A program made the position numbers and the translations under genes. Below are positions 1-40,077 of a stretch of DNA of 40,077 nucleotides, one piece after another. Numbering within the stretch: position 1 is the first letter of the stretch; the number at the start of each line of letters is the position of its first letter. Source of the DNA: a virus (taxonomy: Duplodnaviria > Caudoviricetes); IMG/VR virus record IMGVR_UViG_3300016667_000323, positions 1-40,077 of that record; one strand, written 5' to 3'. Under the pieces are notes generated by a model that saw only the letters and a program-made list of their open reading frames with translations, was not told where the DNA came from and did no database searches.

Positions 1-52
1 TGCGCGTGCGTGCGCGTGCGCGGGCGCGCGTGCGTGCGCGTGCGCGTGCGCG
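1..52. repeat. Alternating purine-pyrimidine simple repeat, (TGCGCG/TGCG)n
   Basis: tgcgcgtgcgtgcgcgtgcgcg... visible directly at the window start. Confidence 0.85.
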
Positions 53-123
53 TCGCTAGTCGCGCTGCCTTAGTCGCTCTGCCTTCTTAGTCTTAGTCGC
101 GCTGACTAACAAGGGGCACTGTC

Positions 124-152
124 TTGTGGTCATACCGTCTTGTGGCTATACT
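124..152 (+). promoter_or_regulatory. Putative sigma70-type promoter for the integrase
   Basis: TTGTGG (124-129), 17-bp spacer, TATACT (147-152); GGAG Shine-Dalgarno before ATG 176. Confidence 0.55.
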
Positions 153-175
153 GGTAGAAATTCTGGAGAATCACA

Positions 176-1186
176 ATGCTTAAGAAGCGAGGCAATAGCT
201 ACGAGGCGACCATCACCCACGCGGGCAAGCGGTATCGCCGTTCCTTCAAAACCCAGCAGGAAGCCGCCGTGTGGGAAGCACAGGCGAAGCTCGACCTGCT
301 CAACGGCAAGTCTCCCGAGATGGGAGCAGCGGCTCGCGTTGCGGTAGACTCCCCGCGCACATTGGGAGAGCTGCAGGACTTCGTGTACCGGCGCTACTGG
401 GCCGGCTCGAAGGGCGAGCGTATGGCCGACATCAACAGCCGCATCGTCACCACCATCATCGGTGAGGATGTCGCGCTGCGGGACATCGATGAGACACACG
501 TGGATACGCTGGTGTTCGAGCTGGAGCGGCAGGGCAACGGCAACGGCACCATCAACCGCAAGCTGGCCGCCCTGTCGAAGATGATGACGGTGGCCGCGGA
601 GCGTGGCTGGGTGTCTCGCAAGCCGAAGCTCGATCGCAAGCGTGAGCCGTCTAACCGCATCCGGTTCCTGAGCACCGACGAGGAGAAGCGCCTGCTGACC
701 TTCGTCCGCCACGTGGGCAAGGCCGCGTGCGCCCAGATGTTCGCCTTCCTGTTGGACACCGGGCTGCGCGTCAGCGAAGCCCTCGAGGCCCGCTGGGAGG
801 ACATCGACCTCGAGCGCGGCACTATCACCATCTGGCGCAACAAGGCCGACAAGCCCCGCACGGTGCCGCTCACGGACCGCGCCAAGGACATCCTGCGGTC
901 ACGCCGCGAACTGCCTACGGGGCCTTGGGCTGAGCTGGACTACGGTGCCCTGCGGTACGCTTGGCTTCTCGCCAAGGCCCACCTGAAGCTGCACACGGAC
1001 GATCAGTTCGTGATCCACGCCTTGCGGCACACCTTCGCCTCGCGCCTCGTGCAGGCCGGCGTGCCCATCCTGACGGTCAAGGAGCTGTGCGGTCACAAGA
1101 CGATCGAGGTGACCCTCAAGTACGCGCACCTCGCCCCACACAACCTGACCGACGCGATCGCCAAGCTGAATCAGATGGTGGCTTGA
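176..1186 (+). CDS. int: Phage tyrosine integrase/recombinase
   Basis: Catalytic motifs DTGLRVSE (R), HALRHT (HxxR), LCGH and KYAH (Y); N-terminal arm-binding-like segment GKRYRRSFKT; lies upstream of RNAP as in integrase-carrying T7-like phages. Confidence 0.95.
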   Translation: MLKKRGNSYEATITHAGKRYRRSFKTQQEAAVWEAQAKLDLLNGKSPEMGAAARVAVDSPRTLGELQDFVYRRYWAGSKGERMADINSRIVTTIIGEDVALRDIDETHVDTLVFELERQGNGNGTINRKLAALSKMMTVAAERGWVSRKPKLDRKREPSNRIRFLSTDEEKRLLTFVRHVGKAACAQMFAFLLDTGLRVSEALEARWEDIDLERGTITIWRNKADKPRTVPLTDRAKDILRSRRELPTGPWAELDYGALRYAWLLAKAHLKLHTDDQFVIHALRHTFASRLVQAGVPILTVKELCGHKTIEVTLKYAHLAPHNLTDAIAKLNQMVA

Positions 1187-1453
1187 CACAGAAATACAGA
1201 CATAATGTTCTTGTATCTTTCTGTGACTGGGTTCGTGGAATATTGCCTTGTTTCCCAAATTGGTAGATAATGCGGTCTTGACAATCGTTGTGTTAAAATC
1301 CACAAATGTAACTAAATTTCTCAACTTTCCTTAGAAGGGACCGTATAATAACCCTTAGGTCTCTTCCATAGGTGGATGCCTAGGAAGGGTAGGTCGGGTA
1401 AGTGGCATCTTAGGTGGTGCCACAAGAGAACCTAAGGAGAACTCGGAGATATC

Positions 1454-3835
1454 ATGAAGGAGACCGATCTCGAGGCCGAGATGTCGCAGCTCGGCGTCTC
1501 CCGATACCGCTCGAGGGTGTCCAAGGTCCGCTCCGCCAAGCTGGAATCCTGCTCGACCGCGGGCCAGCGAGTGCTCGAGAGGGCGGTCCACGAGCTGACC
1601 CAAGGCATCACGAACTGGATGGCGCACGCCTCGGTGGCCCCCGGCCGCAAGCACCGCGTGCTGCCCTTGATTGAGCAGATGCCCACCACAATTGTGTCGA
1701 TGATCACCTGCCGGGCGGTGATCGATGGCATCGCCTCCGTGCGAACGATCAACTCGCTGGCTGCCCAGATTGGCCGCCTGCTCGAGGACGAGCTGCGGTT
1801 CCGCAAGCTCCGCAAGGAGCACCCGCGGTGGTGGGCCAAGATGATGCGGCTGGTCTCCAAGCAGCCCGGAGAGCTGACCCGCTCGAGGTTCCTGAAGAAG
1901 TCAGCCCGGCTGCACGGCATGAGCCTGCCTGCGTGGTCCCCGAAGGACCGCGTGGCGCTCGGCCTCGTGTGCGTCGAGCTGATGCGCCAGCACACCGGCA
2001 TCATCGAGATCGTCAACCGAACGAACCTGTTCGGTAAGGACATGACCTTGGTCCGCGCCTCGGACGACTTCATGGCGTGGCTCGAGAAGTCCCACGCGGC
2101 GGCAGAGATCCTTGCCCCTGTGTACATGCCCATGGTCGTCGTGCCGCGGGCGTGGGACTCCGTGTGGACCGGGGGATACCTTGGGGTGTCCTTCGGTCGC
2201 CGGCCGCTGGTGAAGTCCACCAGCAAGCGTTACCTGCAGACCCTCGATACCGTCGGCATGCCCGAGGTGTACGCCGGGGTGAACCACATCCAGTCCACGC
2301 CTTGGCGCGTCAACGGCAAGGTGCTCGAGGCCGTGCGCCATGCGTGGGAGCGGGGGATGCTGATCGGTGACCTGCCGGGCCGGGAGTCGCTCCCGATCCC
2401 CGCCAAGCCCGTGGACATCGACACCAACCTCGATGCCCGCCGCCAGTGGAGGAAGATGGCGGCGAGGGCGCACTTCGACAACGAGTGCCTGCGGTCCAAG
2501 CGCATCGCCGTCAGCAAGACCATCTGGCTGGCCGACAAGTACGGCACCACCCCGATGTACTTCCCGCAGGAGCTGGACTTCCGAGGCCGCGTCTACCCCA
2601 AGCCAGTGTTCCTGAACAATCAGGGATCGGACTGGCAGCGATCGATCCTGACGTTCGCTAACGGCAAGCCCGTGGACGACAACGCCATGAGCTGGCTGGC
2701 CATGCACGGGGCCAACATGTGGGGTCTCGACAAGGTGAGCTTCGAGGAGCGCATCAAGTTCATCGAGGACAACCACGAGCTGATCCTGAAGATCGGTCGC
2801 GATCCGTGGTCGGAGAACTGGTGGACGCAGGCCGACAAGCCGTGGGGCTTCCTTGCGTTCTGCATTGAGTGGGCCGAGGTGCACGACAACCCCGGCACCG
2901 CGTCCTGCCTGCCGGTCCACCTCGACGGCAGCAACAACGGCCTGCAGATCTTCAGCCTCCTGCTGCGCGATCCTGTCGGAGCCGCGGCCACCAACTGCAC
3001 CCCGACCCCCAGCCCCCGGGACATCTACGCCGACGTGGCCGATCGCGTGGTCGCCAAGCTGACGGCCTCTGGCATGCCCAACGATCACGCTTGGCTTGCC
3101 TTTGGGATCGACCGCAAGACCACCAAGCGTGTGGTCATGTGCCTGCCATACGGTCTGACCCAGTTCTCGAGCCGCAGCTACGTCCGAGACTGGTATCTTG
3201 AGAAGGCCAGATCCACCGGAAACCGGCCGTTTGAGAAGGACACAATCTGGCACGAGGTCGGCTACCTGACTGGGCTGATCTGGCAGGCCATCAACGAAGT
3301 CGTGGTCGCCGCGGTGGGTGCCATGGACTGGCTCAAGACCTGCGCCCGCGTGCACGTCGAGGCCGGCGTCCCGATCCGCTGGAGCGCGCCCTCGGGCTTC
3401 CTCGTGGAGCAGGGCTACAAGAAGCTCAACCGCGTCGTGGTGAAGACCAGCGTCGGCTCGGTCCTGCGCCAGCACCGCATCCTGATCGACGGCAACGAAC
3501 TGTCCATCAGCCGCAACGTCAACGCCATCAGCCCGAACGTGGTGCACTCGATCGACGCTAGCATTCTGGTGCAGTCGGTGAACCTCGCCGCGGCTAATGG
3601 CGTGGGATCGTTCTCTTGCATCCACGATTCTTTCGGTGTTGTTGCTGCAGACGCTGGAGTTATCGGAACAGCAATCCGTGAAGTTTCTGTGCAAATCTTC
3701 TCCCAGCCCATCTTGAAGACGCTACAATCTGAGATGCAGGCTTACCTCCCCGCGGGGTACAGCCTGCCAGAGCCACCCCCGATGGGAACTCTGGACGTGT
3801 CGAGCCTGAGGCAGGCCGACTACTTCTTCGCCTGA
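1454..3835 (+). CDS. T7-like single-subunit DNA-directed RNA polymerase (gp1)
   Basis: DFRGRVY, motif A PVHLDGSNNGLQ, motif B RKTTKRVVMCLPYG, motif C IHDSFG, C-terminal YFFA. Confidence 0.97.
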   Translation: MKETDLEAEMSQLGVSRYRSRVSKVRSAKLESCSTAGQRVLERAVHELTQGITNWMAHASVAPGRKHRVLPLIEQMPTTIVSMITCRAVIDGIASVRTINSLAAQIGRLLEDELRFRKLRKEHPRWWAKMMRLVSKQPGELTRSRFLKKSARLHGMSLPAWSPKDRVALGLVCVELMRQHTGIIEIVNRTNLFGKDMTLVRASDDFMAWLEKSHAAAEILAPVYMPMVVVPRAWDSVWTGGYLGVSFGRRPLVKSTSKRYLQTLDTVGMPEVYAGVNHIQSTPWRVNGKVLEAVRHAWERGMLIGDLPGRESLPIPAKPVDIDTNLDARRQWRKMAARAHFDNECLRSKRIAVSKTIWLADKYGTTPMYFPQELDFRGRVYPKPVFLNNQGSDWQRSILTFANGKPVDDNAMSWLAMHGANMWGLDKVSFEERIKFIEDNHELILKIGRDPWSENWWTQADKPWGFLAFCIEWAEVHDNPGTASCLPVHLDGSNNGLQIFSLLLRDPVGAAATNCTPTPSPRDIYADVADRVVAKLTASGMPNDHAWLAFGIDRKTTKRVVMCLPYGLTQFSSRSYVRDWYLEKARSTGNRPFEKDTIWHEVGYLTGLIWQAINEVVVAAVGAMDWLKTCARVHVEAGVPIRWSAPSGFLVEQGYKKLNRVVVKTSVGSVLRQHRILIDGNELSISRNVNAISPNVVHSIDASILVQSVNLAAANGVGSFSCIHDSFGVVAADAGVIGTAIREVSVQIFSQPILKTLQSEMQAYLPAGYSLPEPPPMGTLDVSSLRQADYFFA

Positions 3836-3866
3836 ACCGATCCACAACTGGATCAAGGAGACAATC

Positions 3867-4523
3867 ATGAGCGCCAAGCGCAATCCGACAATCACGACCC
3901 CGAAGGGGACCGCCATCTTCCCGAAGCTCAATGAGCCGGATAAGAAGTTCAACCCCGAGGGCGTCTACAGCGTGACGCTTCGCCTGCCCGACGTGGAGGC
4001 CAAGCCGCTGATCGCCAGCCTGACCGAGATGCACGACCGCTTCCTCGCTGAGGAGGCCAAGAAGCTCGGCAAGAAGAACCTGAAGACCGGAGTCAAGCCG
4101 TGGAAGGTCGCCACGGACTGGGACAAGGACACCGAGACGCGAGTCGAGGTCCCCGGCTTCACCGACTTCACCTTCAAGCTCAAGGCGAAGGTGACGACGA
4201 AGAGCGGCAAGTCGTGGGAGCAGCGGCCGCAGCTCTTTGATGCGAAGCTCCAGCCCCTGCCGGTGGACTCTGATCCGGTCGGCGGCGGGAGCATCATCCG
4301 TGTGAACGCTGAGGTGTACCCGTGGTACACCGCGAGCCTCGGCTTCGGGATCAGCCTGCGCCCCCGTGGCGTGCAGGTGCTCGACCTGAAGACCTACGGC
4401 CCGCGCGACGCCACCTCGTTCGGCTTCGAGGCTGACGAGGACGGCTACGCCTTCAGCGGAAACACCAGTGCCGCCGCGTTCGGGGACGCCAAGGAAGGCG
4501 ACTCCGAGGACGGCGACTTCTGA
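3867..4523 (+). CDS. T7 gp2.5-like single-stranded DNA-binding protein
   Basis: TTPKG..FPKLNEPD.KF, VGGGSIIRV, acidic tail ending in Phe (EDGDF); AAGGAG RBS. Confidence 0.9.
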   Translation: MSAKRNPTITTPKGTAIFPKLNEPDKKFNPEGVYSVTLRLPDVEAKPLIASLTEMHDRFLAEEAKKLGKKNLKTGVKPWKVATDWDKDTETRVEVPGFTDFTFKLKAKVTTKSGKSWEQRPQLFDAKLQPLPVDSDPVGGGSIIRVNAEVYPWYTASLGFGISLRPRGVQVLDLKTYGPRDATSFGFEADEDGYAFSGNTSAAAFGDAKEGDSEDGDF

Positions 4524-4530
4524 GTGACCT

Positions 4531-4986
4531 GTGGCGAAGACAGGTCCCTCATCCTCTGACGGGGAGGTGCTGATTTCTCTCGGCATCGAACCCTGTCCGT
4601 GCCCCCGCCCGCGGGTGGGTCGGTGGGGCGCGTACTACCCCGCGAAGTACACTAAGTGGCGCAAGACGTTCACGAGTGCACTTCGCGGGGTGGTGGAGGA
4701 ACACGGTATCAAGCCCGCAACCGGACTGATCGAAGTTCGGCTGAACTGTCTCGCCACTAAGCCACGCACGAGTAAACTTCGCACCCCACGACCTGACGTA
4801 GACAACTTCGCCAAGTCAGTCCTCGACGCAGCCAACGGTGTGCTGTGGGACGATGACTCCTTGATTGTCGATCTTCAGGTCACCAAAGCTTGGACCCGCC
4901 CAACATGCTCCCCGCAGATCATCATTCAGATTCGACCTTCGTCAGGCACGAGCCCTGCCCGTCCTGCAAGTCGCGCAACAATCTAG
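4531..4986 (+). CDS. rusA: RusA-family Holliday junction resolvase
   Basis: PCPRPR N-terminal motif and RPDVDNFAKSVLDAANGVLWDDDSLIVDLQVTK, the RusA catalytic signature; occupies the gp3 slot. Confidence 0.85.
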   Translation: MAKTGPSSSDGEVLISLGIEPCPCPRPRVGRWGAYYPAKYTKWRKTFTSALRGVVEEHGIKPATGLIEVRLNCLATKPRTSKLRTPRPDVDNFAKSVLDAANGVLWDDDSLIVDLQVTKAWTRPTCSPQIIIQIRPSSGTSPARPASRATI

Positions 4987-6554
4987 CCCGTTACTCTGAC
5001 GGTCACGCCTTCTGCTTCGGTTGCCGCCACTACGAGGCCGGCACCGAGGATGCTGTTTCTTCGCCCACCCATAGGAACCCACCCATGCCATCTTCGCTCA
5101 TCGATTACACCCCGCAGTCTCTCGCCAAGCGGTGCCTCACCGAGGACACCTGCTCCCTGTTCAAGTACGGAATCGGTACCTACAACGGTAAGCCCGTGCA
5201 GGTCGCCACCTACTGCGACGAGAGCGGCACTCCCGTCGCGCAGAAGCTGCGCTTCCAGAACAAGGACTTCATGATCCTTGGCGAGGCCAAGCGCATGGGC
5301 CTGTTCGGCCGCCACCTGTGGCGCACGGCCGGCAAGATGGTCGTGGTCACCGAGGGCGAGGTGGACTGCCTCACCATGTCCCAGCTTCAGGGCAACAAGT
5401 GGCCCGTGGTCAGCATCCCGAACGGTGCTCCCAACGCGGCCAAGGCCTTCAAGGAAAACCTCGAGTGGCTCGAATCCTACGAGACCGTCGTGATCATGTT
5501 CGACAACGACGAGCCGGGCAGGGCGGCGGCGCAGGAGTGCGCGCTGCTGCTGACCCCGGGCAAGGCTAAGATCGCCACGCTTCCGCTCAAGGACCCCAAC
5601 GAGATGCTGGTTGCCGGCCGCGGCAAGGAGGCCGTGGACGCCATCTGGAACGCGAAGATGTTCCGCCCTGACGGCATCATCCCCGGCAACGAGATGTGGA
5701 ACGACATCATCACTTGCCCCACGGTTTCGTCGGTCCCATACCCGTGGACCGGGCTGAACAACCTTACCCTCGGACTGCGCCAGCGCGAACTCGTGACGCT
5801 GTGCTCGGGCTCGGGCATCGGCAAGAGCAGCGTGTGCCGCGAGATGGCGCACTGGCTGCTGAATCAGGGGCAGACCATCGGCTACATCGCCCTCGAGGAA
5901 TCGACCCGGCGCACGGCGCTGGGCCTCATGGGCATCGCGTGCAACCGCCCGCTCCACATCGAGATGGCAACGGGCGGAGGAGACAAGGTAGATGAGAAGG
6001 TTCTTCGGGACGCTTATGATCAGTCTGTGGGCTGCGGCCGGGTGTTTCTCTACGATCACTTCGGCTCCCTTGATTCGCAGAATCTGCTCTCGCGCATCCG
6101 CTACATGGTCCGCGGTCTGGGCTGCAACTGGATCTTCTTGGACCACCTGTCGATCGTGGTTAGCGGACTGGGTGAGGGAGACGAACGTCGGCTGATCGAC
6201 AACACCATGACCGCCATGCGCTCGCTCGTGGAGGAGCTGGGGTGCGGCATGGTGCTGGTGAGCCACCTGAAGCGCCCAGAGGGCAAGGGGCACGAGGAGG
6301 GGGCCCAGACCTCGCTCGCTCAGCTCCGTGGCTCCGCGGCGATCGGGCAGCTCTCCGACATGGTGATCGGTCTCGAACGAAACCAGCAGGACCCGAAGAA
6401 CAAAGACATCACATGTGTGCGTGTGCTGAAGAATCGCTTTTCTGGTGAAACAGGTCTGGCCACGGCCTTGCACTACGACCGATCCACCGGTAGATTGGTG
6501 GAGACATCGCTGCCCTCGGCCTCGGCGTTCGAGGAGGCGGACAGCGACTTCTGA
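4905..6554 (+). CDS. T7 gp4-like DNA primase-helicase
   Basis: Zn ribbon CPSC...CFGC, TOPRIM EGEVD and FDND, Walker A SGSGIGKS, IFLDHLSI, LRGSAAIGQLSD, KNRFSGETG; start could be 4890 or 4905. Confidence 0.96.
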   Translation: MLPADHHSDSTFVRHEPCPSCKSRNNLARYSDGHAFCFGCRHYEAGTEDAVSSPTHRNPPMPSSLIDYTPQSLAKRCLTEDTCSLFKYGIGTYNGKPVQVATYCDESGTPVAQKLRFQNKDFMILGEAKRMGLFGRHLWRTAGKMVVVTEGEVDCLTMSQLQGNKWPVVSIPNGAPNAAKAFKENLEWLESYETVVIMFDNDEPGRAAAQECALLLTPGKAKIATLPLKDPNEMLVAGRGKEAVDAIWNAKMFRPDGIIPGNEMWNDIITCPTVSSVPYPWTGLNNLTLGLRQRELVTLCSGSGIGKSSVCREMAHWLLNQGQTIGYIALEESTRRTALGLMGIACNRPLHIEMATGGGDKVDEKVLRDAYDQSVGCGRVFLYDHFGSLDSQNLLSRIRYMVRGLGCNWIFLDHLSIVVSGLGEGDERRLIDNTMTAMRSLVEELGCGMVLVSHLKRPEGKGHEEGAQTSLAQLRGSAAIGQLSDMVIGLERNQQDPKNKDITCVRVLKNRFSGETGLATALHYDRSTGRLVETSLPSASAFEEADSDF

Positions 6555-6562
6555 GAATCACC

Positions 6563-6973
6563 ATGCAAACCTTCCTGCCACACCCCTCGTTCACCCGCTC
6601 CGTGCGGGACCTCGACAACCGCCGCCTCGGCAAGCAGCGGGTCGAGACGTACCAGATCCTTCGCGCCCTGAACGGCCAGTCGAAGGGCTGGACCAACCAC
6701 CCCGCAACCAAGATGTGGCGCGGCTACGAGCGCGCACTCAGCAATTACCTTCGTGCCTCGATCATCGAGTGGATCAGCCGCGGCTTCAAGAACACCATGG
6801 CCATCCCTGACTTCGACAGCAAGGCACCGCTTCCCCCGTGGTTCGGGGACGATCGGCTTCACTCATCGCACCGCGCAAACCTCAAGCGCAAGGACGGTGC
6901 GCATTACGCTCACTACGAAGAGGACCCCAGCACCCCGTACTTCTGGCCCACCGAGGAGGCCGCACATGTATGA
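6563..6973 (+). CDS. Pyrimidine-dimer DNA glycosylase / endonuclease V-like protein (MSMEG_6728-like)
   Basis: MQTFLP...LDNRRLGKQRVE...NHPATKMWRG...PPWFGD...HSSHRANL.RKD family signature. Confidence 0.8.
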   Translation: MQTFLPHPSFTRSVRDLDNRRLGKQRVETYQILRALNGQSKGWTNHPATKMWRGYERALSNYLRASIIEWISRGFKNTMAIPDFDSKAPLPPWFGDDRLHSSHRANLKRKDGAHYAHYEEDPSTPYFWPTEEAAHV

Positions 6974-7205
6974 CCCGAACGAGATCAACATCCTTCGTGA
7001 CAAGATGTCCGCTATGGAATCTGAGCGTCTGCGTCTTGACGCTGACATTGCTGAGCTGCGGGCAAGACTTGTCGAGGAGCAGACCGCCAACATCGCACTC
7101 AGGTCGCGGATCGACATCACCGAATGCCATCTCCGTGATGCCCGCCAAACCAACGCGCGACTCCACTCGAAAGTTCAGGAGTATGAAGCCCGTGAGTTCA
7201 TGTGA
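6966..7205 (+). CDS. Hypothetical coiled-coil protein (79 aa, MYDPNEIN...)
   Basis: ATG preceded by GAGGAGG; overlaps the upstream stop; heptad-like sequence. Confidence 0.6.
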   Translation: MYDPNEINILRDKMSAMESERLRLDADIAELRARLVEEQTANIALRSRIDITECHLRDARQTNARLHSKVQEYEAREFM

Positions 7206-7218
7206 AGAGGACAGGAAC

Positions 7219-7626
7219 ATGAAGCTGTTGAACACCCTGCTGACCCGCCCGATGAAGAGGAACCTGAAGATGTGGATGGCGTGGCCGTACCAGCTCTTCG
7301 ACGCGATCCGCAAGGTCGAGACCGGCGACATGACGGACGCGGACGCGGCTCTGGCTGTTGGCGACAACGGCCGCAGCTTCGGACCGTACCAGATCCAGCG
7401 TGCGTACTGGCAGGACGCGATCGAGCACCAGCCCGAAATCGGCGGTCAGTTCCTCGACTGCCGGAACCCCCGCTATGCTGAGCGGATCATGCTGGCGTAC
7501 TGGGACCGCTACGCCCCGGACGACCACTACGAGACGCTCGCCCGCATCCACAACGGTGGCCCCAAGGGCCACGAGAATCCCAACACCCTTGAGTACTGGA
7601 AGCGCGTGTCTTCTAACCTCAAGTGA
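7219..7626 (+). CDS. Lysozyme-fold endolysin, i-type/destabilase-like
   Basis: AIRKVETG (catalytic Glu), GPYQIQRAYWQDA, ARIHNGGPKG; AGGA before ATG 7219. Confidence 0.75.
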   Translation: MKLLNTLLTRPMKRNLKMWMAWPYQLFDAIRKVETGDMTDADAALAVGDNGRSFGPYQIQRAYWQDAIEHQPEIGGQFLDCRNPRYAERIMLAYWDRYAPDDHYETLARIHNGGPKGHENPNTLEYWKRVSSNLK

Positions 7627-7678
7627 TCCACTACTGGATCTAACCTGCTACATTTATAGACAAGTGTAGTACCCACCC

Positions 7679-9394
7679 ATGGACACCATCTACTTCGACA
7701 TCGAATCAAACGGCTTGCTCGACACGACTGACCGGCTGATCTGCATCGGCTGGCAGCGCAAGGGCGAGGAACCCCGCATCGCATTCACGCCTCAGCAGAT
7801 CGAGGAGGCTCTGCGGGCCATCGAACTTGCCGATGAGGTGATCGGCCACAACGTCGTGGCCTTCGACATCCCGGTGTTGAAGAAGCTGTATCCCCGGTGG
7901 AGCGGCCCGAGCGGGGCGGTCAGGGACACGCTCGTCCTTGCCCGCCTCGTCCATCCCGACATCAAGGACGACGACTTCCAGACCGAGGGCTTCCCCAAGG
8001 AGATGACCGGAAGCCACGCGCTGAAGGCGTGGGGCCACCGTCTCGGAATGGCCAAGGGCGTCGTCATGGAGGAGGTCGTTGACTGGAAGAGCCTCGAGTA
8101 CACCGACGAGATTGGTGACTACTGCATGCAGGATGTTCGCATCACTGCGGCTCTACACGAGCGGCTTATGTCGAAGATCAGCAGCCTCGACTCGGTGCTG
8201 CTGGAGCACGACTTCGCTGAGATCATCGCCGGCCAGATCCGCAACGGCTTCTCGTTCGACAAGGAAGCAGCCGGCCAACTGTACTCCGTGCTGGCTGGCG
8301 AGCGGGACCGCCTCGTGCGGGAGCTGCAAGCCGAGGTGCCGCCGACGATCGTCCAACTGAAGACCAAGACCAAGGAGATCCCGTTCAACCCCGCCAGCCG
8401 CCAGCAGATCGCCGCGGCGCTCCGGGCGCTGGGCTGGGAGCCCACTGAGTTCACCCCGTCCGGGGAGGCCAAGGTGGACGAAGCGGTGCTGGGGGCGCTC
8501 GAGTATCCGATCGCCAAGAAGCTGTCGCACTACCTGCTAGTGCAGAAGCGCATCGGCATGCTGGCCGAGGGCGACGAGGCGTGGCTCAAGGTCGAGCGGG
8601 CAGGGCGCATCTACGGCTCCGTGAACCACAACGGCGCGGTGACTGGCCGCTGTACCCACCGCGGCCCCAACATGGCTCAGGTGCCCGCTTGCGGCTCCCC
8701 CTACGGCAAGGAGTGCCGCTCCCTGTTCACGGCCCCCAAGGGCCGGGTGCTGGTGGGTGTGGACGCTGCTGGCTTGGAGCTGCGGTGCCTCGCGCACTAC
8801 ATGGCCAAGTGGGACGACGGTGCCTTCGCCAAGGAGCTGCTCGAGGGCGACATCCACACGGCGAACCAGAAGGCCGCCGGCCTGCCCACGCGCAACGATG
8901 CGAAACTGTTCATCTACGCCTTCCTGTACGGGGCTGGCCCAGCGAAGCTGGGGAAGATCATCGGCGGCGGCTACAACGAGGGCAAGGAGATGCAGAAGCG
9001 TTTCCTCGCCAAGGTGCCCGCCCTGAAGAAGCTCAAGGACGCGGTGGAGCAGGCCTCCAAGCGGGGCCACATCTACGGCCTCGACGGCCGCCGCCTCCGC
9101 ATCCGCTCCGCCCACGCGGCCCTGAACACGCTGCTGCAGAGCGCCGGTGCCATCATCATGAAGCAGGCCACGGTGTTGATGCACCGGGAGCTGCTGAGAC
9201 ACGGGCTCGCTGGCCGCTTCAAGCAGGTGGCTCACATCCACGACGAAGTGCAGTTTGAGGTTGACGCGGCCGACGCTGACGAGGCGGCGCGGATCGTGAA
9301 GAGGTGCATCACCAAGGCAGGCGAGGTGCTGGGTTTCCGCTGCCGACTCGATGGCGAGGCCAAGATTGGCCGCAACTGGGCAGAGACCCACTGA
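7679..9394 (+). CDS. polA: Family A DNA polymerase (T7 gp5-like, lacking the thioredoxin-binding insert)
   Basis: Exonuclease motifs FDIE, GHNVVAFD, YCMQD; polymerase motifs DAAGLELR, RNDAKLFIYAFLYG, IHDEVQ. Confidence 0.96.
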   Translation: MDTIYFDIESNGLLDTTDRLICIGWQRKGEEPRIAFTPQQIEEALRAIELADEVIGHNVVAFDIPVLKKLYPRWSGPSGAVRDTLVLARLVHPDIKDDDFQTEGFPKEMTGSHALKAWGHRLGMAKGVVMEEVVDWKSLEYTDEIGDYCMQDVRITAALHERLMSKISSLDSVLLEHDFAEIIAGQIRNGFSFDKEAAGQLYSVLAGERDRLVRELQAEVPPTIVQLKTKTKEIPFNPASRQQIAAALRALGWEPTEFTPSGEAKVDEAVLGALEYPIAKKLSHYLLVQKRIGMLAEGDEAWLKVERAGRIYGSVNHNGAVTGRCTHRGPNMAQVPACGSPYGKECRSLFTAPKGRVLVGVDAAGLELRCLAHYMAKWDDGAFAKELLEGDIHTANQKAAGLPTRNDAKLFIYAFLYGAGPAKLGKIIGGGYNEGKEMQKRFLAKVPALKKLKDAVEQASKRGHIYGLDGRRLRIRSAHAALNTLLQSAGAIIMKQATVLMHRELLRHGLAGRFKQVAHIHDEVQFEVDAADADEAARIVKRCITKAGEVLGFRCRLDGEAKIGRNWAETH

Positions 9395-9400
9395 GCATGT

Positions 9401-9781
9401 ATGCCAACCGCATCAGAGCTAGCCTACATCGCGGGATTGTTCGACGGCGAAGGTTGTGTTCGCCACACGGGGAAGTCGGAACACGTCTTCATCACGAGCT
9501 GCTACCCCCACCACCTTCTGTGGATTCAGAAGCTGGGGCGCTGCGGAACGATCAGGACGATCAAGGACAATCGACCGGGGCACCGCTGTGCCTACCGATT
9601 GGAATTGTACGGTAAAAACGCCGTCTCTTTCATTGAAGAAATTAGGCCATTCCTGAGGGAGAAGGCCTACCAAGCCGATATACTGCTCAGCATCAGAGGG
9701 CTACCCGCAAGGTCCTCGGCCCGGAAGATGGCGATCGAGGAACTCAAGAAAGCAAAGAGAATCAACTATGGACCCGCATGA
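9401..9781 (+). CDS. Free-standing single-motif LAGLIDADG homing endonuclease-like protein
   Basis: LAYIAGLFDGEGCV motif and FIEEIRPFLREKAYQA C-terminal pattern; more AT-rich than its neighbours. Confidence 0.8.
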   Translation: MPTASELAYIAGLFDGEGCVRHTGKSEHVFITSCYPHHLLWIQKLGRCGTIRTIKDNRPGHRCAYRLELYGKNAVSFIEEIRPFLREKAYQADILLSIRGLPARSSARKMAIEELKKAKRINYGPA

Positions 9782-9989
9782 TCCGCGCAACCCGCTGAAC
9801 CACTACACGACCGAGCAACTACTCAACGCGGTTGCCTCCCGGTTCGATGCGTTCATCTTCGTCGGTAGCCAGACCAAAACCAAGTCAGCGCAGGACCTGA
9901 CCTACTGCTCGTGCGGACCGTTCCACGCCTGCATCGGTCTGGCCGAGACTGCCAAGATGCTAATCTCTGCGGGAGGGCCTGAGGAATGA
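9768..9989 (+). CDS. Hypothetical protein
   Basis: Overlaps both neighbouring genes in a tightly packed operon. Confidence 0.6.
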   Translation: MDPHDPRNPLNHYTTEQLLNAVASRFDAFIFVGSQTKTKSAQDLTYCSCGPFHACIGLAETAKMLISAGGPEE

Positions 9990-10276
9990 GCGACGATCCG
10001 GCGAGCAAGGATGCATTCAAGTGGGAGTGCCGCATGAAGCAGATCGAGGCACTGAGGACCCCGTGGGAAGGTATGGGAGCGATGGCCAACACTGAGCGGC
10101 ACATCGCGGCCCTGACGATCGAGAACCTGATGGGTGAAGTCGAGGCGTGGAAGCGGGCCATGCAGAAGGCCGAGCGTGACATCGCTGAGCTGCGGAAGAA
10201 CCTGCAAGAGTGCGAAGAGCTGATTGATGAATATCAAAGATCAGAGGCAGACAGAACCAGATGGGAGCAGCGATGA
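9986..10276 (+). CDS. Hypothetical coiled-coil protein
   Basis: ATGA overlaps at both ends; genome-typical codon usage. Confidence 0.65.
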   Translation: MSDDPASKDAFKWECRMKQIEALRTPWEGMGAMANTERHIAALTIENLMGEVEAWKRAMQKAERDIAELRKNLQECEELIDEYQRSEADRTRWEQR

Positions 10277-11040
10277 GCAAGAAGAAGAAGCCAACCCACG
10301 CCCTGATCGACGCGGACATCCTGCTGTACCAGACCAGCACCGCGGTAGAGAAGGCCATCGACTGGGGCAACGACTGGTGGACCCTGCACTCGGACGCCCG
10401 AGAGGCCCAGCAGATGTTCGACGTTGCCCTTGGCGATATCCTAGACAAGGTGAAGACGAAGAAGTTCACGCTGTGCTTCAGCAGCCCCAACAACTTCCGC
10501 ATCCGGGTGCTGGCCGACTACAAGGCGAACCGCCTGACCACCCGCAAGCCGCTGGCCTACGCCGCTGTCCGTAAGTACGCGGAGGAGACCTACACCACCG
10601 CGGCCCTGCCTACGCTGGAAGCTGACGACGTGATAGGGATTATGGGCACCATGCCCAGCCCGAAGCATGACTACATCATGGTGTCGGAGGACAAGGACTT
10701 CCGCACCATCCCCGGCCGGCACTTCAACCCCCGCACCGGGAACTTCCTCGAGGTGTCCGTGCAGGCGGCTGACCGCCACCACCTGTACCAGACCCTGATC
10801 GGGGATACGACCGATAACTACAAGGGCTGCCCCGGCATCGGGCCAGTCAAGGCCGAGGCCCTGCTCGATGCAGACTGCTCGTGGCCAGCTGTTGTCTCCG
10901 CCTTCGTGAAAGCTGGACTGACCGAGGAAGACGCGCTCGTTCAGGCCAGAGTCGCCCGCATCCTGCGTCACGGCGAGTATGATCTTCAGACCGCCAAGGT
11001 ACACCTATGGACACCCCAGACAGCTACTTCGCAAGCGTGA
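10273..11040 (+). CDS. T7 gp6-like 5'-3' exonuclease
   Basis: LIDADILLY, YKANR, LEADDVIGI, SEDKDF, GDTTDNYKGCPGIG. Confidence 0.93.
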   Translation: MSKKKKPTHALIDADILLYQTSTAVEKAIDWGNDWWTLHSDAREAQQMFDVALGDILDKVKTKKFTLCFSSPNNFRIRVLADYKANRLTTRKPLAYAAVRKYAEETYTTAALPTLEADDVIGIMGTMPSPKHDYIMVSEDKDFRTIPGRHFNPRTGNFLEVSVQAADRHHLYQTLIGDTTDNYKGCPGIGPVKAEALLDADCSWPAVVSAFVKAGLTEEDALVQARVARILRHGEYDLQTAKVHLWTPQTATSQA

Positions 11041-11402
11041 AGGATTCCGGCAAGCGGGAAGCCTTCGATACCGGCAGCCAGCGCGACACCCGAGAGGGCA
11101 AGGGCAGGTTCGACCTGCTCAGCCCGTTCGTCCTTGAGCGGGATTCCGTTCACTTGGAGAACGGTGCCCGTAAGTATGGAGACCGAAACTGGGAGAAGGG
11201 CCAGCCCCTGTCCCGATACCTCGACTCCGCCATGCGTCATCTCAACAAGTACCTGATGGGCCATCTGGACGAGGACCATCTGGCGGCTGCCCGCTGGAAC
11301 ATCGCGGCCATCATGCACACCGAGCTGATGATCAAGATGGGCCTGCTGCCAGAGGAACTGGATGACCTGCCGAAGTGGGTTCAGCATTACCCGGCCTTTT
11401 GA
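11007..11402 (+). CDS. dATP/dGTP diphosphohydrolase-like (DUF5664-type) protein
   Basis: GKGRFDLL...GARKYGDRNWEKG...DSAMRHL...EDHLAAARWN signature. Confidence 0.8.
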   Translation: MDTPDSYFASVKDSGKREAFDTGSQRDTREGKGRFDLLSPFVLERDSVHLENGARKYGDRNWEKGQPLSRYLDSAMRHLNKYLMGHLDEDHLAAARWNIAAIMHTELMIKMGLLPEELDDLPKWVQHYPAF

Positions 11403-11412
11403 GGAGAATCCA

Positions 11413-11664
11413 ATGAAGAACCAACCAATCAACAAGAAGGGTCGCCGCCCGTCCACCGAGTACGTGGACCCGGACGCCCCCAAGCGCACCCTCCGCCCGT
11501 GGGAGGATGTGGCCCGGATCTACACTGAGAAGACAGGCGAGCCCATGACCAACGCAAACGCCCGGGATATCGCGATCCGGGCCTTTGAAAAGCTCCGCAA
11601 GGAGCTGGACAAGCGCAAGAACACGCAGCTCCGCGGCCTGTTCGTCGCGGCGATTGCCGATTGA
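11413..11664 (+). CDS. Small basic HTH protein resembling sigma70 region 4
   Basis: GAGGAG RBS; RPWEDVARIY...MTNANARDIAIRAFEKLRKEL resembles region 4.2 RTLEEVG...TRERIRQIEAKALRKLR. Confidence 0.55.
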   Translation: MKNQPINKKGRRPSTEYVDPDAPKRTLRPWEDVARIYTEKTGEPMTNANARDIAIRAFEKLRKELDKRKNTQLRGLFVAAIAD

Positions 11665-11675
11665 AGGGTGACTTT

Positions 11676-11888
11676 ATGGAGCGTCCTGATTTCCGCCCCG
11701 TTCCGCCCGTCCACGAGGACCTCGTGAAGGACCTCGAGGATCGGTTCCCCGATCGTTGCCCCGGCATCGAATGGTCCGATCGCCAGATCTGGTTCTATGC
11801 AGGCCAGAGGGCTGTTGTCGAGTTCTTGAAGAAGGCGCTGCAGCGCCAGATCGAAAGCAGGTTCCACAATGTGCATGAGCGCACCTAG
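11676..11888 (+). CDS. Conserved-type small phage protein upstream of the portal
   Basis: LEDRFPDRCP...IWFYAGQRAVVEFL pattern, recalled from T7-like pre-portal genes; position. Confidence 0.65.
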   Translation: MERPDFRPVPPVHEDLVKDLEDRFPDRCPGIEWSDRQIWFYAGQRAVVEFLKKALQRQIESRFHNVHERT

Positions 11889-12081
11889 CATCCCAAAGCC
11901 GCCCGAGCCCCCTCCCCCGCCTCCACCCGCACCTGCCCCGGCTGCCCGCATGGCGTCCATGGCTCAGGCGAACCCCGTCAACAACAGTTCTGCCTACACG
12001 TCCCCGACCCGCCGCACCAGCAAGGCGTCTCTGACGATCCCGCTCGGCGGCATGAGTAGCCAGTCTGGCATCTCTTACTGA
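11869..12081 (+). CDS. Small Pro-rich virion/assembly protein (gp6.7/7.3-like position)
   Basis: MC-start, PPPP-rich, SLTIPL near the C-terminus, immediately before the portal. Confidence 0.65.
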   Translation: MCMSAPSIPKPPEPPPPPPPAPAPAARMASMAQANPVNNSSAYTSPTRRTSKASLTIPLGGMSSQSGISY

Positions 12082-12089
12082 GATCAACT

Positions 12090-13658
12090 ATGGAATCAGC
12101 ACAGGGCATCTACTCTCGTCTGGAATCCGACCGGGACCCCTTCCTCCGTCGGGCCCGTGACTGTTCCAAGCTGACGCTCCCGACACTCATCCCACCTCAG
12201 GGGCACTCCCACGTCACTGTGTACCCGACTCCCTTCCAAGGACTGGGGGCCCGCGGCGTAAACCACCTCGCGGCATCGCTGCTGATGTCGCTACTCCCCC
12301 CGAACCAGCCCTTCTTCCGTCTGGTTCTGGATGAGGAGGCCGTGCGCGCCCTCGGTCAGGGGAGCGAGTACAAGACTCAGATCGACCAGACCCTCAGCGC
12401 GATCGAGCGGGCAGTGATGCAGGAGGTCGAGACGATGGCCATTCGACCGGCCATCTTCGAGGCCCTCAAGCACCTGATCGTTTCCGGCAACATCCTCGTG
12501 TACATGGCCGAGGACGGCCTCCGGGTGTTCCATCTCGATCAGTACGTGGTACAGCGAGACCCGATGGGCCGCCCCATGAAGATCGTCGTCAAGGAGTGCA
12601 TGGCTGCAGCCACGCTCCCCGACGAGGCGAAGGCGCTCGTGGTCGCTCAGGGAGGAGGTGGCACCGAAGAGGTTGATCTGTACACCGGCATCTGCCGCTG
12701 CGCCGACGGTAAGTGGAGCGTCTGGCAGGAGGTCAAGGGCGTTGTGCTCGAGTCCTCGATCGGCACCTACAAGGAAGATGCGCTTCCGTGGTTTGCCCTG
12801 CGCATGAACCGCGTGGACGGCGAGAGCTACGGCCGCAGCTACGTCGAGGAGTACCTCGGTGACCTGAAGAGCCTCGAGTCGCTGACTCAGGCAATCGTTG
12901 AGGGATCGGCCGCGGCGGCCAAGGTCCTGTTCCTTGTGAACCCCAACGGCATGACCGAGCCGGATGTCCTGTCCAAGAGTCCCAACGGAGCGATCCGAGA
13001 AGGAATGGCCACCGATGTGTCAGTACTTCAGGTTCAGAAGCAGGCGGATTTCAGCATTGCTTTTCAGACGATCGGTGCCATCCGTGAACGTCTCAATTAC
13101 GCATTCCTGCTCGCGGAATCTACGATTCGCAATGCTGAGCGTGTTACCGCGGAGGAAGTCCGTCTCACGACGGCCGCGGTAGAGCGCCAGCTTGGCGGAA
13201 TCTACTCCGTGCTCAGTCAGGAGTTCCAAGTCCCGCTGGTGAATCGCCTCATGGAGGTGATGACCCGCAAGAAGAAGCTGCCGAAGGTTCCGAAGGAGTT
13301 CATCAAGCCGCTGATCATCACCGGCATCGATGCCCTCGGCCGCGGTAACGACCTGCAGAAGCTGGACCTGTTCCTGATGGGCGTGCAGCAGACCCTCGGC
13401 CCGCAGGTGCTCATGCAGTTCGTGAACGTGCAGGAGTACCTCGCCCGCCGCGCTGCTGCCCTCGGCATCGATCCCACGGGCCTGATCAAAGACCCTCAAA
13501 CGATGGCGCAGGAACAGAATCAGGCGCAGCAGATGGCCCTCGTGAACAAGCTTGGGCCCAGCGCAGTGAACCAGATTGGGAAACTGGCAGCAAATGGCCA
13601 GCTCCCGACAGCGCAGCAGGGCGCGGGCGCTATGATGAATCCACCACAAGGAGGTTGA
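12090..13658 (+). CDS. Head-tail connector (portal, gp8)
   Basis: TPFQGLGARGVNHLA, GESYGRSYVEEYLGDL, RNAERVTAEEVR, LGGIYSVLSQEFQ. Confidence 0.96.
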   Translation: MESAQGIYSRLESDRDPFLRRARDCSKLTLPTLIPPQGHSHVTVYPTPFQGLGARGVNHLAASLLMSLLPPNQPFFRLVLDEEAVRALGQGSEYKTQIDQTLSAIERAVMQEVETMAIRPAIFEALKHLIVSGNILVYMAEDGLRVFHLDQYVVQRDPMGRPMKIVVKECMAAATLPDEAKALVVAQGGGGTEEVDLYTGICRCADGKWSVWQEVKGVVLESSIGTYKEDALPWFALRMNRVDGESYGRSYVEEYLGDLKSLESLTQAIVEGSAAAAKVLFLVNPNGMTEPDVLSKSPNGAIREGMATDVSVLQVQKQADFSIAFQTIGAIRERLNYAFLLAESTIRNAERVTAEEVRLTTAAVERQLGGIYSVLSQEFQVPLVNRLMEVMTRKKKLPKVPKEFIKPLIITGIDALGRGNDLQKLDLFLMGVQQTLGPQVLMQFVNVQEYLARRAAALGIDPTGLIKDPQTMAQEQNQAQQMALVNKLGPSAVNQIGKLAANGQLPTAQQGAGAMMNPPQGG

Positions 13659-13664
13659 TCATTT

Positions 13665-14381
13665 ATGGATCGAGTCGAAGTCAAGCCAGAAGTCCCCGGC
13701 CCCATGGCCCCCGGCGTTGAGATGCCGGCAGAGAACACCCAGCCCCAGCAGACCGAGACCGCCCCGGCAGAGCGCCCGGCGTGGCTCCCTGAGGGCTTTG
13801 AGAGCCCCGAGCAGCTCGCGGAGGCATACAAGGCCCTCCAGAGCAAGCCTGCGGAAGAGCCTGCCGCGACAGCCGAAGACACGGCCGCGCAGGAGAAGCT
13901 CCAGAAGTACTCCGAGGAGTTCTTCGAGAAGGGCACCCTCAGCGACCAGTCCTACGCGGATCTGGCGAAGATGGGCTACCCGCGGCAGGTCGTGGACCAG
14001 TTCATTGCCGGCCAGAAGGCCATGGTCTCCGCCGAGGAGCAGCGTGTGTTCAGCGAGGTGGGCGGCCGTGACAACTACGGCAAAATGATCGAGTGGGCAG
14101 CGCAGAACCTCCCGCAGGAGGAGATCGCGGCCTACAACACCACCCTCGAGTCGGGCGACATCAATCAGGTGATGATGGCTGCCCGTGGCCTGCAGGCGCG
14201 CTACAGCGCTGCTGCGGGCAAGCCCGAGCCGAAGCTCATCGGCGGCAGCGGTAAGACCGCACCGAGTGGCTTCAACAGCGTGGCTCAGGTCGTTCAGGCC
14301 ATGAGCGACCCGCGCTACAAGACCGACCCGGCGTATCGTGCCGAGGTCGCGCAGAAGATCGCTTCCTCCAACGTCCTTTGA
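13665..14381 (+). CDS. Capsid assembly scaffolding protein (gp9)
   Basis: RPAWLPEGF, acidic, C-terminal AMSDPRYKTDPAYRAEV; follows the portal. Confidence 0.9.
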   Translation: MDRVEVKPEVPGPMAPGVEMPAENTQPQQTETAPAERPAWLPEGFESPEQLAEAYKALQSKPAEEPAATAEDTAAQEKLQKYSEEFFEKGTLSDQSYADLAKMGYPRQVVDQFIAGQKAMVSAEEQRVFSEVGGRDNYGKMIEWAAQNLPQEEIAAYNTTLESGDINQVMMAARGLQARYSAAAGKPEPKLIGGSGKTAPSGFNSVAQVVQAMSDPRYKTDPAYRAEVAQKIASSNVL

Positions 14382-14390
14382 GGTGACCCT

Positions 14391-14612
14391 ATGGAAACGC
14401 AGAACACTCCCGAAACCACCCCTGTTGCTCGTCCCGGCTACAAGACCACCGAGTTCTGGCTGAGCCTCGCGGCTGTCGCCGTCGGCGCGGTTCAGGCCTC
14501 GGGAATCGTCCCGAACGAGGGCATCTGGGCTCAGGTGCTGGGTACGGTGACTGTGGCTCTCGTGGCGCTTGGCTATACCGGCGCGCGTCTGAGCATCAAG
14601 AAGGCGGGCTGA
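14391..14612 (+). CDS. Putative holin (two transmembrane segments)
   Basis: GYKTTEFWL followed by two hydrophobic helices and a basic C-terminus; GAGG RBS. Confidence 0.6.
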   Translation: METQNTPETTPVARPGYKTTEFWLSLAAVAVGAVQASGIVPNEGIWAQVLGTVTVALVALGYTGARLSIKKAG

Positions 14613-14613
14613 T

Positions 14614-14799
14614 ATGTGGGCGGCCATCGGTGTCGCCCTGTCGGCCCTGATCCGAGAATTGGTCGGTCAGGTTTGGAGACGTGCCAATGAACCTTCACTA
14701 TCGAAGGATGCCCCTTCTCCTCCCGGCACTACTTACGAGCGCTTTGCTCGCCGGGTGCGGGGGTACACGAGTGGTATTCGTCCACCCGACCGACCATGA
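14614..14799 (+). CDS. Putative Rz-like inner-membrane spanin
   Basis: N-terminal hydrophobic anchor; overlapped by a lipoprotein ORF in another frame. Confidence 0.5.
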   Translation: MWAAIGVALSALIRELVGQVWRRANEPSLSKDAPSPPGTTYERFARRVRGYTSGIRPPDRP

Positions 14800-14968
14800 T
14801 CTTGTAAGACTTGGCCCCGATGTCCGGGGCCATGTCTATTATTGGAACGGCTCCGATTGGGAGCTGTCCAAGAACGAAGTCCGCATACCCGAGGGCTGGT
14901 ATGCGGGCTACGTCTCCCCCGAGGGGCGAGACTCCACTAGCCCTGACCCGACTCCCAACCACCAGTAG
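14687..14968 (+). CDS. Putative Rz1-like outer-membrane lipoprotein (o-spanin)
   Basis: Signal peptide RRMPLLLPALLTSALLAG-C with canonical lipobox LAGC; GGAG upstream of ATG 14687. Confidence 0.6.
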   Translation: MNLHYRRMPLLLPALLTSALLAGCGGTRVVFVHPTDHDLVRLGPDVRGHVYYWNGSDWELSKNEVRIPEGWYAGYVSPEGRDSTSPDPTPNHQ

Positions 14969-15065
14969 CTCCGGTCCCCGCTGAGGCGGGACCGACCGCG
15001 ATAGCGCGGCTGGATGGGGTCACCCGTGTCTCTTTCGCACCCCATCGATTAGGAATCAATCTCCA

Positions 15066-16157
15066 ATGGCAGTTTCCAAGGTTTCGTTCGTTGGCCAGAA
15101 TGCCAGCAACGGTAACAACACTCTCGGTTCGTTCAACACCACGTTCGCTGATCAGAATGAGCTGTTCCTGAAGGTCTTCGCTGGCGAAGTCCTCCAGACG
15201 TTCGAGACGGCGACGGTGATGAAGCCCCTCCACCAGCTCCGCACCATCACCAGCGGCAAGTCGGCTATCTTCCCGGTCACCGGCGTGGCGTCGGCCAAGT
15301 ACCACAAGCCCGGCACCGATCTGCTCGTGGACAACGGCCACGACAGCGCCAGCTACGTGACGGCGTTCCGTCACGCTGAGAAGGTGATCAACGTGGATGA
15401 CCTGCTGGTCGCCACCACCTTCCTCGACAAGCTGGACGAGGCGAAGAACTACTACGACGTGCGCTCGATCTACACTCAGGAACTCGGCCGCGCGCTCGCT
15501 CGTCAGTTCGACACCAACACCCTCGGCCTCGCGGTCCTCTCGGCGGCCACCTTCAGCGGCGCGGTTCCGACTGCCCGCACGGCCAACGTTACCGGCAGCG
15601 GCGCGGGCGAACTGGTGACCAGCGCCACGTTCAACAGCCAGCACACCAGCGGAACGATCACGAACTCGGCCGGTGTGGTGCAGGCGTTCATCGACTCGCT
15701 GTTCACGATGGCTCGCAAGATGGACGAGAAGAACGTCCCGAGCGAGGAGCGTTACTGCGTGGTCACCCCCGGCACCTACTACACGCTGATCAACAGCAGC
15801 GAGGGCCGCGTGCTCATCAACCGCGACTTCGGCGCTGACCCGAGCAGCTCCTACCCGGGCGCGAAGCTGGCGAGCATCGCTGGCTTCCAGCTCGTGAAGA
15901 GCAACATCGCTCCGAGCGTGTACGGCACCAACATGAGCAGCCTCACCGGTCAGAACAACACCTACACTGGCAACTTCAGCCGCGTCGTCAGCGCGTGCTT
16001 CCAGCGTCAGGCGTTCGGTACCGTCAAGCTGCTCGACCTCGCGATGGAGTCGGATTACGACATCCGTCTGCAGGGCAACATGATGGTCGCCAAGTACGCG
16101 ATGGGTCACGGCATCCTCCGCCCGGAGTGCGCCGGCATCATCGCCTCGACGGCCTGA
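15066..16157 (+). CDS. Major capsid protein (gp10A-like)
   Basis: LFLKVFAGEVL, RTITSGKSAIFPVTG, EKVINVDDLL, YDVRSIY, KYAMGHGILRPECA. Confidence 0.96.
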   Translation: MAVSKVSFVGQNASNGNNTLGSFNTTFADQNELFLKVFAGEVLQTFETATVMKPLHQLRTITSGKSAIFPVTGVASAKYHKPGTDLLVDNGHDSASYVTAFRHAEKVINVDDLLVATTFLDKLDEAKNYYDVRSIYTQELGRALARQFDTNTLGLAVLSAATFSGAVPTARTANVTGSGAGELVTSATFNSQHTSGTITNSAGVVQAFIDSLFTMARKMDEKNVPSEERYCVVTPGTYYTLINSSEGRVLINRDFGADPSSSYPGAKLASIAGFQLVKSNIAPSVYGTNMSSLTGQNNTYTGNFSRVVSACFQRQAFGTVKLLDLAMESDYDIRLQGNMMVAKYAMGHGILRPECAGIIASTA

Positions 16158-16172
16158 TCTAGCCTGAACTAG

Positions 16173-16204
16173 GGCCCGGTCCCAGAAATGGGATCGGGCC
16201 TTTT
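16173..16204 (+). terminator. Intrinsic terminator after the capsid gene (T-phi analogue)
   Basis: Stem GGCCCGGTCCCA / TGGGATCGGGCC with GAAA loop, followed by TTTT. Confidence 0.85.
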
Positions 16205-16223
16205 ACCAACCCCGGAGACCCCC

Positions 16224-16814
16224 ATGGCCATCTCAATCACATCGAAGCTTCAGGCCGTCAACACCATGCTGGCGACGATCGGTTCGTCCCCCGTCAACAG
16301 CCTCACCGGCTCGAACTCCGCCGATGTCGCCATGGCGGTCCAGACGCTGGACGAGGTGAGCCTCGCGGTCCAGTCGAAGGGCTGGCACTTCAACACCGAC
16401 GAGGACCGGGAGCTGACCCCGGACCCCATCTCCAAGGAGATCGTCGTCGGAAGCAACGTTATCCTCTGCGACGTGGACAACAGCTCGTCTGTGGATGTCG
16501 TCCTACGCGGCACCCGGCTGTACGACCGTGTGACCAAGACCTACCAGTTCTCACAGTCCGTGAAGGCCAAGATGGTGGTCGCCCTCGAGTGGGACGAGCT
16601 TCCGCAGGCTGCCCGTCAGTATGTGATGATCCGGGCCGCCCGCATCTTCTCAGACCGCGCCGTCGGCTCCGAAAAGCAGCACACCTTCACGCTCCGCGAC
16701 GAGCTGGTCGCCCTGTCGAACCTCAGGCGATACGAGGGCGAGACGGCCGACCACACCATCTTCGACCATTACGACGTGTACCGCGTGATCGATCGCCAGT
16801 ACCCCCTGTTCTGA
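16224..16814 (+). CDS. Tail tubular protein A (gp11)
   Basis: LQAVNTMLATIGSSPV, VQSKGWHFN, LPQAARQYV..RAARIF. Confidence 0.93.
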   Translation: MAISITSKLQAVNTMLATIGSSPVNSLTGSNSADVAMAVQTLDEVSLAVQSKGWHFNTDEDRELTPDPISKEIVVGSNVILCDVDNSSSVDVVLRGTRLYDRVTKTYQFSQSVKAKMVVALEWDELPQAARQYVMIRAARIFSDRAVGSEKQHTFTLRDELVALSNLRRYEGETADHTIFDHYDVYRVIDRQYPLF

Positions 16815-16822
16815 GGTAGCGA

Positions 16823-19369
16823 ATGAGCCTGCTGAACATTGCCATCCCCAACCTGCTGAACGGGGTTTCTCAACAGCCCCCGAACATCCGGTTCCAGACC
16901 CAGTGCGAACTCCAAGAGAACGCCTATTCGTCCGTGGTTGAGGGTCTTGGCAAGCGTCCGCCGACGGAGCACATCGCGCGGCTCGATTCCACCGCTGGCT
17001 CGAACAGCTACGTGCACACGATCGAGCGCGGAGACGGTATCGAGAAGTATGTGGTGGTGATTACCAACGGATCGATCAAGGTGTTCGACATGAACACCGG
17101 GGCCGAGAAAACCGTGGCCCTCGATACCGGGGCCTCGACCTACATCAGCAGCAACACCACCGGATTCAACCCAGCTACCGCCTTCAAGGCCATCTCGGTC
17201 GCTGACTACACCTTCATCGTGAACACTGAGAAGGTCCCGGCCCTGACCGGTGACTCGACCCCCCTACACAACGGGGAGTCGCTGATCTGGATCAAGCAGG
17301 GGGCCTATAGCTCCAAGTACACCATCAGCGGCACCTACGGGACCGGCACGGCCTTCAGCTACAGCTTCACCACCAAGTCCAACACTCGAGCGGTGAGTGA
17401 TAGTGCAACCACGGACGCAACCGTGGACGGTGAGGTGTTCACGAAGGAGACGGCCTACGCTGACTCCACGTGGATCGCCGCCAACTTTAACAACATCCTC
17501 CCTCAGGTTGGCACACCTGACTTCAATTCGACCCGCGTCGGTAGCTCCATCCGGCTCGCCCCGAACGTGTCGATGAACTACACCGTCACCGACGGTCTCA
17601 TGGGCATGGTCAACCAGACGGTACAGGCCTTCGAGGACCTGCCGGCCTATGCCATCCACAACATGGTCGTGAAGGTCGAGGGCCTGCCAGAGACGGGCGC
17701 GGACGACTACTGGGTCAAGTTCACCTCCAAGAACGGCACCTCGATGGGCGAGGGGACGTGGGCCGAGACCCTCGGGAACGGCTGCAAGTACCGCCTCGAC
17801 TACTCCACGATGCCCCACGTGCTGATCCGCCTGCCCGCCGGCAGCGGCTCCGACTTCGTTCTGAAGCGGGCCAATGGGGCGAAGTACCAGAGCGTCACGG
17901 GAACAGATGCTGTTTGGGCCGACCGCAAGGTGGGCGACGACGAGACCAACCCGGTGCCCTCGTTCGTTGGCAAGAACATCTCGGACATCTTTCTCTTCCG
18001 TGGCCGCCTTGGCATCCTCGCCGGAGAGTCCGTGGTCCTCAGCGAGGCCGGCACCTTCTTCAACTTCTGGCGCACCAGCGTCACCAAGCTGCTGGACTCG
18101 GACCCCATCGATCTGTCCTCGAGCTACCCCGAGATCACCCTGTTCCGGCACGCGGTCCCCTTCAGCGAGCGTCTGGTGCTGTTCTCGGATCATGTGCAGT
18201 TTGTCCTCGGGACCAAGCAGGCTATCTTGACCGCTAGCAACGTCTCGCTGACCCCCATCTCGAACTACGACACCTTGAAGGACTGCCGTCCTGTGGTAAC
18301 GGGCGACCAGATCTACTTCACATTCGACCGCGGCAGCTACTCGGGTGTTCGGCAGATGGTGGCGAACGAAAACGATAGCAATCTGCTGAACGCCCCGGAC
18401 ATCTCGGCCCATGTCCCCAAGTACATCGCCGGCAAGATCATGGTCATGGCCGCGTCAAACCACGACAACATCATGGCCTGCCTTGCGGACGGCGATCAGT
18501 CGGTCCTGTACATCTACAAGTGGTTCGACTCTGGAAACGAGCGCGTGCAGTCCTCGTGGTCCAAGTGGACGTTCAAGAACGGCACAGGATCAGTCACCAT
18601 CCGAGGCATTAGCTGGCTCGGCACCTCGCTGTACGTGGTCGTCCAGCGCCCGACCGGCCTGTATCTCGAGAAGATCACAGTCGAGCCGAACCGCAAGGAC
18701 CCCAACTCGCAGTTCGTGACCTGCCTCGACCGCCGCGTTGGCTACACCGTTGACAGCATTCTGGCCTACGATGCGGTCACCGATCGCACCACGTTCACCG
18801 TGAGCAACTACCAAGTGACTGCCGGGGCCCAGATCGTGGTGACCCGCAAGGCGTACACGACGGGAACCCCACCGGTGGCCCAAGAGGGTGGCCGGGTTGT
18901 TCCGCTTATCTCTGCCACCAACAACTCAGGTACCAACGCCTGCACCTTCGTCGTGAGCGGAGACTGGCGCTACATTGACCTGTGGATCGGTGAGCAGTAC
19001 ACGATGAAGTACCGCTTCTCCCAGCCATATCTGAAGCAGAACGATGGCAACCGAACCGTGAGTATGGCATCTGGACGATTCCAGATCCGAGCCATGCTGC
19101 TTGCGTTCAACAGCTCGTCGTTCTTCAAGGCGCTAGTGTCGAACAAGTACAACGACTCCGACTACGAATACATCTGGACTGGCAATGTTCTTGGCTCTGG
19201 ACAGTCCACAATCGGGACTGTTCCGGTAGAATCGGGATCGTTCAGGTTCCCTGTCTATGGGAAGAACGACGAGATGATCGTTGAGATCCAGAACAACACC
19301 CATCTGCCGTCCTCCTTCATGAGCGCCGAAATTGAGGCGAGCTACGATGCCCGAAGCCGACGAGTGTAA
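16823..19369 (+). CDS. Tail tubular protein B (gp12)
   Basis: PNLLNGVSQQP, GLGKRPPT, PSFVG..I.DIF.FRGRLG, DSDPID, QSSWSKW. Confidence 0.95.
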   Translation: MSLLNIAIPNLLNGVSQQPPNIRFQTQCELQENAYSSVVEGLGKRPPTEHIARLDSTAGSNSYVHTIERGDGIEKYVVVITNGSIKVFDMNTGAEKTVALDTGASTYISSNTTGFNPATAFKAISVADYTFIVNTEKVPALTGDSTPLHNGESLIWIKQGAYSSKYTISGTYGTGTAFSYSFTTKSNTRAVSDSATTDATVDGEVFTKETAYADSTWIAANFNNILPQVGTPDFNSTRVGSSIRLAPNVSMNYTVTDGLMGMVNQTVQAFEDLPAYAIHNMVVKVEGLPETGADDYWVKFTSKNGTSMGEGTWAETLGNGCKYRLDYSTMPHVLIRLPAGSGSDFVLKRANGAKYQSVTGTDAVWADRKVGDDETNPVPSFVGKNISDIFLFRGRLGILAGESVVLSEAGTFFNFWRTSVTKLLDSDPIDLSSSYPEITLFRHAVPFSERLVLFSDHVQFVLGTKQAILTASNVSLTPISNYDTLKDCRPVVTGDQIYFTFDRGSYSGVRQMVANENDSNLLNAPDISAHVPKYIAGKIMVMAASNHDNIMACLADGDQSVLYIYKWFDSGNERVQSSWSKWTFKNGTGSVTIRGISWLGTSLYVVVQRPTGLYLEKITVEPNRKDPNSQFVTCLDRRVGYTVDSILAYDAVTDRTTFTVSNYQVTAGAQIVVTRKAYTTGTPPVAQEGGRVVPLISATNNSGTNACTFVVSGDWRYIDLWIGEQYTMKYRFSQPYLKQNDGNRTVSMASGRFQIRAMLLAFNSSSFFKALVSNKYNDSDYEYIWTGNVLGSGQSTIGTVPVESGSFRFPVYGKNDEMIVEIQNNTHLPSSFMSAEIEASYDARSRRV

Positions 19370-19838
19370 GCCTCGGGCCCGCCCGGCGATCGCCTCGGAC
19401 ATCCCGGGGCTCGCCGCCACGCTGCGGTCTCAGGACTGCGCCGAGGTACGGGCCCTTGGGCACGACCCAGAGTCTGCCCTGAGGCTCAGCTTTGAGGGCT
19501 CCTCGCAGGTCTATTCGATCGTGGACGGTGCCAACACGGTCGTGGCCATGTTTGGTGTTGGACTGTCCCCGTACATGAGCGAGCAGATCGGAGAGCCCGT
19601 CGGGGCTATCTGGATGCTGGGAGCTCCGGGGCTTCACAAGATCCGCTTCCAGTTCCTCCGCGAGTGTCAGTCGTGGATGGAGACAATGCATCGCGACTAC
19701 CGCGTTCTCTGGAACTGGGCGGACGCTAGGAATGCCCTCCACCTTCGTTGGCTGGAGTGGCTTGGGTTCAAGATCATCGGAACGGCTCCCTACGGTAACA
19801 AGGGCGAGCTGTTCCACCAGTTCATCAGGGTCAAGTAA
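19347..19838 (+). CDS. Internal virion protein A (gp13-like, acetyltransferase-like fold)
   Basis: LR.QD..EV, IWMLG, LWNWADARN..HLRWLEWLGF; synteny. Confidence 0.8.
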   Translation: MPEADECKPRARPAIASDIPGLAATLRSQDCAEVRALGHDPESALRLSFEGSSQVYSIVDGANTVVAMFGVGLSPYMSEQIGEPVGAIWMLGAPGLHKIRFQFLRECQSWMETMHRDYRVLWNWADARNALHLRWLEWLGFKIIGTAPYGNKGELFHQFIRVK

Positions 19839-19840
19839 CC

Positions 19841-20473
19841 ATGTGCATCTTTGCAGCAGCTCCCGCAGTGGGCTTCACTGCGGCCAACGCTTTGGCAGCG
19901 AACCTTGCCGTCGGCGCAACCGCCGCCGCGTCGCTCGCCGCACCCATCTACTCCTACGTCGCTCAGTCACAGGCCGCCTCGGCGCAGGCCGAGTACCAGC
20001 AGCAGATGTACGCGGCGAACCAGAAGATCGCTGAGCAGTCCCTGCTGTCTCAGTACTCGGACATCTCCCGCCGGCAGCAGCAGGAGCAGGAGAAGGCCTC
20101 GCAGGAGATGCGGGCGATCTCGAGTCAAGCCGAGATGGCGCGCTCCACCGCGTCGGTCTCGGCCATCGAGTCGGGAGTTGCTGGCATCTCGGTGGACTCC
20201 CTGATCAACGACTACTACCGCAAGGAGGCGCAGTACATCGAGAGCACGCAGCGTCAGCTCCGGGGCACGATGTTCCAGCTCGAGCGCTCCAAGGAGGGCC
20301 TGAGGGCGAACTACCAAGGTCAGGTGCTCAGCATGCTGCCCCAGCCCGTGACCCAGCCCAGCCTGCTGGCTACCGGCCTGCAGCTCGGTAGCAACGCCGC
20401 CGGCCTGTACAGCAGCCTGTACCTCAACAACTACGACCGCCGCATCCTCCGCACCTCCCTCGGCATCGGATAA
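19841..20473 (+). CDS. Internal virion protein B (gp14-like ejection protein)
   Basis: MC-start with hydrophobic N-terminus, Q/A-rich coil, ESGVAGISVD motif. Confidence 0.8.
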   Translation: MCIFAAAPAVGFTAANALAANLAVGATAAASLAAPIYSYVAQSQAASAQAEYQQQMYAANQKIAEQSLLSQYSDISRRQQQEQEKASQEMRAISSQAEMARSTASVSAIESGVAGISVDSLINDYYRKEAQYIESTQRQLRGTMFQLERSKEGLRANYQGQVLSMLPQPVTQPSLLATGLQLGSNAAGLYSSLYLNNYDRRILRTSLGIG

Positions 20474-20476
20474 TCC

Positions 20477-23197
20477 ATGGCAAAGCAGCGCATCAATCCT
20501 GATTTCGACCCGACCCGGATCGTCCAGCCGACCGCCAACCCGGTCGATACGTACTACCGCAACAATCTGGTGGCCCCCGATGTCGGTAGGCAGCTCCAAA
20601 TCGCCAAGGCGCTGCAGGACCTGAATCCGCAGCTCCAGCGCCTCACTAGCGACGTGGCCTCGTTCTCGATCTCCAAGCAGATCGAGGCCGGCGCGCTCGA
20701 GGCTCAGGCAGCTCCGACTCAGGAGATCCTGATGAGCAAGGCGGCCCAGTACATCGAGAAGGCCGGCGGCCTTGCCCCGTGGCGCTACCAGTCGTTCCTG
20801 AAGGCCACCGGAGACCGACTGACACGGGACAACTACCAGTCCAAGCTGTACGAGAACATCGAGGACCTGACCGATCCGACCAACCCGGACGGCACCCTAC
20901 GCGGCGCGGACTACATGACCACCCGCATGCAGGAGCTGTTCAAGGAGGCGGGCATCCCCGAGGACAGCTTCTACATCACGCAGGGCGCGCTCGAGGCGAA
21001 GGCGAAGGCCGACGAGACCTTCATGAACCGCGCCGTGCTAATCCACGCTGAGAAGGTCAAGACGAAGGGCGAGAACGATCTCAAGGACAAGATCTTCTTC
21101 GCCCTGAAGACCACCCCGGTGGAGAACCTTGACGAGCTGTTTGCGTTCGATGGCCCGGTCCGCGGCGCGCTCGACACCTTCCACGCTCAGGGCTTCGGCT
21201 CGGGCGACGAGCAGCTCGTGTCTGCCATCAAGGACTGGGCCGACGTTCTTGAGTCCTCGCACGACTTCGACGGCGCTAGGTCCGTCATCAAGTTCCTGAT
21301 GGAGAACAACGTCGGCAACCGCAAGATCGGTGACCGCTACACCCCGATGCTTCAGAAGAAGCTGGACGACCTTGACGAAACCCAGCAGAAGTACGCCGTC
21401 TACCAGACGCAGCTCCGCCAGACGGAGCAGAACGCCGCCATGAGCGACGCCATGGACGTTCTCATGGGCCGCTACCAGCAGATGCAGGCGGATCGCCAGA
21501 AGAAGGGCCTCGGCAACTTCATCAACATGTCGGTGGACCAGCGCATGCAGTGGGCCGACGAGACTCTCTCGAAGCTCAACTACAGCGCGGACGCCAAGCG
21601 CGACGCCAAGTCCCGCATCGTGGAGGCCCTGCGCGTCTTCGAGAACGAGCAGAACCAGCCCAGCCGCCCCAACCCCGCGGTCACCGCCGCGCTTCTGCAG
21701 GAGGCTTACACGGCCGATCGCAAGGAGCTGCTCCCCAAACTGATCGCTCAGGTAAGTCAGGGCAACATGGGCATCGGTGAGATGCGGTCGATCCTCGATG
21801 TCAACGCCGAGGCCGCCTCCATTCAGGGCTCCTCGAGCGCCATCGGCCAGATCCTTGGAAACATGGGCTTTAACGACGGCACGTGGACCGGGTATGCCAA
21901 GGAGACTGTCAGCCCGGACTACCGGGTGATGTTCGAGCAGCTCGGCGCTGACGCTCAGGCCACGATCTACCAGCGCATCCTTGCCGAGACCACCTCGCAG
22001 GAGTTCAAGCAGAAGTACTCCATGGACCCCGTTGGCAAGCAGCAGGCTGTCCTCGAGATCGCCCGCCGAGTTGCCGGTGAGGAGCGCAAGCGTCTCATCG
22101 AGGACAACAAGGACAAGATCGAGGGGGCCGACATGACCCAATCGTTCAACACGGTGTGGTCGCAGGAGTACGACACCGCCGCGGAGCGCCTTGCGGCCAA
22201 CTACGTGGCCACCCTCGAGATGAACCCGAAGAAGGACGACAGCTACGGCATCGTCCGCAACATCATGTTCGACTACAAGGCTCGCATGAAGGCCGTGTGG
22301 GAGGACCTGAGTGCTCCCCGAGCGGGCCAGCGCCCCCTGTCGATGACCGAGAAGCGGGAGCGCCTGTCCAGCGAGGTTCAGCGCATCGAGCGCGAGCTGC
22401 TGTCGGACCTGAAGAACCCCAAGACCGTCAAGGCGCTCACCCCGGAGCAGGTCAACATGATGTCCCGCCCGGCCCCATCGGAGATCCCGCAGGGCATGCC
22501 GGGTGTCACTGCTCAGCCGGGAGAGGCAGGAAGCGCCGTCACCAGCAGGAATTGGGCCCTGTTTGGCGGGAACCTCTCGCTCACCCCGCAGGAGTCCTCG
22601 GTGGCCACCCTCGCCAAGGACATCCGTTCGCGTTCTGGAACGATCAGCGCCACCTCGTCGGCCTCCGACAAGGCCGCCTTCGACCAGTCCAAGGCCGATT
22701 TGCAGGCAACCGCCGCCGATGCCATCAAGGCGTTCAACACGGTCTCGCTGCGCGAGTACAACATCCGTCACGGCAGGGGCTGGGTGGGTGGTGGCGGCGA
22801 CCGTCCCGCCATCCAGATCCGTCCGGACGGTCTGTACGTGGACCAGTACAACCCGCTCAGCTTTGGCCCGACGAATCCTCCCGTACTGGATCGCCGGATC
22901 ACTGAACAATACTGGGTGTACAAGTCCATTCTCGGGTATACTCCCGATGAGCTGGCTGCTGGTAAGACCGTGGAAGGTCTGACCATCGAAGCGCCTATGC
23001 TGGACCCCAACTCCTTCCTGTTCTTCACGTCTCCGACCCAGTTCCAGCAGGCCGTGGACGAGTACCTGCAGAACAAGGGCACCAAGGGCTTCATCGCTGA
23101 GCAGGTCCTGCCGAAGCTGACCCCCTACGGGACGACTTTCGCTGAGTTTAAGGACTCGCAGATGCGGCTCCTTCAGGTCCGCAAGCCCCTCAAGTAA
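20477..23197 (+). CDS. Internal virion protein C (gp15-like ejection protein)
   Basis: 906-aa helical protein between gp14-like and gp16-like genes; N-terminal PTANPVDTY. Confidence 0.7.
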   Translation: MAKQRINPDFDPTRIVQPTANPVDTYYRNNLVAPDVGRQLQIAKALQDLNPQLQRLTSDVASFSISKQIEAGALEAQAAPTQEILMSKAAQYIEKAGGLAPWRYQSFLKATGDRLTRDNYQSKLYENIEDLTDPTNPDGTLRGADYMTTRMQELFKEAGIPEDSFYITQGALEAKAKADETFMNRAVLIHAEKVKTKGENDLKDKIFFALKTTPVENLDELFAFDGPVRGALDTFHAQGFGSGDEQLVSAIKDWADVLESSHDFDGARSVIKFLMENNVGNRKIGDRYTPMLQKKLDDLDETQQKYAVYQTQLRQTEQNAAMSDAMDVLMGRYQQMQADRQKKGLGNFINMSVDQRMQWADETLSKLNYSADAKRDAKSRIVEALRVFENEQNQPSRPNPAVTAALLQEAYTADRKELLPKLIAQVSQGNMGIGEMRSILDVNAEAASIQGSSSAIGQILGNMGFNDGTWTGYAKETVSPDYRVMFEQLGADAQATIYQRILAETTSQEFKQKYSMDPVGKQQAVLEIARRVAGEERKRLIEDNKDKIEGADMTQSFNTVWSQEYDTAAERLAANYVATLEMNPKKDDSYGIVRNIMFDYKARMKAVWEDLSAPRAGQRPLSMTEKRERLSSEVQRIERELLSDLKNPKTVKALTPEQVNMMSRPAPSEIPQGMPGVTAQPGEAGSAVTSRNWALFGGNLSLTPQESSVATLAKDIRSRSGTISATSSASDKAAFDQSKADLQATAADAIKAFNTVSLREYNIRHGRGWVGGGGDRPAIQIRPDGLYVDQYNPLSFGPTNPPVLDRRITEQYWVYKSILGYTPDELAAGKTVEGLTIEAPMLDPNSFLFFTSPTQFQQAVDEYLQNKGTKGFIAEQVLPKLTPYGTTFAEFKDSQMRLLQVRKPLK

Positions 23198-23215
23198 CCC
23201 GGAACACCACACACC

Positions 23216-26200
23216 ATGAGCGCATTCGCCAACTTTGCTGACGAGTTCTACAACCTGAGCGCGACCAACTCGGTGCGTCATGCTGCTGCCGGTATGGGTG
23301 GCGACACCCCGGAGAAGAAGCAGCAGGACTGGGGCGTCTTCGACTACGCCACGGACATGGCTCTGGGTGTCCCCCGTGGAGTCCTGAGCGCTGCCTCGGA
23401 CATGGTGAACCTCGCCGGTCTCCCGTTCGGCTATGAGGTCGAGAACCGCTTCGGCCTGATGGCTGACTCGGAGTCGGTTGCCGGCGGCATCACCGAGGGC
23501 ATCGCCAACTTCATGACCGGCATGATCCCGGGCGGTCTGGTGGCCGGCGGCCTCTCCAAGGTGGCCAAGGGCTACAAGATGGTGAAGGCCATTGACACCG
23601 CTGCGGAGATCGCCAAGGCCAGCGGCAACCTGACCAAGTACAACGCCATCCGCGGCGCTCAGGCCCTCGTCAAGGGCTCCGTGGCTGGCGCTGTGGCTGA
23701 CTTCGTGGCCTTCGACGGGCACGAGGAGCGCCTGTCGAACCTCCTGCGGGACCACGCAGGGCTGAGCGACCCCCTGACCGCGTACCTCGCGGCGGACAAG
23801 AACGACAGCGAGATCGCCGGCCGATTCAAGAACGCCCTCGAGGGTCTCGCCATTGGCGGCCTGACGGAGGGCCTGTTCAACGCCTTCCGCATGTACAAGG
23901 CCGGCTTCACGGTCAAGAGCGCCGGCGGCTCCGCCGATGCGGTCGATGCCGCGATGAACGCCGAGGCGCACCAGATCCGCCTCGAGCAGCGAGACCAGAT
24001 CAAGACCTCGTTCAACCTGACGGACGAGGAGGCCGATGTCACGAACATGCTGATCGATCGGATGGGCCTCGATCGATCCAAGCTGAAGGTCGTCTCTGGT
24101 CAGGAAGCCCAGCAGGCCTACGACATGGCCTCGGGTGCCCTCGAGCAGCGCAAGAAGTTCGACCCGGTGGCTGCCCTGCCTCAGGACGCGCAGGAGCTGA
24201 AGAACCTCCTCGACCCGGAGGAGTGGGCCAGCATCAAGTCTCAGGGCACGCTTGACAGTCTGGTGGGCCTGTACAAGCGCTTCGACGTGGAGCTGATGCC
24301 GCTGCTCCGGGCCGCCGCAGAGGCCGGCTCGCCGGTCCACGGTGGCTACGAGGAAGGCGCGGCGATCATGCGCAAGCTCGTGGGCGACACCCGGGCAGAG
24401 CTGTTCGCCAACTTCTCGGCAGCCACGTCGCCCCAGAACAAGGTCGCCGCCCACACCCGCCTTGGTGTCGGCATCACGGCCGATGTGATCGATCGCATCC
24501 GTGCGGGCAACATCGCTGAGATGGGCCTCGATGAGATGCGGACGATCGTGGATTCGGTCGGCACCCGCCTTAAGGCGAAGGGCATGGTCGAGGACTATGC
24601 CAAGCGTTCGCTGGGGATCGCTAACGATCTCCTTGGCCGTCTCCGCACCCTGCAGGAGGCCAACCCCAGCGCCTCCATGGACGAGCTGCTGAACACCGTC
24701 GATGCCACGGGCCTGTACAAGAACATGGCCGGCACCGGCATGGAGAAGGGCGCTGGCAAGGTCCCGGGCTTTGCTGAGGGCAGCGCCGGCCGCCTGAACA
24801 AGGTCGTGCTCGACACCTACATGGCCCGTCTGGTCCCCGACGACCTGTTCCCGAACCTCGCGGCCTCGGAGCTGATGGACGCCAAGAAGGAGTGGCTGGG
24901 CAAGGCCGCGAACTACACCGCCTTCTCGGCAACGGTCCGCAAGCTGTCCACTGAGCTTGGTATCATGCCGGGCCACGCCCAAGAGCGTATCTGGGGCGCG
25001 GTCTACGTTATCGGGGCCCTGAAAAAGGAGGGCATGAACCCCGAAGCGGTCTACAAGAACCTGTCCAAGGAGGATATGCTTGCCTCTTGGGACCTGCTCT
25101 CCATTCTCCAGAAGCCTGAGGTAACCAATGAACTCCGACGACTTGGCGCTGATGAAGGATCTCTTGCGGATCTCGCGGGGCTCGCCGCAGATGTCCGACA
25201 GCGCGTCCGCCCCAACCTCAACACTCCCATCCGAGTCTCAGATCCTGCAGCGCTTGAGGAGCTTGCCCGACGGGTTCCTAAGTTCAGTGGCAGCAGCGGA
25301 ACAGAAGTCACCGCAGCCCGAGCAGCCCGCGGCGCAACCCTCCTCAACCAAGAAGCGGCGGTAAGCCGCGCGGACCTGTGGAAGGTCCCCGAGCAGGCTT
25401 TCTCGTCTGCCGATACATCCATCAATGCGTCGAAGCTGCCGACCGGGTTCACCAAGGTTGAGCAGGCCGGCGGCTGGAAGCCCGGAACGGTCAACGTGGA
25501 CATCGGCGGCGGTCGATTCGACAACGCCGTCGAGAAGCTGAGCACCCTCGGGGTTGACAGCAAGGTCTTCGACCCGTTCAACCGCAGCGCGGAGCACAAC
25601 AACGCTGTGTCCGCGGCGGTCGCTGGCGGCAAGGCCGACACCGCCACCATCTTCAACGTCCTGAACGTCATCAAGGAGCCTGAGAACCGTCTCCGCGTTC
25701 TCCAGCAGGCCGAGGACGCGCTGAAGCCCGGCGGTAAGCTGTACATTCAGGTCTACGAGGGTGATGCCTCGGGCGTCGCTCGCGCAACCGGCGGCAACAA
25801 GTTTCAGCTCAACCAGAAGCTCAAGGACTACCTCCCCGAGGTCCAGAAGGTGTTCCCCGAGGCCCGCGTCGAGAAGGGCCTGATCGTTGCCGAGAAGAGC
25901 ACCAGCGTTCTCCGTCAGGGCGAGGGCTCGGTCCGCGGCTTCGCGGCGTTTGCGGAAGATGGCAAGGCCGTCATCGGCGGACTGAAGAACCCGGATGTCG
26001 GTACCGCGGTCCACGAGATCGCGCACGTCGGCCGCCGCCAGCTCTTCGATCGCGCCGTCCCGCAGGAGGCCCGCATGGGCATCTCCGATGCGGACATCGG
26101 TGTCATGGAGAAGTGGGCTGGGGTCACGGACGGTACGTGGACCCGCCCTGCCGAGGAGAAGTTCGCCAACGGCTTCATGAAGTACCTGCGCGACGGCGAG

Positions 26201-29200
26201 GCCCCCGAAGGTCTCCTCGGGATCTTCTCGAAGCTGGCCGACTGGATGCGCAACATCTACCGCGACATCAAGGGCAGCGAGCTTGACATCCAGATCAGCC
26301 CCGAGGTCAAGGAGGTGTTCGACAAGCTGGTGAGCCGCGGCCCGGGCTACGAGAGGGCCGTCTCGACCACCGCAACCACCGCGGCCGTCGGTGCCCGTGG
26401 CGCTGGCCGTGGCCCCACGCTCCTCGAGCAGGCTGCCACCAGCCCCGACCTTGGGAAGCCCGGTGGCGTCCCCAACGCCCCGATCAACTTGACCAACTTC
26501 AGCACCGCGGACGATGTGAACCGGGCGGTCGATGACTTCATCAAGCAGGAGCCTCTGGTCTCCACGCTGGCTGACGTTCCGCCCGAGGCGCTGTCGCAGG
26601 TCGCCAAGGAGGCTCAGGACAACTTCGATGCCATCTCCCGAATCAGCGGTGAGAAGGACCCCCTCGACTTCCAGAGGTACCTGAGCACCGATGGCTTCTC
26701 GGCCTATGACCTGTCGCAGGCCAGCCGCCAGCTTCAGGGTCTCCGCAAGTTCGCCGCTTCGGTGTCGTCCCGCATGCTCGAGTTGTCCACCAAGGGCAGC
26801 GCAGCGTCGCAGGAGGACATCTACGAGTTCCTCGCGGCCCGTACCGCGTCGAACGCTGCGATCCAGTCGATCAAGGAGCGTCAGCGCGAGGTGGCCCGCA
26901 TGCTGGGTGCCATGCGCATCAACCCGACTCCTGAGAAGATCTCGATGCTTCCGCCCCTCCCCAAGGCCGGGGAGGTGAAGCCCACCGTCGCCGCGGCTGC
27001 CACTAGCCCCGCTGCGGTACCCAGCCCGGGTGCGCTGCCCACGAGCGCCGCTGCCGTCGCTCCCTCCCCGGCCGCGATCAATCCACTCATGGATGAGGCT
27101 ATGCGTGCTCGTGTCATCCAGCAGGAGATCGAGCGGGCCGGCGGCGAGGATGCCGTCAAGGCCCAGATGGCCAAGTTCGCCGCGGCTGCTGCCTCGGGTG
27201 GTGAAGAGGCCGTCATGAAGCTGGCCCGCGGCTACCGCTCTGGCAACGCGCTGGTCGAGTACTGGATGAACAGCATCCTGTCGGGCCCGGTGACCCACGC
27301 GGTCAACATCTCGGCCAACCTGCTGACCGCCCTGTACCTGCCTATGGAGCGTGCCCTTGGGGCCACCCTGAGGGGAGACATGAAGGGGGCCAACGCGGCC
27401 CTGCGGCAGTACGTGCACATGGGCCAGCAGTTCGGTGACGCAATGCGGCTGGCCTACACGGCCCTGAAGATGGACGCGAACATCCTCGAGTCCGTCGGTA
27501 CGGCCGAGAAGGACGTGATGGGCCGGGCGATCTCGGCCCGCGGCTTCGGTATGGCTGACGACAGCACTGGCGGCAAGGCCGTCAATTGGCTGGGCAACCT
27601 GCTGAACCTGCCCACGCGCTTCCTGACTGCCGAAGACGAGTTCTTCAAGCAGCTCAACTACCGCTCCAGCTTCCTCACGGAGCTGCACATGGAGGGCATG
27701 AACCGCTTCAAGGGCAACCCGCAGGCTGCCGCCAAGTGGGCTCAGGAGACCTTTGACCGGGCCCTTCAGGACGGTCAGGCCTATGCCGAGAGTACGGTCC
27801 TGAAGCGGGCCTACGCCGAGGCCGACAAGGCCATCTCGGCCGGCACGATCAAGGCCCCGGAGAAGATCGACTTCGTGGCCAAGTACATGGCCGACTCGAA
27901 GAACTGGGACCCGGAGCTGGGCGTCCTGTCGGATCGGGCCATGTCGCAGGCGCGCTACGCGACCTTCAGCACCCCGCTGACGAACGACCCGAACGCCATG
28001 CTCACGACCCGTCTGGCGTCGCGCATTCAGGCCGCCGCGAACGAGCACCCGCTCATCCGCTTCGCCCTGCCGTTCATCCGCACCCCAACGAACCTGCTGA
28101 ACTTCACGCTGGACCGAACCTTCGTCGTGAACCTGCCGGCCTCGAGGCAGGCCTTCGGTGAGATGTCGGCCGCGCTGATGTCGAAGAACCCGCACGTCAA
28201 GAACGACGCCATGGGTCGCCTTGCGTTCTCCGCGGCGGCTGCCTTCACGGTGGGCACCGCGGCCTTCAGCGGCGTGATCACCGGAGGTGGCCCGAAGAAC
28301 AAGAACGAGCGTGACATGAAGATGCAGACGGGCTGGCAGCCCTACTCGATCCGCATCGGTGACAAGTACGTCAGCTACCGCCGCGAGGACCCCTTCGCGT
28401 CGATCATCGGCCTCGTGGCCGACGTGGTGGAGGGTTACCAGTACGCCGACGAGAAGGGCGCTGTCGGTCTCGACAAGGCACTGAACACGATCGTTCTGGC
28501 GATCTCTCGCAACATCACGAACAAGACGTATCTGACGGGCATCACCAACATCTCTAACGCGATCTCCAACCCGGAGCAGTTCGGCCAGACGCTGGTGAAC
28601 CAGTACGTCAGCTCGCTGGTGCCGTTCAGCTCCGCGCTGAGCCAGTCGATCTCTACCGTCGCTGACGATCCGGTGATGCGTGACACTCGGACCATGCTGG
28701 ACGCCATCCGGGCGAAGATTCCGTTCCTTGCCGAGCAGGTTGCCCCCAAGCGCAACATCCTCGGTGAGGCGGTCACCCGCCCGAGCAGCGTCGGCCCCGA
28801 CATGTTCAGCCCGCTGACCTACACCGAGGTGAAGGACGACAAGATCCTGCAGGAGTTCAACCTGCTGGGCCACGGCTTCACCCCGCCCAAGGAGCAGCGT
28901 GGGGCGATCGACCTGACCACCTTCTCGACCCGCAGCGGGCAGCAGGCCTACGACCGTTGGCTCGAGCTGCACGGCACGGTGCGCGTCGGTGGCCGCACCC
29001 TCCGCGAGGCTCTGCTGCGTGAGATCAACTCCCGCGGCTACCAGCGTCTCAGCCCGGCCTCCACGGAGGACTACGACTCTCCACGCATTCGCCAGCTCAG
29101 GGAGGTCATCGCGACCTACCGAGAGGCTGCCTACAGGCAGCTCCTCAGGGAAGCCCCCGAGCTGGACCGCGCGTCTCGCCTCGATTTCGCCAACAAACAA

Positions 29201-29254
29201 GCCCTGCGGATGGGCCGCAGCGCACAAGAACTGTTCGATCTCGGAAACCGCTAA
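23216..29254 (+). CDS. Internal virion protein D (gp16-like), 2012-aa multidomain protein with embedded SAM-methyltransferase and HExxH domains
   Basis: Position before the fibre gene; gp16-like C-terminal motifs EYWMNSILSG, PFIRTPTN, GWQPYS; internal VDIGGGRFD...NVLNVI...LKPGG and HEIAH. Confidence 0.85.
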   Translation: MSAFANFADEFYNLSATNSVRHAAAGMGGDTPEKKQQDWGVFDYATDMALGVPRGVLSAASDMVNLAGLPFGYEVENRFGLMADSESVAGGITEGIANFMTGMIPGGLVAGGLSKVAKGYKMVKAIDTAAEIAKASGNLTKYNAIRGAQALVKGSVAGAVADFVAFDGHEERLSNLLRDHAGLSDPLTAYLAADKNDSEIAGRFKNALEGLAIGGLTEGLFNAFRMYKAGFTVKSAGGSADAVDAAMNAEAHQIRLEQRDQIKTSFNLTDEEADVTNMLIDRMGLDRSKLKVVSGQEAQQAYDMASGALEQRKKFDPVAALPQDAQELKNLLDPEEWASIKSQGTLDSLVGLYKRFDVELMPLLRAAAEAGSPVHGGYEEGAAIMRKLVGDTRAELFANFSAATSPQNKVAAHTRLGVGITADVIDRIRAGNIAEMGLDEMRTIVDSVGTRLKAKGMVEDYAKRSLGIANDLLGRLRTLQEANPSASMDELLNTVDATGLYKNMAGTGMEKGAGKVPGFAEGSAGRLNKVVLDTYMARLVPDDLFPNLAASELMDAKKEWLGKAANYTAFSATVRKLSTELGIMPGHAQERIWGAVYVIGALKKEGMNPEAVYKNLSKEDMLASWDLLSILQKPEVTNELRRLGADEGSLADLAGLAADVRQRVRPNLNTPIRVSDPAALEELARRVPKFSGSSGTEVTAARAARGATLLNQEAAVSRADLWKVPEQAFSSADTSINASKLPTGFTKVEQAGGWKPGTVNVDIGGGRFDNAVEKLSTLGVDSKVFDPFNRSAEHNNAVSAAVAGGKADTATIFNVLNVIKEPENRLRVLQQAEDALKPGGKLYIQVYEGDASGVARATGGNKFQLNQKLKDYLPEVQKVFPEARVEKGLIVAEKSTSVLRQGEGSVRGFAAFAEDGKAVIGGLKNPDVGTAVHEIAHVGRRQLFDRAVPQEARMGISDADIGVMEKWAGVTDGTWTRPAEEKFANGFMKYLRDGEAPEGLLGIFSKLADWMRNIYRDIKGSELDIQISPEVKEVFDKLVSRGPGYERAVSTTATTAAVGARGAGRGPTLLEQAATSPDLGKPGGVPNAPINLTNFSTADDVNRAVDDFIKQEPLVSTLADVPPEALSQVAKEAQDNFDAISRISGEKDPLDFQRYLSTDGFSAYDLSQASRQLQGLRKFAASVSSRMLELSTKGSAASQEDIYEFLAARTASNAAIQSIKERQREVARMLGAMRINPTPEKISMLPPLPKAGEVKPTVAAAATSPAAVPSPGALPTSAAAVAPSPAAINPLMDEAMRARVIQQEIERAGGEDAVKAQMAKFAAAAASGGEEAVMKLARGYRSGNALVEYWMNSILSGPVTHAVNISANLLTALYLPMERALGATLRGDMKGANAALRQYVHMGQQFGDAMRLAYTALKMDANILESVGTAEKDVMGRAISARGFGMADDSTGGKAVNWLGNLLNLPTRFLTAEDEFFKQLNYRSSFLTELHMEGMNRFKGNPQAAAKWAQETFDRALQDGQAYAESTVLKRAYAEADKAISAGTIKAPEKIDFVAKYMADSKNWDPELGVLSDRAMSQARYATFSTPLTNDPNAMLTTRLASRIQAAANEHPLIRFALPFIRTPTNLLNFTLDRTFVVNLPASRQAFGEMSAALMSKNPHVKNDAMGRLAFSAAAAFTVGTAAFSGVITGGGPKNKNERDMKMQTGWQPYSIRIGDKYVSYRREDPFASIIGLVADVVEGYQYADEKGAVGLDKALNTIVLAISRNITNKTYLTGITNISNAISNPEQFGQTLVNQYVSSLVPFSSALSQSISTVADDPVMRDTRTMLDAIRAKIPFLAEQVAPKRNILGEAVTRPSSVGPDMFSPLTYTEVKDDKILQEFNLLGHGFTPPKEQRGAIDLTTFSTRSGQQAYDRWLELHGTVRVGGRTLREALLREINSRGYQRLSPASTEDYDSPRIRQLREVIATYREAAYRQLLREAPELDRASRLDFANKQALRMGRSAQELFDLGNR

Positions 29255-29257
29255 ACC

Positions 29258-30604
29258 ATGGCCTACTCCTACCAACTCCATACCGTCGGTTCGTCCGCCT
29301 CGACCGGACCGTTCTCCTACGCCAACATCAACGGCTACCTCTCCACGTCACACCTGAAGATCTACATCAACGGGGCCCTGTACGGTGGAGGCTACGTCCT
29401 TGACGACACCGCCAAGACGATAACGCTTGGTACCGCTGCGCCGGCTGCGGCCACTGTGCTCATCCAGCGCGAGACTCCCAAGACCGTAGCTGGCCGTGTG
29501 GTGGACTTCGCTGACGGCTCCGTGCTGACTGCTGCGGATCTCGACAACGCCAACCTGCAGAACCTGTACATCGCTCAGGAGGCTGCCGACGCGGCGACGG
29601 ACTCGATCGGCCTCGCCAGCGACGGCATCAACTGGAACGCTCAGGCCAAGCGGGTGACCAACGCGGCGTTGGCCGTCAGCCCCGGCGATCTGGTCACCAA
29701 GCAGTACGTGGACGACCTGCAGCTCTATGGAACTGCCACGGCTGCCCCTCAGGACTGGGCTTTCACCGGCAACAACTCCACCACCGTGTTCTCGCTCAAC
29801 CCTGCCCCGCTGGCGACTGATGCGAAGATGTTCATCGTGGAGGTCGGTGGTGTTCTCCAGCGTCCCACGACGGACTACACCGTCAACGCTGCTGCGATCA
29901 CCTTTGCGAGCGCCCCGGGCAACGGAGTCGGAATCCGTGTGCGAAACTTCGGGGTGGCCCGGACCACCGGCAGCGTGACCACGGCAACCATCGCTGACGG
30001 TGCGGTGACCACCGCGAAGCTGGCGAGCGGGGCCGTGACGAACGACAAGATCGCCTCCGGGACCATCACTCAGGATCGCCTTGGATTCACCGTCAGCGCC
30101 ATGGACGTGAACGGCGACATTAAGGCTGACAATAATCTTGTCGGTTACGGGCACCCACGTCTCCGCGCAGTGACCAAGGCAGTCACTGGCACGAACTACC
30201 GAGGCACCGGCCGCCTGACCACGAACTTTTGGACCGGAACGGCCGCCGAAGGTTACGTCTACGACAATAAGAATGCGTGGTCGAACACTACCGGCCGCTA
30301 CACCATCACAACTGATGGATGGTACCGCATCGACTACACCATCTCGTTCTCGAACGGAAACGGCGAAATTACTGATGCGTATCTGGAAATCGGGAACTAC
30401 AACGGCACCCAGTTCGACGTGAGATACGACATCGGTGCCCGCGCAAGGTCCACTCTGAGTACGACCGGGAGCATGTCGTCTGGAACTCTGATCTACCTTC
30501 AGTCTGGCCAAACGGTTGCTCTGTGCGCTCAGCAGAGCGCCAACTCCTTCCTGCTCCGTGACTCGGACGGGCGCACCGTCTTCACCGTCTGCTACCTGCC
30601 CTGA
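29258..30604 (+). CDS. Tail fibre protein (gp17-like N-terminus, C1q/TNF-like C-terminus)
   Basis: IQRETP...VDFADGSVLTAADLD adaptor; DLVTKQYVD; (I/L)A.GAVT..K repeats; TGRYTITTDGWYRI...YLQSGQTV. Confidence 0.88.
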   Translation: MAYSYQLHTVGSSASTGPFSYANINGYLSTSHLKIYINGALYGGGYVLDDTAKTITLGTAAPAAATVLIQRETPKTVAGRVVDFADGSVLTAADLDNANLQNLYIAQEAADAATDSIGLASDGINWNAQAKRVTNAALAVSPGDLVTKQYVDDLQLYGTATAAPQDWAFTGNNSTTVFSLNPAPLATDAKMFIVEVGGVLQRPTTDYTVNAAAITFASAPGNGVGIRVRNFGVARTTGSVTTATIADGAVTTAKLASGAVTNDKIASGTITQDRLGFTVSAMDVNGDIKADNNLVGYGHPRLRAVTKAVTGTNYRGTGRLTTNFWTGTAAEGYVYDNKNAWSNTTGRYTITTDGWYRIDYTISFSNGNGEITDAYLEIGNYNGTQFDVRYDIGARARSTLSTTGSMSSGTLIYLQSGQTVALCAQQSANSFLLRDSDGRTVFTVCYLP

Positions 30605-30619
30605 TCCCAAGGACCAACC

Positions 30620-31318
30620 ATGCCTCTCAACACCATTCACCAGTCCATGCTGTCTGGCGTTCTACTGGCCGCCAACAACCTGTCGGAGCTTGGGGCCACG
30701 GCCTCGGCTCAGGAAGCCGCCCAAGGCAACCTCGGGGTCAACACCGCCATCCCCATCGGTGTCGTCCTCCCGTTCGCCAGCGGCACTGTCCCGCAGGGCT
30801 GGCTGCTGTGCGCCGGTCAGACCGTCAGCCGCACGACCTATGTTGATCTGTTCAACGTCATCGGCACGACATACGGGGCGGGCGACGGCTCGACCACATT
30901 TGCCCTGCCCGACTTGCGCGGCCGTACTGTGGCTGGCCGAGACAACATGAACGGGACCACCGCGGGTCGCTTGAGCACGGCCCACTTTGGTGCCACCGGC
31001 CTATCTCTGGGTCAGTCCGGCGGGTCCGAAGGTCAGGCTCTTACGGAGGCCCAGTTGGCATCGCACAGCCACTTTGTGGCCAACACTGACGCCACCACCA
31101 ACACTTCCCCGTCTCTGGGTGCTGCCCAGACGCTTACCGCCAGCAATATCCACAGTAATCTCGATCCAAATTACACGCTTAACGGATCGGCCACGGCCGC
31201 CACGGTGGGCCTGTCGTCGTCAACGGGTTCAGGCTCTGCACACAACAATGTGCAGCCGACCATGATTCTGAACTACATCATCAAGGCCAAGTTCGTCTCT
31301 GCGGTGGCCGTCCCATGA
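30620..31318 (+). CDS. Tail collar-domain short fibre protein
   Basis: PIGVVLPFA..VPQGWLLCAGQ.VSRTTY.DLF.VIGTTYGAGDGSTTFALPDLRGR and HNNVQP...NYIIK. Confidence 0.9.
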   Translation: MPLNTIHQSMLSGVLLAANNLSELGATASAQEAAQGNLGVNTAIPIGVVLPFASGTVPQGWLLCAGQTVSRTTYVDLFNVIGTTYGAGDGSTTFALPDLRGRTVAGRDNMNGTTAGRLSTAHFGATGLSLGQSGGSEGQALTEAQLASHSHFVANTDATTNTSPSLGAAQTLTASNIHSNLDPNYTLNGSATAATVGLSSSTGSGSAHNNVQPTMILNYIIKAKFVSAVAVP

Positions 31319-31539
31319 GCAACGTTGACGAGCAGCTCTTCCTTACCCTCGGGAGGCTCGAGGGCAAGGTGGACACCCTCCTGTCCCTCCAGAAGGTTCA
31401 GGAAGAGCAGATCAAGGAACATGACCAGCGCATCCGCTCGCTGGAGAACTCAAAGGCTTTCCTTATGGGAGGCTCAGCGGTGATCGGTGCGGCTGTGTCG
31501 GCCGCGTTCAACCTTCTCTCCAAGATTTACACCCACTGA
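31315..31539 (+). CDS. Small membrane protein (coiled coil plus C-terminal TM), holin/XhlA-like
   Basis: LGRLEGKVD...HDQRIRSLE followed by a hydrophobic helix; canonical T7 holin slot. Confidence 0.6.
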   Translation: MSNVDEQLFLTLGRLEGKVDTLLSLQKVQEEQIKEHDQRIRSLENSKAFLMGGSAVIGAAVSAAFNLLSKIYTH

Positions 31540-31548
31540 GGTACACAC

Positions 31549-31872
31549 ATGCGCATCTACAACGCCGTCGAAAATCAGAGCATCGCCAGCCTTGGAACCT
31601 ACAACGGACCCATCTTTCGCCCGTCATTCATGGACGACGAGGACGGCATCTTTCAGGTCGGAAGCTACACAGGCCCCGGTGCCGCCACGTTCATCCTGCA
31701 GGGCCGTCTTGTCCCTGCAGCCCCATGGGTCAACATCGTCCTGAACTCGGCCGGAGACACCTCGGCCTCGGACGCTGGTTACTTCCTCGTTCCGATGTTC
31801 CCCGAGATGCGTGTGGTCGTGTCCGCCAGCGGCGGCTCTGTGAGCGGCTGCAACGCATGGATCGGTGACTGA
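31549..31872 (+). CDS. Hypothetical beta-rich protein
   Basis: GAGG RBS; tight packing between neighbours. Confidence 0.65.
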   Translation: MRIYNAVENQSIASLGTYNGPIFRPSFMDDEDGIFQVGSYTGPGAATFILQGRLVPAAPWVNIVLNSAGDTSASDAGYFLVPMFPEMRVVVSASGGSVSGCNAWIGD

Positions 31873-32104
31873 CATGGCCGACGACAAGAAGCTGCTCGAG
31901 GAGCTGCACTCCGCTCTGGTGGCCACTCTGCTGGCCAAGATCCAGAGCGGAGAGGCCACGGCCGCCGACTTCGGCGTGGCCCGGCAGCTCCTCAAGGACA
32001 ACGGCATCGACATCGCAGCCAAGGCCGGCTCTCCCGTCCTGAAGCTGGCCGAGGTCATGCCTTTCGACCCTTCTGAGGATTCCGAGCTGAAGTATGGAAC
32101 TTGA
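31865..32104 (+). CDS. terS: Terminase small subunit (gp18)
   Basis: LEELH...I.SGEATAAD..VARQLLKDNGI; probable start 31874. Confidence 0.88.
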   Translation: MTDMADDKKLLEELHSALVATLLAKIQSGEATAADFGVARQLLKDNGIDIAAKAGSPVLKLAEVMPFDPSEDSELKYGT

Positions 32105-33740
32105 CCCCCGCCTGAAGGACTTCCGCAACTTCCTGCACATGGTGTGGAAGCACCTTGGGCTCCCCAAGCCCACCCCGGTGCAGTACGACATCGCCCGCTA
32201 CCTTCAGGCGGGCCCGCGTCGTGCCGTAGTGGAAGCCTTCCGTGGTGTAGGCAAGTCCTACGTGACCAGCGCGTTCGTGTGCCACCAGCTCCTGCTGGAC
32301 CCGGCCAAGAACATCCTCGTGGTCTCCGCCAGCAAGCAGCGCGCGGACGACTTCAGCACCTTCACCCTGCGTCTGATCGAGGACATGCCCATCCTCGCCC
32401 ACCTGCGGCCCAAGGAGAACCAGCGGTACTCTAAGGTCTCCTTCGACGTGGGCCCAGCGCCGGCCCAGCACGCCCCCTCGGTGACCTCCAAGGGCATCAC
32501 CTCGCAGATCACCGGAAGCCGCGCTGACCTGATCGTGGCAGACGACATCGAGGTCCAGAACAACTCCATGACGCAGGCCATGCGCGAGAAGCTGGCCGAG
32601 AGCGTCAAGGAGTTCGACGCGGTTCTCAAGCCGAACGGCCGGGTGATCTACCTAGGCACACCGCAGACCGAGAACTCGATCTACAACATGCTGGCCGATC
32701 GCGGCTACGAGATCCGCGTGTGGCCCGCTAGGGGCCCCGACGAGAAGCAGAAGGTGGCCTACGGGGATCGTCTGGCCCCCATGGTGCGGGAGCTGAAGAC
32801 GGGCCAGCCGGTCGATCCTGACCGCTTTGACGAGACCGAGCTGATCGAGCGCGAGCTGTCCTTCGGCCGCTCAGGGTTCGCCCTGCAGTTCATGCTGGAC
32901 ACATCCCTGAGCGATGCCGATCGATTCCCGCTCAAGATCAACGATCTGATCGTCATGGACTGCAACCCGGAGCTGGGCCCCGAGAAGCTGATCTGGGGCA
33001 CCATGCCGGATCTGGCTCACCGGGACCTGACATGCGTCGGGTTCAATGGCGATCGATACCACCGGCCGATGTCCGTCGTGGGCGAGTGGATTCCCTACAC
33101 GGGCTCCGTGATGGCCATCGACCCCTCGGGCCGTGGCTCCGATGAGACCGCCTATGCGGTCGTCAAGATGCTCAATGGCACCCTGTACGTGACGGCCGCC
33201 GGGGGTATCCCCGGTGGCTACAGCCCGCAGGCCCTAGAAGGGCTGGCCCAGATCGCCAAGCGTCAGAAGGTCAACCACGTCATCGTGGAGTCCAACTTCG
33301 GTGACGGCATGTTCACGGAGCTGCTGAAGCCCGTGCTGTCCAAGGCCCACCCCTGCGCTATCGAGGAGGTTCGCCACTCGATCCAGAAGGAGCGGCGCAT
33401 CATCGACACCCTCGAGCCGGTCATGAACCAGCACCGTCTGGTGATCGACACGGGGGTCATCCGAAACGACATCGTGTCCACCCGGGACATGCCATCGGAG
33501 AAGGCCCTGCAGTACCAGCTCATGTACCAGCTCAGCCGCGTCACCCGCTCCAAGGGGGCGCTGGCCCACGACGACCGCCTCGACGCACTGGCGATCGGGG
33601 TGGGGTACTGGGCCGAGAAGATGGCTCAGGACGTGGACAAGAAGATGCGGGAGCGACGGTCCCGGGCCCTCGACAGGGAGCTTCAGAAGTTCATGAACCA
33701 CGTTATCGGTCATACCCCCAAACAGACGACGTGGATGTAG
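32094..33740 (+). CDS. terL: Terminase large subunit (gp19)
   Basis: AFRGVGKS, TGSRADLIVADDIE, YLGTPQ, IDPSGRGSDET, ESNFGDGMF, HDDRLDAL. Confidence 0.97.
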   Translation: MELDPRLKDFRNFLHMVWKHLGLPKPTPVQYDIARYLQAGPRRAVVEAFRGVGKSYVTSAFVCHQLLLDPAKNILVVSASKQRADDFSTFTLRLIEDMPILAHLRPKENQRYSKVSFDVGPAPAQHAPSVTSKGITSQITGSRADLIVADDIEVQNNSMTQAMREKLAESVKEFDAVLKPNGRVIYLGTPQTENSIYNMLADRGYEIRVWPARGPDEKQKVAYGDRLAPMVRELKTGQPVDPDRFDETELIERELSFGRSGFALQFMLDTSLSDADRFPLKINDLIVMDCNPELGPEKLIWGTMPDLAHRDLTCVGFNGDRYHRPMSVVGEWIPYTGSVMAIDPSGRGSDETAYAVVKMLNGTLYVTAAGGIPGGYSPQALEGLAQIAKRQKVNHVIVESNFGDGMFTELLKPVLSKAHPCAIEEVRHSIQKERRIIDTLEPVMNQHRLVIDTGVIRNDIVSTRDMPSEKALQYQLMYQLSRVTRSKGALAHDDRLDALAIGVGYWAEKMAQDVDKKMRERRSRALDRELQKFMNHVIGHTPKQTTWM

Positions 33741-33812
33741 GGATTACCTTAAGGAGAAGCCTAAAGAGAGGCCTAGGACGGGGAGGGCCGGGTAGGCCGA
33801 ATCCTTAGGTGA

Positions 33813-34058
33813 ATGAACATGACCACCAGAAATTATCGTCAGGAATACCTCAAGTACCACTCGAGGCCTGATCAGATCCACAAGAGGTCACTCAGGAACT
33901 CAGCCCGCCGTCTCATGATCAAGGACGGTAGGGCTTCCAAGGGTGACGGAATGGAAGTGGATCATCGCCACCCCTTGTCCAAGGGTGGCTCCAATCGTCT
34001 CAGCAACCTGCGGGTCGTAACCCGCCACACCAACCGAGTCAAAGGAAACCGAGCATGA
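33813..34058 (+). CDS. Small HNH endonuclease
   Basis: EVDHRHPLSKGGSN..SNLRVV.RH.NR. Confidence 0.85.
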   Translation: MNMTTRNYRQEYLKYHSRPDQIHKRSLRNSARRLMIKDGRASKGDGMEVDHRHPLSKGGSNRLSNLRVVTRHTNRVKGNRA

Positions 34059-34330
34059 GCTACAAGTACAAGAAGATGGAGTTTCACGGCCTGAAGATCG
34101 CCTCGGGTTCCCCTGAGGCCAATGCCTCGAAGATGGTTCAGGGACGCCTCGGTCGCAAGGGCATGCTGATCAGTCCCAAGGCCAAGCGCAAGCCCTCCAA
34201 GAGTGGCCACAGGCGCTTCCTTGGGTTCCGCGCTATGGAAGCCATGTGGACTGGCCAGCTCGCTGGCGGCCTCGGCACCGGCACTGGCGCTGGTGGTGGT
34301 GGTGGCCCCATCCCCGAGGGCCTTCTGTGA
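34055..34330 (+). CDS. Hypothetical basic protein with Gly-rich tail
   Basis: ATGA overlap with the HNH gene and GTGA overlap with the next gene. Confidence 0.55.
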   Translation: MSYKYKKMEFHGLKIASGSPEANASKMVQGRLGRKGMLISPKAKRKPSKSGHRRFLGFRAMEAMWTGQLAGGLGTGTGAGGGGGPIPEGLL

Positions 34331-34647
34331 AGATCAAGATCGGAGCCATCCACGTTCCTGTCCTGACGGAGCCCATCGCAGGCGACGAGGCCGACGAGGT
34401 GGTCCTTGGGGAGTACTCCGCTGGACCCAACCCCTGCATCCGTCTCCACCCCGCCCTCAAGGGGGCCGAGCTGTCGGCCACCCTGCTGCATGAGGTGCTG
34501 CACGCCATCGCTGACCTGTACGGGCTCGATGATGTCCTTGGGGAGCGCGAGGTGCGCATACTAGAGATGGCCATCAGCATGTTCGTTCAGGACAATCCCA
34601 AGGCAGTCCAGCAGATCCTGCAGGACTTGCTAGAATCCCGTCCGTGA
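34327..34647 (+). CDS. Small zincin-like metallopeptidase (HExxH; ImmA/IrrE- or SprT-like)
   Basis: GTG start (MKIKIG...), TLLHEVLHAI and a downstream Glu (EREV). Confidence 0.7.
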   Translation: MKIKIGAIHVPVLTEPIAGDEADEVVLGEYSAGPNPCIRLHPALKGAELSATLLHEVLHAIADLYGLDDVLGEREVRILEMAISMFVQDNPKAVQQILQDLLESRP

Positions 34648-34654
34648 TTCTCCT

Positions 34655-34689
34655 GCCCCCCGTCTGGGTAACACCGGGCGGGGGGTTTC
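34655..34689 (+). terminator. Intrinsic terminator closing the late operon
   Basis: GCCCCCCGTCTGG-gtaaca-CCGGGCGGGGGGT followed by a short T tract. Confidence 0.65.
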
Positions 34690-35065
34690 CCTAGGAGGGG
34701 GTGGAGTGCCCTTCGTCCAAGAACGGGTGTGCCACTAACGCAGCCCGTAGGATGCCCCAAGGGGGCGATGAGGGTAAGTCGCGTAAGACCCTCAGGGCCC
34801 ACCCCCGGCCATTTGGTGGAAAAATCTGAAGCGGGATGCGTAACGCTAGCCCCGCCGCCGCCCCCCGTGGCCCGCCCGGCGCCCGCCCGGGGCTGCCCGG
34901 CAGGGGGGTGACAGGCCCGCCCGGGGCTGCCCGCCACGCCGGGCTGCCACAGGCAGGGGCTAACCCCTTGAAACTGCTGGGGTTGCAGCAGACATCGAGT
35001 GTGCTGGGGCACGGGGCAGGCGCTGGGGCGTGCGTGCGGGAGCGTTCGGGAGCGCACAGGACGCG

Positions 35066-35261
35066 CTAGGACGGCTCAGGATCGATCGGCGGCATGTTCG
35101 GCTACCCTTGTGGTAGCCTTTTTTGCGATCGATTGTGGAGCATTCTGCTGCGTTATACGGGGGATGCCACCAAACCGCCTACGATGCCTCAGGATCGACC
35201 GGGAGCGGCAAGGGGTCACGGCACGGGTCAACCCCTGCGGATCGATCCTGAGCCGTCCTAG
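35066..35261. repeat. Perfect 22-bp inverted repeat (35066-35087 / 35240-35261)
   Basis: CTAGGACGGCTCAGGATCGATC and its exact reverse complement GATCGATCCTGAGCCGTCCTAG. Confidence 0.9.
35184..35261. repeat. ~79-bp palindromic element, copy 1 (direct repeat of 39745-39823)
   Basis: ATGCCTCAGGATCGA...CGGCAAGG...ACGGCA...CGGATCGATCCTGAGC..TCCTAG. Confidence 0.85.
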
Positions 35262-35333
35262 AGGCCGCCCGGAGCGTTCGGGATCGATGGCATGGCATGA
35301 TAGGGGCGTGATAGCGCCGCCCGGGGCCACGCT

Positions 35334-35367
35334 GGGGGCCGGCACGGGGGCCGGCACGGGGGCCGGC
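35334..35367. repeat. 12-bp tandem repeat (GGGGGCCGGCAC), about 3 copies
   Basis: Visible directly. Confidence 0.8.
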
Positions 35368-35484
35368 CTCAGGCCGGCGCGCTGGGCCGCCTCAGGCCGG
35401 CCCGGGGGCTGCCCATGCGACAGCGCCCGGGGCATGCTCAGGGGCAGGCCGCCGGGCGCTGGGGTGGGTGGGCGCTGGGGGCGC

Positions 35485-35598
35485 TCAGTAGTCGCTGGGG
35501 TCGTGCCGTTCCAGCAGCGCCGCGAGCGGGGCCAGCAGCAGCAGGGGCAGCGTGGCCACGCCCGCCACGACCAGCACGGTGAGCATGGCGGCCATCAT
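35485..35598 (-). CDS. Small membrane protein, 37 aa (MMAAMLTVLVVAGVATLPLLLLAPLAALLERHDPSDY)
   Basis: Translated by hand; ATGA overlap with the upstream gene and GGAGG RBS; one TM helix. Confidence 0.6.
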   Translation of the reverse strand: MMAAMLTVLVVAGVATLPLLLLAPLAALLERHDPSDY

Positions 35599-35786
35599 CG
35601 GCGGCCTCCCATCATGCGGTCGATCTCAGCCGCGCACCGCGTGCAGGTGGTCGCGCTCTCGCCCGCGTTCGCGCTGGCAATGTCGCACGGCACACTCGAG
35701 AACACCACGCGCTCGTCGTGGTGCACAGGCTCGCCGCATGCGTCGCACGTGGTGAACGCATCGAACAGGTCGGGGTCGGTGCTCAC
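35595..35786 (-). CDS. Small zinc-finger protein (CxxC...CxxC), 63 aa
   Basis: CDAC and CTRC; GTG start in a GTGA overlap preceded by AGGAGG. Confidence 0.7.
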   Translation of the reverse strand: MSTDPDLFDAFTTCDACGEPVHHDERVVFSSVPCDIASANAGESATTCTRCAAEIDRMMGGRR

Positions 35787-36340
35787 GCTGCACCTCCTTC
35801 CTCGCCCTCGTGACGAGCGGCCATGCGCCGCGCCCAATCGATCAGCGACTGCTTGATCTCTTCGGCCTGCTCTTCGGCCTCAGCCTTCGTGAGTCCTTCG
35901 GCCTTCGCCTTCTTCGCCGCATGGGCACGCGCCATGCTTTCGGCCACGGTGGCGGCGGCGCTGTCGCCGTCGCCATTGCCCAGCCGCTGCACCAGCACCT
36001 GCGACGCGAGGCTCATCAACTCGACCTGCGCGGTGGCCATCGCATCGCCCAGCGTCTGCATCACGACCGTCATTTCCGCATCGGTCGGCTCGCGATCGAT
36101 CGCACCGTGCCGCGCGAGGAACTCGCCCAGCCGCGTGACCGTGCCGCGATCCATCAGCAGCGTCACGTCGAGCACGCGGCCGGGATCGTTCGGCATCGCA
36201 CGCGCGTACACGCGGCGCTGCGACGGGGGCAGGATGTTGGTCGGCACGTCGTACAAGATGCTGCCGTTCGGGCCGGGCTGGGCCTCGATCTGGTGGTGCG
36301 TGAACTCGATGCCGTCCTCGTTGTGTTCGTGACTTTCCAT
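35783..36340 (-). CDS. Hypothetical protein, 185 aa (MESHEHNEDG...)
   Basis: GGAGAG RBS before ATG 36340, nearly identical to the integrase start context; helical C-terminus. Confidence 0.7.
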   Translation of the reverse strand: MESHEHNEDGIEFTHHQIEAQPGPNGSILYDVPTNILPPSQRRVYARAMPNDPGRVLDVTLLMDRGTVTRLGEFLARHGAIDREPTDAEMTVVMQTLGDAMATAQVELMSLASQVLVQRLGNGDGDSAAATVAESMARAHAAKKAKAEGLTKAEAEEQAEEIKQSLIDWARRMAARHEGEEGGAA

Positions 36341-36480
36341 TGTGATCTCTCCAATCGTTCGCAATCGATCGCGCACCAACGCGGTGCGCCCCTCGTCAAC
36401 GCGAGGGCGTGGGGGTCGCGCGTGGTGCGCGGCCTGCACGCCCGCACGCTGCGTGAGCAGCGGGGGCTTGGAGAGAACGG

Positions 36481-36570
36481 TCATTCCCGACGACGTGGCG
36501 CGTAGAGCATGAAGCCCGCAGCGCATGCCGTGACGACGACGGCGACGACGAAGCGCAGCAGGTCGTTCAC
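36481..36570 (-). CDS. Small membrane protein, 29 aa (MNDLLRFVVAVVVTACAAGFMLYAPRRRE)
   Basis: Translated by hand; GGAGG RBS and GTGA overlap with the vWA stop; single TM and basic tail. Confidence 0.55.
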   Translation of the reverse strand: MNDLLRFVVAVVVTACAAGFMLYAPRRRE

Positions 36571-38396
36571 GCTGCACCTCCCTTCGCCAGCCGCGTGATG
36601 GCGCGGGCCAGCAGAGGCCCGGCGCTGCGAGTGTCGGGAATCGAGATGAACCGACGAGGGCCGAAGCAGGCCGCGCCGGTGTTCGCCATCTCGCCCTCGA
36701 TGCCGACGGCGAGGAACTCGATGCCGCGTGCTTCGGCGCTGCTCACCACGCCGCGAATGTGACGCGCAGCCTTCTCGCCTCTGTACCCGTGAGCGTTCGG
36801 CTCGCCGTCGGCCACGAGCAGCACGATGCGGCGATCGGCCCGCATGCGTGCAGCGCGATCGACCGCGTGGGCGATCGCGTAGCCGTCGGCATTGTCGCCG
36901 CCAGCGTGCAGGCCCGTGATGCTTTCGGGCGTGGCGCAGGTGTCATACGACACACGGCCGACGCGGCCGTACCCGTATCCGACGGAGTGCCCAGCCACCT
37001 CAACCTTGAACCGTCCGCCATTGCCGAACGCCTTCGCGAGCGCGAACGCCACACGCTTCGCGGCCTCGATGCGCGACGTGCCTTCCCGCGTGTGGCAGCC
37101 CATCGATCCGCTGCAATCCACGAGCACCTGCACGCCGACGGTGGTCGGCGCCTTCTCAGCGCGCACCTCGAACACGCGATCGTCGCCGAACGCTGCGAGG
37201 CGATCGAGCGCGCCTTCGTCAATGTCGCCGCGCTGCTGGCCACGCTCGAACACGGGCGGCGTGGTGCTCTCCCACACGATGCGTGATAGCGCAGCGATCA
37301 GGGGACGCGCCCCTTCTTCGAGGCTGCGCAGGCTGTACCTGTCGATGCGCGCCTTGTGTTCGTGCACGGGGTAGCGGCCGTCGGCCTCGTCACCTTCCGC
37401 CTTGACGTGGGCCGCGCCGATCTCAGGCGCTGCGGGCTGCGTGAGCGTGCTCGTGAGGTGCGCGCCGGGCTTGTGAGTGTCGCCCAGCATCTCAGCGGCC
37501 TCGCTGGCGGGAACCTGCTGAGGCTCGCCAGCACCGTCGCCCTCGCCCGCACCACCCTGAGGCTGCTCCGCGCCCTCAGGCTGCGCGGCCAGCATGGCGG
37601 CGACGGCAGCATCGGCGCGGGTCAGCATCTCGCCGTGCTTCCACAGCGTGCTCAGGTGCTCGCGCCCTGCTGCGGCCATCATCTCGATCTCCTGCGGTGC
37701 GCTCGCGCCTTCCGGCCACAGGCTCAGCGCCTGCGCGCTCAGCAGCGCGGACGCGCGCACGATCGCCGCCGCCTTCCCATCGTTCACGAACGAATGCAAC
37801 GCTTCGGGAACGCTCGCGCCCGCCTCGCTGGCCTTGAAGTAGCCCGCCCAGCCGGGCCATTCCGCCAGCACCTTCTCACGACCGCGAACGGTCGCGATCG
37901 ATGCCGCGAGGTGAGCGCCCGCGTATTCGGCGGCGAGTGTGTCGGCGCGGTGCGGCAGGTGAGAGGCCAGCCGGTAATCGATCACGCGGCGCTCGATCGT
38001 GGCGCGCTCTGCGGCCTTCAGGTACGTGGCCTTCGAGGCTTCCGTGAGCAGGCGGCCCGTGGTGAAGTCCACGGCATGCTCAGGGCTGCTGGCGCGTGCG
38101 AGGATGTCGCCGCCGCTCACGACGAGGCTGCCCTTCGTCACGTAGGTCGAGGCGCGCACCTCCTCGCCCGTCCACGAGGTGACGGTGGCGCTCGCCGCGC
38201 GCAGGGTGCGCTCGATGAACGCGGCGCGCTGCTGATCGCTGGCGGTCGTCGCGTCGATCGCGTCGATGCGCGCGTTGGTGAGCATGTCGCCCACCGACGC
38301 GCTGGGGCTGAACGATGCGCCGCCGACTGCGGTCGCGTAGGTGCTGGACTTGGCAAGCCACTTGGGGGTCATGTTGGGGTTCTCCATGTTGGGCAT
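36567..38396 (-). CDS. CobT-like von Willebrand A domain protein (MoxR partner)
   Basis: MIDAS VLVDCSGSM, VADGEP, GIEFLAVGI; GDIDEGALDRL...RVF pre-vWA motif; acidic linker. Confidence 0.88.
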   Translation of the reverse strand: MPNMENPNMTPKWLAKSSTYATAVGGASFSPSASVGDMLTNARIDAIDATTASDQQRAAFIERTLRAASATVTSWTGEEVRASTYVTKGSLVVSGGDILARASSPEHAVDFTTGRLLTEASKATYLKAAERATIERRVIDYRLASHLPHRADTLAAEYAGAHLAASIATVRGREKVLAEWPGWAGYFKASEAGASVPEALHSFVNDGKAAAIVRASALLSAQALSLWPEGASAPQEIEMMAAAGREHLSTLWKHGEMLTRADAAVAAMLAAQPEGAEQPQGGAGEGDGAGEPQQVPASEAAEMLGDTHKPGAHLTSTLTQPAAPEIGAAHVKAEGDEADGRYPVHEHKARIDRYSLRSLEEGARPLIAALSRIVWESTTPPVFERGQQRGDIDEGALDRLAAFGDDRVFEVRAEKAPTTVGVQVLVDCSGSMGCHTREGTSRIEAAKRVAFALAKAFGNGGRFKVEVAGHSVGYGYGRVGRVSYDTCATPESITGLHAGGDNADGYAIAHAVDRAARMRADRRIVLLVADGEPNAHGYRGEKAARHIRGVVSSAEARGIEFLAVGIEGEMANTGAACFGPRRFISIPDTRSAGPLLARAITRLAKGGAA

Positions 38397-38409
38397 TGTA
38401 GCGACTGCC

Positions 38410-39543
38410 TCAGGCTGTCAAGGGGCCGAACTTGCCCACCAGCAGCGCGGTGATGGTCGCGCGCTCAGACTCCGCGCCGCCCTCAGCGGGGAACAGATTC
38501 GCGATCGTGAACGCCAGCGACGACGGGCCGACGAGGTGATAGTCGGATGCCGCCGCCAGCAGTTGGCGCGTGCTCAGCGTGGTGCTGAAGGTACTCACGC
38601 CCGCCTGCGTGGTGCGGGTCTTGGTGGCGATCTCCACGAGGCGCTGGGCCACGCTCGCGTCGATGCCCGTGCGATCGACCAGCAGCGCGGCCTCGTCGGC
38701 GGCGGGCAGGTAGGTGAACTCCACCACGCGCGGGAAACGATCGCGCAGCGCGGCATCCATCGGCCCCGTGCCCGTGAACTGCGAACCCTCGTTCATGGTC
38801 GCGACGAACACGGTGCTGGGCGCGACGCGCACCACGCTGCCGCGCTCATCGACCAGCGTCGCACGACGGCGATCGAGCAGGGGCAGCAGCGCGTTGCCGA
38901 CGGTCAGGCTGGCGCGGTTCGCCTCATCGAGCACGACGACGCAACGGCCGCGCGTGATGGCGCGCACGAACTGCGAATCCTGCCACGCGATCGAGCCGCC
39001 GCGCACGGTCTTGGAGCCGAACCAATCGCGCGGCTCGCGCACGATCGAGCAGTCGATCACGAACGCATCGAAGCCAGCCATCGCGGCCAACTGAAGCGCC
39101 GCCTCAGTCTTGCCGCAGCCTGCGGGGCCGACGAGGCGCATCTGCTCGATCGCGCCGCATTGCGCGCTCTTGGCGATCCGTTCGAGGTAACCGCGCAGCG
39201 TGCTGCTCATGCGGAAGGTGGTGTCGAGCGCCGGGGTGACGAGCGCGTCGGTGTCGTGCGTGATAGTGGGCGCGGCCTCAGCGACAGGCGCGGGGGCCGG
39301 GGTCGTGGTGACGGCGCCCACGAAGCGGTACGCGCCGCGTCCGATCTCGCGCGCCTCGCCGCGCAGCACCTTCTCACGCACGGCGCGCCGCAGGTAGTTG
39401 TCGTCGGCGCCCAAGTCGGCCACGCCAGCGCCGCGCAGGCTGTCGCGCAGGCTGTCGAGGGTGACGGTCGAGGTGGTGGTGGTGGCGAGAGTGTCGAGCG
39501 CGTCAATGACGGCGACGAACGAAGAAGAGCGGGACTTCGGCAC
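38410..39543 (-). CDS. MoxR-family (CobS/CbbQ/NirQ/NorQ-like) AAA+ ATPase with a probable N-terminal winged HTH
   Basis: Walker A GPAGCGKT, Walker B VVVLDEANR, ATMN, DAALRDRF, STRQL; GTG start 39543 preceded by GGAG/GAGGAGG. Confidence 0.92.
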   Translation of the reverse strand: MPKSRSSSFVAVIDALDTLATTTTSTVTLDSLRDSLRGAGVADLGADDNYLRRAVREKVLRGEAREIGRGAYRFVGAVTTTPAPAPVAEAAPTITHDTDALVTPALDTTFRMSSTLRGYLERIAKSAQCGAIEQMRLVGPAGCGKTEAALQLAAMAGFDAFVIDCSIVREPRDWFGSKTVRGGSIAWQDSQFVRAITRGRCVVVLDEANRASLTVGNALLPLLDRRRATLVDERGSVVRVAPSTVFVATMNEGSQFTGTGPMDAALRDRFPRVVEFTYLPAADEAALLVDRTGIDASVAQRLVEIATKTRTTQAGVSTFSTTLSTRQLLAAASDYHLVGPSSLAFTIANLFPAEGGAESERATITALLVGKFGPLTA

Positions 39544-39621
39544 GGGTGAATCTCCGCACCTCCTCGCGTTCTCTCCGCCGCTCCGCATGGAGCAGTCGCG
39601 GCACGAGGTGGTGCAGCGTGC

Positions 39622-39649
39622 ACGGTACAGACTGCTCCCGCACCGTCAA
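39622..39649 (-). promoter_or_regulatory. Putative sigma70 promoter for the minus-strand operon
   Basis: TTGACG, 16-bp spacer, TACCGT on the minus strand. Confidence 0.45.
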
Positions 39650-39744
39650 GGGGGGGTGCACGGGAAAGTTTCGGTTTCGTGGAACATTTCGCGCAGGGCG
39701 TGCTTCGGTGCAAGCATGCCCGCAGGCTCAGGAAGGCCGCTAGA

Positions 39745-39823
39745 ATGCCTCAGGATCGATCCGACCCCGGCAAGGTCTGACGGCATAGGGTAGGTGCTCC
39801 GGATCGATCCTGAGCGATCCTAG
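39745..39823. repeat. ~79-bp palindromic element, copy 2, with a perfect 14-bp internal inverted repeat
   Basis: CTCAGGATCGATCC (39749-39762) / GGATCGATCCTGAG (39801-39814). Confidence 0.85.
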
Positions 39824-39829
39824 CGATAC

Positions 39830-39878
39830 ACACTACATGTTGTGGTCACTCGAGCGGCTCGACCACAACCTGTAGTGG
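39830..39878. promoter_or_regulatory. Inverted repeat made of two NrdR-box-like 16-mers
   Basis: ACACTACATGTTGTGG (39830-39845) and CCACAACCTGTAGTGG (39863-39878); arms 16/17 complementary. Confidence 0.5.
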
Positions 39879-39924
39879 TCGATCGGTCGCGATCGGTTAT
39901 GGGTCATTTCATGGTGGAGTGAAA

Positions 39925-40039
39925 CGGTTTCAGCGTGCGGTGAATCGGTTTCAGCGTTCGGTGAATCGGTTATCGGCCGCGATCGATCGGGCAGGCCGGG
40001 GGCGAGCGCCGGGGCTGGGGCGAGCGCCGGGGCTGGGGC
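39925..40039. repeat. Tandem repeats: 21-bp CGGTTTCAGCGTKCGGTGAAT x2 and 18-bp GGGGCGAGCGCCGGGGCT x2
   Basis: Visible directly. Confidence 0.8.
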
Positions 40040-40077
40040 AGGCGAGGCGCGCGGCGGCGATCGGTCGCGATCGATCC

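Follow-up and report, generated by a model that had tools for sequence, protein, structure and literature searches.

Enzymes carried as cargo of an injected polyvalent protein are an already known design. In the polyvalent proteins of Iyer et al. 2017, as described in the accessible text of PMC5512222, DNA methylases are frequent cargo, and the methylase of that account has an NPP(Y/F) motif, an LPD36 domain before it and an SF2 helicase behind it. Phage T4 offers a second precedent: according to the parts of PMC9026906 and PMC5694885 available to us, IPI-IPIII and Alt are packaged, ejected and non-essential proteins of counter-defence or take-over, and the first 10 residues of IPIII are enough for head targeting (PMC9026906). 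Selection on phages for countering Dnd is shown by the Vibrio phage fusion of a PAPS reductase with a Dam-type methylase (Piel et al., 10.1101/2021.05.05.442762), though the accessible portion of that study does not describe this anti-Dnd gene as virion-borne.

The stretch of DNA analysed here (the window) is a complete virus record of 40,077 bases from a T7-like phage that encodes an integrase along with RNA polymerase, primase-helicase, DNA polymerase, portal, capsid, tube, nozzle and terminase. In T7, gp14-16 are ejected and form a DNA channel. In the window, genes in the gp13, gp14 and gp15 positions are followed by a gene for a 2012-aa protein, the last and largest of the gp14-15-16 block, and then by the tail fibre:

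23216..29254, + strand: 2012-aa internal virion (gp16-slot, ejection-type) polyvalent protein (gene order; PHROG 6651; no cysteine)
19841..23197, + strand: other ejection-module genes (gp14-like and gp15-position)
19841-20473, + strand: gp14-like gene (T7_gp14, E 1.6e-25)
20477-23197, + strand: gp15-position gene, 906 aa, assigned by position only and without a family match
24368..25375, + strand: second, independent cargo, aa ~385-720, DUF7178-like (Atlas feature score 0.91; without Pfam match)
25928..26350, + strand: zincin-like segment with HEIAH at aa 933-937, MPTase-like (motif by eye; many orthologues have the region)
27233..29215, + strand: conserved carrier core, aa ~1340-2000 (599 homologues; PHROG 6651)

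An earlier note on this DNA had placed a methyltransferase domain inside an ejection protein, and that placement agrees with both the gene order and the match of the 2012-aa protein to PHROG 6651 ('internal virion protein', E 8.5e-58); no solved gp16 was matched by the protein in a PDB sequence search at E<=0.5. HEIAH plus a later glutamate is visible in the zincin-like segment, a region without Pfam match. In its late-operon enzyme cargo, HExxH peptidase-like segment and carrier, the protein is like the polyvalent proteins in the accessible text of PMC5512222, and several unrelated enzyme-like domains are joined in this one late-operon protein and vary among its relatives.

The methyltransferase domain has the following parts:

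25394..25897, + strand: class I SAM methyltransferase domain, aa ~727-894 (Pfam, model, fold searches, family alignment)
25493..25522, + strand: motif I glycine loop NVDIGGGRFD (D762, G764-G766), aa 760-769
25568..25600, + strand: motif II D786-P787, then family-specific N789-R790...H794-N795 (alignment, model)
25655..25672, + strand: NVLNVI after strand 4 (N817 common to the KVP40 and TIGR04096 branches)
25754..25813, + strand: YEG and hairpin insert with T858, Q864 and N866 (alignment; hairpin in the model)

All motifs quoted in the earlier note lie in frame within the open reading frame at 23216-29254 (+): TSIN (aa 734-737, 25415-25426), FDPFNR (aa 785-790, 25568-25585), ADTATIFNVLNVI (aa 807-819, 25634-25672) and ALKPGGKLYIQVYEG (aa 835-849, 25718-25762). 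Its domain limits, aa ~730-895, are close to ours (aa ~727-894), and its class I assignment is supported by a Pfam match above cut-off (Methyltransf_23, 29.1 bits for the whole protein and 34.1 bits for the domain alone, cut-off 27), by an AlphaFold model of the domain built from 83 sequences (pLDDT 88.7, pTM 0.85) and by fold matches in the PDB. The Rossmann-like fold on which that assignment hung is present in the model, with PDB matches at Z <=14.4; the strand order is that of class I enzymes, a Rossmann-like sheet with reversed last hairpin, in which a helix replaces the usual third strand and a hairpin is inserted after strand 5. Foldseek against the PDB returned 382 matches at E<=0.001, class I methyltransferases, while uncharacterised viral models fitted the domain far better (TM 0.89-0.92). 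PDB sequence searches gave nothing significant with the domain (best E 0.57; profile best E 0.03) or with the whole 2012-aa protein. The proposed SAM motifs I and II are borne out by conservation of D762, GGG 764-766 and D786 in 120-121 of 121 rows of the family alignment (GGG in all 121, D762 in 120); Q864 is kept in 121/121 and Y847 in 120/121, and the YEG/hairpin insert is predicted from the model to form a substrate-side lid. An artefact or wrong frame is ruled out by the Pfam match, the family alignment and the structure model. The domain very likely carries out SAM-dependent catalysis.

By sequence comparison the domain is a member of a tightly conserved family found almost only in phages. 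Family searches yielded 229 proteins at 94-300 aa (the best 120 of 229 at 43-62% identity) and 167 proteins at 1106-3521 aa, and a profile search of 1.84 billion representatives gave at least 2,086 clusters, defined at 50% identity, at E<=1e-10; the Atlas clusters among the matches listed were 88-100% viral. Invariant in 121 aligned rows are GGG, D786, N789, R790, N795, N814-V-L, I819, Q864 and F880, every one of which the window protein has, and NV[LI]N[VT] occurs in 366/386 family domains. Only two direct matches were found in 50,697 annotated phage records; following one of them uncovered a divergent gene (215 aa) that recurs in 49 Vibrio phage records, including KVP40.0066 (NP_899314.1; PHROG 14016, Vibrio Schizotequatrovirus; profile probability 98.4%). 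The cultured Vibrio phages KVP40 and nt-1 carry a divergent family member. Like many other stand-alone members, KVP40.0066 (215 aa) has a capsid-targeting-like leader; it differs from the window domain in standing alone, in reading YVLNVV for NVLNVI and in being annotated as hypothetical.

Within its carrier, the methyltransferase is swappable cargo. Among the best 119 of 599 carrier orthologues (ranked by core), a full methyltransferase domain occurs in four, or in 11 with a broader profile, the extra ones being divergent subfamilies, and the closest orthologue listed (72% core identity) is without it. Other orthologues carry ART-PolyVal, C5 methylase, ParB, DUF7178 or DUF3293 domains. The DUF7178-like region of the window protein is also found in 13/119 orthologues, none of them with the methyltransferase, which rules out a fixed partnership between the two; a locus search with this region found no relative. 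In a quick tree of 72 domains, carrier-linked copies fall in several separate branches, a scatter in line with repeated insertion, though 35/69 inner branches are open and deep support is weak.

The family recurs in virion-packaging settings, both in giant ejection or polyvalent proteins and in stand-alone genes with T4-like leaders. The window protein has no cysteine in 2012 aa, as have 109/119 orthologues, and the domain itself is Cys-free in 122/142 carriers >1100 aa versus 30/119 mid-sized and 56/125 short ones, a comparison that ignores kinship. Long carriers also have ART-PolyVal, LPD38, LPD3, InPase, lysozyme or ArdA domains, the first four being fusions seen in the polyvalent proteins of the accessible PMC5512222 text. 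Among stand-alone proteins with short leaders, 24/113 begin with the strict pattern MKxFxxFLxE, which resembles MKTYQEFIAE of T4 IPII/IPIII and MKTFKEF of IPI (from the T4 record). This leader, like the capsid targeting sequence of the T4 internal proteins, is the point of likeness to them; in the available parts of PMC9026906 and PMC5694885, by contrast, none of IPI-IPIII or Alt is a methyltransferase, and the mature internal proteins have no sequence relation to our family. At 9/12 leader-type loci, unrelated neighbours have the same leader; an Alt-like ADP-ribosyltransferase is one such neighbour. Of four leader-type records searched, two encode gp23 and the gp21 protease, and the other two are 42-44% complete; another family member (L037) is flanked by head-morphogenesis and head-protease genes. 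Virion proteomics covering any family member, KVP40-group phages included, was absent from the literature searched. We consider it very probable that the 2012-aa protein is packaged and ejected, with the domain reaching the cytoplasm.

Alternatively, the domain could act in the producing cell, in assembly or packaging, or could be a non-catalytic binder of SAM or nucleotides, with ejection incidental. As the product of a late-operon gene, the protein would meet progeny DNA and SAM before packaging, and in some stand-alone members a leader cannot be recognised. This explanation is nevertheless improbable, given that the capsid-targeting-like leaders, together with cysteine loss from long carriers, suggest that delivery has been selected for and that invariant polar residues beyond the SAM motifs suggest catalysis. 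Our preferred reading, which we regard as likely, is that the domain is an injected counter-defence enzyme.

What such an enzyme would methylate is less clear, and the statement in the earlier note that the substrate is not directly readable from the sequence still holds. That note had also read NVLNVI as a motif IV-like element distinct from the classical NPPY. The distinction from NPPY stands, but a degenerate NPPY is not the best reading: NVLNVI aligns with YVINVI/FVLNVI of TIGR04096 and with YVLNVV of KVP40, N817 being common to all three groups and N814 not. The motif occupies the position of the post-strand-4 helix of small-molecule and Trm9-type enzymes, so a DNA methylome alone may miss the activity.

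These observations bear on the possibility that the injected domain modifies the bases of phage DNA as it enters, using a methylation chemistry other than NPPY, and so shields that DNA in cis from restriction, as proposed for DarB. DNA methylases are common polyvalent cargo in the accessible text of PMC5512222, a C5-cytosine methylase domain (PF00145) is present in 2/119 orthologues (best 119 of 599), one family member is fused to ArdA, and a weak PADLOC Mad2 match was obtained (E 1.2e-5). Set against this, (D/N/S)PP(Y/F/W) occurs in 0/386 family domains, no DNA-methylase Pfam is among the 25 listed of 36 families matched by 83 members, the 2012-aa protein has no Pfam match to an SF2 helicase, LPD36 or a target-recognition domain, and stand-alone forms of 180 aa are too small for the usual sequence-specific recognition. 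The domain is compact, lacks a target-recognition domain and carries a net charge of +1 (family median +2), which makes it a weak candidate for a DNA enzyme. Base methylation is on balance unlikely. Membership of DarB, Dam or Dcm is ruled out by the lack of both the motif in all 386 domains and a listed DNA-methylase Pfam, and with none of the features of the methylase in the accessible PMC5512222 text, the window domain is of a different methyltransferase branch. Identity with the anti-Dnd gene of Piel et al. (10.1101/2021.05.05.442762) was likewise ruled out, that fusion belonging, from the portion available, to a different family.

Fold comparisons single out no substrate. Matches are led by small-molecule enzymes and Trm9, with none clearly ahead (Z 14.4 down to 11); DNA methylases and SAMTOR/Bmt2 are absent among the top 50 matches listed per fold search. 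The best VIA match is a heterocyclic-toxin methyltransferase (7bgg; Z 14.4, rmsd 3.0, 153 residues), and toxoflavin N1-methyltransferase reaches Z 13.1. These matches, a pocket of invariant polar residues, a charge near neutral and the presence of InPase, 2H and other nucleotide enzymes on the same carriers would suit an injected enzyme whose methylation inactivates a small molecule of immunity, be it an antiphage metabolite or a signal derived from a nucleotide or from ADP-ribose, or one that depletes the SAM on which type I restriction, BREX or type III CRISPR depend. We give this option a low probability: Z 11-14 is common to many unrelated methyltransferases, the TIGR04096 tie and the partner domain described below are left unexplained, and the few copies per virion would presumably drain little SAM.

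Foldseek ranks Trm9 first (E 5.9e-7, TM 0.60), though at Z 12.6-12.9 it is level with many other methyltransferases, and METTL6, RsmC and Bud23 score Z 11.9-12.8. An injected enzyme that methylates host tRNA, rRNA or a host protein (RNA polymerase, for example), to aid take-over or to protect translation from anticodon nucleases, would fit these matches, the co-packaged Alt-like ADP-ribosyltransferases and the weak Pfam matches of family members to rRNA_methylase (PF06962; 49/83 members, best E 1.9e-4) and Bmt2 (4/83, best E 4.7e-3). The Pfam matches fall on the generic Rossmann core, however, and the architectures seen contain no fused RNA-binding domain, which makes an RNA or protein target rather doubtful.

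The injected counter-defence reading gains a candidate target from the family's closest named relative, which our profile comparisons indicate is TIGR04096 (DNA phosphorothioation-associated putative methyltransferase). It is the top NCBIfam match for 5/6 domain sequences tested. The window domain scores 13.3-14.8 bits and the best of the homologues tested 27.1, far below the curated cut-off of 150. A TIGR04096-domain profile built without phage-family sequences scored 13.5 bits with the real protein and <=1.4 with 300 shuffles and the reversed sequence, and hhalign of the family against a TIGR04096 profile made from nine plasmid copies gave a probability of 97.4% (E 9.8e-12, 131 columns). KVP40.0066 matches both the phage-family and the TIGR04096 profiles, and the three groups share D762, G764, G766, D786, D808 (in 7/9 TIGR04096 rows) and N817-V818. 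TIGR04096 and the phage family have in common DxGxG, DP, (I/L)NV(I/V), the hairpin-insert threonine, the lack of the region after motif II and a partner domain. The kinship is distant (~20% identity, long branch): TIGR04096 proteins are bacterial, about 650-870 aa, have two partner-domain copies and adjoin dnd/ssp genes, whereas the phage domains have GGG for GCG, N814 for Y/F, an extra HN helix and usually no partner. N814, H794 and N795 are phage-specific, H794/N795 having no counterpart in TIGR04096, and of the phage-invariant S731, N789, H794, N795 and N814 each is altered or missing there.

The second (partner) domain of TIGR04096, ~165 aa and without a Pfam name, also accompanies the methyltransferase in viruses. 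In a 485-kb phage it is two genes away from the methyltransferase; elsewhere it stands directly behind it, in P0138 and in proteins of the L062 type, or in nearby genes, at three further loci (L057, L071 and L080). Around viral partner domains with the bacterial-type motif, a clade methyltransferase was present at 7/8 loci (from 15 pattern hits, seven without the domain), and around those of the phage type at 18/29, or 21 by a broader profile partly trained on them. The searches were seeded with methyltransferase-linked copies and include near-duplicates, so this coupling is inflated. From the enzyme side the partner is rare (6/386 carrier proteins, 4/80 loci), and none was found in the window. 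Its model is confident (pLDDT 92.3) but has no clear fold match (Foldseek best E 0.097, VIA best Z 4.0), so it gives no functional clue.

In bacteria, TIGR04096 is tied to both Dnd and Ssp genes of phosphorothioate (PT) systems. A motif scan of bacterial genomes gave at least 120 loci from 4/64 collection parts, 80 of them with flanks. The partner domain was found in 79/80 of the flanked loci and the methyltransferase in 74 of these 79; a Dnd or Ssp gene was present in 40/79 (26/41 with full 20-kb context), with DndC in 21 and SspB in 12, so that both kinds of PT system are represented. Among the most frequent neighbour clusters are DndD-like, DndC-like and cysteine desulfurase proteins. A few of the PT-gene matches at bacterial loci are a lone PAPS reductase. 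In the accessible part of PMC12914056, dndCD occurs in 4.3% and sspBCD in 3.0% of genomes, a background that is genome-wide and not matched to defence islands. No PT genes were found in the window or in 80 phage-family loci, and ssp genes occurred in only two of 123 viral loci, both with full TIGR04096.

Since the closest bacterial relative usually lies beside PT defence genes, we predict that the domain blunts host defence on entry. Dnd and Ssp have a common PT chemistry, a nucleophilic backbone sulfur, and not a common protein set, which favours a PT-directed enzyme. In the mechanism we propose, the gp16-slot protein would deliver the domain into the host together with the DNA, the domain, perhaps released by the neighbouring HExxH peptidase, would draw on the host's SAM during the first minutes of infection, and it would methylate the PT sulfur or a PT-derived nucleotide. 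Methylation would mask the mark needed by PT-sensing effectors on host DNA or, alternatively, hide it from PT-dependent nucleases reading incoming phage DNA. On chemical grounds, S-methylation would be expected to mask or labilise PT links. The target is assigned by association, because the literature searched reports no activity for either the phage family or TIGR04096, and the whole chain (injected, active, counter-defence, directed at PT immunity), a case of guilt by association, is accordingly put forward as a tentative possibility. The more specific form, in which the family is a virion-delivered PT S-methyltransferase that erases the mark for Dnd, Ssp and PT-reading nucleases or labilises the host chromosome at PT sites, is rather unlikely.

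No description of the phage family was found in the open-access literature searched, where a search for papers on methyltransferases in ejection proteins also turned up none; the accessible parts of PMC10853773, PMC12839542, PMC12914056, PMC9927239 and PMC7824862 give no account of it, and the literature search on TIGR04096 produced no paper naming it and no function. Ejection-protein methylases described previously are DNA base methylases, and the present family is a different branch that has joined at least two packaging routes unrelated to each other. Its size, viral bias and packaging routes mark out an activity that is widespread, unstudied and required as the phage enters, and its link to TIGR04096 and the partner domain is a route to a neglected component of PT immunity. 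Should PT S-methylation prove true, both the DNA chemistry and this class of injected counter-defence would be new, and the long-uncharacterised TIGR04096 would gain a function.

The methyltransferase clade represented in the ejection protein extends beyond the reach of the family profile used in our analysis. Divergent subfamilies, carrying the signature DFGAG/DYGAG ... NV[LI]NV, lie inside other ejection proteins (P0463, P0469, P0471, P0486, P0453, P0459 and P0495; loci L124, L134, L137, L138 and L145), and in protein P0268 a same-family methyltransferase is fused to an ArdA antirestriction domain (ArdA E 5.7e-32).

TIGR04096, the nearest named relative, shares with phage proteins a 165-aa domain that has no name and follows the pattern GK...YxH...P...IxHxK...G..W. 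A fold search with a confident predicted model of this domain gave no clear match. Copies were located at four loci:

L071:9203-9760, partner domain
L057:10957-11442, partner domain
L062:6416-6964, partner domain
L082:8774-9346, partner domain

Besides the methyltransferase, the ejection protein bears a further, DUF7178-like cargo domain, whose motifs AATSPQ and VLDTYMAR may resemble those of helix-hairpin-helix DNA glycosylases. This domain and other genes of the window are as follows:

24368-25375, DUF7178-like cargo domain
6563-6973, DenV-like pyrimidine dimer DNA glycosylase (Pfam E 8.9e-25)
6838-7626, ORF matching destabilase (i-type lysozyme; Pfam E 3.5e-8)
9401-9781, LAGLIDADG-like ORF, immediately 3' of the 571-aa DNA polymerase gene
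11007-11402, gene with a dATP/dGTP diphosphohydrolase N-terminal domain (Pfam E 2.5e-20)
36567-39588, minus strand, CobS/CobT-like pair of MoxR-type AAA ATPase and VWA genes

The DenV-like gene sits between the helicase and polymerase genes of this T7-like phage, and the destabilase-matching ORF is located within the replication block. The LAGLIDADG-like ORF is possibly a homing element that splits the polymerase gene. The MoxR/VWA pair occupies the opposite strand, in an end region that is GC-richer (about 0.69).

Among the compared viral contigs, L109 and L119 carry a complete ssp-type phosphorothioate gene set plus TIGR04096. Two other loci hold groups of unrelated T4-like genes with a common capsid-targeting-like leader (L008:8014-14683 and L034:5838-15187); most of these genes lack annotation, and the clusters constitute a ready catalogue of candidate injected proteins.

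Follow-up and report, generated by a model that had tools for sequence, protein, structure and literature searches.

A conserved minus-strand MoxR ATPase-vWA module in the predicted early region of a T7-like phage, with a possible anti-defence role

Gene content and layout of the module

The window analysed here is the complete 40,077-nucleotide stretch of a tailed-virus record (IMGVR_UViG_3300016667_000323). Its features of interest are listed below; L numbers denote related loci.

38410..39543, minus: MoxR AAA+ ATPase of the CbbQ/NorQ type, 377 aa (AAA_5 E 3e-22, CbbQ_C E 7e-7)
39319..39525, minus: predicted N-terminal winged-helix domain of the ATPase, residues 7-75, with a disordered linker after it (AlphaFold)
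36567..38396, minus: vWA partner, 609 aa (family scan, alignment, fold comparison)
36481..36570, minus: 29-aa hydrophobic micro-protein (ORF list)
35783..36340, minus: 185-aa protein of no known family, the third conserved module gene in T7-like carriers
35595..35786, minus: 63-aa CxxC...CxxC protein, predicted zinc finger (weak family scan match, E 0.004)
35485..35598, minus: 37-aa hydrophobic micro-protein (ORF list)
39622..39649, minus: predicted sigma70-type host promoter TTGACG-16-TACCGT; the ATPase gene starts 106 nt further on
39719..40077: three CTCAGGATCGATC-type repeats and a GATC/CGATCG cluster, upstream of this promoter
35064..35282: four further copies of the CTCAGGATCGATC-type repeat, in both orientations
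35100..35124, plus: predicted intrinsic terminator that faces the module; it is also conserved in L002, L003 and L025
34820..34829, plus: terminal-repeat marker AAAAATCTGA, unique in the window
124..152, plus: candidate divergent promoter TTGTGG-17-TATACT before the integrase gene (8/12; assumes that the contig ends are adjacent)

The ORF coordinates confirm the six minus-strand genes of the preliminary description, while all remaining genes that can be named by family scan are T7-like and lie on the plus strand. A plus-strand ORF picked within the module (35287-35856) is a shadow ORF, as homology backs the minus-strand genes. The ATPase starts with GTG, which is favoured over an ATG at 39588 by the homologue alignment; stop and start codons overlap at three junctions (GTGA, GTGA, ATGA), and a 140-nt gap precedes the gene for the 185-aa protein. 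Strong ribosome-binding sites, previously ascribed to the whole block, apply to five starts preceded by GGAG or GGAGG, because the vWA start has only a distant GAGG. The putative hydrophobic transmembrane segments of the micro-proteins were judged by eye from the sequence letters.

The ATPase, its vWA partner and the third protein

The proposed identity as a MoxR-vWA remodelling pair is borne out by the sequence families and by the nearest folds, which are CbbQ/NorQ and NorD, respectively. Walker A (GPAGCGKT), Walker B (LDEANR), the arginine finger and sensor 2 (STRQL) of the ATPase are invariant in the homologue alignment, and these intact motifs, the CbbQ_C lid and an adjacent vWA gene with a complete MIDAS (DxSxS plus distal Asp) are those of a CbbQ/NorQ-type system. 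The predicted fold of the ATPase matches CbbQ with a Z score of 23.0 (rmsd 2.9 over 255 residues) and NorQ with 20.8. Its N-terminal domain is predicted to adopt an alpha-beta-alpha-alpha-beta-beta topology (pLDDT 80-87), in agreement with the winged helix noted before, with Pfam contributing a sub-threshold match to AbiEi_4 (E 0.037); the domain is missing from the homologue of L002/L003. A Z-DNA-binding winged helix was considered because of a purine-pyrimidine tract and rejected, as the domain lacks the conserved tyrosine typical of Z-alpha domains and L051, L012 and L024 have no such tract.

The vWA partner is composed of an N-terminal alpha/beta domain without HExxH, a low-confidence linker, a finger-like segment and the vWA domain, whose MIDAS (DCSGS...D530) is intact and consists of invariant residues. 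The predicted fold resembles NorD (Z 20.0, rmsd 2.8 over 212 residues) and the Rea1 MIDAS domain (Z 18.2), the match list of the 609-aa protein being taken up by its vWA domain. A downstream vWA ORF is present at 68 of 93 ATPase loci, most of the misses being short contigs, and HExxH is absent from 66 of these 68 partners, the other two carrying one at a different position.

The best PDB sequence match of the vWA profile is CobT (E 3e-7), and PHROG labels read 'porphyrin biosynthesis' and 'cobalamin biosynthesis', in line with the proposal for tailed viruses (PMC8651126, in part) that a viral CobST takes over the CobN of the host and thereby boosts cobalamin synthesis. Such a function is nevertheless very improbable here: TIGR01650 gives no match at E 0.01 and TIGR01651 (CobT) reaches 19.2 of 759 bits, the control being positive in Caulobacter, the ATPase profile is nearer to NorQ/CbbQ (E 3e-23) than to CobS (2e-8), ribonucleotide reductase is absent among the genes scanned, and the winged helix would be left unexplained. 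CobN was not detected in the phage genome (0/1, with 5/14 controls positive), although a host CobN is possible. As judged from these sequence comparisons, the pair is not the ordinary cobaltochelatase CobST that the preliminary description had named as a potential refutation.

The 185-aa protein has 30 matches among 1.84 billion representatives, no curated match in Pfam, PHROG, NCBIfam, PADLOC or PDB, and no usable Atlas match. The remaining small genes vary: a hydrophobic ORF of 30-44 aa replaces the 29-aa gene in L025 and the L004 lineage, with none called at this place in L002, L024, L012 and L026; a homologue of the 63-aa protein (44%) occurs only in L002/L003; and the last ORF of L002 resembles the 37-aa micro-protein, sharing LAPLAALLER, while hydrophobic ORFs stand in its place in L024 and L025. 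The conserved unit is therefore not the proposed block of six genes, but, at the sequence level, a trio of CbbQ/NorQ-type ATPase, NorD-like vWA partner and 185-aa protein.

Conservation and composition of the module

A single-sequence locus search returned one distant locus, so that an alignment search was needed; it yields ten loci, from five lineages of uncultured T7-like phages, in which the ATPase gene runs opposite to the core genes. The minus-strand layout thus recurs in relatives, and this independent synteny refutes a chimeric join or flanking host DNA, an explanation that can practically be dismissed. It might have been suggested by the GC content of the module (70%, with a CpG excess, versus 63%) and by the classification of the contig as linear. 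However, positions 30500-40077 are spanned by one 17,785-nt contig (possibly the source itself), five lineages share the identical layout, and seven of 39 close homologues lie on contigs of 37.7-41.4 kb and none on longer ones. The richness in CGCG and GATCG noted earlier holds as density (29.8 versus 7.3 and 13.1 versus 6.1 per kb in module and core), but neither word exceeds the expectation from its shorter words (rho 1.0). Since GC3 is equal in module and core and the CpG excess is seen again in six of seven relative loci, it represents a lineage trait rather than a join. CCGG is depleted in the module of the window (rho 0.48), which the relatives do not share.

The wider ATPase family is phage-borne, with one match in 185,579 species genomes, a 56% homologue from a Planctomycetota MAG, where its contig measures 1,230 nt. 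A Planctomycetota host gained no further support, as 401 genomes of this phylum yielded terL at only 40-47% identity in five of them and no homologue of the 185-aa protein. In L049, a family member adjoins genes for NAMPT and PRPP synthetase, which have an anti-defence role. Sister phages of about 50 kb carry the pair among replication genes (primase, polymerase, exonuclease).

Transcription signals and position in the genome

The promoter candidate before the ATPase gene scores 8/12, and the built-in scan finds no site at its 9/12 threshold; its support comes from conservation, because a TTGAC[AG] box lies 84-112 nt upstream in eight of 12 regions scanned. The earlier suggestion of an own host-RNAP-type promoter is strengthened accordingly. 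In the window, L025 and L012, the stretch from marker to module has no rightward promoter at 8/12; the one in L002 overlaps the terminal-repeat marker. The 417 nt upstream of the promoter contain 12 GATC sites (4.2 expected), and such clustering is significant (p<0.05) in five of 11 flanks. The CTCAGGATCGATC repeat was rejected as a clade-wide operator, because exact copies turn up in L023 alone and L025 has a single near-exact one, outside genes.

The AAAAATCTGA marker stands 7 nt before the repeat in T7 and T3, and 34 of 50 loci carry it downstream of terL; it is absent at the ends of phiKMV, SP6 and HTVC019P, and LUZ100 has a variant with two mismatches, 19 nt before its repeat. By this sequence criterion, the virion left end is predicted at about 34837-34850, and the module would lie within the first ~4.8 kb. 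Marker and synteny agree on a putative position between the left repeat and integrase/RNAP, for termini that are unmapped and contig ends that are unjoined. The contigs show no att joint. The whole module, promoter included, points towards the predicted end, contrary to the T7-like pattern of transcription away from the left end. Among the terL relatives, 16 extend to the far side of the slot, and 14 of these lack the module; in nine of ten module-free relatives the slot holds only or mostly small sense ORFs, DUF932 and GP88 being among the contents.

This position bears on two of the possible roles. A virion-assembly chaperone has been suggested as the role of MoxR/vWA pairs in jumbo phages, and one is reported from the Acidianus two-tailed virus (PMC7824862, in part), but such a role for tail or capsid proteins is decidedly unlikely in view of the host-type promoter, the predicted early slot antisense to the late genes, the absence from most terL relatives and the missing HExxH peptidase motif. 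A lysogen-expressed accessory operon, in which the micro membrane proteins would exclude superinfecting phages and the ATPase would maintain the prophage, would profit from the integrase encoded in the window, probably divergent from the module, from an outward host promoter that would stay active in a prophage with the lytic genes undriven, and from the small hydrophobic ORFs. It is still quite unlikely, since the ATPase gene is joined directly to the RNAP gene at six loci of three lineages, a 97%-complete carrier lacks an integrase match (linear, possibly cut there), and no prophage copy was found in 185,579 genomes beyond the 1.2-kb contig. Of the alternatives previously offered, early or lysogenic, the former is favoured because the module lacks a neighbouring integrase gene in three carrier lineages. 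Overall, the promoter and the MoxR-vWA identity have stood, as has the exclusion of chimera and CobST, whereas the six-gene unit and the confinement to T4-like phages (see below) have not.

Possible function

The best explanation, tentative and at somewhat less than even odds, is an early ATP-driven remodeller that would disable a defence complex of the host, with a DNA-bound restriction enzyme as the likeliest target. The position, the conserved host-type promoter, the invariant motor and MIDAS residues and the precedent of Vcrx089 make this plausible by analogy, if far from certain. The ATPase Vcrx089 combines AAA_5 and CbbQ_C, and vcrx089-090 shield entering IncC plasmids from type I restriction (PMC7498323, in part), with a protection of 424-fold for EcoBI and 906-fold for EcoKI (PMC11602122, in part). 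In the NorQD mechanism, a hexamer binds one vWA protein through its finger and C-terminus (PMC13036017, in part). By analogy, six ATPase subunits would form a ring, one vWA protein would insert its finger into the pore and grip the target via MIDAS and N-terminal domain, and ATP turnover would twist the target open. The winged helices may hold the ring on DNA and the 185-aa protein may serve as adaptor or effector; host RNA polymerase would transcribe the block towards the genome end after about 5 kb has entered, the terminator shielding it from rightward transcription.

Several observations run against an anti-defence role. With its promoter 4.8 kb inside and pointing outwards, the module would be ill suited to first-line anti-restriction unless the DNA enters independently of transcription; GATC/CGATCG sites are clustered in the flanks and not avoided; L002/L003 have no winged helix, and the sister phages keep the pair among replication genes.

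An early remodeller of housekeeping machinery (RNA polymerase, nucleoid or replication proteins, or a membrane complex) would account equally for the early position and the host-type promoter, and it is in line with the predicted winged helix and the sister pairs among primase, polymerase and exonuclease genes. We regard such host takeover as rather unlikely: a direct precedent was not found in the literature searched, and of the MoxR ATPases on mobile elements covered there, the single one whose phenotype has been tested acts against restriction.

In the T7 model, entry stops at about 850 bp, where gp16 retains the genome, and resumes when host RNA polymerase draws it in (PMC8954989, in part). 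The inversion of the module conflicts with this model, and the clade is therefore predicted to use a different entry route. A speculative and fairly improbable extension is that the clade has dropped transcription-pulled entry, that at least 5 kb enters without host RNAP, and that the outward-facing operon then supplies a DNA-tethered three-component AAA+ machine, which removes restriction or other defence proteins of the host from the phage DNA. If true, the clade would counter host defence actively, in contrast to Ocr and other DNA mimics. It is common to tally viral 'cobS/cobT' genes as vitamin B12 auxiliary genes; a 40-kb phage with hardly any spare genes that devotes its whole predicted early region to the pair argues for a role in host interaction, which the compact three-gene unit offers a means of testing.

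Comparison with known systems

Phage MoxR/vWA pairs are well known, and it is the placement, the inversion and the third subunit that were not found in the literature searched. NorQ/NorD and CbbQ/CbbO provide the best fold matches of both proteins and share adjacent genes, a partner of ~600 aa, a linker, a finger-like segment before the vWA domain and the MIDAS. Identity is about 24%, and the module differs in being phage-borne and in having an extra N-terminal winged helix and a third gene; nor or rubisco (cbb) target genes are not among the 37 window proteins scanned.

The hde region of IncC/SXT elements likewise belongs to a mobile element, acts on entry and has a vWA gene of ~600 aa nearby, and the module ATPase shows the Pfam architecture of Vcrx089 (PMC7498323, in part). 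In pVCR94, a 598-aa vWA gene six genes downstream matches the vWA domain of the module (hhalign 97%, E 9e-11), but lies outside the tested vcrx089-090 deletion. Vcrx089 is only 23% identical to the module ATPase, falls into a separate clade and is not an orthologue, which weighs against an anti-defence role; its grouping with the module ATPases is rejected (AU p 8e-43, for a group named after the first tree and with long branches). It is also more CobS-like (103 bits versus none). Vcrx090, DUF3150 and Ssb/Bet/Exo are confined to the hde side, the winged helix and the 185-aa protein to the module; profile comparison finds no likeness of the latter to Vcrx090 (probability 0.2%) or DUF3150. The micro-proteins are too short for Vcrx090. 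The main text of PMC11541004 makes no mention of vcrx, AAA, MoxR or vWA.

The viral 'cobST' cluster (T4-like cyanophages, haloviruses, Mae-Yong1326-1, Gordonia phage GMA6) shows the same order of AAA and vWA genes. In Mae-Yong1326-1, the pair starts at 871, just inside the 366-bp terminal repeat, is followed by ORFs of 29-78 aa and runs opposite to the next replication gene. Identity is at most 35% and the tree branches are separate, in quick trees like that of Vcrx089, with GMA6 left out for want of a Walker A regex match. Matches occur in 17 of 50,697 records, and judged by their names and known families, no T7-like phage is among them. CobS/CobT-like pairs, previously attributed to large T4-like phages, are more widespread than that, being reported across tailed viruses of eight host orders (PMC8651126, in part) and next to the terminal repeat of a 48.8-kb phage (PMC9503304, in part).

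Jumbo phages also pair MoxR with a vWA protein, there fused to a peptidase (PMC7824862, in part), whereas the module lacks the N-terminal metallopeptidase motif HExxH and occupies a predicted early slot in a 40-kb podophage. LUZ100 shares the order of repeat, early slot, integrase and RNAP, with repeat, host promoters and early genes in the corresponding region; here, in contrast, the slot is wholly antisense, and a large motor module replaces the small sense ORFs.

Genome setting and integrity of the module

The 40,077-nt record is classed as linear (CheckV 100%), and scanning 37 proteins against Pfam and PHROG reveals a T7-like gene order on its plus strand, with an RNA polymerase sharing at most 37% identity with the best 15 cultured-phage records listed. 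Contigs reach 8 nt beyond its end and 210 nt ahead of its start, the end-to-start join not being spanned, and an identical vWA protein is found on the record of a 40,452-nt contig. The relevant features are as follows (L-numbers denote fetched relative loci).

Whole genome, plus strand, in order: integrase, RNA polymerase, SSB, RusA, primase-helicase, DNA polymerase, exonuclease, portal, scaffold, capsid, tail, internal proteins, fibres, terminase, HNH (Pfam, PHROG)
35485-39543, minus strand: module of MoxR ATPase (377 aa), vWA protein (609 aa), 29-aa, 185-aa, 63-aa predicted zinc-finger and 37-aa proteins
35100-35124, plus strand: predicted terminator, conserved in L002, L003 and L025
35064-35282 and 39719-39825, both orientations: CTCAGGATCGATC-type repeat on either side of the module, possibly an operator, methylation sites or a trace of the inversion

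The six minus-strand reading frames of the preliminary description are present, some of them overlapping, and its strong ribosome-binding sites were recovered for five of them, but not for the sixth. Its promoter candidate gains support from conservation: of 12 regions scanned, 8 (six of them distinct) have a TTGAC[AG] box and a -10-like hexamer 84-112 nt upstream of the ATPase gene, with weak sites in L025 and L031 and none in L023 and L103. The module has a GC content of 70% versus 63% in the core and a CpG ratio of 1.33 versus 1.01, while GC3 is equal in both; six of seven relative loci show the CpG excess too, although these loci include two near-duplicate pairs. A chimeric join, as previously considered, is contradicted by the same antisense layout in five lineages and by one contig running across the module/core boundary, a single 17,785-nt contig (possibly from the source run) covering 30500-40077. 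Among 39 ATPase homologues at 58-81% identity, seven come from 37.7-41.4-kb contigs, and no longer contig contains one. T7-like core genes accompany the ATPase in 10 of 103 loci fetched with it, representing the five lineages, and the ATPase is antisense to the core in all ten: terL converges on the module in L002, L003, L012 and L025, and the ATPase diverges from RNAP across 0.7-1.2 kb, with no integrase there, in L004, L028, L029, L030, L031 and L051. That the module is an artefact is thus hardly credible.

An alternating purine-pyrimidine tract, which could adopt Z-DNA, lies between two candidate divergent promoters (window 1-53, L025 1-77, L023 20-43, L031 near 5895) and was not found in L051, L012 and L024; several assemblies break within it. 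The replication block encodes a pyrimidine-dimer glycosylase, a destabilase-type lysozyme, a LAGLIDADG protein and a dATP/dGTP diphosphohydrolase domain (at 6563-6973, 6838-7626, 9401-9781 and 11007-11402).

Terminal-repeat marker and predicted early slot

The window contains a single copy of the sequence AAAAATCTGA, at 34820-34829. This sequence ends 7 nt ahead of the annotated terminal repeat in T3, and at the same distance from the repeat in T7; a variant precedes the repeat by 19 nt in the integrase-bearing T7-like phage LUZ100, and phiKMV, SP6 and HTVC019P lack it. After exclusion of 35 of 85 terL loci with less than 1.5 kb of downstream DNA, the form with two degenerate positions, AAAAAT[CT][CT]GA, was found on the plus strand 0.5-3.6 kb past terL in 34 of 50 loci, never upstream of terL and once on the reverse strand. 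It marks the neighbourhood of the terminal repeat with specificity for strand and position, and can serve to orient uncultured T7-like genomes. In L025, a close relative, tRNA-Leu(CAA) (5412-5495) directly precedes the marker; no tRNA was found in the window.

The marker suggests that the left end of the virion DNA lies near 34837-34850, in which case the module would fill the first ~4.8 kb, the early slot ahead of integrase and RNAP. Sixteen terL loci reach integrase, RNAP or module; two contain the module (terL 73% and 90%) and 14 do not (terL 61-67%). In the ten module-free loci with the marker, the slot genes are all sense in seven, mostly sense in two and unclear in one, whereas the slot of module carriers is wholly antisense. 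This departs from the canonical layout of LUZ100, in which the repeat is followed by host promoters, sense early genes, integrase and RNAP. Among module-free relatives, the slots of L162, L171, L178, L185 and L199 have DUF932, GP88 and destabilase genes as recurring contents.

According to PMC8954989, T7 gp16 stops genome entry after about 850 bp; in point mutants the entire genome gets in without transcription. As no rightward promoter was found near the predicted left end, genomes of the carrier clade probably go in further without such help, or with the other end first. The gene for the 2012-aa gp16-like internal virion protein (23216-29254) encodes a SAM-dependent methyltransferase domain (25313-25915, plus strand; Methyltransf_23, E 4e-8; weak PADLOC mad2 match), which could be ejected with the protein and protect entering DNA.

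Relatedness of the module proteins

The ATPase retains the full set of motor motifs, and its model (pLDDT 81) places a winged-helix topology (residues 7-75) and a disordered linker ahead of a core whose fold is nearest CbbQ (Z 23.0) and NorQ (Z 20.8), well above the next matches (Z 15.9); Foldseek concurs. The vWA protein keeps its MIDAS, and residues 357-605 match the NorD fold, including the segment ahead of the vWA domain; its N-terminal domain has no HExxH motif, as in 66 of 68 partners. An ordinary cobaltochelatase CobST, the other reading raised initially, is refuted by an ATPase without a match to the CobS model in a genome without a CobN gene, and hijacking of CobN by the module appears very improbable.

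The T7-like ATPases group together in both quick trees (support 84 and 90). Their sister group consists of the ATPases of ~50-kb family-A-polymerase phages (98 and 99), and both are nested within a phage-only radiation. The 120-kb phage L001 carries the ATPase-vWA pair twice in tandem (4589-7685 and 9479-12792), and on the 143-kb contig L049 three MoxR-type ATPases and their partner genes are grouped with PRPP synthetase and NAMPT (3960-16660).

In 15 of 127 loci, each belonging to the T7-like ATPase clade, the 185-aa gene lies downstream of vWA; seven of these went into its profile, and the others are near-duplicates. The protein belongs to no curated family and has 30 matches among 1.84 billion representatives, a few probably spurious repeat proteins. 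The zinc finger and micro-proteins differ from carrier to carrier.

Viral cobST-like pairs are widely reported (PMC8651126, PMC9503304, PMC7824862). The ATPase has matches in only 17 of 50,697 annotated phage records, at 35% identity or less in every case, and none of these phages is T7-like by name. A full-text literature search, which mostly excludes subscription papers, retrieved no account of a comparable module from T7-like phages, and supplementary annotation tables might list one. The module is real and its motor ordinary; placement, orientation and third subunit are unusual.

Possible function and comparison with Vcrx089

By analogy with NorQD (PMC13036017), the ATPase ring would rotate a vWA finger, straining a target gripped by the MIDAS and the N-terminal domain. 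Because the genome lacks nor, cbb and cobN genes, this target is likely a host protein; its predicted early position, host-type promoter and winged helix suggest that the module acts on a host complex associated with DNA. A form of host takeover other than anti-defence has a modest chance of being the purpose; a function in the lysogen is rather unlikely, and one in virion assembly marginally more so.

Anti-defence is our favoured, though tentative, suggestion, by analogy with Vcrx089, an ATPase of IncC plasmids (AAA_5 plus CbbQ_C) that the recipient needs for protection from type I restriction (PMC7498323, PMC11602122). Against it, the predicted module promoter faces outward and would act late for a first-line defence, and the precedent is not orthologous and has another partner: sequence comparison and tree rejected the window ATPase as a Vcrx089 orthologue. 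In Pseudomonas phages, annotated vcrx089-like genes are reported to correlate with infectivity (10.64898/2026.02.22.706922). Plasmid ATPases on the Vcrx089 side (L104 6264-14254, L105, L122) are accompanied by DUF3150 in three plasmids and by a vWA gene in two fetched stretches, which suggests that the IncC vWA gene downstream of Vcrx089 may be part of that system. Vcrx089 is the sole tested precedent from a mobile element that was found.
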